From a bacterium (GTDB lineage Bacteria > Krumholzibacteriota > Krumholzibacteriia > Krumholzibacteriales > Krumholzibacteriaceae): DNA of 64,000 nt. The position numbers were made by a program, and so were the translations under genes. The notes under the pieces are model-generated. The model saw only the letters and a program-made list of their open reading frames with translations, made no database searches and had not been told where the DNA came from. Below, piece by piece: positions 1-64,000 of this stretch. The first letter of the stretch is position 1. Each line of letters starts with the position of its first letter. The DNA lies in contig CP070727.1 in the NCBI GenBank assembly GCA_020350885.1, forward strand, positions 2,037,163-2,101,162. The letters are read 5' to 3'.

Positions 1-26
1 CGGCAGCTCACACTTTACGAAGGTAG

Positions 27-1799
27 GTGACTACAATGGATAAGAAGGGAATGAGGGCATGCTTATGCCTGCTCTTCTTGGGAGCACTTCTCCTCCCGGT
101 GTCCGCATTGGCCCAGAATACAACCGTTGCCTTCGGCGGGGGCAATGACACACTGTATGTGACCGACCAAGCCGGCAATTACATTTACAGAAACACCCTC
201 TATGATGATGTCATAGCCGTCGATGTATCCGGTAACGGACGGTATATCGTCGCCGCTACTCGTGACACGCTCTACCTCTTCGATAGGGTATCCAGCGGTT
301 CCGTCGTTCAGAAATGGACCAAGGCGATTACCGTATCCGAGTCTTTTTGCGGTGCCTGGGCAGGCAAGGAATCTAAATCGGTGAGCATCTCGGCGAGCGG
401 GGCCTGGATCGCCGTGGCATGTAGCGATGCCTTGCGTGTCTACACGAACTCAGGCACCCTCCACTGGCAGAGCAACGGCCAGGAGACCTGCGTGTCACTC
501 TCCGAGTACGGCAATTACATCGCCGCATGCGATTGCAACTTCGGTTGGGTCGATTTCTACAATATCCGCAGCAACATGCCGTTCTGGACGGTGAATATCG
601 ACGCCTTCTGGGTCATGACATCGGACGAGGGATACACCGTTGCAAGCTCACGCAACGACATGATCTATCTCTTCGATAACACCGGTCTCGTGATCTGGAC
701 GTATGCGAACCCACGGTGGTCGGGCGGGGATTATATACGTGTCGATATCACCCGAAACGGAAAATCGTGTGTCGCGGTGAACGACGATTCCAGCGACGAC
801 AACGGCTGTAACCTTGTCTACTTCAATCACATGAAGGATGGCTTATCGGGCTGGGCACCGGCCGATGGGATACCACAGTGGACATATACACCCACGCCAG
901 ATGAACCCGGCAACGATTACTACACGGTGGCGATCTCGACGGATGGCGACTACTGCGGAGCGGGAGGGGCTCTCGTAAACACGGTGACCGTTCCCGCCGC
1001 AGGACCGCCCCCGGTGCAAAACTTCCCCATCAGCGGCGCGCAGTCGGTAGAATACGTCTACGACGGTGTCTACGGCGGCTTCGTGACCTACGTTGGGGGC
1101 GTATACTATTTCAACGTCAACACGGGCATGGTCTGGGCAGACACTGTGATCGGCGGGGATTGGAGCCTGCGGGTTATTGATCTCGAGTACTACATGCCGC
1201 TCGATGTCGGTCTCTCGAACTTCGAGGCACACTTTGACGGTCACGCCATGCAGATCGCTTGGTCAACGGCCTCGGAGACCAATGCTGCAGGCTTCAACAT
1301 ACTTCGTAGCACAAGCAGGGGCGGCGATCGCATGCAGATCAACGATGAACTGATCCCTGCCAAGGGATCCACCATCGAGGGCGCCTCGTATGCTTTCACT
1401 GACAAGAATGTCACCAACAGCGGCACTTATTACTACTGGCTCGAGGATGTCGACCTATCTGGCTCCAGCACCGTGCACGGACCGGTTCTGGTGTCGCCTG
1501 GTGGCGGGAACGACATACCGGCCGTTTTCAGGCTTGACCAGAACTATCCCAATCCATTCAATCCGATAACCGAGATCAGCTACGATCTCCCCGTCGACTG
1601 CCATGTAACCCTTGAGGTCTACAACGTTTTCGGACAGAGGGTCGCTACGCTCGTCGACGCACACCAGGCAGCCGGCACTAAGGTGGTCCAGTGGGAAGCC
1701 AGAGATGAGAGCGGAATGGCAGTGACAAGCGGTGTCTATTTCTACAAGCTGCAGGCAGGCAGCTTCTCGGCGATTCGAAAGATGGTACTGCTGCGATAA
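27..1799 (+). CDS. Secreted beta-propeller-like repeat protein with a T9SS type-A C-terminal sorting domain (Por_Secre_tail)
   Basis: N-terminal signal peptide (MRACLCLLFLGALLLPVSALA). Repeated blade-like motifs are present (YIVAATRDTLYLFD, YTVASSRNDMIYLFD). The last ~85 aa (LDQNYPNPFNPITEISYDLP...SGVYFYKLQAGSFSAIRKMVLLR) match the classic T9SS type-A CTD consensus. Start may be at 36 or 51. Confidence 0.75.
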   Translation: MTTMDKKGMRACLCLLFLGALLLPVSALAQNTTVAFGGGNDTLYVTDQAGNYIYRNTLYDDVIAVDVSGNGRYIVAATRDTLYLFDRVSSGSVVQKWTKAITVSESFCGAWAGKESKSVSISASGAWIAVACSDALRVYTNSGTLHWQSNGQETCVSLSEYGNYIAACDCNFGWVDFYNIRSNMPFWTVNIDAFWVMTSDEGYTVASSRNDMIYLFDNTGLVIWTYANPRWSGGDYIRVDITRNGKSCVAVNDDSSDDNGCNLVYFNHMKDGLSGWAPADGIPQWTYTPTPDEPGNDYYTVAISTDGDYCGAGGALVNTVTVPAAGPPPVQNFPISGAQSVEYVYDGVYGGFVTYVGGVYYFNVNTGMVWADTVIGGDWSLRVIDLEYYMPLDVGLSNFEAHFDGHAMQIAWSTASETNAAGFNILRSTSRGGDRMQINDELIPAKGSTIEGASYAFTDKNVTNSGTYYYWLEDVDLSGSSTVHGPVLVSPGGGNDIPAVFRLDQNYPNPFNPITEISYDLPVDCHVTLEVYNVFGQRVATLVDAHQAAGTKVVQWEARDESGMAVTSGVYFYKLQAGSFSAIRKMVLLR

Positions 1800-1847
1800 A
1801 ACCGAGGGGATGGTATATCTGTAGTCCAATATGCCTCCTCTGATGAA

Positions 1848-1885
1848 GCGGGGGAGCGGGAAACCGCTTCCCCGATTCTCTATAA
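1848..1885 (+). terminator. Rho-independent terminator after the T9SS cargo gene
   Basis: 10-bp GC-rich stem gggggagcgg/ccgcttcccc with one G-U wobble and a GAAA tetraloop, followed by a T-rich tract (gattctctataattct). Confidence 0.5.
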
Positions 1886-2058
1886 TTCTAGTTATTCCAA
1901 TGGATAAAAGATATCCCATCTCGGTATTTTTACATTTGTCTCAAGATCGGTGATCTGTTATTATTATAATGAATGATAGTTCAGGCATCCCTGCGCACCT
2001 GCTTTAGATAGATGAACTGTGCCAGATTATATGATCCCCTGGGAAATCGGAGGATGAA

Positions 2059-3105
2059 ATGCGGTTTCTGATTTTATCTATCTGCATCCTTGCACTCACA
2101 CTACCCTCGGAATCGCATGGAGAAAAGTACGCCGGAGAGTTCATGGCGCTCGGTGGCGGCGCCCGGGCCATGGGTATGGGGGGGACCTTCATCGCAATCG
2201 CCAACGATGCGACAACCACATTCTGGAATCCGGCCGGTCTTGCGGGCTTCTCTTCGATGCTCGCCTCTCCCGAGAACTGGGAGATCTCGTTGATGAAATC
2301 CGCACGCTTCGGAAATCTCATCGACTACCACTTCGTCTCCGCCGCCTTTCCGCTACGCGGGGGCGAATCCGGTTGGGGGGTTACATTCATTCACATGGGG
2401 ATCGATGATATTCCGATCTTCCCCTGGTCGCCGGGCATGATCGGCAATTCCGACGGTGACGACAGGTTCGAACCCTGGGACGATGAATACCTCAACTTCG
2501 ATTACGAGAACTTAGTACTCGAGAGCGCGAACGATTTCGCCCTCTTTCTCTCGTACGCCCAGCGCATGCGGTTCGGCTCATTCGGCGCTTCGGTGAAGTT
2601 CATCCGGAATGACCAGGTAACCGATGTAACGAGTTTCGGCGTGGGGCTCGATATCGGCTACCTGAAAGAAGGTGTCGTGCGGGATCTCATCGTGGGTGTC
2701 AAGCTTCAGGATATCACCGGGACATATATCAGCTGGAGCACGGGGGAGAAGGAGTTCATAAATCCGGCGGTGAAAGTCGGGCTCGCATATCCGCTCCGCT
2801 TGAAGAGCATGGAGAGTGTCCTGCTCCTTGCCGTGGACGGGGATTTTCGATTCGAAGACCGGCAGACCGCCTCGCAGTTCTGGATCGGACGGTCGAGTGC
2901 CGACTTCCATCTGGGAGCCGAGCTGACCATCCGAAGGCTCGTTGCCCTTCGGGGCGGTCTCGACATGGGGCGTCCGACCGCCGGTGCGGGATTCGTCTTA
3001 CGGGATTTCGGCCCCTGGCACGTCTCGGTCGGGGTTGACTATGCGCTGCTGGTCCATGACAAACTGGATACGACCCATCGAGTTTCACTCCTGCTTGCAC
3101 ACTGA
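2059..3105 (+). CDS. FadL/PorV/PorQ-like outer-membrane beta-barrel protein (possible T9SS-associated outer-membrane protein)
   Basis: Signal peptide MRFLILSICILALTLPSESHG. The N-terminal motif GGGARAMGMGGTFIAIANDATTTFWNPAGLAGF matches the FadL/PorV/PorQ family signature (G.G.A...ADDAS..F.NPAGL). Size (348 aa) fits PorQ-like barrels, but the C-terminus does not end in an aromatic residue. Confidence 0.5.
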   Translation: MRFLILSICILALTLPSESHGEKYAGEFMALGGGARAMGMGGTFIAIANDATTTFWNPAGLAGFSSMLASPENWEISLMKSARFGNLIDYHFVSAAFPLRGGESGWGVTFIHMGIDDIPIFPWSPGMIGNSDGDDRFEPWDDEYLNFDYENLVLESANDFALFLSYAQRMRFGSFGASVKFIRNDQVTDVTSFGVGLDIGYLKEGVVRDLIVGVKLQDITGTYISWSTGEKEFINPAVKVGLAYPLRLKSMESVLLLAVDGDFRFEDRQTASQFWIGRSSADFHLGAELTIRRLVALRGGLDMGRPTAGAGFVLRDFGPWHVSVGVDYALLVHDKLDTTHRVSLLLAH

Positions 3106-3159
3106 TCCGGACCGGCTGTTTCACGGGATAGCGTCTATATACAGAGGTTAATCAATCCC

Positions 3160-4380
3160 TTGAGATTGTTCACGATGATACTTGCCGGAGGAACCGGTGA
3201 GGAGCTGTCAGTGCTTACACGGCAGCGGGCCAAGACGGCTCTCCCCTTCGGGGGACGGTACCGGATCATCGATTTCTGTCTGAGCAACTGCGTCCACTCA
3301 GGTGTTGGCGAGATCGCCGTGCTGGCGCAGTACTCCCCGAGATCCCTCATCGACCATATCAGGATGGGAAAACCATGGGACCTCGACCGAAGGAGCGGCG
3401 GCGTCTTCATACTGCAACCGAGCCTACTCGGTGAAGTGGCCCAGTGGTACCTCGGCACCGCAGAGGCGCTCTACCAGAATATCGACGTGATCCGCAACTC
3501 GAAGGCCGAGCATGTGCTGGTCCTCTCCGGAGACCAAGTCTACCTGATGGACTACCGGCGCATGGCGGAGTATCACCGCAGCCACGGAAGGCCGGTGACG
3601 ATCGCCATAAAAGAGGTTCACCCGAGCCAACGCTCACGATTCGGCATGGTACGGCACACGAAGGACGGGCTTATCTCCGCATTCAGGGAGAAACCGGCAT
3701 CATCCAACTACCGGCACGCATCACTCGGGATCTACCTCTTCGACAGGGAATTTCTCCTCGACCTCCTGGAACCCGAGAAGACCGACATCGTCTTCGATCT
3801 GGTAATGCCCCTCCTTGCCAAGAGGCGTGTCGCCGGGTACGAGTTCGACGGATACTGGGACGATCTCGGTTCCGTCACGAGTTATTACCGTGCCTCGTTA
3901 CGCCTTCTGGGTCAACGATCACTGATCGCCGACAGCCACTGGCCGATATTTACGAGGGGGGCCGACCTGCCACCGGCGAAGTTCGCTGCGAGCTCGTCGG
4001 TCGAACGCTCCATCATCGCCGATGGCTGCACTATCGAGGGTGATGTCGCAAACAGCATCCTCTTTCCCGGCGTCCATATCGCAAAAGGAACCGTCGTGAG
4101 GGATAGCATCATCTTCTCATTCACGAAGGTCGGGCATGGAGCCCGGATCAACAGAGCGATTATCGACAAGTGGGTCTCGGCCGGTGCCGGATCACGAATC
4201 GGCACGGGCCGCGGTACAGCAGCACGCCACAGACGTACAGAACGCGGCCGGGGAAAACAGCGGCGGACTCCGGGGATCACGCTCGTCGGGAAGTCGGTCC
4301 GTATCTCCCGGGGTGCTTCGATCGGGGCGGGGGAAGTCATCGAGCCACACTTCTCCGTAAAAAGAACGGATGCCTCGTGA
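3160..4380 (+). CDS. glgD: Glucose-1-phosphate adenylyltransferase family protein, GlgD-like (degenerate nucleotide-binding motif)
   Basis: ADP-glucose pyrophosphorylase fold (ILAGG...PFGGRYRIIDFCLSNCVHSG...GTAEALYQNID). Left-handed beta-helix C-terminus. The GGxGxRL motif is GGTGEEL (Arg replaced), as in non-catalytic GlgD subunits. Arg-rich C-terminal tail. Confidence 0.6.
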   Translation: MRLFTMILAGGTGEELSVLTRQRAKTALPFGGRYRIIDFCLSNCVHSGVGEIAVLAQYSPRSLIDHIRMGKPWDLDRRSGGVFILQPSLLGEVAQWYLGTAEALYQNIDVIRNSKAEHVLVLSGDQVYLMDYRRMAEYHRSHGRPVTIAIKEVHPSQRSRFGMVRHTKDGLISAFREKPASSNYRHASLGIYLFDREFLLDLLEPEKTDIVFDLVMPLLAKRRVAGYEFDGYWDDLGSVTSYYRASLRLLGQRSLIADSHWPIFTRGADLPPAKFAASSSVERSIIADGCTIEGDVANSILFPGVHIAKGTVVRDSIIFSFTKVGHGARINRAIIDKWVSAGAGSRIGTGRGTAARHRRTERGRGKQRRTPGITLVGKSVRISRGASIGAGEVIEPHFSVKRTDAS

Positions 4381-5660
4381 GGGAACAAGCGGTCAAAACG
4401 GTCGCGCTCATTCTAGCCGGCGGCATCGGGAAACGGCTCAGCCTGCTCACCCGGTACCGGGCGAAGCCGGCCGTACAGTTCGCCGGCAGCTACCGTATCA
4501 TCGACTTCACGATGACGAACTGTGTACGCTCGGGAATCGACAACATATTCATCCTCACGCAATACATATCACGCTCGCTCTCCCGCCATATCGGTATCGG
4601 CAAGCCATGGGACCTCGATAGGGCGTATGGTGGAGTACACCTTCTCCATCCGCATCTCGGTTACCAGGCGGCGGACTGGTATCAGGGTACCGCGGATGCG
4701 ATCTATCAGAATATCACGGTGCTGCGGGAGCTCGATTGTGATCTCGTCATGATCCTCTCGGGGGATCACGTCTACCGGATGGACTACCGAGAATTCATCG
4801 ATTTCCATGTTGCATGCGGACTCCCGGCTTCGGTTGGTGTGGTCGAGGTGCCGCGCTCGTTATGCAGGGAATTTGGAATCGCCACGATCGGTACGCACGC
4901 AAAGATCGTGCGTTTTCAGGAGAAGCCTGTCCGGTCAAAGAGCAATCTCGCTTCGATGGGCATCTATATCTTCGACAGATCATTCTTGATACGGACCCTA
5001 GCCGAGTTCAAGCGCTTCCACGATGATCTCGATTTCGGAAAGCATGTGATTCCCCGCCTGGTGCAACGCCGCCTGGTCTCGGCACATCGCTTCGCTGGTT
5101 ACTGGCTGGATATCGGAACCCTCAAGAGCTACTTCTCCGCCAGCCTCGGGCTGCTCGCCGACAGGCCACGGCTCAAGCTCCACGACCCCGAAAACCCCAT
5201 CCTCACCGTTCCAGACGATAATCCGCCTGTCGTGGTGGATTCACGGGCCAATGTGCGCCGTTCGCTCGTCAGTAACGGCTGTGTGATCCGTGGTGATGTG
5301 ACCTCCTCGATCCTCTCACCCGGTGTGGTGGTGGGGCGGGATGCACGGATTGAGCGGTCCATCATTTTTTCCGAGTGTATCATCGAGCCGGGGGCCTTCG
5401 TGAAGGATACGATCATCGATAAACAGTGCCGCATCGGACGGAATACAACGATCGGACTCGGCAATAGGGCCATACCCAATCAACGCCAACCGTCCTATCT
5501 CGATTTCGGACTCACACTCATCGGGCGGAAGACCGATATCCCGGCCGGCTTGCATATCGGAACGAACTGCCTTGTGTGCGGCAGCCCCGCGCACGGACGG
5601 ATCCCCAAAAAGGACATCGGGGATGGTGGCTATTCGGTAGCGGGAGATTCGGGTCTTTAA
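4377..5660 (+). CDS. glgC: Glucose-1-phosphate adenylyltransferase (catalytic GlgC)
   Basis: Canonical LAGGIGKRLSLLT motif, then PAVQFAGSYRIIDF and QGTADAIYQN. The track ORF 4170..5660 was trimmed to the in-frame GTG at 4377, which overlaps the glgD-like stop (GTGA). Left-handed beta-helix C-terminus. Confidence 0.8.
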   Translation: MREQAVKTVALILAGGIGKRLSLLTRYRAKPAVQFAGSYRIIDFTMTNCVRSGIDNIFILTQYISRSLSRHIGIGKPWDLDRAYGGVHLLHPHLGYQAADWYQGTADAIYQNITVLRELDCDLVMILSGDHVYRMDYREFIDFHVACGLPASVGVVEVPRSLCREFGIATIGTHAKIVRFQEKPVRSKSNLASMGIYIFDRSFLIRTLAEFKRFHDDLDFGKHVIPRLVQRRLVSAHRFAGYWLDIGTLKSYFSASLGLLADRPRLKLHDPENPILTVPDDNPPVVVDSRANVRRSLVSNGCVIRGDVTSSILSPGVVVGRDARIERSIIFSECIIEPGAFVKDTIIDKQCRIGRNTTIGLGNRAIPNQRQPSYLDFGLTLIGRKTDIPAGLHIGTNCLVCGSPAHGRIPKKDIGDGGYSVAGDSGL

Positions 5661-5662
5661 TT

Positions 5663-7483
5663 TCAATCCAACCAGATCGCAATTCGGTCACCGGGGTAGA
5701 GCTTATCGCGATTGATCCCTTCGTTCCAGGCAAGGATCCTGGCGATGCTTATGTTGTACCGCCTGCTGATCGAGCTCAGCGTCTCTCCCCGCCTGACAAT
5801 ATGCACAATCTTGTTTTTTTCCTGCATCGTGATGCCATCGATCACACCTTCAGGAGCGGGATCGGTGATTGCCCTGTCCGGGGGAACGTATATGACCAAA
5901 CGGTCGCCGGGATGGATCAGGGATGTGTAACGGAGGTTGTTCCATGCGCGCAGGCGGCTCAGTCGCACCTTGAACCGCTCGGCTATCTCGCTCAACGTGT
6001 CGTTGTCCCTGACGGTGTAGACGATCTTCCTGTAACCCGAGGGCGCCCGATACCGTTTCATGGTGATCTTGTCGGGAAGCTTGGGTGGTGTACGGTACCC
6101 CGGCTGGCTGGACGCCGTTGCAGCAGGTGTCGCATCCTTGACCGGGATCAGGAGTATCTTCCCCTCCCTGATCCGATGGACGTTTCTGATCCCGTTAATC
6201 CTCTTTATCTCGCTCACCGAGATCTCGTAACGGTCTGCGATACGGGAGAGTGCCTCGCCCCGCTTCACCCTGTGCTTGTGCCATGAGACACGTTCCCCGG
6301 GTGGGATTTCGGCAAGCCCCTCCAGACACCGTTCACCCGTACCCTCGGGGACTTTGAGCTCGATCACCATGCCGGGCGGCGTGGCCCAGCGCTTGAGCGC
6401 CGGATTCAAATCCTCGAGGGTCCGCAGGGTACACCCGGCCTTCTTGGCTATCAACCGCAGGTCGGTGGATTGTTCTATCGTAATAATATCGAACCGTATG
6501 GGCTCCACCGATGTTTTCCTGAAGCCGTACCGCGACGGCTCTCGCGCAATCGTCAGGGCCGCCATGAACTTCGGTACGAACCACTTTGTCTGGTTCGGTA
6601 AACGGAGCTTCCAGTAGTCGTCGGTCTTCTGGCGGGAAATCGCGTGCGCTACCCGGTACTCCCCTGCGTTGTACGAGGCGAGCGCGAGGGGCCACGAACC
6701 GAAGAGATCGTGAAGATGCTTGAGATAATGCGCGGCGGCATACGTGGATGCTATGATATCGCGCCGTTCGTCGATCCACCAGTTGATGCGCAATCCGAAG
6801 AGCCGACCGGTCCCGGCCATGAACTGCCATGGCCCGACCGCCTTCATTCGCGACCGGGCCCTCAGATTGAGCCCGCTCTCGATGACCGCCAGGTAGAGAA
6901 GATCCCGGGGAATCCCGACTTCTATCAGGATCGGTTCGATCAACTCTCGGTATTTCTCGGCACGGAGGAGCCAGCGGCGGAAGTTCCGCCGCCCCCTTCC
7001 CTGGAAATATTTTATCCAGTGTTTTGTCCGCCAGTTGAAGACGATCTCGATCTCGTCCTCGACGACATGATTCGCCGTAATAGAATCGAGTACGGCGGTG
7101 ATATGAAACCTCGAGTCACGCTCGAGCTCCTCGTACGATACCCGCTCGAGCAGGCATCGGGACCTGTCCTCGAGCGTTTCGAGAAACTCGCATACCGCCG
7201 GCTCGGGTACCGTCTCCTTCATCTCGTGAATCGTCTTGATAAGATCTTCGCTCAGAAAGAGGGAGGATTCTAGATCGCCGAAATAGAAGTATGAATAGGC
7301 GCGATCGAGCTTCTCCTGAATGATATGTAGTTGTGGATAAATAAGATACATCTCCTCCTCGTGATCGAAGTCGGATATCCCGACATGATCGGCTCCATCT
7401 GTGGTGCCCCGTTTCGGGACGCGGCAACCACAGGAGAGGAGGAGCGGAAGAAGGATAAGTACTATCACAGACCTGCTGCTCAT
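5663..7483 (-). CDS. mltD: Membrane-bound lytic murein transglycosylase D-like lipoprotein (SLT domain plus multiple LysM domains)
   Basis: Lipoprotein signal (LLLSCGC). SLT catalytic region (LAVIESGLNLRARSRMKAVGPWQFMAGTG, ASYNAGEYRV). Three C-terminal LysM-like repeats (e.g. HKHRVKRGEALSRIADRYEISVSEIKRINGI and HIVRRGETLSSISRRYNISIARILAWN). Confidence 0.8.
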   Translation of the reverse strand: MSSRSVIVLILLPLLLSCGCRVPKRGTTDGADHVGISDFDHEEEMYLIYPQLHIIQEKLDRAYSYFYFGDLESSLFLSEDLIKTIHEMKETVPEPAVCEFLETLEDRSRCLLERVSYEELERDSRFHITAVLDSITANHVVEDEIEIVFNWRTKHWIKYFQGRGRRNFRRWLLRAEKYRELIEPILIEVGIPRDLLYLAVIESGLNLRARSRMKAVGPWQFMAGTGRLFGLRINWWIDERRDIIASTYAAAHYLKHLHDLFGSWPLALASYNAGEYRVAHAISRQKTDDYWKLRLPNQTKWFVPKFMAALTIAREPSRYGFRKTSVEPIRFDIITIEQSTDLRLIAKKAGCTLRTLEDLNPALKRWATPPGMVIELKVPEGTGERCLEGLAEIPPGERVSWHKHRVKRGEALSRIADRYEISVSEIKRINGIRNVHRIREGKILLIPVKDATPAATASSQPGYRTPPKLPDKITMKRYRAPSGYRKIVYTVRDNDTLSEIAERFKVRLSRLRAWNNLRYTSLIHPGDRLVIYVPPDRAITDPAPEGVIDGITMQEKNKIVHIVRRGETLSSISRRYNISIARILAWNEGINRDKLYPGDRIAIWLD

Positions 7484-7729
7484 CTCTTCCAGCCCTTCAC
7501 AACTTGCGTCAATATATATAAAAGCGTTCTACTATTCAAGATAATGTTGCGTTACCGCCTCCTCAACGGATCCGCGCCCGGCGATACGCACCGGACCGAG
7601 GGGATCCTATCCTCTCCTATACACACTTCGTGCCAAACAGCACCGGGTTGTTTTGGTGGAAATGGAGTATTAAATATAGTATAATTATTAAAGAAAACAA
7701 TAATAGGCAGTTATAGGAGCTGAACGAAC
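7484..7729. promoter_or_regulatory. Divergent promoter region between mltD and the GGDEF gene
   Basis: 246-bp AT-rich intergenic region between divergently transcribed genes. Contains a tataat-like hexamer (taaatatagtataattattaaag) about 40 bp upstream of the GGDEF start. Confidence 0.3.
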
Positions 7730-9043
7730 ATGCAACGGGGTTACGAGAAGAATTATCGTTTTCTTATCTCGAGGATAATCCCGAGGAATCTCCTTTCCCC
7801 CAGCCGGCAGGGCAGCCTGCGAGATGCCCTGGCCGGCAACAATAAGGTCGAGATGATCAGGGAGGCGTATCTCTCCCTCGAGGAGCTGACGCGCCTGGGT
7901 GCCTACCGGAAAGACGACGTTGAACGCTCCGATAGCACGGTCGCCCTCTCGTATCTACGCGTCGGACACCCAACACGAATCACACTGGAGATGACGGGAG
8001 ACGAATGGGAGATCATCTCGGGTGAAAAGGATCGCCCGGTGGAAGGGATCCTGCCCTCCGTATTCGCGGGAATCATCTCTTCCATGGCTCTGAACGATTC
8101 TCCGAAGACATTCTCGAAGAGGATCGAGGATCTTCTTGCACTGCTCCGGCAGATAAACAGCACCTCCAAAGGTCATCTCATACTCCTCCAGGAGCTGCCC
8201 CTGGACAGCGGTCAGGGAAGGGATCTGATAAAATTCACGTCATGGAGCAAACTCTCGACAAACAGGTTTTACCGCTCGAGCATGACCAGCGGCCTATCCC
8301 ATACCTTTATCCGACTGAGCAAGAACTACAGGGGTAACAATCTCTTTCCCATACGAGAGGGCACGCGGTCGATCGTATTGGTGCCACTCGTATCCGTGGA
8401 TACCAAATGGGGTATCCTCGAAATCCACTTCCTCACGGAAGATGCACTCGACAGGGAAAGTTTCTTCAATTTTTATCTACTGGGACAGGGAATCATCCGG
8501 ATTCTGGAAAACAACAGACATCTCCAGAAGATGGTCTCGGTCGACAGGCTCACACAGGTGCACAACCGGAATTACTACGAATCGCAACTTCCGCTGGAGA
8601 TCGAGCGGGCGAACCGTGACAGGAAGAATCTGGCCTTTCTCATTATGGACATCGATGACTTTAAAAATGTGAACGACCGGTACGGACACGACGTCGGCGA
8701 TGGAGTACTCCGGATCATCGCTCAAACGGTCAGGAGTCATTTGCGTAAGATCGATCTCCTCATCAGGTATGGGGGGGAGGAGTTCATTGCCCTGTTGCCC
8801 GGGGCCGGTAGGGAAGATGCCGAGCGGACAGCGGAGAGGCTCAGGGAGGTTGTGGAGCACACCGCACATACCCTCGAAGACGGCAGCAAGGTACATGCAA
8901 CCATCAGCATCGGCGGATGCGTGTATCCCGATGATGCGCAGAACGAGATCGAGCTCTTCAGGGTTGCCGACAAGGCGCTCTATCTCTCGAAGCGGGACGG
9001 AAAAAACAAGGTAACGTTTTACGAATCGTACGATATGAAATGA
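7730..9043 (+). CDS. Diguanylate cyclase (GGDEF) with an N-terminal GAF-like sensory region
   Basis: C-terminal GGDEF domain with intact GGEEF active site and RxxD I-site (RKIDLLIRYGGEEF). Also DIDDFKNVNDRYGHDVGD. About 260 aa of N-terminal sensor region. Confidence 0.8.
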   Translation: MQRGYEKNYRFLISRIIPRNLLSPSRQGSLRDALAGNNKVEMIREAYLSLEELTRLGAYRKDDVERSDSTVALSYLRVGHPTRITLEMTGDEWEIISGEKDRPVEGILPSVFAGIISSMALNDSPKTFSKRIEDLLALLRQINSTSKGHLILLQELPLDSGQGRDLIKFTSWSKLSTNRFYRSSMTSGLSHTFIRLSKNYRGNNLFPIREGTRSIVLVPLVSVDTKWGILEIHFLTEDALDRESFFNFYLLGQGIIRILENNRHLQKMVSVDRLTQVHNRNYYESQLPLEIERANRDRKNLAFLIMDIDDFKNVNDRYGHDVGDGVLRIIAQTVRSHLRKIDLLIRYGGEEFIALLPGAGREDAERTAERLREVVEHTAHTLEDGSKVHATISIGGCVYPDDAQNEIELFRVADKALYLSKRDGKNKVTFYESYDMK

Positions 9044-9115
9044 ACTCGCGCTGCGGCACCTGCCGTACGAGGATCAGGTGTACCGTAGTGCCCCAGACAA
9101 CGGCGTGGGAGGTTT

Positions 9116-10933
9116 GTGATGGTGATGTGGTGGGCCGTTTTCTTTGTATGTGGGGCATTCATTCCCTCGGGATCTCTTATCCGCCCGGTCGTACCGTCGA
9201 TCGTATCGGCACTGCTGCTCTCAGCGTTTGCCTATTCACGGACACAGCATAGTGCAATTCCCCCACAAAAGGCGATCATCTTCCTGACCGCAGTCATTCT
9301 GTGGTATCACGCCGATATGGCCAGAGAATCGCACCGTACCGCTCATAGCACGCTCGACAGCCCCGCAGGCCATCACATACAGGTATCCGATACACTGCGG
9401 GAGCTCCCTGTGCCTGAACGTCTGCGAGAGCGGATTGTACGATCACTCGACAACGACAGCTACATCGGCCGGCGCAACAGACAGCTCCTCTGCGCCCTCG
9501 TCCTGGCCAGGCGATACGATCTAGACTTAACGTTACGAGATAGCTATAACTATTTAGGAATAGGCCACTTACTTGCGTTGAGCGGATTGCACCTCGGTAT
9601 CATTGCCGCACCGGTCGGTTTTCTTATCGCTTCGCTCCGTCTCCGTCGGTGGCTCACCAATACACTGCTGCTTACGTTTCTCTTTCTCTACACCGCCGTC
9701 GTGGGATTCCCCCCGTCTCTGATCAGGGCCTTCATACTCTGTGCGGTCGTCATCACTCACCGGACGGTGGGGACCAAGACCACGCTGCTCCACTCCCTGG
9801 TCATCGGCGGCCTCGTCATAGCCCTGATCGATTTCGGCGTCGTCACACGGGCAGGTTTTCAGCTCTCGTTTCTGGCAGTATGCGGAATCGCATCGATCGG
9901 GCTACCCCTCTCGAGGTGTCTGAATGCCGTACTCCCGGGTGGGAGGCTCGGAAGAGCCGTGAGATTCATTCTCTATCCTGTCATAGTAACGGGCGCCATC
10001 CAGCTCTTCACCCTCCCCCTGGTCCTTCATCTCTTCAAGCGGGCATCGCTCCTTGCACCACTCGTGAACCTTCTCGTGGTTCTGCCGGTCACCGCTTTCC
10101 TATACCTGGGTATCGCATATATCGTCATGCCGTTCGAGCCCGTAAGGGAGATCCTCTCCCACCCCCTCGACCTGCTTAGCCGCCTCCTGTGGGAAGTGCC
10201 GACACGGATGGCCCTGATCCCGCATCCAGCGTGTCTTGCCGGGGAAATCGATCCGATAATTCACAGCACCGGCATCGCACTGCTATCCGTATCGTTGTTA
10301 CGCGGAACCGGCAAACGGTCACTTGTAGCAGGAGCTGCCTGCCTCTGCATCGTTGTCTCCCCGGCGATCAGGTACGTCGAACGGGTGCAATCGGGGCACC
10401 AACTCACCGGCAGGGCCTCGGTGCAGACGATACGGACCGGGCGAGGCGGTACCGCATGCCAGGTGATACGGGGGGATCCGGTCGTTCTTCTCGTCGAGGA
10501 GCCCCTTTCCGCAGCAGACGCCATCGGCGTCGTCAGGACACTCTGGGGGTACGGGATACGCACGGTGGATCACCTGCTTCTCGCTCACGGATCGAACGGC
10601 AGTCTGCGGGGAACGAAACATCTCATCAGTCGCATGAGGGTAGGGGAGATTCTCTGCAGCCCGTATCTCATCCACCGCGGAGGATCTGCTGTCTTTCGTA
10701 CCGTGCGAACCACCGTGCCGACCGTCGCGCTATCGCGAGGGCTCATCATACGGCGCGGCACATACGTAATCGATGTCAGTGCTCCCGTCTATCCTCCGTC
10801 ACGGGAAGCCGTGCCCGTCGATGAGACAGCCGTCGGCTGTACCGTATACACACAAGGGGGTGATGGCCGGCTTGTGGAGGTCCTTCGAACCCAGGTGCAG
10901 CAGGCCGGAGCAGGCCGCACCGTCCACCGATAG
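9116..10933 (+). CDS. comEC: ComEC/Rec2 family DNA internalisation channel protein (no metallo-beta-lactamase domain)
   Basis: Polytopic membrane protein with the ComEC competence motif (YLGIGHLLALSGLHLGIIAAPVG). No HxHxDH metallo-beta-lactamase motif in the C-terminal region. Start uncertain. Confidence 0.65.
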   Translation: MMVMWWAVFFVCGAFIPSGSLIRPVVPSIVSALLLSAFAYSRTQHSAIPPQKAIIFLTAVILWYHADMARESHRTAHSTLDSPAGHHIQVSDTLRELPVPERLRERIVRSLDNDSYIGRRNRQLLCALVLARRYDLDLTLRDSYNYLGIGHLLALSGLHLGIIAAPVGFLIASLRLRRWLTNTLLLTFLFLYTAVVGFPPSLIRAFILCAVVITHRTVGTKTTLLHSLVIGGLVIALIDFGVVTRAGFQLSFLAVCGIASIGLPLSRCLNAVLPGGRLGRAVRFILYPVIVTGAIQLFTLPLVLHLFKRASLLAPLVNLLVVLPVTAFLYLGIAYIVMPFEPVREILSHPLDLLSRLLWEVPTRMALIPHPACLAGEIDPIIHSTGIALLSVSLLRGTGKRSLVAGAACLCIVVSPAIRYVERVQSGHQLTGRASVQTIRTGRGGTACQVIRGDPVVLLVEEPLSAADAIGVVRTLWGYGIRTVDHLLLAHGSNGSLRGTKHLISRMRVGEILCSPYLIHRGGSAVFRTVRTTVPTVALSRGLIIRRGTYVIDVSAPVYPPSREAVPVDETAVGCTVYTQGGDGRLVEVLRTQVQQAGAGRTVHR

Positions 10934-11120
10934 ATCTCGTGAAAGGGCCGGCGAATCTCACCGCTTGACTTTCTCATATGTACGGGATACCATGCCGCAT
11001 GTCTAGTGACGGACCGGATTTCACCGGAGCACATCACGGGAAAAATTTCAGTCGGACGTGCCGGCGTTCTCGTTGATCCGCACAATACCTAATAGATTCT
11101 ACCGTATACGAGGAGTGATC

Positions 11121-11747
11121 ATGCGGCATTCATGCAACGTTGCGGTGCTTGCTTCGGGAAGGGGCAGCAACTTCAAGGCCATCGCCGAGGCGTGTCGTAA
11201 CGAGAATTTCCCCGCCGTGGTCAGGCTTCTCATTGTCGACAATCCGGACGCCGGTGCTTTGCGTCTCGCCGAGGAGATGGGCATAGAGACTGCAATCGTC
11301 GACTGCGGCCCCAAACGGGGATCGATGACGCCGGAATCGAGCGAAGAGATGTATCGGCTTGCCACGGAACGTGACATCGAACTGGTGTGTCTCGCCGGCT
11401 TCATGCGTATCGTCAAAGGCCGGCTGCTCGACGAGTACCAGGGACGGATGATCAACATCCACCCGGCACTGCTGCCGAGCTTCAAGGGGCTCCAAGGCCA
11501 GAAGCAGGCGCTCGACTACGGTGTACGCTATTCGGGCTGCTCCGTTCATTTCGTGGATCCCGGTGTCGATACCGGGCCGATCATCCTGCAACGGGTTGTC
11601 CCGGTACACCAGGATGATGACGAGGAAAGTCTGAGTGCCCGTATACTCAAGGAGGAACACAAGGCCTACCCGGAAGCAGTACGGCTCTTTGCAGAGGGAA
11701 GGCTACGGATCGAAGGAAGGAGGGTTCGTGTCCTTGATGAAACGTAA
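11121..11747 (+). CDS. purN: Phosphoribosylglycinamide formyltransferase
   Basis: VAVLASGRGSNFKAI...NIHPALLPSFKGLQGQKQALDYGVRYSGCSVHFVDPGVDTGPII. ATG at 11121 is preceded by aggagtg. Confidence 0.85.
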   Translation: MRHSCNVAVLASGRGSNFKAIAEACRNENFPAVVRLLIVDNPDAGALRLAEEMGIETAIVDCGPKRGSMTPESSEEMYRLATERDIELVCLAGFMRIVKGRLLDEYQGRMINIHPALLPSFKGLQGQKQALDYGVRYSGCSVHFVDPGVDTGPIILQRVVPVHQDDDEESLSARILKEEHKAYPEAVRLFAEGRLRIEGRRVRVLDET

Positions 11748-12648
11748 ACCTTACATGCAGGACTCAGGCTCCCTGCCCGGTATGGAGCCGGCTTACCGGG
11801 GAAAGGTACGTGATATCTACGATCTCGGCGATACGCTTCTCATCGTTGCCTCGGACCGTATATCCGCATACGATTCGATTCTCCCGACTCCGATACCCGG
11901 AAAAGGTATCATCCTTAACCAGATCTCCGCCGCCTGGTTCCGTCATTTCAGCGATATGCCAAACCATCTTCTGAGCACCGAGATCGATGATCTGCCCGAA
12001 CCGTTCAACCGGTTCCCCGAGCAGCTCGCAGGGCGTTCGATGCTCGTGAAGAAGACCGAGCGGATCGATCTCGAATGTATTGTCAGGGGTTACATCACCG
12101 GTGCGGGTTGGAAGGATTACCAGCAGGACGGGAGTATCTGCGGAATCAAGCTGCCCGCAGGGTTGAAGCTCTCGGAGAAGCTCACCGAGCCGATCTTCAC
12201 CCCGTCGACAAAGGCCGAATCGGGACACGACGAGAACATCACACTCGATCGGGCAGCCTCGATCGTTGGAGGGGAAGTTATCGAGACCGTACGGACAAGA
12301 AGCCTTACACTGTACAGACGGGCGAGCGAGTATGCCTCGTCCCGGGGAATCATCATCGCTGATACGAAATTCGAGTTCGGCTCATTCGGTGATGAAATTA
12401 TCCTCATAGACGAGGTGCTAACGCCGGACTCCTCCCGTTTCTGGCTCGAGGAGGAATACGAGCCGGGACAACCACAGCGCAGCCTCGACAAGCAGTTCGT
12501 CCGCGATTACCTGGATGAAACCGGTTGGGACCATAGCCCACCGGCCCCGCAGCTGCCTCCCGACATCGTGGAGAAGACAGCAGACCGATATCGACTTGCC
12601 GCTCGACGACTATTCCCCGACATAGAGATCGGAAGGTATCTCACATGA
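11737..12648 (+). CDS. purC: Phosphoribosylaminoimidazole-succinocarboxamide synthase (SAICAR synthetase)
   Basis: YRGKVRDIYDLGDTLLIVASDRISAYD...IIIADTKFEFG. Overlaps purN by 11 nt. An alternative GTG start is at 11728. Confidence 0.8.
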   Translation: MKRKPYMQDSGSLPGMEPAYRGKVRDIYDLGDTLLIVASDRISAYDSILPTPIPGKGIILNQISAAWFRHFSDMPNHLLSTEIDDLPEPFNRFPEQLAGRSMLVKKTERIDLECIVRGYITGAGWKDYQQDGSICGIKLPAGLKLSEKLTEPIFTPSTKAESGHDENITLDRAASIVGGEVIETVRTRSLTLYRRASEYASSRGIIIADTKFEFGSFGDEIILIDEVLTPDSSRFWLEEEYEPGQPQRSLDKQFVRDYLDETGWDHSPPAPQLPPDIVEKTADRYRLAARRLFPDIEIGRYLT

Positions 12649-14216
12649 AGCAACCGATTAAAAGAGCACTGATCAGTGTCACGGACAAACGGAACCTCGA
12701 GATCCTCGCTCGGGCGCTGGCGGACCGCGGTGTCGAAATCATCGCCTCAGGCGGGACCGCCACTGCAATCAAGGATGTGCAGGTAGACGTTACAGAGATC
12801 AGCGAGATCACCGGTTTCCCCGAGGCTATGGACGGGCGGATCAAGACGCTGCATCCGAAGATACACGGCGGCATTCTTGCCGATCGCCGCAAGAAGAAGC
12901 ACCGCCAGCAGGCGGAGGATCTCGGTGTTTCGATGATCGATCTCGTTGTGGTGAACCTGTACCGTTTCCGGGAGGCGGCGAATAACCCCGATCTCGACGA
13001 GCTCCAGGTCGTCGAGGCGATCGATATCGGAGGACCGACCCTCATCAGGGCCGCAGCGAAGAATTACGACGCGGTCACGGTCGTTGTCGATCCCGACGAC
13101 TATGATCGCCTAATCGATGAGATGGACGGAAATAACGGTGAAGTGCTTCATGAGACCAGGCGGATGTTCGCATCGAAGGCGTTCCACCACACCGCCTCAT
13201 ACGATACGGCAATAGCAGCATACTTCAAGCGGCTGGTGCCCCCGCCCCCGGGCAACGATCCTCCGGAGGAAATACTCTCGGCGTTCACGAAGGTGCATTC
13301 GCTGCGCTACGGCGAGAACCCCCACTGCAAAGGCGCACTGTACCGTATGGCATCCCCAACGGAGGCGTTCGGCGGTTTCAAACAGCTCCAGGGCAAGGAG
13401 CTTTCGTACAACAACATTCACGATATGTACGCGGCCTTTCTTCTTGCCCGCGACCTGGGCGAGCATGCATGCGCCATCATCAAGCATACCAATCCGTGTG
13501 GTGCCGCCGCATGCGGCACGGTCCTGGAGAGCTTCATCAGGGCGAAGAAGACCGATCCGATCTCGGCCTTCGGGAGCGTCGTCTCCTTCAACGGTCACGT
13601 CGATGCCGGGACGGCCGAGGCGTGCCGGGAGATATTTCTCGAGGTCGTAATGGCTCGGAGCTTTTCCGATGATGCGCTGGCAAGCCTGAAAAAGAAGAAG
13701 AACCTTCGCCTGATCACCGTTGGGAACGAGGCGTGGGACGGCACACCCGCCGGGTGGACGGGGAGAGAGGTCGGGGACCTGCTCCTCATGCAGGAGAGGG
13801 ACGAGGGATTTCCGGAACTCGAGCAGCTCGATTACGTCACCGCCCGAAAACCGGCACCGAATGAGGAAACCGCCCTCAGGATCGCATGGCGTATCGTCAA
13901 GCATATCAGATCGAACGCCATCGTGATCTGTGATGACGAGGGGACGATCGGTGTCGGTGCGGGCCAGATGAGCCGTGTGGATTCCTGCCGGATCGCCGTC
14001 GATAAGGCGAAACGGGAGGGACTATCGATAGATGGTGCCTCGGCGGCGTCCGATGCATTCTTCCCGTTCCCCGATGGGGTAGAGGTCCTGGCCGAGGCGG
14101 GCGTGCGTGCCGTCATTCAACCGGGCGGATCGATACGGGACAAGGAGGTAATCGAGGCGGCCGAACGGCTGGGCATCACAATGGCTCTTACGGGCAGGCG
14201 TCACTTCAGGCACTAG
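12645..14216 (+). CDS. purH: Bifunctional AICAR transformylase/IMP cyclohydrolase
   Basis: KRALISVTDKRNLEILARALADRGVEIIASGGTA...GRIKTLHPKIHGGILA. ATGA overlap with purC. Confidence 0.9.
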   Translation: MKQPIKRALISVTDKRNLEILARALADRGVEIIASGGTATAIKDVQVDVTEISEITGFPEAMDGRIKTLHPKIHGGILADRRKKKHRQQAEDLGVSMIDLVVVNLYRFREAANNPDLDELQVVEAIDIGGPTLIRAAAKNYDAVTVVVDPDDYDRLIDEMDGNNGEVLHETRRMFASKAFHHTASYDTAIAAYFKRLVPPPPGNDPPEEILSAFTKVHSLRYGENPHCKGALYRMASPTEAFGGFKQLQGKELSYNNIHDMYAAFLLARDLGEHACAIIKHTNPCGAAACGTVLESFIRAKKTDPISAFGSVVSFNGHVDAGTAEACREIFLEVVMARSFSDDALASLKKKKNLRLITVGNEAWDGTPAGWTGREVGDLLLMQERDEGFPELEQLDYVTARKPAPNEETALRIAWRIVKHIRSNAIVICDDEGTIGVGAGQMSRVDSCRIAVDKAKREGLSIDGASAASDAFFPFPDGVEVLAEAGVRAVIQPGGSIRDKEVIEAAERLGITMALTGRRHFRH

Positions 14217-14222
14217 GAGGAG

Positions 14223-15779
14223 ATGGTGCAGGACACCGATTGGGAAGGTGAATCGATCGTTATTCTGGACTTCGGTTCGCAATATACACAGCTCATCGCC
14301 CGCCGAATCCGCGCGGAGCGGGTCTTCTCGGTTATCCTTCCCAATACCGCAGGCCTCGAAGAGATCCGGGCCGCCAAACCGGTCGGGATCGTGCTCTCGG
14401 GCGGCCCCGCAAGTGTTACGACATCGGGTTCACCAGACCTTGCTGCGGATATCTTCGACCTCGGCATCCCGCTGCTCGGCATCTGTTACGGCATGCAGCT
14501 GATATCACGGGCGAAGGGTGGTCTCATCGAACGCTCCGACCACCGTGAATACGGGCATACGATCATCGATGCGGACACCCGTGACGATCTCTTTTTCAAC
14601 ACACCGAAGCAACAGCGTGTCTGGATGAGCCACGGCGATGCGGTCAAGAGCATTCCGAAGGATTTCAGGGTAATCGCATCATCCGCCGCCTCGCCGCATG
14701 CCGCCATAGCCAGCGAATCAGACAACATCTACTGCCTTCAGTTCCATCCAGAGGTCTTTCACACGGATTACGGAAGCGAAATACTCAGCAACTTCCTCTT
14801 CCGTATCTGCGATTGCAAACCGAACTGGAATCCCCAATCGTTCATCGATCTCGAGGTTCGAAAGATCCGAACGAGGGTCGGCTCGTCCCGCGTTCTCTGC
14901 GCCGTAAGCGGCGGCGTAGACAGCTCGGTCATGGCGTGCCTCGTCGACCGTGCCATCGGGAAGCAGCTCGTTCCGGTCTTCGTCGACAACGGACTGCTCA
15001 GGCAGGGCGAGGTGGACGAGGTGAAGGAGCTGCTGTCTCATCATCTCTCGACCGAACTTGTATTCATCGATGCCTCCGAGGAGTTCCTGAACCGCCTGAA
15101 GGGGATGAGCGATGCCGAGGAAAAGCGCAAGGCCATCGGTGAGTGCTTTATCGATGTCTTCGAACGGCAGAGCGAGCTGCTTGGGCCCTTCGAGTTCTTA
15201 GCACAGGGAACGCTCTACCCCGATGTCATAGAGAGCAGATCGACCGTCGGGCCCTCGGCAACGATAAAGAGCCATCACAACGTCGGCGGCCTGCCCGATA
15301 CACTCCAATTCAAGCTCATCGAGCCCCTCTCGCTCCTCTTCAAGGACGAGGTGCGGGAGGTGGGCAGATCCCTGGGGCTGCCCGAGCGCCAGATCAAGCG
15401 ACATCCATTTCCGGGACCAGGGCTGGCGGTCAGGATCCCCGGCGAGGTGACGAGGGAATCACTCGCAATACTGCGGAAAGCGGACAAGATCTTCATCGAG
15501 GCACTCAACCGCGAGGGTCTCTACGACAGTGTATGGCAGGCCTTCTCGGTGCTCCTCCCCGTCAAGAGTGTCGGCGTGATGGGTGATGAACGGACATACC
15601 AGAATGCCATTGCCCTGCGCGCCGTCACCAGCACGGACGGGATGACGGCGGACTGGGCACGGCTTCCCTCAGAGGTGCTCCAACGAATTGCAAATGAGAT
15701 CATAAACAAGGTGGACGGTGTGAACCGTGTCGTCTATGACATAAGCTCCAAACCACCCAGTACCATCGAGTGGGAATAA
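14223..15779 (+). CDS. guaA: GMP synthase (glutamine-hydrolysing)
   Basis: GATase region (IVILDFGSQYTQLIARRIRA, GICYGMQL) plus ATP-PPase region (SGGVDSSV). aggaggag RBS 2 nt upstream. Confidence 0.9.
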   Translation: MVQDTDWEGESIVILDFGSQYTQLIARRIRAERVFSVILPNTAGLEEIRAAKPVGIVLSGGPASVTTSGSPDLAADIFDLGIPLLGICYGMQLISRAKGGLIERSDHREYGHTIIDADTRDDLFFNTPKQQRVWMSHGDAVKSIPKDFRVIASSAASPHAAIASESDNIYCLQFHPEVFHTDYGSEILSNFLFRICDCKPNWNPQSFIDLEVRKIRTRVGSSRVLCAVSGGVDSSVMACLVDRAIGKQLVPVFVDNGLLRQGEVDEVKELLSHHLSTELVFIDASEEFLNRLKGMSDAEEKRKAIGECFIDVFERQSELLGPFEFLAQGTLYPDVIESRSTVGPSATIKSHHNVGGLPDTLQFKLIEPLSLLFKDEVREVGRSLGLPERQIKRHPFPGPGLAVRIPGEVTRESLAILRKADKIFIEALNREGLYDSVWQAFSVLLPVKSVGVMGDERTYQNAIALRAVTSTDGMTADWARLPSEVLQRIANEIINKVDGVNRVVYDISSKPPSTIEWE

Positions 15780-15870
15780 ATACACCCCCAGGCAGCCCAT
15801 CCTGGCATTCAACTTGCCTTTCACTAGAACCATCGACATCTTACCAGTAGAGCCAGCGAGGTTAGCGCGA

Positions 15871-18078
15871 ATGGTATGGGCGATGTGCTATATGCTTCTC
15901 TATCTCATCTGCGTCGCTCCAGGTGCCGCTCCCGGAGCACACCCCACCAGTGTATCCGACCATATCTGGCGCGGGGAGTATACCCGTGCACTTGCGGCGA
16001 CGGAGATAGGGAAGTGCAGCGATCGGGCAGTATGGTACACACTGACCGGCGATCTGGATTCGGCCTCACGGCTTCTCGGCGATACCGAACATTCCATGAG
16101 GAGGGGATTGATCTCGTTCAAGAGCGGTCGCTTCGAAGATGCGATCAAGCTTCTCGAGATCCCAGCTCATAATGCATTCCTCGACAGCTATCGCCTGTTG
16201 TACCGGGCGAGAAGTCTCATGGAGATCGGGCGTTACGCCGATTCAATGCGTGACCTGGAAGCTCTTCTCGATACTACCTGTGAGCAGGCGGATATCATCC
16301 GGCACCCGATTATGGAACGGGCGGCAAACTGTCTGATCGAGGCAAGTATCCTCTCTGCCCGGACGGGCGGTATTTGGAATAATCACGTAATTACACGACA
16401 TGCCCTGACGGACAAATCGTTCTTTCTGCTCACCCGCCACGCAGCCGAAAACGGATCGTGGGATGCAGCCCGGGGATATCTCCTCGCGGGTATCGCGGCC
16501 GTCCCGGACACTGGCGCCGCAGCACCCTTCACCGATGCAGTCCGGGCGCTCGAAGAAAGGTTCAAATCGCTGGACAAATCCGAGCTAGTTGCGATTGCAC
16601 GATACGCCATTCGGATCGGTGCTCTAGAGGCGGCGGACATCGTCATCAAGCAGCTCACCGTGCTGTATTCGCAAACTCCCGAAAGCCGCTATCTCAAGGG
16701 AATGCGGCTGGCGGCCGCCGGAGAGCCCCGGAGGGCACTCGAACGGTTCAGTCGCATCTTCCGTTCGAAAGTCGCTCCGGTATCCCTCAAGAAAGAATCG
16801 CTGCTCCAGATCGCCGCAATGGAGTACAGGCTGAAACGATACCGCCGGGCGGGCGAGAGCTATTCACTATTCGGACGATACTACCCCGATGACCCGAGAA
16901 GCACCATGGCGCTGGATACGGCGGCGCGGATCGCGATCGCACGAAGAAGATGGCCGCAAGCCCTCTCGCTCTGGAGAGAGATCCGCCAACGGAATGTCTG
17001 GACTGCACGGTCGAATGAGGCGGCGTTGAGCGAGGCGGCCCTCCACTATAAACTCGGTCATCGACAACACGCATATCGTATCCTCTCTTTCCTTGCACCT
17101 CGCTGCGACGGCACGCTGCGGGCCGCCGCCCTGTACTGGCTTCAGCTCACATGCAGCGATCAGCAGAAGAGGAAGATCCACCGAGACGAGCTGCTACGCA
17201 CCTGCCCGCATTCCTTCTATGCATTCCTTCTCGAGCACGGTGAGGGGGGTCTCGTTCTCGATACACGGCAGGTGGAAACCGGGAAATACACGGAGTGCCT
17301 GAAACGCTTGGAAAAGATGGAGCGTCATGCATTCGAGTCGATCACGAACGATCCCGCAACAGATGACACACTGCGCAACCATCCTGCACACCTGGCGTTC
17401 GATTATTTTCTCCGGTACGGTTTCCTGGATGAAGCCGCCGAATGCGCCACATTTTTGAAAATCCTGTTCAAGCACGATTCCGGTCGTATGATGGCGTTAT
17501 ACCGTGACACTCGCTCACAGGGAGGTGTGGCCCTCGGCCTCACACTTCTGAACTCCGTGCCCCGGGAAACCGATGGGGGCGTGGATACGGGGACACTCCG
17601 ATACCCCGTGGCGTATTCCGGGATCATCGGTCCGTGTTCGGAGCAGAGGGGACTTCCACCCGATCTCATCCTCGCCGTTATCAGAGAAGAAAGTGCATTC
17701 GATTCCAAAGCGCTCTCCAGGGCCGGTGCACGGGGCCTGATGCAGCTCATGCCTGCAACGGGGCTCTGGATCGGGAGGAAGCTCGGTAAGGCGGAGCTCT
17801 CGACGGACGACCTCTTCTCCGTGGCCTTCAATATAGAAGCGGGCATGTGGTACCTCGGGCATCTTCTCAACCGATTCGATGGTTCGATTGTTGCAGCCCT
17901 TGCAGCGTATAATGCTGGAGCGTCCCGTATGTCCCGATGGCGGAAGAACTTCTGTCCCTCGGAGGATCCGCTCGTTGCCATAGAGATGATCGGTCCTCAA
18001 GAGACGCGCACGTACGTCCGCAGGGTTCTGGATAGTTACAGCGCCTACCGCATGATGGGGAGAGATCGGTGCGAATAA
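15871..18078 (+). CDS. slt: Soluble lytic murein transglycosylase-like protein (TPR/superhelical N-domain plus SLT domain)
   Basis: C-terminal SLT domain (EESAFDSKALSRAGARGLMQLMPATG, AAYNAGASR). Signal-like N-terminus MVWAMCYMLLYLICVAPGAAPGA. The track ORF begins at TTG 15814; I prefer ATG 15871. Confidence 0.75.
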   Translation: MVWAMCYMLLYLICVAPGAAPGAHPTSVSDHIWRGEYTRALAATEIGKCSDRAVWYTLTGDLDSASRLLGDTEHSMRRGLISFKSGRFEDAIKLLEIPAHNAFLDSYRLLYRARSLMEIGRYADSMRDLEALLDTTCEQADIIRHPIMERAANCLIEASILSARTGGIWNNHVITRHALTDKSFFLLTRHAAENGSWDAARGYLLAGIAAVPDTGAAAPFTDAVRALEERFKSLDKSELVAIARYAIRIGALEAADIVIKQLTVLYSQTPESRYLKGMRLAAAGEPRRALERFSRIFRSKVAPVSLKKESLLQIAAMEYRLKRYRRAGESYSLFGRYYPDDPRSTMALDTAARIAIARRRWPQALSLWREIRQRNVWTARSNEAALSEAALHYKLGHRQHAYRILSFLAPRCDGTLRAAALYWLQLTCSDQQKRKIHRDELLRTCPHSFYAFLLEHGEGGLVLDTRQVETGKYTECLKRLEKMERHAFESITNDPATDDTLRNHPAHLAFDYFLRYGFLDEAAECATFLKILFKHDSGRMMALYRDTRSQGGVALGLTLLNSVPRETDGGVDTGTLRYPVAYSGIIGPCSEQRGLPPDLILAVIREESAFDSKALSRAGARGLMQLMPATGLWIGRKLGKAELSTDDLFSVAFNIEAGMWYLGHLLNRFDGSIVAALAAYNAGASRMSRWRKNFCPSEDPLVAIEMIGPQETRTYVRRVLDSYSAYRMMGRDRCE

Positions 18079-19457
18079 GACTAGGTATACGGCAGTTGAC
18101 GATCTTGCTGGGCCTTGCCATCATTCTGCTGCTGCTCACGGTAACGAGCAAATCGGGAACCGTAATCGTGACACCTCCATGGAATCACTGCCTGGGATTG
18201 AACAAGGTGACCCAGTTCCACCTCGACATATTCTCGGGATATCGGGAGAAGTTCGATGATCCCCAGGGGCTCTTCTGCACCAAGTTGCATTGCGAAGATG
18301 ATCCCCAGACACCGAAGGACGACGACGAATTGACCGTCTTCGGTCTCAACAGCGGAAGACACACGCTCATCTACAACAAGAGCCTGACATCCATCGGTAT
18401 CGTCGGAGGGCTCGGCAGGGGACTGCTCGAATTCAAGAGGCCACAGGCGGTAACCGGCAACAGTGATGGCGATGTCTTCGTCGCCGATACGGGTAACGAT
18501 CGGCTGGTACATCTTCGATACGAAGACGACGAGCTGCTACCGATCGACGAGTTCACCGGTCCCGACGACAAACCGTTCAATCGTCCATCGGGGATAGCGC
18601 TCGGTGGCGATCTCCTCTACGTGGCCGATACGAGAAACGATCGCATCGCCCTCGTCACCATGGATGGAACCATCACCGCAGAATACAGACCTGAGTATCG
18701 GGGCGCCCGTCTCTATCGGCCATACCGTGTGGCGGTTGTAACGAGCAACGATGAATGGTTCTACTACCGCGACTACTTCATCGCCGTCGTCGATAGCATG
18801 GGGGGGCGCCTCTGGAAGATTACGCCCGACGGTACGGTGCGTAACCTGATCCGGTACCGGGCCATCGGCGATACAGGCGGGTTCAACCATGTCGCCATTG
18901 ACTATTACGGGAATGTCTATGTGACCGACACGCACAATGGAACAATCCACAAGTTCAACAGGCACTTCCAGTATATCATGGCGATCGGGGAAAAGGGAAC
19001 GGGGGAGGGGCAGTTCGATGAGCCCCGTGGTATCAGCATCTACCGCCGGTTCGGCCAGATCTTTGTCTCGGAACGGGCGGGAGCGCAATACCACTGGATC
19101 GGAACCGATCTCTTGCGCCTCTCGGCGGAGCGGCTCATGTTCGATACGGAGAAGAAGACCTGCCGCATAGACCTCTCCTTCCTTCTCGCCGAGCACTCAT
19201 TTGTAACCCTCTACCTCGAAAATGAGGACGGGGAGAGGATCGTCGACATTGTGTCGGATTATATGCTTCCGTCAGGATTCTTTAAACGTCGAATAGAAAT
19301 AGCATGTAACAAGGTCCAACTTCTTGCAAAATGCAAAGTGCGGCTCGTCGCGATCGCAAAACCAACCTATTCCTCGAAGGCCTACCTTTCGGTGACAAGA
19401 AGAACACACTTCATCGATCCTTGCCCAACCCCTTTAACCTCTTCACTGGCAAAGTAA
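18069..19457 (+). CDS. Membrane-anchored NHL-repeat beta-propeller protein
   Basis: N-terminal TM/signal anchor (LTILLGLAIILLLL). NHL-type repeats (GDVFVADTGNDRLVHL, LLYVADTRNDRIALV, GNVYVTDTHNGTIHKF, FDEPRGISI). GTG start overlaps the slt stop by 10 nt. Confidence 0.65.
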   Translation: MRIRLGIRQLTILLGLAIILLLLTVTSKSGTVIVTPPWNHCLGLNKVTQFHLDIFSGYREKFDDPQGLFCTKLHCEDDPQTPKDDDELTVFGLNSGRHTLIYNKSLTSIGIVGGLGRGLLEFKRPQAVTGNSDGDVFVADTGNDRLVHLRYEDDELLPIDEFTGPDDKPFNRPSGIALGGDLLYVADTRNDRIALVTMDGTITAEYRPEYRGARLYRPYRVAVVTSNDEWFYYRDYFIAVVDSMGGRLWKITPDGTVRNLIRYRAIGDTGGFNHVAIDYYGNVYVTDTHNGTIHKFNRHFQYIMAIGEKGTGEGQFDEPRGISIYRRFGQIFVSERAGAQYHWIGTDLLRLSAERLMFDTEKKTCRIDLSFLLAEHSFVTLYLENEDGERIVDIVSDYMLPSGFFKRRIEIACNKVQLLAKCKVRLVAIAKPTYSSKAYLSVTRRTHFIDPCPTPLTSSLAK

Positions 19458-19567
19458 TTATTCAATCTTTTGGCCCACGAATTGCATCCAGTCGAACGGA
19501 AGGGTTCTGTGATTATATGTACCATATGTATCAATAGTTAGATAGCCAGTAAGGAAGGTCTGGGAAG

Positions 19568-20506
19568 ATGTTCATCGACAGATTCGTACGATTTATTCCT
19601 AAGAGTGGATTCAAGAAGGCGCTCGGCTTCTTCAACAAAGGTGAATACAGAAAGGCATGCAAGGAGTTCGAAGCGTACCTCTCGAAGAGCCCTTCCTGTA
19701 TGAAGGGACAGGAACAGGAAATGGTACGGATGTACATTGTCGAGTCATATGTCGAATACTCCAAGGAGCTCATATCGAAGGAAAAGTACGAAGAGGCAGC
19801 AGCATACCTGGAGAAGGCGATAGAGCTGCAACCAGGGTACGCTGACGTTCATTTCGCACTGGGGGACCTGCGCGAAAAAATGGGTAAACGGGAGCAGGCG
19901 CGGGAATCCTTCATGAAGGCGCTCGAGATCAATCCGAATTATTTCAGGGCCCACGTTATGATCGCACGAAGCTATAGCATCGACAATAACGACGAGCGGG
20001 CGATCAAGGAGCTCGAGTCCTGCCTCTCCTCAGCGCCGACATTCTATCTCGAACAAGTCCATAAGCTCATCGAACTTATCCGGAGCAGCGCAGCGGAGAA
20101 TGAACGAGAGGAGATCTTCAGGTTCCTGCTTGAGGAGAAACCGTCGTCATCCCAGGTGAGCAAACAGATCGCCCTCGAGGCTATCCAGAACGGGGACTAC
20201 GACTATGCTCTGGTAGAATTGAAGAAGGCGATTTCAATGCATCCGAATTATCCGGATCTACACAACCTTCTCGGTATCGCCTATGCCAACAAGGGTATGA
20301 CCGACGACGCCCTGATGGAATTCGAAACGGCACTCAAGCTTCACCCGAATTACCTGAAGGCCCGTTTGAACATCGCACTGACACTCTATGAGAAAGGAGC
20401 CCTGGATCAGTCGATGGATCAGCTGAAACAGGTGCTCAAACTGGACCCTGAAAACGAGCTGGCACGCAATCTGATGAACGAGCTGCAACCAATTCTCGAA
20501 AAATAG
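19568..20506 (+). CDS. Cytoplasmic TPR-repeat protein
   Basis: Multiple TPR motifs (AAAYLEKAIELQPGYADVHFALGDL, ALEINPNYFRAHV, ISMHPNYPDLHNLLGIAYANKGM, ALKLHPNYLKARLN). No signal peptide. Confidence 0.6.
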   Translation: MFIDRFVRFIPKSGFKKALGFFNKGEYRKACKEFEAYLSKSPSCMKGQEQEMVRMYIVESYVEYSKELISKEKYEEAAAYLEKAIELQPGYADVHFALGDLREKMGKREQARESFMKALEINPNYFRAHVMIARSYSIDNNDERAIKELESCLSSAPTFYLEQVHKLIELIRSSAAENEREEIFRFLLEEKPSSSQVSKQIALEAIQNGDYDYALVELKKAISMHPNYPDLHNLLGIAYANKGMTDDALMEFETALKLHPNYLKARLNIALTLYEKGALDQSMDQLKQVLKLDPENELARNLMNELQPILEK

Positions 20507-20516
20507 GCAGGAAAAC

Positions 20517-21200
20517 GTGAAGACGGATTACTATTCGATACTCGAAGCTTGGCCGACGTCCTCGACTGAAGAGATCAAGAAGAACTACTTCAGACTCGCC
20601 AAGCTGTATCACCCGGATGTTGCAGGGGACACGCCGGAGAACCGCGAGCGGTTCAAGCTCATCAACGAGGCGTTCAGCATCCTCAGTAATCCCCAGAACC
20701 GGCAGGTGTACGACGAATCCCTGAGAAAGAGTAAAAATGGCTCCAAGGGTGCCGTCGCCCTCCAGGAGAAGGACAGGCGCTCTGCATCCCTGGCGTTCTC
20801 ACAGGCGAAGGAAGCCATGCGGACCGGGAGGTACGACAAAGCGGCCCTGTTGCTTAATTCGGCAGTCAAGTACGATGGCAGCAATCCCGCCTACCATAGC
20901 TGGTACGGCTTCTGTCTGGCCATGCTGAACACGAAGCTCCATGAAGCGAGGGACGCGTGCAAGAAAGCGGTGCAAATGGAGTTCTACAATGCCGACTACC
21001 ACGCCAATCTCGGATTCGTCTACTTCAAGGCGGGCTTGAAGAATCTCGCGGTAAAGCACTTCACCAGCGCCCTCAAGTGGGATCCGGATAATTCGATTGC
21101 CAAGAAGTTCATTCAGCTTTCCGGTGTCGAGCACGTCAGAGAGGTAGGCCCGATAGATAAAATCGTTTCCGGTGTCAAGAAGTTCTTCGTCAATATCTGA
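20517..21200 (+). CDS. J-domain (DnaJ-like) protein with C-terminal TPR repeats
   Basis: N-terminal J domain with HPD motif (DYYSILEAWPTSSTEEIKKNYFRLAKLYHPDVAGD...FKLINEAFSILSNP). C-terminal TPR-like repeats (YHSWYGFCLAML, YHANLGFVYFKAGL). GTG start; no Gly/Phe or zinc-finger regions. Confidence 0.7.
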   Translation: MKTDYYSILEAWPTSSTEEIKKNYFRLAKLYHPDVAGDTPENRERFKLINEAFSILSNPQNRQVYDESLRKSKNGSKGAVALQEKDRRSASLAFSQAKEAMRTGRYDKAALLLNSAVKYDGSNPAYHSWYGFCLAMLNTKLHEARDACKKAVQMEFYNADYHANLGFVYFKAGLKNLAVKHFTSALKWDPDNSIAKKFIQLSGVEHVREVGPIDKIVSGVKKFFVNI

Positions 21201-21329
21201 CACCATCGAGATACACGGCCGGTGTAATTGCCCCACTATTCCATCCACCCGTTACCTACAACAACTTACGCTATTTATTATTGATTTTTTCTCCCCACCG
21301 CACTACCCTCCCATCGAGGGGTGATAACA

Positions 21330-23252
21330 ATGAAGAAAACAGCATTTGTATGTTACGGATCGGAAGGGGAGAAGGGATCCCTTGTCTATCACGAATTGCC
21401 GAGAAAGGATTTCGGCGAGGAGTTCTTTGTCTTCATGTCACCAGGGCGCCCTGAGCAGGAGCCGATACAGCGGATCCTGTACCGGCACGCCATATCGGCT
21501 TCAAGGCTCGGCCACCCTATCCATTTCTTTTCGAACTTCATAGATCATGTTAAAGAAACAGTACAACAGATTGATGATAAAGCAGATAAACTGATAGGTG
21601 TACTTGTTGTAATCATGATACGCCGGGGCCGTGAACTCTACCTCTTCCACACCAAGGACGCCGCCCTCCACCATTGGGACGCCGGGGCCGGAATCGAGGG
21701 TCCCCTCGGGGCCATCAAAGGTGTACGGGAGTTGCTACTCGTCAAACCAAAGGAGCAGGGCGACCTCTTCAGGCACGCGATCGAGGACGAATTTACCCTA
21801 CATTACCTTGTCGCACCGGAGGGGGAACACGCAATCGTCATTGCACCGTCTAAGGAATTCATCCAACGATATCACGGGGAACTCAAAAACAGCATCCTCT
21901 TTCCATCGTTTGAGGTTCCGTCGGGTCCTGGAATCGATCTGCATGTCGGCCGTTCCTTTCCCGTGCTGCACTGGAACACAAACGTTAAAACCGCAATCCC
22001 GGCCGTCAGGACAATCCGTGGACGACGGCTGCTGCGTATCCCGATACCGGCCTTCGTCGGCATCGTCACGGCTGTTGTAGCGGTCGTCTTGGTCTTCGGC
22101 CCCTTCAGGAAAGGACGGAACACCAAGGTCCCCGAGCAGCAAACACCGCTTCTGTCCGCGCAGGACGAGGGAAGCTCAACACCGGAGGTGACGGTGGATG
22201 AGGGGACCGGCACCGACGAGATACCGGTACCCGGCAGCGGGGAAACAGGCACAGCGGTAGATCCCACGGAGAAGCGTATACAACTCACCGAGGCGTGGAA
22301 AAAGAGCCTCACGGCGCCGGTAACGTCATCCCCTGCCTGTTATCGTGAATTGGTCTATTTCGGCTGCAGGGACAGCCATCTGTACGCCTTCACACCCGAC
22401 GGCCAGTTGAAGTGGAAGTACAAGTCGGGTGGTGGTATCGGTGCATCACCCTACTGCATGGACAACCGGGTGGTATGCGCGGATTACAAAGGAGACGTCT
22501 TCTGCCTCGATGCAGTCACCGGCCACAAGCTTTGGGTGTTCTCCGCCGGTTCGAAGATCGTGAGCTCGCCCCGTATCTACCGGAATCTCGTGATCGTCGG
22601 TACGATGGAAGGAAGGATCTTCGCCATCACGCTGAAAGACGGATCACTGCTGTGGAACCAGCGGATCGGGAATGCGATATGGGCAACCTCGTCGATCGGA
22701 ACGGACTATATCATCGCCGCCACCATGGACGGTTCGCTTATCCGGTTCGATCACGACGGAAACATCATCTGGAGGGTCAAACCGGGCGGCGGCATCCTGG
22801 CGAGCCCGCTGTGCCTCGACCGGGAAAACCTCGTCGTCTTCGGGACGAAGGACCGTTATATCTATGCCTACTCCCTCTCCAGGGGAGACCTGATGTGGCG
22901 GTTCGTAACACAGGGTGAGGTCAACGGCACACCGGTATCTGACGGCGAACGCATCCTCGTCGGTTCCGAAGACGGAAACCTCTACGCCTTGGCGAACACC
23001 GGCAGACTCCTCTGGAAACGGCACCTGGGCGGTGCCATTCTCTCGCGCCCTCTGGTGGTCGACGAGACGGTCTTTATCACCTCCTACGGTTCGCGCGTGG
23101 CCGCCCTCGAACGGAAGACCGGTGAGATCATCTCAGAGTATAAAACAACATCACCCGTGTACTCTTCCCCCGCACACGACGATGAACGCCTCTATTTCGG
23201 TTCGAACGGCAACATATTTTACGCCCTCAACCGGTTCAGTGACGGAACGTAG
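21330..23252 (+). CDS. Membrane protein: unknown N-terminal cytoplasmic domain, single TM, periplasmic PQQ-like beta-propeller
   Basis: About 235-aa N-terminal domain without a recognised motif, then a TM helix (IPIPAFVGIVTAVVAVVLVFGPF), then a linker. After the linker, 7-8 PQQ/BamB-like repeats (e.g. HLYAFTPDGQLKWKYKSGG, GDVFCLDAVTGHKLWVFSAG, GRIFAITLKDGSLLWNQ, NLYALANTGRLLWKRHLGG). ATG 21330 is preceded by gagggg. Confidence 0.6.
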   Translation: MKKTAFVCYGSEGEKGSLVYHELPRKDFGEEFFVFMSPGRPEQEPIQRILYRHAISASRLGHPIHFFSNFIDHVKETVQQIDDKADKLIGVLVVIMIRRGRELYLFHTKDAALHHWDAGAGIEGPLGAIKGVRELLLVKPKEQGDLFRHAIEDEFTLHYLVAPEGEHAIVIAPSKEFIQRYHGELKNSILFPSFEVPSGPGIDLHVGRSFPVLHWNTNVKTAIPAVRTIRGRRLLRIPIPAFVGIVTAVVAVVLVFGPFRKGRNTKVPEQQTPLLSAQDEGSSTPEVTVDEGTGTDEIPVPGSGETGTAVDPTEKRIQLTEAWKKSLTAPVTSSPACYRELVYFGCRDSHLYAFTPDGQLKWKYKSGGGIGASPYCMDNRVVCADYKGDVFCLDAVTGHKLWVFSAGSKIVSSPRIYRNLVIVGTMEGRIFAITLKDGSLLWNQRIGNAIWATSSIGTDYIIAATMDGSLIRFDHDGNIIWRVKPGGGILASPLCLDRENLVVFGTKDRYIYAYSLSRGDLMWRFVTQGEVNGTPVSDGERILVGSEDGNLYALANTGRLLWKRHLGGAILSRPLVVDETVFITSYGSRVAALERKTGEIISEYKTTSPVYSSPAHDDERLYFGSNGNIFYALNRFSDGT

Positions 23253-23417
23253 GCGTTGACAGGCGGTCTATTGTGAATACCGCGGAGGCTCTCGGGAGAT
23301 GCCCGAAATGTTCGGCGGACCGATCCACCGGCATGTTCGATATCCCTGCACACACCACACAATCTTGCAACAGCATAGAAATTTTGTTATGTTTCAATCG
23401 GACTGGAGGTTCCGATT

Positions 23418-26400
23418 GTGGTTAAAGGATTGATTCACAAGCTGTTTGGCGATCGTAAGACGAGACTGGTCAATCGCCTGGCAGCGATGATCGAACGTGT
23501 CAAGGAAAACGCCGACGCCTATCAAGACCTGGACGATGCTGATTTCCCGAAGAAGACCGCGGAATTCATCGATCGGTTACAGAACGGCGAGACGACCGAC
23601 GACATCCTTCCGGAAGCGTACGGCCTAGTCCATGAGACATGCCGACGCCTCGTGGGAAGATCCTTTACAGTCGTCGGGCACGAAATGATCTGGGATATGG
23701 TGCCGTTCGATGTACAAATCGCCGGCGCAATCGTTCTCCATGAGGGAACGATATCGGAGATGGCCACGGGGGAGGGAAAGACCCTCGCGGCAACCATGCC
23801 GCTCTACCTCAATGCCCTCGAGGGGAAGGGCGCCCATCTGGTGACGGTGAACGATTACCTGGCCAGGCGTGACGCCGAATGGATGGGAGAGATCTACCGT
23901 TTCCTCGGCCTCAACGTCGGATTCCTCCAGAACGACATGGGTCCGGACCAGCGTAAAGAAATCTACGCCTGTGATATCACCTACGGCACAAACAACGAAT
24001 TCGGTTTTGATTATCTGCGCGACAACATGAAACTGAGCGGTGAGCACCAGGTGCAGCGCGGTCACCACTATGCAATCGTCGATGAGGTCGACAGCGTCCT
24101 TGTCGACGAAGCGAGAACCCCCCTGATCATCTCGGGCCCGGTGTCGGGATCGTCGCAGACCGACAACTTCGCATACCTGCGGAACAAGGTCGAGGGTCTC
24201 GTGAAAAAACAAAAGCGGATGATAAACGACCTCATGACCAAGGTGGAGCGGGATGAGAAGAACGAGGAGGGGGATGGGGACGACGATATCGGTGTGAAAC
24301 TCCTGCTGGCAAACAGGGGGGATCCAAAGAACAACCGGTTCATGAAGTTGCGGAAGAAACCGGGATTCGAAAAGCTCATGCTCCGCTGCGAGGCCGACTT
24401 CATGCGTGAAAAACGCCTGCACGAACTCGACGAGGAGCTCTACTTCGTCGTCGATGAGAAAGCAAATACGATCGATATCACCGAGAAGGGGCGCCAGAAC
24501 CTCTCTCCGGAGGACCAGGAACTCTTCGTGCTTCCGGATCTCAGCCTGCAGGTCAAACAGATCGAGTCCGATAACTCCCTCGATCTCAAGGAGAAGATCC
24601 GAAAAAAAGATACGGCATACAGGCGGTACGCCGAAAAGAGCGATGTGATTCACAATTTCTCGCAACTCCTCAAAGCGTACACCCTCTTCGAGAAGGATGT
24701 CGATTACGTCGTACAGGACGATCGTGTAATCATCGTTGACGAATTCACGGGACGGCTCATGCCGGGCAGGCGCTTCAGCGAAGGCCTGCACCAGGCGCTC
24801 GAGGCAAAGGAACGCGTGAAGATCGAGGGAGAGACACAAACACTGGCGACGATCACACTTCAGAATTACTTCCGGATGTATAAAAAACTGGCCGGGATGA
24901 CGGGAACCGCGGAGACGGAGGAAGAGGAGTTTCACAAAATCTACAAGCTCCACGTCAACGTGGTACCCACAAACAAACCGGTACGGCGCATCGATTACGA
25001 TGATCTCATATTCCGTACGAAACGCGAAAAGTACAGCGCCATCATCGGGGAGATCAAGCGCCTGCACGATAATGGTCTGCCGATCCTCGTTGGGACGGTC
25101 TCTGTGGAAGTGTCGGAGACGCTCAGTAGGATGCTCAAGCGCGAAGGTATCAATCATAATGTCCTGAATGCAAAGCAGCACCAACGCGAGGCTGAGATCG
25201 TGGCGTACGCGGGGCAGCCCGGCGCCGTGACGATAGCAACCAACATGGCCGGACGCGGTACCGACATCAAACTCGGCAAAGGGGTGGTGAAGTGCGAACG
25301 GTGCTGCATCTTTTGCGAAACGCCCGATGCATGTGACAACTGCCCCAACGATCGAAAGAGGACCGATTGCATGGATGATGTACCGTGCGGCCTGCACATA
25401 GTCGGTACCGAACGGCACGAAAGCCGTCGCATCGACCGCCAGCTGCGGGGCCGTGCCGGTCGGCAGGGGGACCCCGGGGCCTCCCGGTTCTTCATCTCTC
25501 TCGAAGACGATCTGATGCGCCTCTTCGGTTCAGAACGGATTTCGGGCGTCATGGACAGACTCGGTGTCGAGCAGGGGGAGGTTATCACACACACGTTCAT
25601 AACCAGGGCGATTGAGAAGGCCCAGAAACGCGTCGAGATGTACAACTTCGGCATTCGGAAGAGACTGCTCGAATACGACGACGTGATGAATAAACAGCGG
25701 GAAGTCATATACGGAAGACGCAACGAGATCCTCGGAAGCACGAACCTCGACGAGACCATAACCGGTCTCATCGAAAACGTCGTCGAAGCGGTGACCGAAC
25801 GATATCTCTCGTTGGATATTCCGCCGGAGGAGTGGGATCTCGAGGCCGCCTCGGGAGAGCTCGAGAGCATCTTTCTCGTGCCTTTTGATCCGAGCGGGCT
25901 CGGCGGCGATGAACGGATGGATCCCGATGCTGTCTCCACGTTGTTCAGACAGTGCGCCCATGATGCCTTCGAGCTCCGCAAATCCACCATACCGCCCGAG
26001 ATCATGAGGCAGCTCGAGATGATGATCATGCTCCAGAGCATCGATGAAAAGTGGATGGATCACCTCTATGAACTGGACTACCTCAGGGAGGGTATCTACC
26101 TGCGGTCCTATGCACAGAAGGATCCACTGGTCGAATACAAACAAGAGGCCTTCCGGCTCTTTTCCGAGATGATCGATGACATCGACCGGTCGATCCTCTG
26201 GGGACTTTTCCACGCACGCCTCGACATCGAGGACCGGGAGGCAAGAAAACGCAAGGCCGAAAAAGGTGTGGCGGTCCACCAGGTCGCAAGCGCATACCAC
26301 GGTGCCGGGCCGCAACCGGCTCCGGCAGCAGCGTCTTCTGCGCCACAGGCGGTCCAGGCCCGGGCTCCCGGCCCGAAACCACCCGCCAGGGCGCGGCAGA

Positions 26401-26492
26401 TCCGCTCGACTCCTAAGGTGGGGAGAAACGATCCATGCCCATGCGGGAGCGGTAAAAAATATAAAAAATGTTGCGGAAAGAATATCGGCTGA
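23418..26492 (+). CDS. secA: Preprotein translocase ATPase SecA
   Basis: DEAD motor motifs ([56 protein letters not shown]). C-terminal zinc finger [17 protein letters not shown] start. Confidence 0.95.
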
Positions 26493-26543
26493 GCATTATA
26501 GATGTAACCGTTCAACGAAAACGCATGTCGGAAGTAGCGAGAG

Positions 26544-26990
26544 TTGGTATTGACAGATCGAATAAAGGAAATCATCGCCATACTGATGGACCCGGAATCG
26601 GGTGCGCTCAGGGATCCGGCCACCCTGTACGGTGAACTCGAAGACATGGGGTACACCCATGAAGAGATTAACCGGGCGCTGGATATGCTTGATTTCGATT
26701 CGTCCCCGGAAGATCATACATCCGACAGCTTGAACCGCGCCCGGAACAGGATTCTCGGTGAATTGGAAAAAAGTCTGCTGTCGATCCCGGCACAGGGCTA
26801 TCTGCTTTCGATGCTTCGTATGGGATACATCTCCGAAACACAACTCAGCGTAATCCTGGACAACGCCTCCCTCGAATATTCGCCCCCGCTCTCGCTGTTC
26901 GAAATCAAGGAAATCGCCAGCCGGTACATCCCAGATTTGCCCGAATACGATCCATCACACTCGACCCGAAGAAGCGGACCCTTGCATTGA
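26544..26990 (+). CDS. smg: Smg-like protein (DUF494)
   Basis: About 148 aa. ELEDMGYTHEEINRALDMLDF resembles the Smg core. Sits immediately upstream of topA, as smg does in enterobacteria. Start codon uncertain (TTG/GTG). Confidence 0.45.
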   Translation: MVLTDRIKEIIAILMDPESGALRDPATLYGELEDMGYTHEEINRALDMLDFDSSPEDHTSDSLNRARNRILGELEKSLLSIPAQGYLLSMLRMGYISETQLSVILDNASLEYSPPLSLFEIKEIASRYIPDLPEYDPSHSTRRSGPLH

Positions 26991-29200
26991 GGAAGGATGC
27001 CCGATTGGAACAGGTTCTCGTCGTAGTAGAGTCACCTGCCAAGGCACGTACAATCAAAAAGTACCTTGGTGACGGATACAAGGTCAAAGCCTCGATCGGC
27101 CATATCCGGGATCTTCCGAAACGGGAACTCGGCATCGACGTCGAGCACGGATTTACCCCGACGTTCGTTACCATCCGGGGAAAGAGCAAGGTCATAAACG
27201 ACCTGCGCAAAGAGGTGAAACGGAGCTCGGAGATCCTGTTGGCCACGGACATGGACAGGGAGGGCGAGGCCATCGCCTGGCATCTCCAGGAGGTCTTCGA
27301 CGAGGCGTCTCCTCCGATCAAGCGGATCATCTTCAATGAAATCACGAAGAAAGCACTACAGGAGGCAATAGCCCATCCCCTGGACATCGATATGAACAAG
27401 GTGAATGCGCAGCTCGCCCGCCGCGTGCTGGACCGGCTCGTCGGCTACAAGGTGAGCCCGGTCCTGTGGAAGATATTCTACAAGGGATTGAGTGCAGGAC
27501 GTGTGCAGAGTGTCGGCCTCAGGCTTGTCAACGAGCGGGAAGAGGAAATACGGAGCTTCGTTCCAAAGGAATACTGGACCATCGAGGGACGGCTGGCGAA
27601 AGAGAAAGGCGAGGAATTCGAGGCCAGGCTCTTCAAAGTCGACGACCGGAAGCCCGACATCGCAACGGAAGCCGAGGCAAAGCAGCTGCTCGCCGAGATA
27701 CGCAAGGCGCCCCTCGCCGTCGATGCGGTCCGGCACAAGGATAAGAAACGGAATCCCCAGCCCCCGTTCATCACGAGCACGATGCAGCGGGATGCCGCAA
27801 GCCGCCTCGGTTTCTCCGCCAAGAAGACAATGGTGATCGCCCAGCAGCTCTACGAAGGCGTCGTACTCGGCGACGAAGGATCGGTGGGGCTCATCAGCTA
27901 CATGCGAACGGACTCGACCAGGGTGAGTGATGAAGCATACCGGCAGGGATGCTCCTATATTGAGACCCATTACGGCAAGGAGACATGCTTCAAGGGAAAA
28001 CGGAGCTTCAAGAAGGCAAAATCGTCGCAGGACGCACACGAAGCGATCCGTCCGACCGACTGCCACCGGGAGCCTTCTTCGATCCGCCGGTTCCTCAACA
28101 AGGATCAACTCGCGCTCTACGAGCTCGTATGGCGGCGTTTTCTCGCTTCACTCGCCGCACCGGCCGTGTACGAGACGAAGGAGGTCGATATCTCGGCCGG
28201 CACCCGTTTCCTGTTACGGGCGGGCGGGAGAAAAATCAAGTTCGCCGGATTTCTGCAAATCCTTCCCGACAAGAAATCCGAGAAGGAGGTTTGGCTTCCG
28301 GAACTCGAAAAGGGGGACCCGTTGTCCATCATACACATCGACTCATCACAGCACTTCACGGAACCGCCACCGCGCTATACGGAAGCATCACTTATCAAGG
28401 AGCTCGAGGATAAGGGAATCGGTCGGCCCAGCACGTACGCCAATATCATCTCGATCATCCAGACCCGCGACTATGTCAAGAAGGAGAGAGGTACGCTCTA
28501 CCCGACCGAGCTCGGTGAGAAGGTATGGAACACGCTGGCGCAGCTCTTCAGGGATATCTTCGAGATAGACTTCACCGTCAGGATGGAGAGTGAGCTCGAC
28601 AAGGTGGAGGAGGCACAGGAGGACTGGCGCGACGTCGTTACATTTTTCTACAAGCCCCTCATGGCCGACCTTGAACAGATCAAGGGCAAGCACACCCGCT
28701 TCAAACAGCTCATCCAGGAGGAAACGGAGGAGATCTGCGAGAACTGCGGTAAAAAACTCGTGAAGAAATGGAGCAGGAACGGCCCTTTCCTCGCCTGTCC
28801 AGGATTTCCGGAATGTCGTTACACCCGCTCCCTCGAGGGCGACGATCAGATCGACCGCCAATGCCCGCAGTGTGGAGGCCGCCTCACATACCGGCGGGGC
28901 CGATTCGGTCGGTTCATCGCATGCCAGAACTACCCGACCTGCAAGTTCACCGAAACCGTGACACTCGGTGTCCCGTGTCCCGTCGAGGGGTGCGACGGGG
29001 AAATCATCGAGCGGAGAACCAAACGGGGGAAGATCTTTTACGGGTGCAGCAGATACCCGAAGTGCAGCTATGCAAGCTGGGATAAACCGACCTCCCAGCG
29101 TTGCCCGGAATGCGGAACAACCTATCTGGTAGAGAAAGAATCCAAAAAGAAGGGGCATTACCTCAAATGCACGCACTGTAAGTTCGAGGTTACCCTTTGA
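26987..29200 (+). CDS. topA: DNA topoisomerase I with C-terminal zinc-ribbon repeats
   Basis: TOPRIM N-terminus (LVVVESPAKARTIKKYLGDGYKVKASIGHIRDLP). Catalytic-Tyr region (GLISYMRTDSTRVSD). Four Cx2C...Cx2C zinc ribbons at the C-terminus. Confidence 0.95.
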   Translation: MRKDARLEQVLVVVESPAKARTIKKYLGDGYKVKASIGHIRDLPKRELGIDVEHGFTPTFVTIRGKSKVINDLRKEVKRSSEILLATDMDREGEAIAWHLQEVFDEASPPIKRIIFNEITKKALQEAIAHPLDIDMNKVNAQLARRVLDRLVGYKVSPVLWKIFYKGLSAGRVQSVGLRLVNEREEEIRSFVPKEYWTIEGRLAKEKGEEFEARLFKVDDRKPDIATEAEAKQLLAEIRKAPLAVDAVRHKDKKRNPQPPFITSTMQRDAASRLGFSAKKTMVIAQQLYEGVVLGDEGSVGLISYMRTDSTRVSDEAYRQGCSYIETHYGKETCFKGKRSFKKAKSSQDAHEAIRPTDCHREPSSIRRFLNKDQLALYELVWRRFLASLAAPAVYETKEVDISAGTRFLLRAGGRKIKFAGFLQILPDKKSEKEVWLPELEKGDPLSIIHIDSSQHFTEPPPRYTEASLIKELEDKGIGRPSTYANIISIIQTRDYVKKERGTLYPTELGEKVWNTLAQLFRDIFEIDFTVRMESELDKVEEAQEDWRDVVTFFYKPLMADLEQIKGKHTRFKQLIQEETEEICENCGKKLVKKWSRNGPFLACPGFPECRYTRSLEGDDQIDRQCPQCGGRLTYRRGRFGRFIACQNYPTCKFTETVTLGVPCPVEGCDGEIIERRTKRGKIFYGCSRYPKCSYASWDKPTSQRCPECGTTYLVEKESKKKGHYLKCTHCKFEVTL

Positions 29201-30516
29201 AACATACCGTGACGGTTGTCGGAGGAGGACTGGCCGGCTCCGAACTGGCTTTGCAGCTCGCTTCCCGCGGTGTCGCTGTAGTGCTGCGCGAAATGCGCCC
29301 CACGTCGATGACACCAGCCCACACGACACCGTATCTCGCCGAGCTCGTATGCAGCAACTCACTCAAATCTGAAAATCCGCACACAGCTTCGGGAGTGCTT
29401 AAAAACGAATTGCGCCTTCTCGGCTGTCGCCTTCTCTCCCTGGCACGGGAGGCAAGCGTACCGGCAGGACACGCCCTCGCAGTCGATCGGGATGTGTTTG
29501 CACGTACCGTGACTGAGGCAATCGAAAGCGATCCCCGTATATCGCTCGAACGGAACGAGCAGCGGGACCTCGATCTCCCGCCGATAAGCGTTATCGCAAC
29601 CGGTCCACTCACCACAACCGATCTGGCCGGCGCCATACGGGAACATCTTTCACATGAACATCTGCACTTCTACGATGCGATTTCGATCTCGGTCGGCGCC
29701 GATTCCATCGACAGCAGGCGGATGTATCGAGCGTCACGGTACGGGAAGGGGGGGGACGATTATTGGAACATCCCTATCTCGCAGGAAGAATATCGGCGGT
29801 TAGTTGCTTTCCTGCGCGAAGCACCGAAGACGGTGAAACATGGATTCGAGGAGAAACGTTGCTTCGAGGCTTGCCTGCCGATCGAGATCCTCGCCGATAG
29901 GGACGAAGACGCCATGCGCTTCGGACCCCTGCGCCCGAAGGGGCTCCCCAATCCTCAAACGGGCCGGGAGCCGTACGCCGTGCTCCAGCTGCGGCAGGAA
30001 ACGGTCGCCGAGACCTTGCTGGGTCTCGTTGGATTCCAGACGAGGCTCACCAGGCCCGCACAACGCGAGCTTGTCAAGCTCATCCCCGGCCTTGAAGGGG
30101 CCGAGATACAGCGCTGGGGAGCGATTCACCGGAATACATACATTGACTCGCCGCGGCTGCTCGACGAAATGCAGATGTCGAGAAAGAGAGAAGGGCTCTT
30201 CTTCTGCGGACAGCTCGTCGGCGTCGAAGGCTACATGGAATCGATCGCGCACGGGCTCGTGGTTGCATACAATCTCTTGTCACTTCTGGGAGGAAGACGC
30301 CCGGAGCTCTTTCCCGAAGAGACACTCATCGGTGCATTGCAGCGTCATCTTGTTCTCGGAAAGGAACCATTTCAGCCGATGAACGTGAACTTCGGCATCC
30401 TGCCGCAACCTGCCGCGGCCAAGCGAGAACGTAAGAAAATTTATCTTGAAAGATCACGCGCATCCATGGAAGCATTCATCGAACAGGTTTCATCTAGTCA
30501 TTGGAAGCAAAATTGA
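29197..30516 (+). CDS. trmFO: Methylenetetrahydrofolate--tRNA-(uracil-5-)-methyltransferase TrmFO
   Basis: FAD-binding GGGLAGSELA N-terminus and TrmFO-specific LVCSNSLKS motif. Sits between topA and xerC, as gid/trmFO does in Bacillus. TTG start (or GTG at 29209). Confidence 0.85.
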   Translation: MKHTVTVVGGGLAGSELALQLASRGVAVVLREMRPTSMTPAHTTPYLAELVCSNSLKSENPHTASGVLKNELRLLGCRLLSLAREASVPAGHALAVDRDVFARTVTEAIESDPRISLERNEQRDLDLPPISVIATGPLTTTDLAGAIREHLSHEHLHFYDAISISVGADSIDSRRMYRASRYGKGGDDYWNIPISQEEYRRLVAFLREAPKTVKHGFEEKRCFEACLPIEILADRDEDAMRFGPLRPKGLPNPQTGREPYAVLQLRQETVAETLLGLVGFQTRLTRPAQRELVKLIPGLEGAEIQRWGAIHRNTYIDSPRLLDEMQMSRKREGLFFCGQLVGVEGYMESIAHGLVVAYNLLSLLGGRRPELFPEETLIGALQRHLVLGKEPFQPMNVNFGILPQPAAAKRERKKIYLERSRASMEAFIEQVSSSHWKQN

Positions 30517-30536
30517 AGACGGGAAAGGAGACCGAA

Positions 30537-32195
30537 ATGAGAACATCAGCAATCGGTATTGTTTTTCTCGTAACGATACTCGTTTCATCCTCAGTTCAAG
30601 GGATGAGTATCGAAGAGTACATATCGAATGCAACGTCACTCCAGGAAGCAGGCAAAATTGCAGAGGCTGTCGATCTGCTCGAGAAGGCGGTTGCAGAATA
30701 CCCGGAGAGCTCGGAGATCTATGCCTATCTCGGGCTCTATACCGGCATGAGCGCCGGCCAGGCGGGTGATTACATGGAAGCCGGAAGGCTGAGTTTCCTT
30801 GCCTTCGAGAGGCTCGATACGGCTGTATCGCTGGATCCGAATAATCACACCGCCTACCTGTTCAGGGGCATTCTGGGTGTACGGGTCCCGAAGTTCCTCG
30901 GGAGGCTGGACGGTGCCATCGCCGCTCTAAATCAGGTTATTACGCTCCACGCAAAAGATCCCAAGACCGTGCCGAATGAGTCTCTCATATACGCACACCA
31001 GATGCTTGCCGAGGGTCATACGAAGAACGAGGATCACGCTGCAGCGAAAGAGGTGCTTCAGAAGATCATAGAGATCGCACCCGGCACGGATGCGGCCACA
31101 CTCGCCGAGGAGCAGATAGCAAAGCTTCCATCACCGAAGGCGCCCGAGCGGAGCCCGCTTGCAGTACGCGAGGACGACCGCCAGGAAATCGCCTCCTTAA
31201 AGAAGAAGATAGAGCAGGAGCCCGAGAATACAGCTCTCGTGCTGGCGCTGGGCGAGGCATACTACAGCGCCGATGATTTCGACGAGGCGGTCGAGGTGCT
31301 GAAACAGTATATACGAACCGAGACCTCGAATCCAACCGCCTACCGGCTCCTCGGCATATCGGTCGCTCAGATCGCCGGGCGCGGATACGATGAAACGATC
31401 TACAGCGACACGGATTACCGCTCGGGGCTCGCCTTCGAGGCGATCTCGTATATGGATAGAGCCATAGAGCTCGCACCGGATGATGTCGAGACACGTCTCA
31501 TTCGAGGCATCTTCGGCATCATGTTTCCCTTCTTCGTTGGAAAGCACGACCAGGGTGTCGAGGATCTCGAGTATGTCGTAGAGAGTGATGCGTCCGAAGC
31601 GCAGAAGGCCGAGGCCCTCTACTACCTGGGAGTCGCACACCAACGCAAGGGAATGCGTTACTGGCTGGAGGTGGCAACCGAATATCCGGAAACCGATGCA
31701 ACCAATCTGGTTTACCAGGATATGCGCCCGGTTGTGCAGCACTTCGATCCCATAAAGCATGAGAAGCCGGTCATGGCCATAGACTTCGTGCTTGGATTCC
31801 AGGACGAGCTGCCGCCGCAAACGGCGGTATGGATCGAGAACAGCGAGGGCGACCATATACGGACCCTCTACGTCTCCGGATTCAGCGGATATGCGAAGGA
31901 GAAACAGATTAATCTCCCCGTGTGGTCCGCGGTATCCGAATTCCAGGATATAGACGATGTGACAGGTGCCAGTATCGATATCGGCCACCACATATATATC
32001 TGGGACCTTCGCGACCGTCACGGGAAAGAGGTCGAAAACGGGAAGTATACGGTAAAGGTCGAAGTCTCGCACTGGCCGAGCATGAAGTATCAGCTCTCCG
32101 AGGCCGTGGTAGCGGTTGGAAAAAAGAACAGTGAAGCTGTGGTCGAGGAAGGGGCCTTCATTCCCCAGCTCCGCGTTACCTACTACAGTCGGTAG
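30537..32195 (+). CDS. Secreted TPR-repeat protein with a C-terminal beta-rich domain of unknown function
   Basis: Signal peptide MRTSAIGIVFLVTILVSSSVQG preceded by gggaaaggag RBS. Several TPR motifs. C-terminal ~150 aa (AVWIENSEGDHIRTLYVSGF...KYTVKVEVSHWPS) has no family I can assign. Confidence 0.5.
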   Translation: MRTSAIGIVFLVTILVSSSVQGMSIEEYISNATSLQEAGKIAEAVDLLEKAVAEYPESSEIYAYLGLYTGMSAGQAGDYMEAGRLSFLAFERLDTAVSLDPNNHTAYLFRGILGVRVPKFLGRLDGAIAALNQVITLHAKDPKTVPNESLIYAHQMLAEGHTKNEDHAAAKEVLQKIIEIAPGTDAATLAEEQIAKLPSPKAPERSPLAVREDDRQEIASLKKKIEQEPENTALVLALGEAYYSADDFDEAVEVLKQYIRTETSNPTAYRLLGISVAQIAGRGYDETIYSDTDYRSGLAFEAISYMDRAIELAPDDVETRLIRGIFGIMFPFFVGKHDQGVEDLEYVVESDASEAQKAEALYYLGVAHQRKGMRYWLEVATEYPETDATNLVYQDMRPVVQHFDPIKHEKPVMAIDFVLGFQDELPPQTAVWIENSEGDHIRTLYVSGFSGYAKEKQINLPVWSAVSEFQDIDDVTGASIDIGHHIYIWDLRDRHGKEVENGKYTVKVEVSHWPSMKYQLSEAVVAVGKKNSEAVVEEGAFIPQLRVTYYSR

Positions 32196-32295
32196 GAACG
32201 CATTGAATCGATGATGAACCACATACGGGGACGGACAACCGATAGGTAAGGGTACCGCCCGACAGGGATACTGAACAACACCGAGGGACATACGA

Positions 32296-33231
32296 ATGGT
32301 TATACAATCGGTAAAGGATTTCCTGATCCACATCGGGCTCGAGAAGGGGGCCTCGGAGGCGACGATACGCGCCTACGAGGCCGATGTCATCCAGTTCCTA
32401 GACTTCCTCAAGAGGGAGCTGGATGCGCGGCCGCGCTTTGCCGACATCGACGGTATAGCTATTATGTCCTATCTCGGAAACCTGTCGAGAGCCGGGTATT
32501 CATCGAGAAGCATCGCACGGAAGATCGCCTCTCTGAAGAGCTTCTGCACATTCTGCATGAAACGGGGGTTCATGCAAGCGGACCCGTCTGCCGCTCTTTC
32601 ATCGCCCAGGACAGGAAGGGATCTCCCCGTTTTCGCCGGTAGGGAAACGATCGAGCGAATGATGACTCTCCCGTCGCCCGATACCAAGAAGGGATTGCGT
32701 GACAGAGCCGTCCTGGAACTTCTCTACGGAACAGGTATGCGGCTCTCGGAGCTTGTCGGTTGTGACATCAACCGTTGCGATTTTCTCCGGGGCACCATCA
32801 AGGTGCTGGGAAAGAGGGGGAAAGAGCGGTTACTGCCACTCGGGGGCATGGCGGCCGAAAGCCTCAAGAGCTATCTACAGAACCGCTACGGTGTTCCCGA
32901 GGAAGTCTGGAACAGTCGTGAGGACTACGTTGCATTCCTCGGTGAGGGAATGACCGATCCTCTCTTCGCCGGACGGGGCGGGCGCAGGATCAGCAGACGG
33001 ACGATCCAGCGTATCGTTCGTAAATACTTCGAGCAGGTTGCTGCCCTCTCCCGTATGAGTCCACATGTACTCCGCCATACCTTCGCCACACATCTGCTCG
33101 AAGCCGGTGCGGATCTACGCGCCGTGCAGGAGCTCCTGGGGCATGCCAGCCTCACGACTACACAGAACTATACACACGTTACCGCCGAACGGCTCAGGGA
33201 TGTCTACGATCAGGCCCATCCGAGGGCATAA
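32296..33231 (+). CDS. xerC: Tyrosine recombinase XerC (CodV position)
   Basis: Catalytic region [36 protein letters not shown] with Arg, His and Tyr in place. Position between trmFO and hslV matches codV/xerC synteny. Confidence 0.85.
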
Positions 33232-33350
33232 CGATATTGTGGTTGATATTACGGCACTACCGTACTATATACAATCGGACCGAACAACGATTCTCTCCGA
33301 CAATACGAACGTCGATGGTCGTAAGGAAAAAACTCACGTGGAGGACGGAT

Positions 33351-33878
33351 ATGATACGCAGTACTACAATCCTCGGTGTCCGGCGGGGCGATGCGATCGC
33401 CATGGGCGGTGACGGACAGGTGACCTTTGGGGAAACGGTTGTGAAACACGGTGCCCGTAAGGTGCGTTCCCTCGGTGAGAAAGGTATACTCGCCGGATTC
33501 GCCGGAAGTACCGCAGATGCGATGACACTGTTCGCCAAGTTCGAGGGCAAACTCGAGGAATCCGGCGGCAACCTCACGAAGGCAGCGGTGGAGATGGCCA
33601 AGGAATGGAGGAGTGACAAGATTCTGAAATCCCTCGAGGCCCTCCTTGCGGTCATGGACAGGGAACACTCCCTGATAATCTCCGGAAAGGGCGATGTCGT
33701 CGAACCCGATGACGGTATCGTCGCCATCGGCTCGGGCGGACCGTACGCGCTCGCTGCGGCCAGAGCCCTCATAAACAACACGAAGCTTGGCGCAGAAGCT
33801 ATTGTAAAAAAATCACTTGCGATAACATCAAAAATATGTATTTATACGAATGACGATATCACCGTTGAGATCCTGTGA
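33351..33878 (+). CDS. hslV: ATP-dependent protease subunit HslV
   Basis: [32 protein letters not shown] (Thr nucleophile after Met). ATG 33351 with ggaggacgg RBS. The track ORF was trimmed. Confidence 0.9.
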
Positions 33879-33890
33879 GGGAGTAGATAG

Positions 33891-35231
33891 ATGAATGAGC
33901 TTACGCCGAAACAGATTGTTCACGAACTGGATAAGTACATCATCGGCCAGGATGAGGCGAAGAAATCCGTGGCGATAGCCCTCCGGAACAGATGGCGGCG
34001 TAAAAGGGTCGACGAACCGATACGGGAAGAGATCCTGCCGAACAATATCATCATGATGGGCCCCACCGGTGTCGGGAAGACGGAGGTGGCACGGAGGCTC
34101 GCCCGGCTGGCACAGGCGCCGTTCATAAAGGTCGAAGCAACGAAGTTCACCGAGGTGGGCTACGTCGGACGGGATGTCGAATCGATGGTGCGTGATCTCG
34201 TCGAGATCGCCATCAACATGGAGAAGGAAAAATCCTTCACCCAGGTCGAGGCGCAGGCGGAAGAACAGGCCCTCTACAGGCTCCTCGATCTCCTGATTCC
34301 TCCATCGAAGGTGACAACAGAAGAGAAGGGCAAGGAGATCGAAGAACGGCGCCACAGGACCAAGGAAAAGCTCAAGCACAAACTCGAAGAGGGAGATCTC
34401 GATTCCCGTGAAGTGACGATCGAAACGGTGGACCGATCCAAGCCCTTCATCGAGATCTTCTCGGGTACCGGCCTCGAGGAGATGGGAGTGAAATTCCCCG
34501 ACGGGCTCGACCACCTTATGCCGAAACGCACAAAGGGTAGGAAGGTAACGGTCGAGGAAGCCAAAAAGATCCTGATTCAGGAGGAGAAGGAAAAGCTCGT
34601 CGATATGGACCGCGTGACCTCCCGGGCGGTCAAGGCGGTCGAGGAGACTGGTATCATCTTCATCGACGAGATCGACAAGATCACGAGCAGCGGGAGCGCA
34701 CACGGTCCCGATGTATCGCGGGAGGGGGTACAACGTGACATCCTGCCGATCGTCGAGGGATCGAGTGTGAACACGAAGTACGGCGTGGTCAAGACCGATC
34801 ATATCCTCTTCATATCGGCGGGAGCGTTTCACACCTCCAAGCCGTCGGATCTCATACCCGAACTCCAGGGCCGATTTCCCATCCGTGTGGAATTCAAGGC
34901 GCTGACCGCCGAGGACTTCGAGAGGATACTGCTCGAGCCGGAGAATGCCCTCATCAAACAGTACACGGCTCTCATCGAATCGGAGGGTTGCGCAATACGA
35001 TTCACCAGCGGGGCCGTCAGAGAGATCGCGCGTATGGCGTACCGTGTGAATCAGAAGATGGAGAACATCGGAGCGAGGAGACTCCACACGATCATGACGA
35101 CGCTTCTGGAGGACATCCTCTTCGATCTACCGAACAACCGGACGAAGACGATCTCCATAAGCAGCAAAATGGTCAAGAACAAGCTGGAATCAATAGTCAA
35201 GGACGAAGATCTCGCCAGATACATCCTGTAA
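33891..35231 (+). CDS. hslU: ATP-dependent protease ATPase subunit HslU
   Basis: [32 protein letters not shown], Walker [21 protein letters not shown]. Confidence 0.95.
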
Positions 35232-35294
35232 TCGATCCCTGCCGCATATCGATGAGCGGAGCGATCAGGATCAATCAGCCCGGAAGGAGCCGCC

Positions 35295-36227
35295 ATGAAG
35301 CTGAACCGCAAGGATTTCCTCTCCATCCGCGACTTTTCACGCGATGAGCTGGAGACGATTCTCGCGCTGTGCGAGAAACAGAAACCGCTCGCCCGAGAGC
35401 ATCGCCTCGAACCCACTCACCCGGGCCGTGTGCTCGCATGTATATTCCACAAGCCGAGCCTCAGGACGAGAATCAGTTTCGAGGTCGCGATACGGCAGCT
35501 TGGAGGCTCGAGCCTGTACATAACCGACAGGGAGATTGGCATCGGAAGCAGGGAGGCGCCAAAGGATGTAGCAAATGTCCTCTCGCGGTACGTCGACGGT
35601 ATCATGATCAGAACCTTTGACCAGGGGCTGGTGGAGGCTCTTGCCGAACATGCCACCGTGCCGATCATAAACGGCCTGACCGATCTTTTGCACCCATGCC
35701 AGGTTCTCGGCGACATCTTCACCATAATCGAGCACCGCGGCTCCATCGACGGCAAGAAAATAGTATTCATCGGTGACGGCAACAACGTGGCACGCAGCTG
35801 GCTGAATGCCGCCGCCCGGTTCCCGTTCAGCTTCGTTCTCAGTGCACCTGCCGGATACGAGATCGACGCCTCCTTTGTCGAAGAGGTGCAGGGCCACGGA
35901 AGTCCCGATTACCGATGGATTCAAGATCCCCTGGAGGCGGTCACGGGCGCAGATGTGGTCTATACCGATGTATGGGCCAGTATGGGCCAGGAGGACGTGA
36001 AGGAGGCTCGTGGCAGGATCTTCGCCGGGTACCAGGTGAACGAACAACTCATGAGCCGGGCGAACGGAGACTGTCTCTTCATGCACTGCCTGCCGGCGCA
36101 TCGAGGCGACGAGGTCACCGATGGCGTCATCGACGGGCCGCATTCCGTCGTATTCGACGAGGCGGAAAACAGGACACACATCCAGCGGGCGATCATGGCG
36201 CTTCTCATTCAGGGTGAGAATAACTAG
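35295..36227 (+). CDS. argF: Ornithine carbamoyltransferase
   Basis: Carbamoyl-phosphate motif SLRTR, ornithine motifs DVWASMGQE and HCLPAHRGDEV. ggaaggag RBS. Confidence 0.85.
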   Translation: MKLNRKDFLSIRDFSRDELETILALCEKQKPLAREHRLEPTHPGRVLACIFHKPSLRTRISFEVAIRQLGGSSLYITDREIGIGSREAPKDVANVLSRYVDGIMIRTFDQGLVEALAEHATVPIINGLTDLLHPCQVLGDIFTIIEHRGSIDGKKIVFIGDGNNVARSWLNAAARFPFSFVLSAPAGYEIDASFVEEVQGHGSPDYRWIQDPLEAVTGADVVYTDVWASMGQEDVKEARGRIFAGYQVNEQLMSRANGDCLFMHCLPAHRGDEVTDGVIDGPHSVVFDEAENRTHIQRAIMALLIQGENN

Positions 36228-36253
36228 GAAACGTGCAGATACCGGATACGAAC

Positions 36254-37321
36254 ATGAGACACTCAGCCGAACGTTTTCGGCCACTCGTTGTGCTTCTGGC
36301 TCTCGCAATTACCACGTGTGCCGTTATCGAGCCCCCCACCGGAGGACCCGAGGATACGGAGCCGCCGATCATCGTCGAATATTCTCCGCGACCCGATTCC
36401 ACCGGCGTCTCGAGAGAGACCTCGGTCCGGATCGCCTTCAGCGAAGATCTCGATAGCGAGAGTTTCAAGAACAGAGTCCGTTTCTACCCGCCGGTCGAGT
36501 TCGACCGTGTCACGGTAAAAGGAAACAGATTGGAGATCAGATTCCGGGAACTCCTTCCCGAAACCACGTTCTGCGTGCTACTGGCGGCCGGTTTCAAGGA
36601 CCACCACGGTGTCAGGAGCTCGAGAAACGAGCAATTCTATTTTGCAACATCTGATTCCATCGAGCGGGGACAGCTCTCGGGTCATATTCTCTTCAAGAGC
36701 AAGCTCGATTCCATCAGTGTCGTGAAGGCCTTCGAGATACGGGCCGATACGGCCATCAATGTCTTCAAGCAAGAGGAATCGAGGATTGCGTTCACCGAAC
36801 GGGACGGAAGCTTCCGTCTCCGCGCACTGCCGGCAGACAGCAGTCGTTACCTTCTCTGGGCCTTCAGGGATGAAACAGGTGATGGGAAATACACGAGCGG
36901 GAAGGATTTCTCGCTTCTCTTCGGGGACACCCTCCTTCTCACCACAGATAAAACCACGATCGACGGTCTCGTGATCAATGTGATCGATCCGAATGAGCCG
37001 GGATCGGTCCAGGGGCGCGTGATCAACGAGTCGGGTATCGACGAGCTTGCGATGATCCGGTTCGACCCGCTTCTGCCGGGTGAGCCCCCGCTCCTCGCCG
37101 TAGCGGATACCACGGGTCATTTCAAGCTCATAAAGGTCAGGCCCGGAGGCTATCTCTTTTCGGCTTTTCTCGATATCGCCCCTGACAGTGTGTGCGGGAG
37201 CTACCCCGACCCTTTGGATTCGACGGCAACACTTCAGGAGCCGTGCTTCGAGATGCCCGACACGCTTGTCATCGGGCCGGGGGAATCGAAGACGCTCGAG
37301 CCCGTACTATTACAAAGATGA
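36254..37321 (+). CDS. Putative lipoprotein with a Big_5-type Ig-like domain and a carboxypeptidase-regulatory-like beta-sandwich
   Basis: Signal peptide MRHSAERFRPLVVLLALAITTCA (possible lipobox). PPIIVEYSPRPDSTGVSRETSVRIAFSEDLDSESF resembles bacterial Ig-like (SbsA/Big_5) domains. GSVQGRVINESG resembles a CarbopepD_reg-like domain. Confidence 0.45.
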   Translation: MRHSAERFRPLVVLLALAITTCAVIEPPTGGPEDTEPPIIVEYSPRPDSTGVSRETSVRIAFSEDLDSESFKNRVRFYPPVEFDRVTVKGNRLEIRFRELLPETTFCVLLAAGFKDHHGVRSSRNEQFYFATSDSIERGQLSGHILFKSKLDSISVVKAFEIRADTAINVFKQEESRIAFTERDGSFRLRALPADSSRYLLWAFRDETGDGKYTSGKDFSLLFGDTLLLTTDKTTIDGLVINVIDPNEPGSVQGRVINESGIDELAMIRFDPLLPGEPPLLAVADTTGHFKLIKVRPGGYLFSAFLDIAPDSVCGSYPDPLDSTATLQEPCFEMPDTLVIGPGESKTLEPVLLQR

Positions 37322-37331
37322 GGTGAACGTG

Positions 37332-38156
37332 ATGGACGAGGTGGCGTTCGTCAAGATGCACGGGGCGGGAAACGACTTCATCATGGTGGAGGATCTCGCC
37401 GTCCGCTTCGATCCCGACCGGTCGATGATCGCCGCACTCTGCGCATCCCACCGGGGAATCGGTGCCGATGGATTGATCATCCTGCGGCCGAGTGACCGGG
37501 CGGCCTTTTCGATGAAATACTACAACAGCGACGGGGGGGAGGCCGAGCTCTGCGGGAATGGAGCCAGGTGCGTAGCCCTTCTTGCATACAGGCTCGGCAT
37601 CACCGGACGCTCAATGCAGTTCGAGGCGCGCTCGGGGCCCGTCAAAGCCGAGATCCTCGACGACGGTGTCAATGTGGATATCGGAAAGGTTCGAGACCTC
37701 AGGCTCGGGATCGACCTCGATATGCTTCCGTCCAAGATCCATACGGCGTTCGCCGGTGTACCCCATGCAGTCGTGCTGACGCAGAATACGAGGGATTATT
37801 CCTCCGAGGCGTTCGTCACATGGGCGCGGCCGGTGCGATCCCACGCCTCCTTCTCACCGGAAGGAGTCAACGTCAATCTCGTCGCCGTTATCGACCGCAA
37901 CAGACTCGCCTACCGCACCTATGAACGAGGCGTGGAGCGGGAAACCCTCGCCTGCGGGACCGGGGCCATCGCCTCCGCCGTCGTCACGTCGCACCTCGGC
38001 ATGACCGAATCGCCGGTATCATGTGAAACGGGGGGAGGCGATCTCCTTTCCGTCACCTTCGAAAAAACGAGTAGCGGCGCCGAGGGGTGCATGCTCAAGG
38101 GACCGGCCGAAGTCGCCTTCGAAGGGACCTTCCGGCAATCCGATTACCGGCCGTGA
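37332..38156 (+). CDS. dapF: Diaminopimelate epimerase
   Basis: FVKMHGAGNDFIMVED, NSDGGEAELCGNGARC and second active-site Cys region ERETLACGTGA. The track ORF was trimmed to ATG 37332. Confidence 0.9.
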   Translation: MDEVAFVKMHGAGNDFIMVEDLAVRFDPDRSMIAALCASHRGIGADGLIILRPSDRAAFSMKYYNSDGGEAELCGNGARCVALLAYRLGITGRSMQFEARSGPVKAEILDDGVNVDIGKVRDLRLGIDLDMLPSKIHTAFAGVPHAVVLTQNTRDYSSEAFVTWARPVRSHASFSPEGVNVNLVAVIDRNRLAYRTYERGVERETLACGTGAIASAVVTSHLGMTESPVSCETGGGDLLSVTFEKTSSGAEGCMLKGPAEVAFEGTFRQSDYRP

Positions 38157-38286
38157 CCGGACCGGCCGATCCGTGTAGCGGACAACCGGCGGGCACCACC
38201 GGACCAGAGGTCCCCCGTCACTTTTATAACTTGCTAAAAACCATGATCCTTGGCACATTACATATAGAGGTGAATGTAGTATCGTC

Positions 38287-41088
38287 ATGCGCTTTCCATT
38301 CAGGACAATCATCGCCCTCCTGCTCCTGCAACTGACCGTTCCCGCCTCCACCACGGCGCAGTATCCCTTCGGAAAGAATAAGATACAGTACGCCCCCAAG
38401 GACTGGAAAGTCATCGAGACCCCGCATACCGAGATCTTCTACTACCCGGAGGAGATCGCAATAGCCGAATTCGTCGCCGGCATCTGCGAAGACGTCTACT
38501 ACGAATATTCGGACTTCTACAAGCTGGAGTTCGAACACAAGATCCCGATCATCCTCTACGGAACACACCACGATTTCAAGGAGACAAACGTTATACCCTA
38601 CTTCATCTCGGAGGGTACCGGCGGTTTCACGGAGTTCATGAAGGGCCGTGTGGCCATACCGTTCATCGGCTCATACGGACAGTTCGAGGGTGTCTTCAGG
38701 CACGAGCTCGCACACGCATTCATGCTCGAGAAGCTCCGCATCGTCAACAAAAAGCACCGGAGCTACACTTACAGCCATCCGCCTCTCTGGTTCACAGAGG
38801 GACTGGCGGAGTATCTCGCCCATGGTGGTCCCGACAGCGAGGCACATATGTTCATGCGGGATGCGATCACGGGCGAGGCCTTCTTCCCCCTCACGGAACT
38901 GTACCGCATCGAGGGAACCTACCTGATGTACAAGGAGGGGGAAAGCGCACTGCACTACATCTCCATGCGCTTCGGGAGGGAATCGATACGCCTGATTCTG
39001 GAGAATTGGTGGAAGAGCGACAGCTTCGATGGAGTGCTCAAGAAGACGATCGGGATGGATGTGGCCGAACTGAACAATGACTGGCAGCAGTACCTGAAGA
39101 GACGCTACTTTCCGGCGATTCTCAATCGCAGGCGCATCGATGAGATCGCAGAACGCCTCTCGCCCAAGGAACGTTCGTTCGAGATGCATCCCGTCTGTAT
39201 CAGAAACGGCGACACCGAACGGGTCTTTTGCATCGGATTCGGACTCGGAAGCATCGATCTCTTCGAATTGAAAGAGGGGAAACGGGGGAGGCACCGGAGG
39301 GAGACCGTTATCAGGGGAGGACGATCTACCCGCTTTGAATCGATTCCAATTCTGAGAAGCCGGATATCAATCAAGGGCGACACGCTCGTCTTCGTGGCAA
39401 AAGTTGGCGAGCGGGACGCTATCTATCTGTATGACGCCACTGAGATGAAGGTACTCGACAGGATATCATTCAAGGGCGCACGGATCATGAGCTCGCCCTG
39501 CATCTCACACGATGGGCGTCACATAGCCTTCACTGCAATCGACGGCACGGGTAAATCGGATCTCTTTACCGGCGATCTCGCCACACGGACATTTCGAAGA
39601 CTCACAAACGATTATTACCACGATCTCCATCCCGACTGGCATCCTTCTAAAGATCTCCTCGTTTTCAGCTCGGATCGCTGCCAGGACGGGCTCGACGGTA
39701 AATACGCCCTTTACACATTCGATGTCGAAACTTCCCGGCTCGCTCCGATCACCGATGGAAAGTACCACGACACCGATCCCCGCTGGCTTCCGGACGGTGA
39801 TGGTGTCATCTTTTCATCAGACCGCAGCGGCACCTACGATATATACACCCTTCGTGATGCACGGGTGATACGCCAGACGAACGTGCTGGGCGGTGCGTTC
39901 AATCCATACCCGTGCAGCGGTGGAACCCGGTTTCTCATGGCCGCCTACATCGGGGGAACGTACCGGATATTCCGCGCGCCACTCAAGGACGATGGAGAAA
40001 CGAGACCCCTGTCGTTCACGAGTGTTACCGCCCCGCCATGGACGCCGCACACGCCGGACAGCATATTAAATTTCAAAAAGAAGGATTACCGTCTCCGGTT
40101 CGGCCTCGATTTCATCGGAGCCGCCTTTGCGGTCGATCCGGATTTCGGATACATGGGCAACGGTGCACAGCTCTTCCTCACCGATCTGCTGGGAAACCAC
40201 CAGTTGATGATTCTCTTCGGCAGCGCTTCCGACGACTTCGACGACTTCTGGCGCAATGTCAACGTCGCAGTGACATACGTAAACCAGTCAAGCCGCCTGA
40301 ACTACGCCGTCGGTGCATTCCATCTGGCGACATATATGCGCTCTTATATCGAATCGCTCAGGTTCGAACGCCGTTATGGAGTAATCGGAGGGATCAGCTA
40401 TCCATTCTCGAAATTCACCCGTGTCGATCTCTCGACGGTCTTCAAGGGTATGGAGCGTGACGACGACATAACGTATCTGGGGTTGCAGGAGGGGAGCAGC
40501 TGGCTCATCTCGAACTACATTTCATTCACCACCGATAATATCGTCTGGTACATCGGCGGGCCGCTCACCGGCCACCGGCTGAATATAGCACTCGGGAATA
40601 CCCTGGATCTAAAAGGAACGGATTACGAGAGCACAACGCTACATGTCGATGTCCGTAATTACATCAATATCAGCAAGCGGATTGTATTCGCTCAGCGGTT
40701 TGTGAGCAGGAACGCATGGGGAAGCGACCTCCAGCTCTTCTACCTCGGCGGTGCCTGGGATTTGCGCGGGTACGACTTCAGAGAATTTTTCGGCAAGCGG
40801 ATCATTCTCATCAATAACGAGCTACGGTTTCCGCTGATAGACCGTTTCCTGCTCAGATTCCCTTTCGGACATATCGATTTCCCCTTCTTCAGAGGTTCCC
40901 TCTTCTTCGATATCGGAAGGGTGGACGGATTCATACACGATACGGGATGGCTGGGAAGTTTCGGAACCGGAGTGGAGATGAATCTAGGCTACCTGCCCGT
41001 TGTGCGGATAAACTTCAGCAGGCTGACCGATTTCAAAGAGATCGACGATGATACCCGTGTCGATTTCTTTATCGGTTTCAACTATTAG
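38287..41088 (+). CDS. Secreted multidomain protein: gluzincin-like metallopeptidase domain, TolB/PD40 beta-propeller, C-terminal Omp85-family (surface-antigen D15-like) beta-barrel
   Basis: Signal peptide (IIALLLLQLTVPASTTA). HExxH plus downstream Glu (FRHELAHAFML...WFTEGLAEYLAHGG). PD40-like repeats (SHDGRHIAFTAIDGTGKSDLF, DWHPSKDLLVFSSDRCQDG, DPRWLPDGDGVIFSSDRSGTYDIYTL). C-terminal ~330 aa with Omp85 hallmarks (YLGGAWDLRGYDFREFFG...LRFPL...LFFDIGRV...SFGTGVEMNLGYLPVVRINFS) and terminal FFIGFNY. Confidence 0.6.
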   Translation: MRFPFRTIIALLLLQLTVPASTTAQYPFGKNKIQYAPKDWKVIETPHTEIFYYPEEIAIAEFVAGICEDVYYEYSDFYKLEFEHKIPIILYGTHHDFKETNVIPYFISEGTGGFTEFMKGRVAIPFIGSYGQFEGVFRHELAHAFMLEKLRIVNKKHRSYTYSHPPLWFTEGLAEYLAHGGPDSEAHMFMRDAITGEAFFPLTELYRIEGTYLMYKEGESALHYISMRFGRESIRLILENWWKSDSFDGVLKKTIGMDVAELNNDWQQYLKRRYFPAILNRRRIDEIAERLSPKERSFEMHPVCIRNGDTERVFCIGFGLGSIDLFELKEGKRGRHRRETVIRGGRSTRFESIPILRSRISIKGDTLVFVAKVGERDAIYLYDATEMKVLDRISFKGARIMSSPCISHDGRHIAFTAIDGTGKSDLFTGDLATRTFRRLTNDYYHDLHPDWHPSKDLLVFSSDRCQDGLDGKYALYTFDVETSRLAPITDGKYHDTDPRWLPDGDGVIFSSDRSGTYDIYTLRDARVIRQTNVLGGAFNPYPCSGGTRFLMAAYIGGTYRIFRAPLKDDGETRPLSFTSVTAPPWTPHTPDSILNFKKKDYRLRFGLDFIGAAFAVDPDFGYMGNGAQLFLTDLLGNHQLMILFGSASDDFDDFWRNVNVAVTYVNQSSRLNYAVGAFHLATYMRSYIESLRFERRYGVIGGISYPFSKFTRVDLSTVFKGMERDDDITYLGLQEGSSWLISNYISFTTDNIVWYIGGPLTGHRLNIALGNTLDLKGTDYESTTLHVDVRNYINISKRIVFAQRFVSRNAWGSDLQLFYLGGAWDLRGYDFREFFGKRIILINNELRFPLIDRFLLRFPFGHIDFPFFRGSLFFDIGRVDGFIHDTGWLGSFGTGVEMNLGYLPVVRINFSRLTDFKEIDDDTRVDFFIGFNY

Positions 41089-41098
41089 TGAATGCCGT

Positions 41099-42952
41099 TC
41101 AGTTCCCTTTCGTCCCTTTCTCGAATACCTCGATTGCAACGTTGTACCTGTTGAAGGGAGCGCTGATCTGCACACCGTTGATATGGGGGAGGAGCTGCCG
41201 GAGCAGCTCGATCGCGATATCTATACCCTCGCGCATCGCTTCCTCACCGCTTCCGGCCTCACGCATCCGCTGCATGATGCCGTCCGGTACCGTAACACCG
41301 GGAAGCTCATTGTTCATGAACTCCGCGTTCTTGTAACTCGTGAGCGGCCAGATCCCGGCGATGATCGGGATCCTCATCGTATCGATCGCTTCGAGGAACC
41401 GTTCGAACTGAGCAATATCGAAGATTGGCTGCGTCACGGCGAACTCTGCACCGGCATCGACCTTCCAATAAAACCTATGCATCTCTTCCTCGAAGTTGAC
41501 TGCACCGGGATTGACACCGACACCGATATGGAAGGCAGTTGGAACACCGAGATGTCTTCCGCCGATATCCCGGCCGTAGTTGAGTTCGTGCACAACATTG
41601 GTGAGCCCGATCGAGTCGATATCGAATACCGCCGTTGCATCCGGATAATCGCCTGTTCTGATGGGATCTCCCGTTATGATCAGGATGTTGCGAAGTCCGA
41701 GTGCGTGCGCGCCGAGAAGATCGGATTGCATTCCCAGGATGTTCCTATCCCTACAGCAGTAATGGAGCATCGTCTCGACACCGATCAGCTGTTCGATCAG
41801 CACCGCCAGCGCGAGAGGGCTCATACGCGATGTGGCACGGGGGCTGTCGGGTATGTTGATCGCATCGACACCCGCCTCCGAGAGATGCCGCGCGGCCTCG
41901 AGCACCTTACTCGGATCGCACCCGCGGGGGGGAACGAGCTCGACGACGCAGACCGGTTCCCCTTCACAGATGCGCGAGGCGAGCCTCGACTTGTCACGAG
42001 TCTCGACCGCCTCGGCCTCCACGACGCTCTTCTCGGGTTCGGATTTTACGGGAGCAGGCTCCCGGACCGGACGGACGGTGCGAAGCGCATCCCGGATAGC
42101 CCTGATGTGCGCCGGTGTCGTTCCGCAGCATCCACCGATCACCCTGGCACCCACCTGTACGAACCGCCTGGCGTACTCGGCGAGATACTCGGGGGAGACG
42201 AGATAGATATTCCTGCCCTCGATATTCTGCGGTATGCCCGCATTCGGCTGTACGGAGATATACCCGTCGACGGCCCGTGCCATCTTCTCCACCGCCTCGA
42301 GCATCACTTTCGGTCCCACGGAGCAATTCACTCCGATCACATCAACGTTCCATTGAATGAGCGTCCGGGCGAATCCATCGGGTTCCGTGCCGTACAGCCC
42401 TAGTCCGTCGTTCTGGAGAGTCATCTGTGCGACGATCGGCAGGTCGCATACCGTCCGTACGCCCCTGATCGCCTGATGGATTTCGTTGAGATCTGCAAAC
42501 GTTTCGAGGACGAAGATATCGACGCCGCCATCATTCAGCGCCTGTGCCTGCTCCCGGAAGGCTTCTGCGGCCTCCTCGTTCGATGTCGGTCCCCATGGCT
42601 CGATCTTGATGCCGAGCGGACCGATCGCCCCAGCGACAAGCACACCGGTGCCAGCTGCCTTTCTGGCGAGCTCGGCACCCTGCCTGTTGATATCGGCTAG
42701 CTTACCATCCAGACCGAAAAGTTTGAGCTTGTGCCTGTTTGCTCCGAACGTGTTTGTCTCGATGACGTCGGCGCCCGCTTCTACGTATTCACGGTGTATC
42801 CCCTCAACGAGCGATGGATTCGAGAGATTCGCCTCGTCAAAGCACATATTGATAAAGATGCCCCGCTCATAGAGCATGGTGCCCATTGCCCCGTCGAAGA
42901 GTACGACACCCTCGTCAAGCATACTTAAAAAATCGTTGGACATCGCAACCAT
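41099..42952 (-). CDS. yitJ: Bifunctional homocysteine S-methyltransferase / 5,10-methylenetetrahydrofolate reductase (YitJ-type)
   Basis: N-terminal Hcy-binding domain (VLFDGAMGTMLYERG, IETNTFGAN, GGCCGTTPAHIRA). C-terminal MTHFR domain (INIPDSPRATSRMSPLALA, MQSDLLGAHALGLRNILIITGD). Confidence 0.8.
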   Translation of the reverse strand: MVAMSNDFLSMLDEGVVLFDGAMGTMLYERGIFINMCFDEANLSNPSLVEGIHREYVEAGADVIETNTFGANRHKLKLFGLDGKLADINRQGAELARKAAGTGVLVAGAIGPLGIKIEPWGPTSNEEAAEAFREQAQALNDGGVDIFVLETFADLNEIHQAIRGVRTVCDLPIVAQMTLQNDGLGLYGTEPDGFARTLIQWNVDVIGVNCSVGPKVMLEAVEKMARAVDGYISVQPNAGIPQNIEGRNIYLVSPEYLAEYARRFVQVGARVIGGCCGTTPAHIRAIRDALRTVRPVREPAPVKSEPEKSVVEAEAVETRDKSRLASRICEGEPVCVVELVPPRGCDPSKVLEAARHLSEAGVDAINIPDSPRATSRMSPLALAVLIEQLIGVETMLHYCCRDRNILGMQSDLLGAHALGLRNILIITGDPIRTGDYPDATAVFDIDSIGLTNVVHELNYGRDIGGRHLGVPTAFHIGVGVNPGAVNFEEEMHRFYWKVDAGAEFAVTQPIFDIAQFERFLEAIDTMRIPIIAGIWPLTSYKNAEFMNNELPGVTVPDGIMQRMREAGSGEEAMREGIDIAIELLRQLLPHINGVQISAPFNRYNVAIEVFEKGTKGN

Positions 42953-43106
42953 CCAATCATTTCCGTGATGTGCACGCTACCGCGCTGCAGCTCATACTCT
43001 GAACTTGCATCTTGAGATTCGGTCCCTTAGTATATATCGTAATTTTCAGAGAATGCAATAATGTTTGCAAGGCCCATATCAGATTACCGGTAAGAAAGAG
43101 GCTGCC

Positions 43107-44813
43107 ATGCGCTGGTCGAAGAGCTGCATACCAACCCTGAAGGAGAATCCGCACGAGGCGGAGATCCCGAGCCACCGCCTGATGCTCAGGGCGGGTCTCG
43201 TGAAGAAACTGACATCGGGCATCTATACATTCCTGCCGCTCGGATTCAGAGTGCTGAAGAAGATAGAACGGATCGTCCGTGAAGAGATGGACGCCATCGG
43301 GTGCCAGGAAGTCCTCATGCCGATCCTGCATCCGACCGACATCTACGAGGAGAGCGGTCGGCTCAAGAGTTTCGGTCCCGAGCTCTTCAAGCTCGCCGAC
43401 AGCAAGAAACGCACATTCGCCCTGGGTCCAACGCACGAAGAGGTCATAACGATGGTGGCACGGGATACGATGCGCAGCTACCGCGATCTCCCCCAGTGCA
43501 TGTATCAGATCCTCATCAAGTTCAGGGACGAGATACGGCCGCGCTACGGTGTGATACGGGCACGTGAATTCATCATGAAGGATGCGTACAGCTTTCATGT
43601 CGACGACGAATCACTCGATCTGACCTACCGGGACATGGCGAAGGCGTACAGCAAAATCATCGAACGCTGCGGTTTGAATTATCGGATGGTCGAGGCGGAA
43701 TCCGGTTATATCGGGGGGGACGAGTCACACGAATTCATGGTGCTCGCAGGTAACGGAGAGTCCGAGATACTGAGCTGTACGTGCGGCTACGCCGTCAATC
43801 TCGAACGGGCGGCCGCACGCCGACCACCTGAACCGGAGGGGGACGGGAACGGTAAACAACCCTACCGTGAAGTCGAAACTCCCGGTATGACCACCGTCGA
43901 GGATGTCTCGACATTTCTCAAGGTCGAGCCTGCCGCACTGGTGAAGACACTTCTCTACCGTAGCGGTGAACGCGACATAGCTGTTCTCGTACCCGGTGAC
44001 CGGGAGGTCAACGATATCAAGCTCGTACGGGTAATCGACGATCCCGATATCAGGTTCCTCGAACCCCGGGAGATCGAAACGCTGACAGGTGGTCCCGTCG
44101 GATTCTCGGGTCCCGTGGGGCTGCCGGGAGGAACGGTGATCTATGCGGATAACCTGATAAAGACCTACACCGAGATGATCGTCGGCGCAAACAAGGCCGA
44201 CCACCACCTGGCCGGTGTCCGTGCAGGCAGGGATTTCTCGATCGACCATTTCGAGGATTTCGTGTGGGCCAGGGAGGGGGATCTCTGTCCACTGTGTGAC
44301 AAATCCATGACGCTTCACAGCGGTGTCGAAGTGGGACACATCTTCAAGCTCGGTTCCAAGTACTCGGCGAGTATGAATGCGGTGTTCCTCGATGAGAAGG
44401 GGGAGAGCCGTCCGTACGTCATGGGATGCTACGGATTCGGTGTCTCCCGTATGGTCGCCGCAGCCATCGAGCAGCACCACGACGGAGACGGGATCATCTG
44501 GCCCGAAACGATTACACCATTCCAGTTATTGATTCTCCCCGTGAACGTCAACGACCGGAAGATCTTCGAGACGGCATCACGTTTCGAACGGGAGCTCGAG
44601 GATCACGGGCTCGAGGTGCTCCTGGATGACAGGGATCTCAGCCCCGGTGTCAAATTCAAGGATGCGGACCTAATCGGCATTCCTCTCAGGCTTACGATCG
44701 GTAAAAAGCTGAAGGAAGGAAAAGTGGAGCTTTTCCACCGGGGGACCCACCACATAGAGGAGGTTCCCCTCGACAGGGCAAAAGCAACGATCATGGAGAG
44801 ATTTGCAGTTTAG
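43107..44813 (+). CDS. proS: Proline--tRNA ligase (bacterial type with editing domain)
   Basis: MRWSKSCIPTLKENPHEAEIPSHRLMLRAGLVKKLTSGIYTFLPLG. Class II motifs. aagagg RBS before ATG 43107. The track ORF was trimmed. Confidence 0.9.
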   Translation: MRWSKSCIPTLKENPHEAEIPSHRLMLRAGLVKKLTSGIYTFLPLGFRVLKKIERIVREEMDAIGCQEVLMPILHPTDIYEESGRLKSFGPELFKLADSKKRTFALGPTHEEVITMVARDTMRSYRDLPQCMYQILIKFRDEIRPRYGVIRAREFIMKDAYSFHVDDESLDLTYRDMAKAYSKIIERCGLNYRMVEAESGYIGGDESHEFMVLAGNGESEILSCTCGYAVNLERAAARRPPEPEGDGNGKQPYREVETPGMTTVEDVSTFLKVEPAALVKTLLYRSGERDIAVLVPGDREVNDIKLVRVIDDPDIRFLEPREIETLTGGPVGFSGPVGLPGGTVIYADNLIKTYTEMIVGANKADHHLAGVRAGRDFSIDHFEDFVWAREGDLCPLCDKSMTLHSGVEVGHIFKLGSKYSASMNAVFLDEKGESRPYVMGCYGFGVSRMVAAAIEQHHDGDGIIWPETITPFQLLILPVNVNDRKIFETASRFERELEDHGLEVLLDDRDLSPGVKFKDADLIGIPLRLTIGKKLKEGKVELFHRGTHHIEEVPLDRAKATIMERFAV

Positions 44814-45061
44814 GAGCTGGTGAATCTCTTGGACAGTCTGGACTTGATACGAGCAGCCGTCCGCTTGTGGATGATCCTCTTCTTCGCCGCCTTATCGATA
44901 ACCGCCGCTGCACCGGGAAACTGTTGCTTGGCCGATTCGGCATCGTCGAGCGAACTGAACGATTTGACCGTTTTGCGAAGGTAGGAACGCTGTGCCCTGT
45001 TTTTAATACGCCTGCGCTCGTTCTGGCGCATCCGTTTCCATGCTGACTTGTGATTCGGCAT
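44810..45061 (-). CDS. rpsT: 30S ribosomal protein S20
   Basis: MPNHKSAWKRMRQNERRRIKNRAQRSYLRKTVKSF. GGAGGTG RBS upstream on the minus strand. The track ORF was trimmed to this ATG. Confidence 0.9.
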   Translation of the reverse strand: MPNHKSAWKRMRQNERRRIKNRAQRSYLRKTVKSFSSLDDAESAKQQFPGAAAVIDKAAKKRIIHKRTAARIKSRLSKRFTSS

Positions 45062-45109
45062 CGATGCTTCACCTCCAACGATGCGATAACATACTAGAAG
45101 GACCAACCG

Positions 45110-46930
45110 ATGTCAAGGACCCAAGTCGATAAACTCAAAGAAACGGCGAAAGCGATTCCCACCTCTCCCGGTGTCTACATCATGAAGAACGAGCGGGGGC
45201 GCCCCATCTACGTTGGAAAGGCGAAGAAGCTCTCGAGCAGGGTGCGAAGCTATCTCCAGAAGCCCGGCGGCATGCCCCCGAAGACCAGGGCTCTTATGCA
45301 GAGGGTTGCCTCGATCGATTTCATCGCAACAGGGAGCGAGGTGGAAGCGCTGGTCCTCGAATGCAATCTCATAAAGGAGTACCGTCCCCGCTACAACGTC
45401 AGGCTCAAGGATGACAAGCGGTACCCGTTTCTCAAGCTGACGCGGAACGAGCGCTTTCCGAGGCTCCTCATCACCCGGGTTGTGAAGAAGGACGGTGCGG
45501 AGTATTTCGGACCCTACACCGATTCCAGGGCGGTCCGGCGGACACTCCGGCTTATCGGCACCGTATTCCCCCTGCGCAAATGCAAGCAACGGTCCTTCTC
45601 CGATAGTCAGCGCGAGTGCCTCAACTTCCACATCAACCGGTGCCGGGCCCCCTGCACGGGTCGTATCAAAGAGACAGAATATCGTGAAATCGTCGGGCAG
45701 GTGAGGCTCTTCCTCAAGGGGCGGAACGAGGAGCTGTACGAACACTTACGCAGACGCATGAAACACCTCTCGGATCTCAAACGATACGAGGAGGCGGCCA
45801 TACTCCGGGACCAGATAGATGCCCTCGGCACGATCGCGCAGAAACAGCTCGCCCTCTCTCCGCTGGGTGATAACGAGGACGTCGTAGCACTCGCACGGGA
45901 GGGGAACAGCTCGTGTGGAGTCGTCATGAAGATACGGGAAGGCAAGATGCTCGGCTCCGAGGCATTCTTCCTTTCCGTGACTGCATCCGGGAACGACGAG
46001 TCCGTCTTCGATGCCTTTCTCGAGCTCTACTACCACAGGGCAACCGATATTCCCCCGACGATACATGTGCAAACCAAGCCGAATGATGCCGGGCTCATCG
46101 AGCAATGGCTCACCGGGCGAACGGGCCGCCGGACCACCGTGAGGGTACCCAAACGGGGGGAGAAGAAGAAGCTCGTCGACCTCGCCTACCGGAACGCACA
46201 CCTTAAGATCCTGTCGGCACAGGCATCTCGCCCGAAGAGCAGCGAGGTGCTTCGAGAGGCCAAGAAGATCCTGGGACTGACAACCACACCGCACCGCATC
46301 GAGGCGTTCGATATCTCGAATATCCACGGCGCGCAGGCCGTCGGTTCAATGGTCACCTTCCAAAACGGCCTCCCGCTGAAATCCGGATACCGACACTACA
46401 AGATACGGGATGTCGAGGGAATCGATGACGTTGCCATGATCCGGGAGGTGTTGAAACGGCGTCTTCGTCATATCAGGGAGGGCAAGGACCGTCATCCCGA
46501 TCTCATCGTCGTCGATGGCGGTGCAGGTCAGCTACGTGCAGCTCGCAGCGCCATGGACGAGCTCGAAATCAAGGGTATCGAGCTGATAGGCCTTGCTAAG
46601 AGGAACGAGGAGATCTACCGTGAAGGGGAGAAGAATCCCCTCGGGCTTCCACGCAGAAACGAGGTTCTTCGTCTCCTGCAACGCATTCGGAACGAGGCCC
46701 ACCGCTTCGCGATCGAGTACCATAGGAAGCTCAGGAGCAGGGAGCTGGAGCATTCGGAGCTCGACGGGATCCCCGGTATCGGGGAGCGGAGAAAGATACT
46801 ACTGCTCGCGAGCTTCGGCAGCGTCGAAGCACTGAAAAAGGCCGGCAGGGACGAGATCGCAGCCATACAGGGCATAGGAGAGAAGATTGCCGCAGAGATC
46901 TATTCATACTTCCACGGTCGACGGCGGTGA
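45110..46930 (+). CDS. uvrC: Excinuclease ABC subunit C
   Basis: GIY-YIG N-terminus (PGVYIMKNERGRPIYVGKAKKLSSRV...YLKL), UvrBC motif, RNaseH-like/HhH C-terminus. Confidence 0.9.
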   Translation: MSRTQVDKLKETAKAIPTSPGVYIMKNERGRPIYVGKAKKLSSRVRSYLQKPGGMPPKTRALMQRVASIDFIATGSEVEALVLECNLIKEYRPRYNVRLKDDKRYPFLKLTRNERFPRLLITRVVKKDGAEYFGPYTDSRAVRRTLRLIGTVFPLRKCKQRSFSDSQRECLNFHINRCRAPCTGRIKETEYREIVGQVRLFLKGRNEELYEHLRRRMKHLSDLKRYEEAAILRDQIDALGTIAQKQLALSPLGDNEDVVALAREGNSSCGVVMKIREGKMLGSEAFFLSVTASGNDESVFDAFLELYYHRATDIPPTIHVQTKPNDAGLIEQWLTGRTGRRTTVRVPKRGEKKKLVDLAYRNAHLKILSAQASRPKSSEVLREAKKILGLTTTPHRIEAFDISNIHGAQAVGSMVTFQNGLPLKSGYRHYKIRDVEGIDDVAMIREVLKRRLRHIREGKDRHPDLIVVDGGAGQLRAARSAMDELEIKGIELIGLAKRNEEIYREGEKNPLGLPRRNEVLRLLQRIRNEAHRFAIEYHRKLRSRELEHSELDGIPGIGERRKILLLASFGSVEALKKAGRDEIAAIQGIGEKIAAEIYSYFHGRRR

Positions 46931-47823
46931 AACCGGAGCCCTTGAACGCCTCATCGACCTCTACCTGGACCACCTTACCATAGAGAAGGGGTTAAGTGCC
47001 AATACGGTAATGGCATACAGCGCCGATTTAAAAAAAATACATTAAGCACTTGAAGCAGATCGGAATCCGTGAACCCGGCAAGATCGATTTCGATTCGAGC
47101 CTCTCGTTCGCCCGAGAGCTCGAGAAGACGAAAAGCCGTGCGACCCGGGCCCGCACGCTGAGTGCGGTGAAGGGATTTCACCGGTTTCTACTCAGGGAAG
47201 GCACGATCGAACGGGTTGAGATCGAGGAGATCGCCTCCCCGAAGATCCTCCGCACGATCCCGTTTGTTCTATCACAGGATGAGATTGTCCGGATCCTCGA
47301 TCGACCCGACGACAGCACACTCGGCATCCGCGACAGGGCGCTGCTGGAGATGGCTTATTCCACGGGAATGCGGGTATCCGAGATATGCAGCCTCATGCTG
47401 GAGCGGATTGACGAGAAGAGGCGGATCGTGCGGGTCCGTGGGAAGGGCGGGAAGGAGCGACTCGTGCCGTACGGATCGGCGGCCCACAAAGCCCTGGAGC
47501 AGTATCTCAGCCGGTCGCGACCGATACTTCTCAAGGACGGGATATCGACATCCGTATTTCTCAACTACGCCGGTAGGCCGATCACCCGCGTCGGCTTCTG
47601 GAAGATTCTCAAGAAATACGTTTCGATGGCAGGATTGCCAAGTGAGGTATCGCCCCACACACTGCGCCACTCGTTCGCAACGCACCTCATAGAGGGTGGT
47701 GCCGACCTTCGCGTCGTTCAGGAACTCCTCGGCCATTCCAGCATCGCCACAACCCAGATCTATACGAAACTCGATATGGACTATCTCATCGAGGTGCACC
47801 GGACGTTCCATCCCCGAGGGTAG
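46887..47823 (+). pseudogene. xerD: Tyrosine recombinase XerD interrupted by a +1 frameshift at an A8 homopolymer (pseudogene or assembly error)
   Basis: In frame 0, the XerD N-terminus ALERLIDLYLDHLTIEKGLSANTVMAYSADLKK reads through to a stop at 47043. The rest (HLKQIGIREP...RHSFATHLIEGGADLRVVQELLGHSSIATTQIYTKLDMDY...) continues in the +1 frame. Removing one A from the run at 47030-47037 gives one continuous ~310-aa XerD. The 5' start is unclear: there is no in-frame ATG or GTG, and a TTG at 46887 would overlap the uvrC 3' end. Confidence 0.7.
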
Positions 47824-48034
47824 GCACCGGGGGAACCGGGACGCATTGAGACCCACCCGCCGCACCCGTCTGAGGAAAGAAGTCCCGATACGTCCCGATC
47901 CTAAACAGTTGTACAGTGTGCAGGAAAGAGTTGACAGCGTGGATACCTTACCGTAGCATACTGTGCCAAATAGATGCTGCCGCGTACATTCGCACTGTAC
48001 CGGTCCGTTTTCCGCGTGTTCGATAGGCGGTTGT

Positions 48035-48811
48035 ATGACATACCACGTCAGGCTTTCACAGTTCGAAGGGCCTCTTGATCTTCTCCTCCATCTCATCTTC
48101 CGGGATAAAATCAACATTTACGATATCCCCATCAGCCACATAACGAGAGAATATCTCGCCTACATCGAGATCATGCAGGAACTCCAACTCGAGGTGGCGG
48201 GGGAGTTCTTCGTGATGGCTGCCACCCTCATGAGGATCAAGGCCCAGATGCTCCTGCCTCGGCAGGCATCCGAAGAGGAGGAGGAAGATCCAAGGGACGA
48301 GCTTGTACGCAATCTCCTCGAATATAAAAAATTCAAAGAGGTCGCACAGCACCTCGCCGAACGGGAGGACGACCGGCGAAAGGTCTTTACGAGGCCCCCG
48401 CTGAAGCTCGAATCTGAATCGGCTGAAGTACCCGCACTCGAGGTCACACTCTTCGACCTCGTCGGAGCCTTTCGCAAGGTTCTCGACGACCTGAAGAAAC
48501 AGGTATCCTACCGGATCGATCGCGAATCTGTAACCATCGAGGAAAAGATCGGACTCATACGCCGCCGGGTCGAGGACCGCTCCGAGGTTCTCTTTAGCGA
48601 ACTCTTCGATACCGGCATGGGAAAGATGGATGTGATCGTTACATTTCTTGCGATCCTCGAACTCATCCGGTTGGGTGAAATCGTGGCCCGCCAGATGTCC
48701 ATCGGCACCGATATCTGGCTTTACAGACCTGGTAACACGGCATATATTCAAGCGAACCGGATGAAACGGTCAGAAACCAACAAAGAAGATGCTCGAGAAG
48801 AAAGACGATAG
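48035..48811 (+). CDS. scpA: Segregation and condensation protein A
   Basis: MTYHVRLSQFEGPLDLLLHLIFRDKINIYDIPISHITREYLAYIE. The track ORF was trimmed to ATG 48035. Confidence 0.85.
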   Translation: MTYHVRLSQFEGPLDLLLHLIFRDKINIYDIPISHITREYLAYIEIMQELQLEVAGEFFVMAATLMRIKAQMLLPRQASEEEEEDPRDELVRNLLEYKKFKEVAQHLAEREDDRRKVFTRPPLKLESESAEVPALEVTLFDLVGAFRKVLDDLKKQVSYRIDRESVTIEEKIGLIRRRVEDRSEVLFSELFDTGMGKMDVIVTFLAILELIRLGEIVARQMSIGTDIWLYRPGNTAYIQANRMKRSETNKEDAREERR

Positions 48812-49430
48812 AGCCGAAAAGCATATTGAGAGAACGATCGAAGCACTGCTGTTCGCTTCGGATATACCGTTATCGAGGGGAAAACTGGTCTCACTCGCCG
48901 ACGCCCCCTCCGTGAGGGCGGTCCAGACGGCGATCGGTTCGCTCAAGGAGTTCTACAAGGAGCACAGACGAAGCTTCTGCATCGTCGAGGTTGCCGGTGG
49001 TTATCAGCTTACAACTCTTCCCGAGTTCTCGGGCGCGGTATCCCGTTTATTCAAGAGCAAACGGAAATCCCGGCTGTCCCAACCGGCCCTCGAGACCCTT
49101 GCCATCGTGGCCTACAAGCAACCGATCAGCCGCATGGAGATCGAGGCGCTGCGGGGTGTCAACTGCGAAGGCGTGCTCTCGACGTTGACCGATCGCGATT
49201 TGATTACGATTTCGGGAAGAGGAGAGGGTGTGGGCAGGCCGTACCTGTATGCAACGACAAAGACTTTTCTCGAATACCTCGGACTGAAGGACTTCAAAGA
49301 TCTTCCGAGCTTGGAGGAGATCGAACGCAGTCTCGAAGAAGTCAACCGTCCCGTTGCCGTGCCAGCGGACGTCACGGAACGGCCGGCGCACGACGAAGAG
49401 CTCTCTCAGACCGAACCGCATCCGGATTAG
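48789..49430 (+). CDS. scpB: Segregation and condensation protein B
   Basis: IEALLFASDIPLSRGKLVSLA...LETLAIVAYKQPISRMEIEALRGVNCEGVLSTL (tandem winged-helix). Confidence 0.85.
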   Translation: MLEKKDDRAEKHIERTIEALLFASDIPLSRGKLVSLADAPSVRAVQTAIGSLKEFYKEHRRSFCIVEVAGGYQLTTLPEFSGAVSRLFKSKRKSRLSQPALETLAIVAYKQPISRMEIEALRGVNCEGVLSTLTDRDLITISGRGEGVGRPYLYATTKTFLEYLGLKDFKDLPSLEEIERSLEEVNRPVAVPADVTERPAHDEELSQTEPHPD

Positions 49431-49432
49431 GG

Positions 49433-50197
49433 ATGCGGCGATCATACACCGAAGACGCCATGGCTTCGAAGGTGCGTATCAACCGATTCCTTGCCGCGGC
49501 AGGGCTCGGTTCGAGAAGGAAATGCGAGGATCTGATCAGGGCGGGTCTCGTATGTGTAAACGGGCAGAAGGTCGATCGTCTTGCCCGACTCGTCGATCCC
49601 GATAACGATGTCATAACGGTCGACGGGGAAAAAATCGCATGGAACCAAAAAAAGATCATCCTCGTACTCAATAAACCGGAAGGAGTACTGAGCACCGTAT
49701 CGGATTCATTCAATAGAAAAACGGTTATCGACTTGGCCCGGGAACATGGGTATACCGAGCGTTTGTTTCCCGTTGGGCGACTCGACCTCGACACGTCAGG
49801 AATAATAATAATCACCAATGATGGCGAGCTGGCCTACCGGCTCATGCATCCACGGTTCAAGATCGAGAAACGATATATCGTCACGGTCGAAGGGAGGGTT
49901 TCGCAGAGCACGATAGATGATCTCGTCACCGGTGTGGTGGCGGATGATTTCGTTACACAACCATGCACCATTCGTGTACTGAAACGGGGATCGGACACTA
50001 CGGAGCTCGACATTCGGCTGAAGGAAGGCATGAAAAGACAGATCAAACGCATGTTCGGCCTCTACGGCCACACGGTGGTCAAACTCAAGAGGGTAGCACT
50101 CGGCGGTATGGAATTCGGTGATGTGGAGATCGGCGATATCAGGCCGCTGACGCCGGCGGAGGAACGGCACCTGCGCCGTCTTGCAAAATTGGCATGA
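49433..50197 (+). CDS. rluB: Pseudouridine synthase, RsuA/RluB family
   Basis: S4 domain (VRINRFLAAAGLGSRRKCEDLIRAGLVCVNGQ) plus catalytic PVGRLDLDTSGIIIITNDGELA. Alternative ATG at 49460. Confidence 0.8.
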   Translation: MRRSYTEDAMASKVRINRFLAAAGLGSRRKCEDLIRAGLVCVNGQKVDRLARLVDPDNDVITVDGEKIAWNQKKIILVLNKPEGVLSTVSDSFNRKTVIDLAREHGYTERLFPVGRLDLDTSGIIIITNDGELAYRLMHPRFKIEKRYIVTVEGRVSQSTIDDLVTGVVADDFVTQPCTIRVLKRGSDTTELDIRLKEGMKRQIKRMFGLYGHTVVKLKRVALGGMEFGDVEIGDIRPLTPAEERHLRRLAKLA

Positions 50198-50211
50198 AGG
50201 AGTATATACCA

Positions 50212-51309
50212 ATGAAATTCAAGGATCTCATGCAGCCCCATCTACGAAACGTGAAACCGTACGTGCCGGGTAAGCCTATCGAGGAGCTGCGCCGTGAGAA
50301 AGACCACCTCGATGAGATTATCAAACTCGCCTCGAACGAGAATCCGTATCCACCGCTCGAAGAAGTCAAGCAGGCCATTGCCAACGAAATCGCCCATCTG
50401 AACAGGTATCCAAACTCCGGAAGCTACTATCTCTGCAGTGACTTGGCGGAATACCATCATCTCGATCACAACAAGCTATTCGTGGGGAACGGATCCAACG
50501 AGATCATCGACTTGCTAGTGCGGGCCTTTATAAGTCCGAACGAGGAGATCATCTATCCATTCCCGAGCTTCATCATATATCCGATCGTAACGCAGTTGGC
50601 TGGGGTGAAGGCCGTCGAGGTACCCCTGCAGGATTACCGGCTCGATTTACCGGCGATGAAACGAAGCATTACCGATAATACAAAGATGATATTCGTATGT
50701 AATCCCAACAATCCTACCGGGACGTACGTCAACCAGGCCGAGGTAGAGGCATTTCTGGACGGGATCCGGCAGGAGATCCTCATCGTCTTCGACGAGGCAT
50801 ACTATGAGTATGTAGTTGCAGAGGACTTTCCGAATACGATAGATCTTACGAAGAACAGGGACAACATCATCATTCTGCGTACCTTCTCGAAGATCCACTC
50901 ACTATCGGGATTGCGGATCGGCTATATGATCGCACACGAGGAGATCGTAACCTGCCTGCACAAGGTCAGGCAGCCGTTCAATGTGAATCGGATGGCACAG
51001 ATCGCCGCACGCGAGGCGCTGAAACACAGCGATAAAATACGGGCACGAATCGGCGAGAACCGCGAGCAGATGGCGTTTGTACGCGAGGAAATGCAGAAGC
51101 TCGGGTTCACCGTGCCGCCGTCTCAGACCAACTTTCTCCTCGCGGTACCGCCCCCGGATTCAGGTGATATCATCGAACGACTCATGGATCATGGTATCAT
51201 CGTTCGAGGCATGCGGCCGTTCGGTCTCGGCGGCGGAACCTTCCGGGTCACGATCGGTACAAGAGATGAAAACGTTAAATTCATAAATAAATTGAAAGAG
51301 CTACGGTAA
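50212..51309 (+). CDS. hisC: Histidinol-phosphate aminotransferase
   Basis: LASNENPYPP, pyridoxal-phosphate Lys region (TFSKIHSLSGLRIGY). ATG 50212 is preceded by AAGGAG 9 nt upstream. The track ORF start at 50194 would overlap rluB. Confidence 0.8.
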   Translation: MKFKDLMQPHLRNVKPYVPGKPIEELRREKDHLDEIIKLASNENPYPPLEEVKQAIANEIAHLNRYPNSGSYYLCSDLAEYHHLDHNKLFVGNGSNEIIDLLVRAFISPNEEIIYPFPSFIIYPIVTQLAGVKAVEVPLQDYRLDLPAMKRSITDNTKMIFVCNPNNPTGTYVNQAEVEAFLDGIRQEILIVFDEAYYEYVVAEDFPNTIDLTKNRDNIIILRTFSKIHSLSGLRIGYMIAHEEIVTCLHKVRQPFNVNRMAQIAAREALKHSDKIRARIGENREQMAFVREEMQKLGFTVPPSQTNFLLAVPPPDSGDIIERLMDHGIIVRGMRPFGLGGGTFRVTIGTRDENVKFINKLKELR

Positions 51310-51366
51310 TCCCCGTGCACCGGACCGCTCCTGATTCCGCAAACGTTTCTTCGGTATTCTCCACAC

Positions 51367-52731
51367 ATGAACAGGGATGAGAAGATACGTGATTCGTTGG
51401 AGAGGCTGGTCGTGACCATCGATGGCCCGGCCGGTTCCGGAAAGAGTACGACGGCCTCGATGCTCGCTGACCGTCTCGGATTGAAGTACCTGGATACCGG
51501 GGCCATGTACCGTGCGGTCACATGGAGTGTACTGCAACAAGGTATCGATCCAGAATCGGAAACCGATGTAACGCGCGTTGCCGAAACAATGGAACTCGAA
51601 CTACGCACCATCAACGGAAAGGCGACCTTCTTTCTCGAAGGGAAGAATATCGACACGGAGATCAGGAGCTCCGAGGTTTCACGGTATGTATCCCCGGTCA
51701 GCCGGTACCCGGGTGTCCGACGAGCAATGGTCAAACTTCAGAGAATGATCACCAAGGACGGCGGTGTGGTCGTCGAGGGCCGTGATACCGGCTCGGTCGT
51801 CTTTCCGTTTGCTCATATCAAGGTCTTTCTCGTCGCAGAGATCTCTGAGAGGGCCTTGCGGCGCCGTAAGCAGCTCGAAACGATCGGTATCGAACAAGAT
51901 ATAAACGAGATAACGGAGAACATCCTCGAACGGGACAGAATAGATTCCAGCAGAGACCACAGTCCGCTCGTGAGGCCTGTGGGATCGATCCTCGTAGACA
52001 CCTCGAACCTCTCCATCGACGAGCAGGTATCGATGATCGAGACCGAGGTGAGGAATGAAAACGAGCGCCTGGCTGATCTTCGGGTAGGGAGGGGGGAGAA
52101 GAACCCCTTCGGTGCGATGAGCCTCTACTATCGCATCTCACACTTTCTCGTCCGGTGGTTCTTCAAGCTCATCTTCGGACTACGGATCACCGGAAGCGAG
52201 AACCTCGAATTCAAGGAAAACTTACTCTTTGCGAGCAACCATCTCTCATATGCCGATCCTCCTATCGTCGGGTGCGCCTTGAATCGTGAAGTCTGGTTTG
52301 TCGCCAAGAAGGAGCTCTTCAAAAACAGGCTCTTTGCGTGGCTGATCAGGACCTATCATGCAATCGAAATCGACCGGGAGGAAATCAGCCGGAAATCGAT
52401 CAAAACGATCCTCGGCATACTGCGGAAAGGTATGTCCGTTCTCATGTTCCCCGAGGGTACCAGGTCTCTCGACGGCGATCTGGGCGAGCTGAAAAGCGGT
52501 CTTGGCTTCGTTGCACGGCTGTCCGGCACTACGATTATTCCGGTGTACGCATCGGGTACCAACGAGCTGAAGCAGTGCTTCCTCAGAAGGAAGAAACTCG
52601 AGGTCCGGATCGGTCCGCCCATACGGGTTCGGGCTGAAGGCGGCGCAGAGAGCAGAAAGAACGATAACACGATACTGAGCTCGATGGTGCGCCAGGCATT
52701 GAGGATACTCAAGGATGAAGCGCAGAATTAA
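51367..52731 (+). CDS. cmk: Fusion protein: cytidylate kinase (Cmk) N-terminal domain plus 1-acyl-sn-glycerol-3-phosphate acyltransferase (PlsC) C-terminal domain
   Basis: N-terminus VVTIDGPAGSGKSTTASMLADRLGLKYLDTGAMYRAVT (Cmk P-loop). A hydrophobic segment (YRISHFLVRWFFKLIFG). C-terminus has LPLAT motifs NHLSYADP (HX4D) and FPEGTRS. Confidence 0.75.
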   Translation: MNRDEKIRDSLERLVVTIDGPAGSGKSTTASMLADRLGLKYLDTGAMYRAVTWSVLQQGIDPESETDVTRVAETMELELRTINGKATFFLEGKNIDTEIRSSEVSRYVSPVSRYPGVRRAMVKLQRMITKDGGVVVEGRDTGSVVFPFAHIKVFLVAEISERALRRRKQLETIGIEQDINEITENILERDRIDSSRDHSPLVRPVGSILVDTSNLSIDEQVSMIETEVRNENERLADLRVGRGEKNPFGAMSLYYRISHFLVRWFFKLIFGLRITGSENLEFKENLLFASNHLSYADPPIVGCALNREVWFVAKKELFKNRLFAWLIRTYHAIEIDREEISRKSIKTILGILRKGMSVLMFPEGTRSLDGDLGELKSGLGFVARLSGTTIIPVYASGTNELKQCFLRRKKLEVRIGPPIRVRAEGGAESRKNDNTILSSMVRQALRILKDEAQN

Positions 52732-53575
52732 TGTGATTCGTTCCCCGTTCACAGGATTCTGTTTCGGGGTGAAGCGCGCTATGCGGTTGATCGAGCAGGG
52801 GCTTGCCGCACACGGTGTACCGATCTACACGCTCGGTGCGGTGATACATAATCCGCAGGAGGTCGAACGGCTGCGTTCACGCGGTGTCATGCCCGTCAAC
52901 TCGGTTGGCGAGCTCGAAAAGGGAGCGGTGCTCATCCTACGGGCTCATGGAGTCCATCCGGATTTTTACCGGGAGGCCAAACGGTTAGGTATACACCTGA
53001 TCGATGCGACATGCCCCTTCGTCCAGAGAAGCCAGAAGTACGTACAACGGCTCCTCGACGAGTCGTACAGGGTGATCATCATCGGAGACGGTACGCACCC
53101 CGAGGTACAGAGTATCAGCGGCCACGCGGGTGATCAGGCGATCATCATCGAAACGGTCGAAGAGGCACGTGCACTCGAACAGCTCGAAAAAGGCGGCGTC
53201 GTGATCCAGACGACGTTTTCCCGTGAGAAGGCACGGCAGATCATCGACATCCTCACCAGCCGGATACGGGATCTCCGTATCTATGACACGGTATGCCAGG
53301 CGACGGTCCTACGACGTGAGGCCACACTCGAACTGGCCGAAGATGTCGATCTGATGCTCGTCATCGGCGGCCGTGAAAGTTCAAACACGAGAAGACTATA
53401 CCAGATGTGCGTCGATGCCGGCATCCCCGCCCGTTTCATAGAGACCGCCGACGAGATCGACCCGACCTGGTTCGATGATTGCCGTACGGTGGGACTCACG
53501 ACCGGCACCTCCACACCGGATTGGGTGATCGAGGATGTACTCAAACGGCTGGACGAGATATCCAATGAGGGATAG
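52715..53575 (+). CDS. ispH: 4-hydroxy-3-methylbut-2-enyl diphosphate reductase
   Basis: FCFGVKRAM, conserved Cys residues (ATCPFV, TVCQAT), IHNPQEV. Overlaps the upstream gene by 17 nt. Confidence 0.85.
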   Translation: MKRRINVIRSPFTGFCFGVKRAMRLIEQGLAAHGVPIYTLGAVIHNPQEVERLRSRGVMPVNSVGELEKGAVLILRAHGVHPDFYREAKRLGIHLIDATCPFVQRSQKYVQRLLDESYRVIIIGDGTHPEVQSISGHAGDQAIIIETVEEARALEQLEKGGVVIQTTFSREKARQIIDILTSRIRDLRIYDTVCQATVLRREATLELAEDVDLMLVIGGRESSNTRRLYQMCVDAGIPARFIETADEIDPTWFDDCRTVGLTTGTSTPDWVIEDVLKRLDEISNEG

Positions 53576-53670
53576 AGCGGTTTGCGCGATATAAAAATAG
53601 CTTGCGTATTCAATGCAAAGTCCTTATCATATATGCTATTAAATTTCAAAGCGAAGGAGGAGTTTGATTA

Positions 53671-55866
53671 ATGTTAGAAGAGAAGTTTCAGGAAGAAGAG
53701 CATAACCCCGGTCTATCCGGGACAGAATCTCAGGAGGAGGGCGGTACCGGGAAACCCAGGAAACAGACAGGCTCATATCTCGATATCTTCGAGAAAGTAT
53801 CACCGGAAGAGCTAGCGAACGAGGAGACACAGGACAACCGGTGGGCCGAGATGTACGAAGAGGTGAACACCTCCTCGGAAGCCCTACAGGAAGGCAAGAT
53901 CGTCAAGGGAACCGTATACTCGGTGAACGACAAAGAAGTGATTCTCGATGTCGGATTCAAGAGCGAAGGAACGATCCCGATCGATGAATTCGCGAACTGC
54001 ACCGAGGTCAGCAAGGGGGATGTCTTCGACGTCTTCCTCGAGAAGATGGAGAACCAGGACGGTCTGATCGTTCTCTCCAAGGAGAAGGCGGATTTTCTCA
54101 AGGCATGGAACGACATCAAGAATTCTTATGATACCGGCAAGGTCGTTATCACTGCCGTCGATCGGAGGATCAAGGGCGGTCTCGTGGTGAAACTGATGGG
54201 AGTCGATGCGTTTCTCCCCGGCTCTCAGATCGCGCTCAGACAGGTACCGAACCTGGACGAGCTCATCGGCCAGGAACTGGAATGCAAGATCATCAAGCTC
54301 AACAAGAGACGGAGGAACATCGTCGTTTCCCGACGCGTCGTGCTGGAGGAGGAGCGGGAACAGAAGAAGAAAAAACTACTCGAAGAACTCGAGGTCGGAC
54401 AGGATCGGGAAGGTGTGGTCAAGAACATCACCGACTTCGGCGCCTTCGTGGATCTCGGGGGAATCGACGGCCTGCTTCACCTCACCGACCTCACCTGGGG
54501 CCGGGTCAGCCACCCGTCCGAGGTCGTTGCGATCGGTGACAAGATGAATGTCCGTATCCTCGACTTCGACCGTGAACGAGAGCGGATCTCGCTCGGCCTC
54601 AAGCAGCTTACCCCGTACCCATGGGAGGGAATCGAGGAGCGCTATCCGATCGGGACAAAGGTGAGAGGCAAGGTCGTATCGATCACCGATTACGGAGCCT
54701 TTGTCGAGCTCGAGAAGGGGATCGAGGGATTGATACATATCTCCGAGATGTCCTGGACACGCCACGTGAAGCACCCTTCCAAGGTCGTGGCAATCGGCGA
54801 CTCAGTCGAGGCCGTCGTTCTCAACGTGGACAAGGAGCACGAGAAGATATCGCTGGGGCTCAAGCAGCTCGAGCCGGACCCCTGGAAGGCCCTTGAAAAC
54901 AAGTACCCGCCCGGCACGCGACTCAAGGGCAAGGTCCGCAACCTCACCAACTTCGGTGCATTCGTCGAGATCGAGGACGGCATCGACGGTCTCGTCCACA
55001 TTTCGGACATGTCATGGGCGAAACGGGTACGTCATCCATCCGAGATGGTCAAGAAGGGCGATGAGGTCGAAGTCGTCGTTCTCGAGATTGACAGCGATAA
55101 GCGGCGTATCAGCCTCGGCATGAAGCAGACTCGAGAGAATCCATGGGCAGAGCTCGCAGCGGAGTTTACGATCGGTACCGTGACCACGGGTAGAATCACC
55201 CGCATTCTCGACCGTGGTGCTGTCGTTGAACTGAGAGAGGACGTCGAGGGATTCGTTCCACTCTCGCACCTCGGCATCGATGGTTTGAAGAAGCCGACCG
55301 AGTACTTCGAAACCGGAATCGATATACCGCTGAAGGTGATCAAGATGGATCCTCAAAACAAGCGGATCGTTCTGAGCATAACGGCGTACCTCGAGGAAAA
55401 ATCGAAGGACGAGGTCGAAGACTTCATGAAACGGTTCACCAAGAAGACACCCGCCGAGACGCTTCCGGAAGAAACAGCTGAAAGCCCAGAGGAGAAGGTC
55501 TCCGAAACCTATCCGGAATACGAGGACATCGAAACGGATGCTATGGATACGGAAGCTCCGCCGGAGGAACCCGGCGACACAGAGGAGAGACTGCAGGCGG
55601 ATGTCGAGGCGGCCGTTGAACCGACATCGGAGGACACACCGGCAGGATCCGAAGAGGGCGAGACGGCAGCGGCCGAAGAACCGGACAAACGGACCGCCGA
55701 ACCCTCCGGACCGGATACCGAGACACAACACCCAGAGAGTGGGACACCCGCCGATGCATCGGATGAGGCCGGTCCTGGTGAGCTCGATTCGGCGCGACCA
55801 CCCGACGAGCCAACGGGAGATACAGAGGAGCATCTTGGAACAGAGGACGAGGAGAAACAGAACTAG
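53671..55866 (+). CDS. rpsA: 30S ribosomal protein S1 with acidic N- and C-terminal extensions
   Basis: Six S1 domains (e.g. GKIVKGTVYSVNDKEVILDVGFKSEG, GTKVRGKVVSITDYGAFVELEKGIEGLIHISEMSW). A ~170-aa Glu/Asp/Pro/Thr-rich C-terminal tail. aaggaggag RBS. Confidence 0.9.
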   Translation: MLEEKFQEEEHNPGLSGTESQEEGGTGKPRKQTGSYLDIFEKVSPEELANEETQDNRWAEMYEEVNTSSEALQEGKIVKGTVYSVNDKEVILDVGFKSEGTIPIDEFANCTEVSKGDVFDVFLEKMENQDGLIVLSKEKADFLKAWNDIKNSYDTGKVVITAVDRRIKGGLVVKLMGVDAFLPGSQIALRQVPNLDELIGQELECKIIKLNKRRRNIVVSRRVVLEEEREQKKKKLLEELEVGQDREGVVKNITDFGAFVDLGGIDGLLHLTDLTWGRVSHPSEVVAIGDKMNVRILDFDRERERISLGLKQLTPYPWEGIEERYPIGTKVRGKVVSITDYGAFVELEKGIEGLIHISEMSWTRHVKHPSKVVAIGDSVEAVVLNVDKEHEKISLGLKQLEPDPWKALENKYPPGTRLKGKVRNLTNFGAFVEIEDGIDGLVHISDMSWAKRVRHPSEMVKKGDEVEVVVLEIDSDKRRISLGMKQTRENPWAELAAEFTIGTVTTGRITRILDRGAVVELREDVEGFVPLSHLGIDGLKKPTEYFETGIDIPLKVIKMDPQNKRIVLSITAYLEEKSKDEVEDFMKRFTKKTPAETLPEETAESPEEKVSETYPEYEDIETDAMDTEAPPEEPGDTEERLQADVEAAVEPTSEDTPAGSEEGETAAAEEPDKRTAEPSGPDTETQHPESGTPADASDEAGPGELDSARPPDEPTGDTEEHLGTEDEEKQN

Positions 55867-55916
55867 CCTCGTGCAGGAGACCAGGGAAGAGGGTCACATA
55901 CATGATGCGAGGAACA

Positions 55917-55944
55917 AGGGCGGGGCACCGCCCTCGTTCTTTTT
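55917..55944 (+). terminator. Rho-independent terminator after rpsA
   Basis: gggcgg-ggca-ccgccc hairpin followed by tcgttcttttt. Confidence 0.55.
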
Positions 55945-55949
55945 GAGCC

Positions 55950-57311
55950 ATGGATGAAAGATCGTTTTCGATAGTCACAATCGGCTGCAAGCTCAATCAG
56001 TACGAGTCCGAGTGCATACGGCAGGATCTCGAACACCGCCAGTGGTTGTACCGGCGGTTCGAGGAGGGTGCCGACTGCTTCATCATCAACTCGTGCACCG
56101 TCACGGGCAAGAGCGACTCCCGGTGCAGGAACATAGTAAGAAGAGCCAGACGGATAGCCCCGCAGGCAACGATCATCGTGACGGGCTGTTACGCCGAAAC
56201 GCAGCCGGGGAGACTCGAATGCATGGACGAGGTCGATCTGGTGATCGGCAATCAACTCAAGAAGAGTATCCCAGTGATCCTCGAAAGAATCGCCGCGGCA
56301 CGGGTACACGGGAAGCCGGAAGCGGCGGCGATCCATCCCGAAATCGTACCGGTGAATCAGGAGACCGTGATCGAACAATTCCACGATCATTCACGTCCCT
56401 TTATCAAGATACAGGAAGGATGCAACGCTTCCTGCAGCTACTGTATCATCCCGCGAGCGAGGGGGGAAAGCCGGAGCGTTCATCCAGAGACCGTCCTCCG
56501 ACAGGTGAGGCGCCTTCACGCAAACGGATACCAGGAGATCGTGCTTACCGGCACCCATATCGGACGGTACGGTGTCGACCTCGGTGATGTGAATCTCGAG
56601 ACACTCGTCTCCATGATACTCGATGACACGGCGGATCTCCGCATTCGTCTCAGCAGTATCGAGGTTACCGAGGTAACGGGGGGTCTCCTGTCACTCATGC
56701 GGCAGACGAATCGATTCGCCCCTCACCTCCACATACCCCTGCAGAGTGGAGATGATTCGATACTGAGAGCGATGAACAGACCGTACAGCTCGGAGCTTTT
56801 CAAGGAACGGATCCTCGAGGCTGCCGAAGCGCGGGACGGAGTATCGATCGGCACCGATATCATCGTCGGATTCCCCGGCGAAACCGAAGAGAGATTCACC
56901 CGCACGTACGATCTCGTCCGTGATCTGCCCGTTACCTATCTTCACGTCTTCAGTTTTTCGAGCAGGCCGAATACGATCGCTTCGAAGATGCCGCATCAAT
57001 GTTCTCCCGAAGCAAAGAAGCGCCGCAGCAGGAAGCTCATCCGGCTGGGAAAGGCAAAGAAGCGCACGTTTCTCCGTTCCCGGATCGGCACCCGTGAGAT
57101 AGCTCTGGTCCAAGGACCGACGCACCGTTTCTCCCGCTTCTCCCGCTCGCTCACGGGAAACTACTGCGAGGTATACCTCCGGTGTCCGCCGGAACAGAAT
57201 GGCAGGCTCCTGCCGATCACCATCAGCCATTACCTGCACGGCAGGTTGTACGGCCAGCCCACCGGTGAATCAATGAGTTCCACCCAACAGCGCCAGGAAA
57301 GCGGCCGATGA
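55950..57311 (+). CDS. mtaB: Radical-SAM methylthiotransferase, MtaB-like (MiaB/RimO family)
   Basis: MTTase N-domain (IVTIGCKLNQYESE), radical-SAM CxxxCxxC (CNASCSYCIIP), TRAM-like C-terminus. Confidence 0.6.
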   Translation: MDERSFSIVTIGCKLNQYESECIRQDLEHRQWLYRRFEEGADCFIINSCTVTGKSDSRCRNIVRRARRIAPQATIIVTGCYAETQPGRLECMDEVDLVIGNQLKKSIPVILERIAAARVHGKPEAAAIHPEIVPVNQETVIEQFHDHSRPFIKIQEGCNASCSYCIIPRARGESRSVHPETVLRQVRRLHANGYQEIVLTGTHIGRYGVDLGDVNLETLVSMILDDTADLRIRLSSIEVTEVTGGLLSLMRQTNRFAPHLHIPLQSGDDSILRAMNRPYSSELFKERILEAAEARDGVSIGTDIIVGFPGETEERFTRTYDLVRDLPVTYLHVFSFSSRPNTIASKMPHQCSPEAKKRRSRKLIRLGKAKKRTFLRSRIGTREIALVQGPTHRFSRFSRSLTGNYCEVYLRCPPEQNGRLLPITISHYLHGRLYGQPTGESMSSTQQRQESGR

Positions 57312-58615
57312 AGAGCAGCGGTGTCTACTACGAGAGCTTCGGCTGTCAGATGAATGCATTCGACACCGAGGTCATCGCCTCCATCATGGCAGAGGAAGGC
57401 TACCGTGAGGTTTCATCACCCGATGAAGCCGATATCATCATCGTCAACACCTGCAGCGTCAGAGAGCATGCGGAACGGCGCGCCCTCGGACGCCTGAACG
57501 ACCTCTCACGGCACCGGGATGCCCTTCTCGTCGTCTGCGGGTGTATGGCTCAACGCATGGGGAAGAGGCTCTTCGAGCTCGTTCCCTCCCTTGCGATCGT
57601 CGCCGGGACGGACACCTACGACCGACTCCCGAAGATACTCGCCGCAGCACGTGAGAGTGGCGAGCAGATTGCGTTACTCGACAGGGACGACACCGTGACC
57701 TACGCAATGAGAAGGATAGAGCATACAGGCCCCTGCAGCAGGTACCTCTCCATCACGAGGGGATGCGCCAACTACTGCACGTACTGTATCGTCCCCTACC
57801 TTCGTGGAGAGGTGCGGAGCAAGGATCCATCGAATGTCGTCGCGACCGTGCAGAAGATGACGGCCTCCGGCACGAGGGAGGTAACGCTGCTCGGGCAGAA
57901 TGTCATGGCATACCGGTTCGGCGACACCGATTTTCCATCGCTCCTCGGGCGGGTGCTGAATGAGACAGGCATCCTCCGTTTGAGATTCCTCACCAGCCAT
58001 CCCCGGGATCTCACGGACAGGATCTTCCACCTCATGGCGGACGATGAACGCCTCTGCCCGCACATCCACCTGCCGGTCCAGGCGGGAAGCAACAGGATCC
58101 TCGGCCTCATGGGCCGCGGGTACAGCCGCGAGCACTACATCGATATCGTTGCCCGGGCGAGGGAGATCGTCCCTGGCCTGGCGGTGACCACGGATATAAT
58201 CGTCGGTTTTCCGACCGAGACCGATGCCGAATTCCGGGAAACGATCGACCTGGTGGAACGAGTCGGGTTCGACGCCGCGTTCACCTTCAAGTACTCCCCC
58301 CGTGAGGGAACAGCCGCCGCCGGCATGAAGGACGACGTGGGGCCGGAGGAGAAGAGGCGAAGGCTCCGGATACTGAACGAAACGATCGAAAACGCCAGAA
58401 GGGACACGCTTTCCGAACAGCTCGGCACGGAAACGGAAATCCTGCTTGACGGCAGGGTTCAAAAAGGGGAATATGAATTCTGGAAAGGGCGTACACCCCA
58501 TTTCAGAAATGTGCTCGTTAACGGTAAACGACACGAAGTGGGCGACATAGTGCCCGTCAGGCTGAAGAGTATGCTCAACTTCACCTTCATAGGCGAGGAG
58601 CCGATAAGGAGGTAG
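57308..58615 (+). CDS. miaB: tRNA-2-methylthio-N6-dimethylallyladenosine synthase MiaB
   Basis: VYYESFGCQMNAFDTEVIASIMAEEGY, radical-SAM CANYCTYCIVP, TRAM domain. ATGA overlap with the upstream gene. Confidence 0.75.
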   Translation: MKSSGVYYESFGCQMNAFDTEVIASIMAEEGYREVSSPDEADIIIVNTCSVREHAERRALGRLNDLSRHRDALLVVCGCMAQRMGKRLFELVPSLAIVAGTDTYDRLPKILAAARESGEQIALLDRDDTVTYAMRRIEHTGPCSRYLSITRGCANYCTYCIVPYLRGEVRSKDPSNVVATVQKMTASGTREVTLLGQNVMAYRFGDTDFPSLLGRVLNETGILRLRFLTSHPRDLTDRIFHLMADDERLCPHIHLPVQAGSNRILGLMGRGYSREHYIDIVARAREIVPGLAVTTDIIVGFPTETDAEFRETIDLVERVGFDAAFTFKYSPREGTAAAGMKDDVGPEEKRRRLRILNETIENARRDTLSEQLGTETEILLDGRVQKGEYEFWKGRTPHFRNVLVNGKRHEVGDIVPVRLKSMLNFTFIGEEPIRR

Positions 58616-58620
58616 GTCAG

Positions 58621-58938
58621 GTGTGGGTTATTCGTAGCATCATTCTTCTCGCAGCGGTCGTCGCACTCGTATGGCTCGGCACAAAGAATGCCGGAACGAC
58701 AGCTACATTTCACTTCTTCAATAGAACGTTCATCGACGTTGAGCTGAACTTGATACTGGTATTGAGTTTTATTGCCGGCATGCTCGTGTGGGCCATCGGC
58801 TCATGGATCCGCGAGGCACAGCTCCGCCTACAGCTCTTAAAGGCGCGACGCGAAGCCCGGAGACTCCAAGAAGAGATCTCGGACCTTCGCAACCTTCCAC
58901 TCGAAGAGGAGCCGATTATCGAAGAACGGGAATTGTAG
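58621..58938 (+). CDS. lapA: LapA-like small inner-membrane protein (DUF1049)
   Basis: 105 aa, two TM helices, C-terminal coiled-coil (LLKARREARRLQEEISDLRN). Sits immediately upstream of the LapB-like gene. Confidence 0.5.
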   Translation: MWVIRSIILLAAVVALVWLGTKNAGTTATFHFFNRTFIDVELNLILVLSFIAGMLVWAIGSWIREAQLRLQLLKARREARRLQEEISDLRNLPLEEEPIIEEREL

Positions 58939-58962
58939 GTGAAAGGATAATACGATTCTCCC

Positions 58963-60126
58963 ATGGACGGTATCAATATCAAGCTCATTCTGCTGCTGAT
59001 CCTCGCAGCGGCCGTAATACTGCTCGTGGTCATCCTGCTCTTCCAACGGAAGCGCAGACGCAAACCGCACCGGAGCACGTATATCGATGCGCTCTATGCC
59101 CTCATCGACGGCCGGAAGGACGATGCACTCAGACTCCTCACCATGGCGGTCAAGAACGGTGAAGGGGACGTGGACGCGTATCTCCAGCTCGGAAACTTGC
59201 TGAGAGAGAAAAAGATGCCGGAAAAGGCATTTCAGATCCACAAGAGCCTCATGGTTCGTCGGGATCTCGGCTTCGAGGAAGAAAAGGCGATTCAGATGGC
59301 ACTGGCCGAAGACCTCGCCGATCTCGGCAAGATCGATAGATCGATACAGGCCCTCGAATCCGTGTACCAGAAGAGGAAGGATCCCGATATCGTACTCTCA
59401 CTGCATAAGCTCTACCATCGCAACGGTGCGTACGAGAAGGCATATGCAATGTTGAAAGACCTCTCCAGGCTCGGCCATTCCATAGGCAAATCGGACCGTG
59501 CCGCCTACCTGGCAACCGCCTCCGATACGCTCATACGACACCGACGGATCGAAGAAGCAAAGAAATACCTGGACAGGGCCCGCAAGGAAGACGGCAATTC
59601 GGTCCCGGCTCTCTACCTCACCGCACAGCTCGCGATGCAGGAGAACGATCTCGCGACGGCATCAAAGATGTGGGAACGCCTCCTTCAGAGCGAGATCAAT
59701 TACTTCGGTGATGTGGCACCGCTCCTGGAGAAGACACTCTACGAGTCGGGCAAGTTCCAGCACCTCGAGAAGGTACTGCTCGAACTCCTGCGACGCTACC
59801 CGCGCCGACCTGGGCTTCTGAATGCGCTCGCCTCGTTCTACGAGAAGAAGGGAGAACTGGACAAGGCAATCAGCATTCTCGAGAACGAACGCACGTCGAT
59901 CCAGGAGGACCCCGTCGTATCCGCCAGACTTGCAACACTATACCTCGAAACCGAGAAACCGCAATACGCCCGCCGTATCCTGGAGGAGATCGATCTGAGG
60001 GCCAGGAGGAATATGGCGTACACATGCGACGTGTGCGGGAACCGCTCAGATATCCCCCTTTTGTACTGTGAACGCTGCTTCAACTTCAACACCTTCACGA
60101 GAGCGCATGAGACGGCCGCCGTGTAA
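58963..60126 (+). CDS. lapB: LapB/YciM-like protein (N-terminal TM, TPR repeats, C-terminal rubredoxin-like metal-binding motif)
   Basis: N-terminal TM helix, TPR repeats (GNLLREKKMPEKAFQIHKSL...), C-terminal CDVCGNRSDIPLLYCERCFNFNTF (Cx2C-x10-Cx2C). Confidence 0.65.
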   Translation: MDGINIKLILLLILAAAVILLVVILLFQRKRRRKPHRSTYIDALYALIDGRKDDALRLLTMAVKNGEGDVDAYLQLGNLLREKKMPEKAFQIHKSLMVRRDLGFEEEKAIQMALAEDLADLGKIDRSIQALESVYQKRKDPDIVLSLHKLYHRNGAYEKAYAMLKDLSRLGHSIGKSDRAAYLATASDTLIRHRRIEEAKKYLDRARKEDGNSVPALYLTAQLAMQENDLATASKMWERLLQSEINYFGDVAPLLEKTLYESGKFQHLEKVLLELLRRYPRRPGLLNALASFYEKKGELDKAISILENERTSIQEDPVVSARLATLYLETEKPQYARRILEEIDLRARRNMAYTCDVCGNRSDIPLLYCERCFNFNTFTRAHETAAV

Positions 60127-60139
60127 TCTGCTCACAACC

Positions 60140-61162
60140 GTGACCATTATCGTCATACTGATGATGTGTGTGCGCCCCACTGCGGCCAGCCTCAGATCTA
60201 TCAGACGGATGGTCAGAGCAAAGGAGTATGCACGCGCCAGGCGCGCCCTCGAAGAGGAGCTCCCAAAGCTCTCGGGCAAGTCGCGCAGCGAGGGAATGCT
60301 GCTCCTCGCACGGCTTACAAAAGATGTATCGGAAGCCCAGCGGATATACCGCCGTATCATCGAGTCCGGAAGGGCGCGGGACGCCCTGAGGGCGCGGATC
60401 GAGCTCGCAAAGATCTTCTATGCCACCGGCGAATACGAGCGGGCAGCCCGCATACTATCGACACTGGCCGGCAAGGGTTACCGGGGTGATCGATGGGAAG
60501 CGATCTTTCTTCGTGCACTCTGCTGGAAGAAGCTCGGCGATACCTCGAGGGCCCGAACGGATCTGGAACTCATCGACAGGGGTGATTTTCTCTACTGGAG
60601 TTACATGACACTCGCCGAGATCGATATCGTGGAGGGTAAAATCGAGGACGCCATCGAACGGTACGAAATGATTGCAGGGGGACACTCTAATCCAATCGCC
60701 GGATTCAAACTCGGTGAATGCTACGAGATCCAGGGGGACCGGGAAAGGGCCCTCAAGGAATATCGGACGCTGGCCTCGAACTTTCCGAAATCGCTCGAAG
60801 CTCCAAAGGCGCGGGAAAAGATCCAGATGATACAATCGGCGGGGAGGATCCGCCGTGACCGAAGACCGTCGCGAGGAGGTGAGAAGGAGGAAGAAGCAGG
60901 AGAGGAACCACGAATCGACGGAGCCGTACCGTTCGCCTTCACGATCCAACTGGGTGCGTTCAGCGAGAGGGAGAATGCGATCCGGATGGCCAAGGAAATC
61001 GAAGAGATCACCGATGATGTTCGCGTAGAGCGCATCGAAAGCGACGGCCGGATCTGGCACCGGGTCCGCGTCGGTCGATACCGGAACAGAGAAGAAGCCG
61101 AGCGGTACGCTGAATTCCTCGAACGCAAGACCGGTTACACCGGCAAAATCCTCCCTCGATGA
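60140..61162 (+). CDS. TPR-repeat protein with a C-terminal SPOR (peptidoglycan-binding) domain
   Basis: TPR repeats. C-terminal SPOR-like domain (FTIQLGAFSERENAIRMAKEIEEITDDVRVERIESDGRIWHRVRVGRYRNREEAERYAEFL). GTG 60140 gives a hydrophobic N-terminus. The track ORF 60068 would overlap lapB. Confidence 0.6.
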   Translation: MTIIVILMMCVRPTAASLRSIRRMVRAKEYARARRALEEELPKLSGKSRSEGMLLLARLTKDVSEAQRIYRRIIESGRARDALRARIELAKIFYATGEYERAARILSTLAGKGYRGDRWEAIFLRALCWKKLGDTSRARTDLELIDRGDFLYWSYMTLAEIDIVEGKIEDAIERYEMIAGGHSNPIAGFKLGECYEIQGDRERALKEYRTLASNFPKSLEAPKAREKIQMIQSAGRIRRDRRPSRGGEKEEEAGEEPRIDGAVPFAFTIQLGAFSERENAIRMAKEIEEITDDVRVERIESDGRIWHRVRVGRYRNREEAERYAEFLERKTGYTGKILPR

Positions 61163-61166
61163 TAGA

Positions 61167-63746
61167 ATGGGTACACGGCTGACGCCCCTGATGAGTCAGT
61201 ACCGGGAGATAAAGAACCGGTACAAGGACGGCATTCTTCTCTTCCAGGTAGGCGATTTCTACGAGACGTTCTATGATGATGCAAAGGACATTGCACGGCT
61301 CCTCAACATCGCACTGACCACACGCGATAAAGACAAGAAAAACCCCGTACCTCTGGCCGGTGTACCCATCCATGCCGCCCAAGCCTATATTACCAAGCTC
61401 CTGCAGGCTGGCAGGAAGGTCGTGATCTGCGACCAAGTCGAGGATGCCGCCGAATCGAAAGGTATCGTCAAACGGAAAGTCACCGATGTCGTCACACCCG
61501 GAACAACCCTCGTACCGGCGACACTCGTCGAGGGTGAGAACAACTATGTCATCTCCCTGGTCACCGACGACCGGAAGGCGGGTTTCGCCGTTCTCGATCT
61601 CTCAACGGGTGAGTTCAGCGCCGGTGAGAAGCCCGCAGGCTCTCTCGAGAGCATCATCTCCGGCTACAGATTCAGGGAGGCCATCGTGCCGGAAGAGTCG
61701 CCACAGCTCGGGAGCATGCTGGGCACCGTCAATCCGCAGTGTACGATCGAGGAGCTGGCGCCGCATGAATTCGGCGAGGAGAGCGGCCGTCAGACGCTCT
61801 GTAGCCACTTCCAGATCGAAAACCTCGCATGCTTCGGACTCGATAAAAGGCCGCTCGCAACCGCCGCCGCTGGTGCTCTGCTCGGTTACATCAAGAATCT
61901 CCGCCAGAACGAGCTGCGACACATTACCGGAGTGCGGCTCGTAATACCGGATGAAACCCTGTTTCTCGATACCGAGACCAAACGCAACCTCGAGCTGTTC
62001 GAACCGTTGCAGGGAAATGAACCCGAGACGACCCTGATCCACCATCTCGACCGAACCAGAACAGCTGCCGGAGCGCGTCTGTTACGGCAGTGGATCGAGC
62101 ATCCATCCCGTCGAATCGAAACGATCGAGAGCCGCCTCCAGGGCATAGGCGCTTTCTGCTCCGATCAGGTGACCATCCGCCGAATCAGGCAGCTGCTCAA
62201 CCGTTTCCCGGATATAGAGCGGATCCTCGCCAGAATTACGACAAAAAAGGCCGGCCCCCGGGATCTGCTCTCGCTCGCAGAAGCTCTGGAACGGGCTCCG
62301 GCCATCGGTGCGACCGTGCGATCCCTCGAGGCCGGGACGATCGCTCAAGCAAGCGAGCAGCTCATGAAGCACACGGAGGTGAAGACACTCATCGACAGCA
62401 GCATCGACCCGTCCAGCCCACCGCACCTGCGCGAAGGCTCGGTAATTCGGAAGGGATTCGATGAAACCCTCGACCGGCTGATACGGGAATCGGAGGAGGG
62501 AAAGAAATGGATCGCCTCACTTCAGGAGACGGAGCGGCGGCGGACCGGAATCTCCACGTTGAAGGTCGGTTACAACAAGGTCTTCGGTTACTACATCGAG
62601 ATCTCCCGTGTGCACGTCGGCAAGGTCCCCGACGGCTATATATGCAAGCAGACACTCGTATCATCGCAACGGTACGTAACGGAGGAGCTGAAAAAGCGGG
62701 AAGAGGGGATCGTTGCCGCTGAAGCCCGGCGTATCGGGCTCGAAAAGGATATCTTTTATTCGGTGTGTGAGAGGATTGCCGACGAGAGCAAACGGCTGCA
62801 GGAAATTGCCGGCGCCGTATCCCTCCTCGATTGCCTGTCCTCCATGGCAGAGATCGCACTCGAGCGACGGTACTGCCGGCCGGAGATACAAGAATCGACC
62901 GATCTCATCATCACGGAGGGCAGGCACCCCGTCGTCGAACTCATCGCCTCGAAGAGCTTCATACCGAACGATCTCGTCATCCGCCCTGAGGAGAAACAGG
63001 TTCTCATCATCACAGGCCCGAACATGGGAGGAAAATCGACCTTCATCCGGCAGGCCGCCATCATTGCCCTCCTCGCACACGCCGGCTGTTACGTTCCCGC
63101 CTCACGTGCCGTCGTCGGCCTGATGGACAGGATATTCACCAGAGTCGGCTCAAGCGACAACCTCGCTAAAGGCCAGAGCACATTTCTCGTGGAGATGAGT
63201 GAAACCGCCAAGATCCTCCACAACTGCACATCCAGGAGTCTCGTACTCCTCGACGAAGTCGGCAGGGGTACGAGCACTCTCGACGGTCTCAGCCTGGCAT
63301 GGGCCGTTACGGAGCACCTCCTCGAGGACGATAGACGGCGACCGAAGACACTCTTCGCCACCCACTACCACGAACTCACCCACCTCTGTAAACGGCACCC
63401 ACGTATCGAGAACCTGCGTGTCGAGGTGAAGGAATGGGGAGATACGATCCTCTTTCTCTACAAGATCCGCCCCGGAGCGAGCGATAGGAGCTACGGCATA
63501 CACGTGGCACGGCTGGCCGGATTACCGGCAGCCGTCATTCATCGTGCGGAAGAAATACTCGAATCGCTTGAAGCAAAAGAAGATAAATCGAAAGTCACGA
63601 TCAGGCCGCGTGCCGCTCAACCATCCTTCTTCAGCGAGACCGATAAAATCCGCGAACGCCTCAAGTCTATACAAATAAATGAAGTTACACCGCTCGACGC
63701 ACTTCGGCTCCTCGCCGATCTCCAGGAACTCGCTAAAGATCGGTAA
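61167..63746 (+). CDS. mutS: DNA mismatch repair protein MutS
   Basis: Mismatch-binding N-terminus (PLMSQYREIKNRYKDGILLFQVGDFYETFYDDA), Walker A GPNMGGKST, STFLVEM, DEVGRGTSTLDG. Confidence 0.95.
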   Translation: MGTRLTPLMSQYREIKNRYKDGILLFQVGDFYETFYDDAKDIARLLNIALTTRDKDKKNPVPLAGVPIHAAQAYITKLLQAGRKVVICDQVEDAAESKGIVKRKVTDVVTPGTTLVPATLVEGENNYVISLVTDDRKAGFAVLDLSTGEFSAGEKPAGSLESIISGYRFREAIVPEESPQLGSMLGTVNPQCTIEELAPHEFGEESGRQTLCSHFQIENLACFGLDKRPLATAAAGALLGYIKNLRQNELRHITGVRLVIPDETLFLDTETKRNLELFEPLQGNEPETTLIHHLDRTRTAAGARLLRQWIEHPSRRIETIESRLQGIGAFCSDQVTIRRIRQLLNRFPDIERILARITTKKAGPRDLLSLAEALERAPAIGATVRSLEAGTIAQASEQLMKHTEVKTLIDSSIDPSSPPHLREGSVIRKGFDETLDRLIRESEEGKKWIASLQETERRRTGISTLKVGYNKVFGYYIEISRVHVGKVPDGYICKQTLVSSQRYVTEELKKREEGIVAAEARRIGLEKDIFYSVCERIADESKRLQEIAGAVSLLDCLSSMAEIALERRYCRPEIQESTDLIITEGRHPVVELIASKSFIPNDLVIRPEEKQVLIITGPNMGGKSTFIRQAAIIALLAHAGCYVPASRAVVGLMDRIFTRVGSSDNLAKGQSTFLVEMSETAKILHNCTSRSLVLLDEVGRGTSTLDGLSLAWAVTEHLLEDDRRRPKTLFATHYHELTHLCKRHPRIENLRVEVKEWGDTILFLYKIRPGASDRSYGIHVARLAGLPAAVIHRAEEILESLEAKEDKSKVTIRPRAAQPSFFSETDKIRERLKSIQINEVTPLDALRLLADLQELAKDR

Positions 63747-63794
63747 ACGGTACTTTTCCTGGCTCAACTTTTGCTAAAATATGAACGGACGAGT

Positions 63795-64000
63795 ATGGAA
63801 ACGAGGGCACGATTGCAGGAAGCGGTGCATACGAATAATACGAAGATCGCCATCCTGGGCGGGGGTGAGGAAGAACTCAGTATACTCAGTGAGTTCCACC
63901 GCGCACCGGGTGTCAATGTTGTTGCGATCTACGATCGCGATCCCCGCGCGGTCGCCATCGAGATCGCCGAGATCATCGGCGTTCCCACATACTCCGACAA
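63795..64000 (+). CDS. Hypothetical protein, 5' partial (possible Rossmann-fold oxidoreductase N-terminus)
   Basis: METRARLQEAVHTNNTKIAILGGGEEELSILSEFHRAPGVNVVAIYDRD resembles the G-rich loop and VAIxD of Gfo/Idh/MocA-type NAD(P)-binding N-termini. Truncated by the window end. Confidence 0.3.
   Translation, partial: METRARLQEAVHTNNTKIAILGGGEEELSILSEFHRAPGVNVVAIYDRDPRAVAIEIAEIIGVPTYSD

Follow-up and report, generated by a model that had tools for sequence, protein, structure and literature searches.

A zinc-peptidase, PD40-propeller and Omp85-barrel protein from a Krumholzibacteriota-like genome is a member of the WD40-like Omp85 subfamily

Described Omp85 proteins and the WD40-like subfamily

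To our knowledge, every Omp85 protein studied so far, apart from PlpD, inserts or translocates other proteins. BamA carries five POTRA domains and associates with BamD. Structures of BamA, TamA, and FhaC define two hallmarks of the superfamily: a (V/I)RG(F/Y) motif in loop 6 and an (F/G)xDxG motif in strand 13. PlpD, the patatin-Omp85 protein assigned to "type Vd", resembles the protein described here in the fusion of an enzyme domain to the N-terminal side of an Omp85 barrel. It is distinguished by a patatin lipase, POTRA, and homodimer formation, whereas the protein described here possesses a zinc peptidase and a propeller, has no POTRA, and gave no patatin (PF01734) match in a Pfam scan, which places it outside type Vd.

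Closer to our protein is the WD40-like or "WD40-Omp85" subfamily of the Omp85/TpsB superfamily, described by Heinz & Lithgow (2014; PMC4104836). The domain profiles in their Table S2 consist of PF01103 and one to five PF07676. For subfamily members, Table S3 gives matches to a BamA/TamA barrel and to TolB as well as a "best aminopeptidase hit", with the structures 1Z5H, 4KXD, 4FGM, 3QNF, and 4AR1. The carriers include Caldithrix, Rhodothermus, Chloroherpeton, Cloacimonas, and Echinicola of the FCB group. This catalogue is purely bioinformatic and was drawn from the UniProt genomes of its time; its main text treats the WD40 part only, as the idea of a BamA-BamB fusion. A later publication (PMC11358297; 2024) refers to Omp85 subfamilies with "divergent WD40 and peptidase domains". 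Searches of the literature for a protein built in exactly this way led to Heinz & Lithgow (2014) and to works that cite it, and to nothing else. A paper on the Bacteroidota BAM makes no mention of such a protein, and no experimental work on any family member was found in the searched literature.

The main result of our analysis is that the supposedly undescribed architecture of the 933-aa protein had already been catalogued. The protein is a member of the WD40-like Omp85 subfamily, matched to exemplars (e.g. H1XQ58, D0MEQ5, and B0VIY2) by their published descriptions. It combines PF01103 and PF07676 without POTRA, its propeller has TolB as the top structural match, and its N-terminal domain matches M1 and M9 enzymes, the enzyme families also represented in Table S3. 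Peptidase, PD40/TolB propeller, and Omp85 barrel follow in the same order as in the subfamily; the differences are that here the protein comes from a Krumholzibacteriota-like MAG and that the family is very large in candidate phyla. The original prediction could not place this architecture in a described family. Since the subfamily of Heinz & Lithgow (2014) is essentially such a named family, that claim does not stand: the architecture exists and is common among little-studied phyla, but its novelty fails on the 2014 catalogue.

Domain composition of the 933-aa protein

The following features were recognized in the 64-kb stretch of DNA that was analysed (the window).

38287..41088, + strand: complete gene of the peptidase/PD40 propeller/Omp85 barrel protein (933 aa, ATG start; open reading frame, Pfam matches over cut-off, >1000 homologues)
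38287..38358, + strand: signal peptide, aa 1-24, MRFPFRTIIALLLLQLTVPASTTA (read from the sequence; predicted cleavage before Q25)
38359..38406, + strand: conserved mature N-terminus, aa 25-40, QYPFGKNKIQYAPKDW (invariant residues in 52 sequences)
38407..39156, + strand: thermolysin-like gluzincin peptidase domain, aa 41-290 (PF13485 match; Foldseek matches to M1, M9, and M61 catalytic domains)
38620..38634, + strand: GGFTE motif, aa 112-116, upstream of the zinc site (G113, F114, T115 invariant, n=52)
38701..38715, + strand: HELAH zinc-binding/catalytic motif, aa 139-143 (H139, E140, H143 invariant, 52/52)
38788..38814, + strand: WFTEGLAEY, aa 168-176 (E171, putative third zinc ligand)
38929..38943, + strand: YKEGE, aa 215-219 (Y215, K216, G218, E219 invariant, n=52)
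39169..40011, + strand: six-bladed PD40/TolB-type beta-propeller, aa 295-575 (PD40 Pfam match, AlphaFold2 model, fold search)
40012..40074, + strand: poorly conserved short linker, aa 576-596, no POTRA (mean conservation 0.29)
40075..41085, + strand: Omp85-type beta-barrel, aa 597-933 (16 strands by DSSP count; PF01103 match)
40741..40782, + strand: loop 6 with YLGGAWDLRGYDFR, aa 819-832, Omp85 (V/I)RG(F/Y)-type motif (conservation, n=52)
40903..40917, + strand: FFDIG, aa 873-877, strand-13 (F/G)xDxG motif (conservation, n=52)
41059..41085, + strand: C-terminal strand VDFFIGFNY with an aromatic end of the OMP beta-signal type (conservation, n=52)

The three domains named in the original prediction were called correctly: Peptidase_MA_2, PD40, and PF01103 each scored over the curated cut-off, and the AlphaFold2 model and fold searches agree. 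The motifs it listed are all present, namely HELAH (139-143), WFTEGLAEY (168-176), LRGYDFREFFG (826-836), LRFPL (846-850), LFFDIGRV (872-879), the glycine-rich SFGTGVEMNLGY (891-902), and FFIGFNY (927-933). The AlphaFold2 full-length model (pLDDT 76.3, pTM 0.74) consists of a helical N-domain (residues 41-290), the propeller, and a barrel (residues 597-931). Conservation was read from a set of 52 relatives, 35-69% identical to the 933-aa protein.

Signal peptide cleavage is placed before Q25 because the low conservation of residues 1-24 (0.34) ends there in a sharp rise. Q25, G29, N31, and K32 of the mature N-terminus are invariant among the 52 sequences, and the motif at residues 25-40 is also found in distant long forms and in a barrel-less Salinibacter homologue. 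The mature N-terminus is of low confidence in the AlphaFold2 model. Since segments 25-37 and 95-115 have pLDDT <50 although they are invariant, part of the active-site surroundings is unreliable in the model.

The Peptidase_MA_2 (PF13485) match covers residues 86-271 (E=2.8e-9; 37.5 bits vs the cut-off of 32.4). A sequence-profile search of the PDB with the N-domain gave ColG alone, as a weak match (E=0.14) aligned at RHExxH and WFxEGxAE, so a fold search was needed to place the domain. In Foldseek, the separate N-domain model matched the M1 aminopeptidases IRAP, ERAP1, APN, LTA4H, and F3 (1z1w), the M9 collagenase peptidase domains of ColG and ColT, and an M61 enzyme (4fgm was also matched), with TM about 0.5. 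W168, E171, G172, A174, and E175 are invariant (n=52), and the WFTEGLAEY segment aligns, in the weak profile match, with WFDEGTAEF of collagenase G. PF13485, the invariant residues, and the M1/M9/M61 fold matches identify a gluzincin, with HExxH and a downstream putative Glu ligand in a thermolysin-like fold. By analogy with M1 enzymes, the tyrosine of YKEGE is a candidate for the transition-state tyrosine. Invariance of H139, E140, H143, and E171 together with Y215, K216, G218, and E219 in 52 relatives suggests an active enzyme.

M1 aminopeptidases possess a GxMEN exopeptidase motif, an N-terminal beta-sandwich domain, and a C-terminal helical domain. The protein described here has only a catalytic domain of ~250 aa, with GGFT(E/D) instead of GxMEN; the place of GGFTE relative to HExxH recalls the M1 motif, but the sequence is different and its role is presumptive. 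The Pfam scan of the protein gave no M1, M48, or TPR match, and profile searches matched no known peptidoglycan-peptidase family.

The propeller is recognized by Pfam as PD40 (E=4e-12; 46.2 bits vs a curated cut-off of 20.9), and residues 299-574 of the AlphaFold2 model form 24 strands in six 4-stranded blades. Its best structural match is TolB; Foldseek matches also include S9 peptidases and tricorn (1K32). The protein is nevertheless no TolB: it scores 96.1 bits with TIGR02800 vs the equivalog cut-off of 343.15, aligns to that model over the propeller part only, and lacks the N-terminal TolA-binding domain. With tricorn and the S9 DPP-IV/acylaminoacyl peptidases it shares the presence of a PD40-type propeller and a peptidase in one chain. 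Those enzymes are soluble serine peptidases whose catalytic domain lies C-terminal to the propeller or surrounds it, whereas here the propeller comes after a gluzincin domain and is followed by a membrane barrel at the end of the chain.

These domains were predicted to stand in place of POTRA domains, and this was borne out. No POTRA (PF07244) match appeared in the Pfam scan even at E<=1, and the AlphaFold2 model contains neither a beta-alpha-alpha-beta-beta unit between propeller and barrel nor any helix between residues 288 and 655. The protein thus falls outside the classical definition of Omp85 and, in particular, does not have the five POTRA domains of BamA. Long-form relatives carry acidic low-complexity linkers of 150-250 aa at the position of residues 576-596.

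PF01103 matches residues 695-931 (E=1.1e-7; 32.1 bits vs a curated cut-off of 24). The 16 strands anticipated for the barrel were counted in the DSSP string of the predicted structure, a count that requires residues 597-608 to be strand 1. BamA, TamA, and Sam50 are the best fold matches; the protein differs from them in the missing POTRA, in the enzyme and propeller found instead, and in its weak sequence similarity, which is marginal for BamA (PF01103 at 32 bits; PDB profile E=7e-4). Loop 6 (mean conservation 0.71) retains R827 in 50/52, G828 in 52/52, and Y829 in 49/52 sequences and aligns with GGGNSLRGYD of F. nucleatum BamA. In strand 13, F873, D875, and G877 occur in 51/52, 52/52, and 47/52 sequences. 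F928, G930, and N932 of the C-terminal strand are nearly invariant, and the last residue is F or Y in all 52. The C-terminal 16-stranded PF01103 barrel and both motifs place the protein in the Omp85 superfamily, and the conserved loop-6 RGY, strand-13 FxDxG, and aromatic C-terminus suggest that the barrel is functional as an Omp85.

Relatives and gene neighbourhood

The homologue search retrieved over 1000 proteins; the top 120 are mostly full length and 42-69% identical. Among representatives of 50%-identity clusters, the best-scoring 150 are nearly all full length; 4047 were retrieved at E<=1e-30, a count that includes single-domain relatives such as TolB. One search yielded 6838 proteins at E<=1e-20. 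Full-length relatives number in the thousands and belong to Krumholzibacteriota, Latescibacterota, Zixibacteria, Eisenbacteria, and others. The same domain order recurs in related genomes: full-length homologues of 930-950 aa in several phyla rule out a gene-calling or fusion artefact. Cluster look-up gave only the names "hypothetical", "Tol biopolymer transport system component", and Candidatus Electryonea, and a second homologue search from a distant long form (P0185) returned MAG proteins only. The barrel-less homologue, of 633 aa, is encoded on the Salinibacter ruber plasmid pSR116 and shows that the peptidase-propeller pair is a module in its own right. The ORF following its gene was considered as a split-off barrel and rejected, being an S10 carboxypeptidase.

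The gene layout agrees with the original description: the stop of dapF lies at 38156, followed by a 130-bp gap, and a minus-strand homocysteine S-methyltransferase/MTHFR fusion gene (41099..42952) is convergent with the 933-aa protein gene, 10 bp apart. Promoter and terminator scans of 37900-41400 gave one promoter-like site, located inside the gene and fewer than expected by chance, and no terminator-like sites. No further copies of the protein are encoded within the window. Two SLT lytic-transglycosylase genes and one SPOR-domain gene are also located there. The neighbourhood within the window (dapF, amino-acid metabolism, proS) is uninformative with regard to the protein's function.

The order argF/Big_5 lipoprotein/dapF/target/proS recurs in loci of the Krumholzibacteriota and Latescibacterota type. 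Among 80 related loci, the Big_5, dapF, and proS genes were present in 43-47 each (dapF in 47) and argF in 27, an arrangement that suggests a housekeeping character for the gene. A role in the cell wall or in connection with Tol-Pal has to be weighed here, in which the propeller would bind either peptidoglycan or a lipoprotein resembling Pal, leaving the peptidase to trim peptidoglycan stem peptides or lipoprotein-wall links at the outer membrane. Position after dapF, a gene of meso-diaminopimelate synthesis, the lytic-transglycosylase and SPOR-domain genes of the window, and TolB proteins as best propeller matches speak for this role. We consider it very unlikely: the dapF synteny looks like inherited gene order because it also takes in argF and proS and is lost in Zixibacteria, the TolB score is far below cut-off with the TolA-binding domain absent, PD40 propellers occur widely in peptidases that have no connection with Tol-Pal, as the S9 and tricorn matches illustrate, and no peptidoglycan-peptidase family was matched.

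The view of the gene as a single-gene unit is plausible for the source genome, given the upstream gap and the convergent neighbour, but it is not general. In 20 loci of the Zixibacteria/Ignavibacteria type, the next gene downstream has the same orientation and encodes a BamB-like lipoprotein; in 9 of these loci the two genes overlap by 13 bp. This adjacency, limited to one lineage, could be inherited synteny. A HEAT-repeat gene located upstream in Zixibacteria-type loci encodes no signal peptide and was for this reason taken as synteny only.

Translational coupling to a BamB-like gene would suit a specialised insertase or BAM-like module, in which the barrel would act in the manner of BamA or TamA, the propeller would stand in for a BamB-like scaffold, as in the BamA-BamB fusion idea of Heinz & Lithgow, and the peptidase would serve for accessory editing or maturation. 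The best barrel matches, the retained loop-6 and strand-13 motifs, which BamA needs for its function, and the unusual conservation of strand 1, loop 1, and strand 2, as would suit a working lateral seam, point in the same direction. We nevertheless give this explanation a low probability, since the POTRA domains, used by BamA and TamA to receive substrates and bind partners, are missing, the barrel's sequence similarity to BamA is marginal, the propeller is of the 6-bladed PD40/TolB type as opposed to the 8-bladed PQQ type of BamB, and the neighbouring lipoproteins are far under the BamB equivalog cut-off (117-146 vs 285 bits).

Membrane side and possible function

In a barrel with an even number of strands, both termini are on the periplasmic side; the propeller and peptidase are therefore placed in the periplasm. 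With residues 597-608 as strand 1, the model shows short turns of 2-7 aa and longer loops of 7-25 aa in alternation. Within the barrel, conservation is lowest in L2, L3, L4, L5, and L7 (0.27-0.43), which are predicted to be surface loops, and ranks among the highest in T1, T3, T6, and T7 (0.75-0.86), predicted turns on the periplasmic side. Peptidase segments (0.53-0.77) and propeller blades 2-5 (0.49-0.57) exceed those surface loops in conservation; blades 1 and 6 (0.38 and 0.42) do not. Loop 1 (609-626), with a conservation of 0.58 and three invariant residues, is highly conserved for a surface loop, which the simple topology picture leaves unexplained. General Omp85 topology and these conservation patterns suggest that peptidase and propeller face the periplasm.

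The opposite orientation would apply to a surface-displayed protease, exported by its own barrel in a type V-like manner as a peptidase-propeller passenger for feeding on external proteins. Such export corresponds to the original PlpD model and to an alternative proposed by Heinz & Lithgow for enzyme-Omp85 fusions (PMC4104836). The acidic linkers of the long forms resemble surface-display stalks, and the gene of the barrel-less Salinibacter homologue, with a carboxypeptidase gene beside it and a TonB-dependent receptor gene nearby, may point to the processing of peptides as nutrients. The enzyme domain of PlpD has since been shown to be exclusively periplasmic (PMC11116518), so that the Omp85 scaffold can serve anew as an anchor for a periplasmic enzyme. 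Furthermore, the protein lacks POTRA and any TPS-type recognition element, the loop-6/strand-13 lock that closes Omp85 barrels is conserved, a folded module of ~550 aa would need to cross the membrane, and conservation of the peptidase and of most of the propeller is far above that of the predicted surface loops. We thus regard surface display as quite improbable. The self-anchoring proposed in the original prediction fits the evidence; self-export as a surface protease is disfavoured by the probable topology and the PlpD precedent.

We slightly favour the reading of an outer-membrane-tethered, periplasm-facing metalloprotease, possibly engaged in envelope protein quality control. The BamB-like lipoprotein gene downstream in the 20 loci, a link to an outer-membrane partner, also speaks for this reading. 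According to it, the product is exported by Sec, resides in the outer membrane, and belongs to the WD40-like/peptidase branch of Omp85 proteins. The C-terminal 16-stranded barrel would insert in the outer membrane as an anchor and, maybe, as a docking site for unfolded beta-barrel substrates. The 21-residue linker would keep the propeller and a catalytically competent zinc metallopeptidase (HExxH plus Glu) directly beneath the barrel on the periplasmic side. PD40 propellers in tricorn and S9 peptidases restrict or recruit substrates of the active site, and the propeller may do likewise here or may bind a partner. By analogy, the likeliest job would be envelope proteostasis, i.e. cutting of unfolded or mis-assembled outer-membrane or periplasmic proteins near the membrane. 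Domain identities, conserved catalytic and barrel motifs, the lack of POTRA, and the size and spread of the family are results of this analysis; location, proteolytic activity, propeller role, and substrates are all given here as predictions.

The functional picture recalls BepA-BAM of E. coli. In PMC13478230, the BepA active site is described as set beneath the BamA barrel, where this zinc protease cuts misfolding outer-membrane proteins. BepA is a soluble M48/TPR protein in its own right and its binding to BAM is reversible, whereas the domain described here is a covalently fused PF13485 peptidase with an M1/M9-like fold. Our protein would then be a covalently fused counterpart of the BepA zinc site poised under the BamA barrel; the resemblance may indicate a possible way of working, not membership. 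A bolder version, which we consider unlikely, is that the family is a single-chain quality-control machine for outer-membrane proteins in part of the FCB-related radiation, in which the barrel seam would sense stalled or misfolded beta-barrels, the fused zinc protease would receive them, and the propeller with the operon-encoded BamB-like lipoprotein would form a platform for substrates or partners. If true, one polypeptide would unite the roles of BamA, BamB, and BepA, which are separate in E. coli.

After PlpD, the family is a second large case in which an Omp85 barrel has apparently been put to a new use, that of fixing an enzyme to the outer membrane. It has invariant predicted catalytic residues and housekeeping neighbours in several candidate phyla, yet bears no dedicated name in annotation pipelines. 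Knowledge of its membrane side and substrates would show how poorly known bacteria maintain their envelope and would test the Omp85 barrel as a substrate sensor for a protease.

Domain composition and predicted structure

The ORF at positions 38287–41088 (+) begins with ATG, comprises 933 codons, and is a real gene. It starts 130 bp after dapF (PF01678), and its stop codon is separated by 10 bp from that of a convergent gene for a homocysteine S-methyltransferase/MTHFR fusion. All motifs quoted in the original prediction were located in the protein. Three Pfam families passed their curated cut-offs: Peptidase_MA_2 (residues 86–271; E=2.8e-9), PD40 (E=4e-12), and Omp85 PF01103 (residues 695–931; E=1.1e-7). 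The proposed peptidase, PD40, and Omp85 parts were all verified. POTRA domains were not matched by Pfam in this protein, even at E<=1. The NCBIfam matches were only partial, namely to TolB (96 bits; cut-off 343), a flagellinolysin HExxH model, and a generic Omp85 model; a model specific to this protein is therefore lacking from NCBI's pipeline. A role related to Tol-Pal or the cell wall, considered here alongside the sub-threshold TolB match, is very unlikely.

A full-length AlphaFold2 model based on a 24-sequence alignment (pLDDT 76.3; pTM 0.74) predicted the following parts:

N-terminus: signal-peptide helix
Residues 41–290: mixed alpha/beta domain, then helical domain
Residues 299–574: 24 strands forming six four-stranded blades
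Between propeller and barrel: linker of 21 residues without helices
Residues 597–931: barrel

The Foldseek results agreed with this layout. In a separate model of the N-domain, the fold matched that of catalytic domains from several families of zinc peptidases with TM scores of about 0.5. These were the M1 aminopeptidases IRAP, ERAP1, APN, LTA4H, and F3, the M9 collagenases ColG, ColT, and ColH, and one M61 enzyme. The N-domain profile aligned weakly with ColG (E=0.14), exactly at RHExxH and WFxEGxAE. Provided that residues 597–608 form strand 1, the DSSP count in the predicted model is 16 strands, which may form a closed barrel. The 25-residue loop 813–837 between predicted strands 11 and 12 contains WDLRGYDF and occupies the same place as loop 6 of BamA. 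Across the GGxxxLRGYD loop, the barrel-only profile matched BamA of F. nucleatum (E=7e-4). A BAM-like insertase with accessory domains attached, a reading to be set beside this BamA match and the lack of POTRA matches, appears improbable.

Family membership and conservation

One search retrieved >1000 relatives. The best 120 of these were mostly full length (930–950 aa), shared 42–69% identity with the query protein, and originated from Krumholzibacteriota, Latescibacterota, and Eisenbacteria MAGs; they were named "PD40 domain-containing protein", "hypothetical", or "BamA/TamA family outer membrane protein". When a single genome was scanned for each species, 277 genomes had a relative, among them Zixibacteria and Ignavibacteria-labelled bins. 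When representatives clustered at 50% identity were searched exhaustively with a profile, 4047 of them scored at E<=1e-30, a count that takes in single-domain relatives such as TolB; the best 150 were nearly all full length (900–1170 aa). Four distant members (proteins P0185, P0193, P0211, and P0236) are long forms of 1095–1170 aa with an acidic low-complexity linker of 150–250 aa between propeller and barrel, which would let the protease module extend far from the barrel.

Conservation was analysed in an alignment of 52 sequences sharing 35–69% identity with the query protein.

Residues invariant or nearly so in the 52 sequences
Mature N-terminus: Q25, G29, N31, K32
Upstream of the zinc site: G113, F114, T115
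Zinc site: H139, E140, H143, W168, E171, G172, A174, E175
Further residues: Y215, K216, G218, E219
Loop 6: R827, G828, Y829
Strand 13: F873, D875, G877
C-terminus: F928, G930, N932, final aromatic residue

The identity of the protein's parts and their conservation are clear. The near-invariance of the zinc site and of the loop-6 RGY and strand-13 FxDxG motifs, which form the Omp85-specific lock, argues for strong selection on both the enzyme and the lock. Straight after the signal peptide, an almost invariant motif, Q-[YF]-x-F-G-[KQR]-N-K, was observed (window 38359–38406, residues 25–40). It is retained in relatives of ~30% identity and in a barrel-less form, and has pLDDT <50 in the model. 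Q25, as the predicted N-terminal Gln after cleavage, would be reminiscent of the pyroglutamate "Q-rule" of Bacteroidota.

The barrel-less form, a 633-aa protein consisting of the peptidase and the PD40 propeller, is encoded on plasmid pSR116 of Salinibacter ruber (locus L081, 4935–6836; NZ_CP030365.1, 81325–83226) and annotated as "basic secretory protein-like protein". It shares 30.6% identity with our protein over residues 16–591, and the AQYFGKNK N-terminal motif and the zinc motifs are common to both. Peptidase and propeller therefore make up an independent module. A gene for an S10 serine carboxypeptidase lies 3' of this homologue, and genes for a zinc transporter and a TonB-dependent receptor are located upstream.

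According to the original prediction, this domain order could not be placed in a described family; it is that of the "WD40-like" or "WD40-Omp85" subfamily, one of ten in the Omp85/TpsB superfamily (Heinz and Lithgow, 2014; PMC4104836). In the main text of that study, the propeller is described as N-terminal and TolB-like, and a fusion of BamA with BamB is suggested. Its Table S2 gives PF01103 plus PF07676 as the profiles, and in Table S3 members have hits to a BamA/TamA barrel and to TolB, together with a "best aminopeptidase hit" (1Z5H, 4KXD, 4FGM, 3QNF, and 4AR1). UniProt entries H1XQ58, D0MEQ5, and B0VIY2 are among the published exemplars. The members come from Caldithrix, Rhodothermus, Chloroherpeton, Cloacimonas, Sorangium, Anaeromyxobacter, and others, with four entries each for Rhodothermus marinus and Caldithrix abyssi (Tables S1 and S3); for one entry, D0MCT8, the peptidase column names tricorn protease 1K32. 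Paralogues that differ in their protease module probably occur within the subfamily. The "Metallo" group of the study carries PF00149 (PMC4104836). PF00149 is a phosphoesterase family and not a protease family. A later paper, on the Omp85 proteins of Leptospira (2024; PMC11358297), sums this subfamily up under those that have "divergent WD40 and peptidase domains". Given these listings, the domain order already has a named family as a catalogue entry, an outcome that the original prediction had set as a refutation. Our literature search for experimental studies of peptidase-propeller-Omp85 proteins found none.

Gene neighbourhood

The order in loci of the Krumholzibacteriota and Latescibacterota type is argF, Big_5 lipoprotein, dapF, the peptidase-propeller-Omp85 gene, (methyltransferase), and proS. 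The Big_5, dapF, and proS genes each occur in 43–47 of 80 related loci, and argF in 27 of 80. These are housekeeping surroundings, which say little about function. The following genes were also observed in the window, which is rich in genes for the cell envelope:

36–1799 (+): secreted protein with FlgD_ig and type IX secretion C-terminal sorting domains
5663–7483 (-), 15871–18078 (+), 60107–61162 (+): two SLT lytic transglycosylase genes, one with three LysM repeats and the other with TPR, and a TPR/SPOR-domain gene
21330–23252 (+): 640-aa ORF, C-terminal half a BamB-like PQQ propeller
36254–37321 (+): lipoprotein with ITTC lipobox and Big_5 Ig-like domain

The Por_Secre_tail match in the first protein (26.4 bits) is slightly under the cut-off of 27, and its domains are consistent with an FCB-group organism. 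The Big_5 lipoprotein has no NCBIfam match; its gene is located two genes 5' of the peptidase-propeller-Omp85 gene, ahead of dapF, in 43 of the 80 loci.

Of the Zixibacteria/Ignavibacteria-labelled loci (within L053–L078), 20 have a gene for a PQQ-type propeller lipoprotein directly 3' of the homologue and in the same orientation (e.g. L065, 8745–9902, after the homologue at 5953–8757; L062, 8793–9929). Its start codon overlaps the end of the homologue by 13 bp in 9 of these. Most of these lipoproteins have a lipobox, and their best NCBIfam match is BamB (117–146 bits; cut-off 285). The pairing, limited to one lineage, is kept while the peptidase-propeller-Omp85 proteins diverge to 47% identity. 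A cytoplasmic-looking HEAT-repeat protein is encoded upstream in 16 loci. The 640-aa ORF, not adjacent to our gene, may be a counterpart of this lipoprotein; it scored 155.6 bits against TIGR03300, under the cut-off of 285, and its N-terminal 300 aa displayed no family match and no obvious signal peptide.

Membrane side and proposed function

From strand 1 (597–608) onwards, short turns (2–7 aa) alternate with longer loops (7–25 aa) in the model. Conservation is 0.27–0.43 in the predicted surface loops L2, L3, L4, L5, and L7, and 0.75–0.86 in the predicted periplasmic turns T1, T3, T6, and T7, which matches the usual rule for outer-membrane proteins. Loop 6 has a value of 0.71. In known Omp85 proteins, this loop is folded into the lumen. 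The alternation and the conservation pattern suggest that the barrel begins on its periplasmic face; the linker, propeller, and peptidase would consequently lie in the periplasm too. The peptidase (0.53–0.77) and propeller blades 2–5 (0.49–0.57) are far more conserved than the surface loops; blades 1 and 6 (0.38 and 0.42) are no more conserved than these. A self-exported surface protease, to be weighed against this pattern, is unlikely.

Loop 1 (window 40111–40164, residues 609–626) is the exception among the predicted surface loops, with a conservation of 0.58 and low model confidence. It displays an invariant DP...G...GN pattern (DPDFG...GNG, three invariant residues), unlike loops 2–5 and 7, and, instead of being exposed, may act as a plug or belong to a functional seam.

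The best reading, to which we give a slight preference with all its steps included, is an outer-membrane-anchored zinc metalloprotease facing the periplasm. The barrel would serve as an anchor and possibly also as a substrate dock, the propeller would gate or recruit substrates or partners, and the enzyme would cleave unfolded envelope proteins or peptides close to the membrane. We infer this location, activity, and substrate range with support from two precedents, as outlined in their reports: the patatin-Omp85 protein PlpD, which reuses the Omp85 scaffold with a periplasmic enzyme domain (PMC11116518), and the E. coli metalloprotease BepA, whose zinc site is placed beneath the BamA barrel and which removes misfolding outer-membrane proteins (PMC13478230). 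The observation behind the original prediction was confirmed, and its interpretation was supported in part.

By its domain order, the protein is a new member of the named, uncharacterised WD40-like Omp85 family. To the 2014 catalogue of this family, our analysis adds that the catalytic and lock motifs are invariant and that the family is very large in candidate phyla. It also adds a conservation-based argument for topology, a gene for a BamB-like lipoprotein that is coupled to the family gene in one lineage, and a barrel-less plasmid form.
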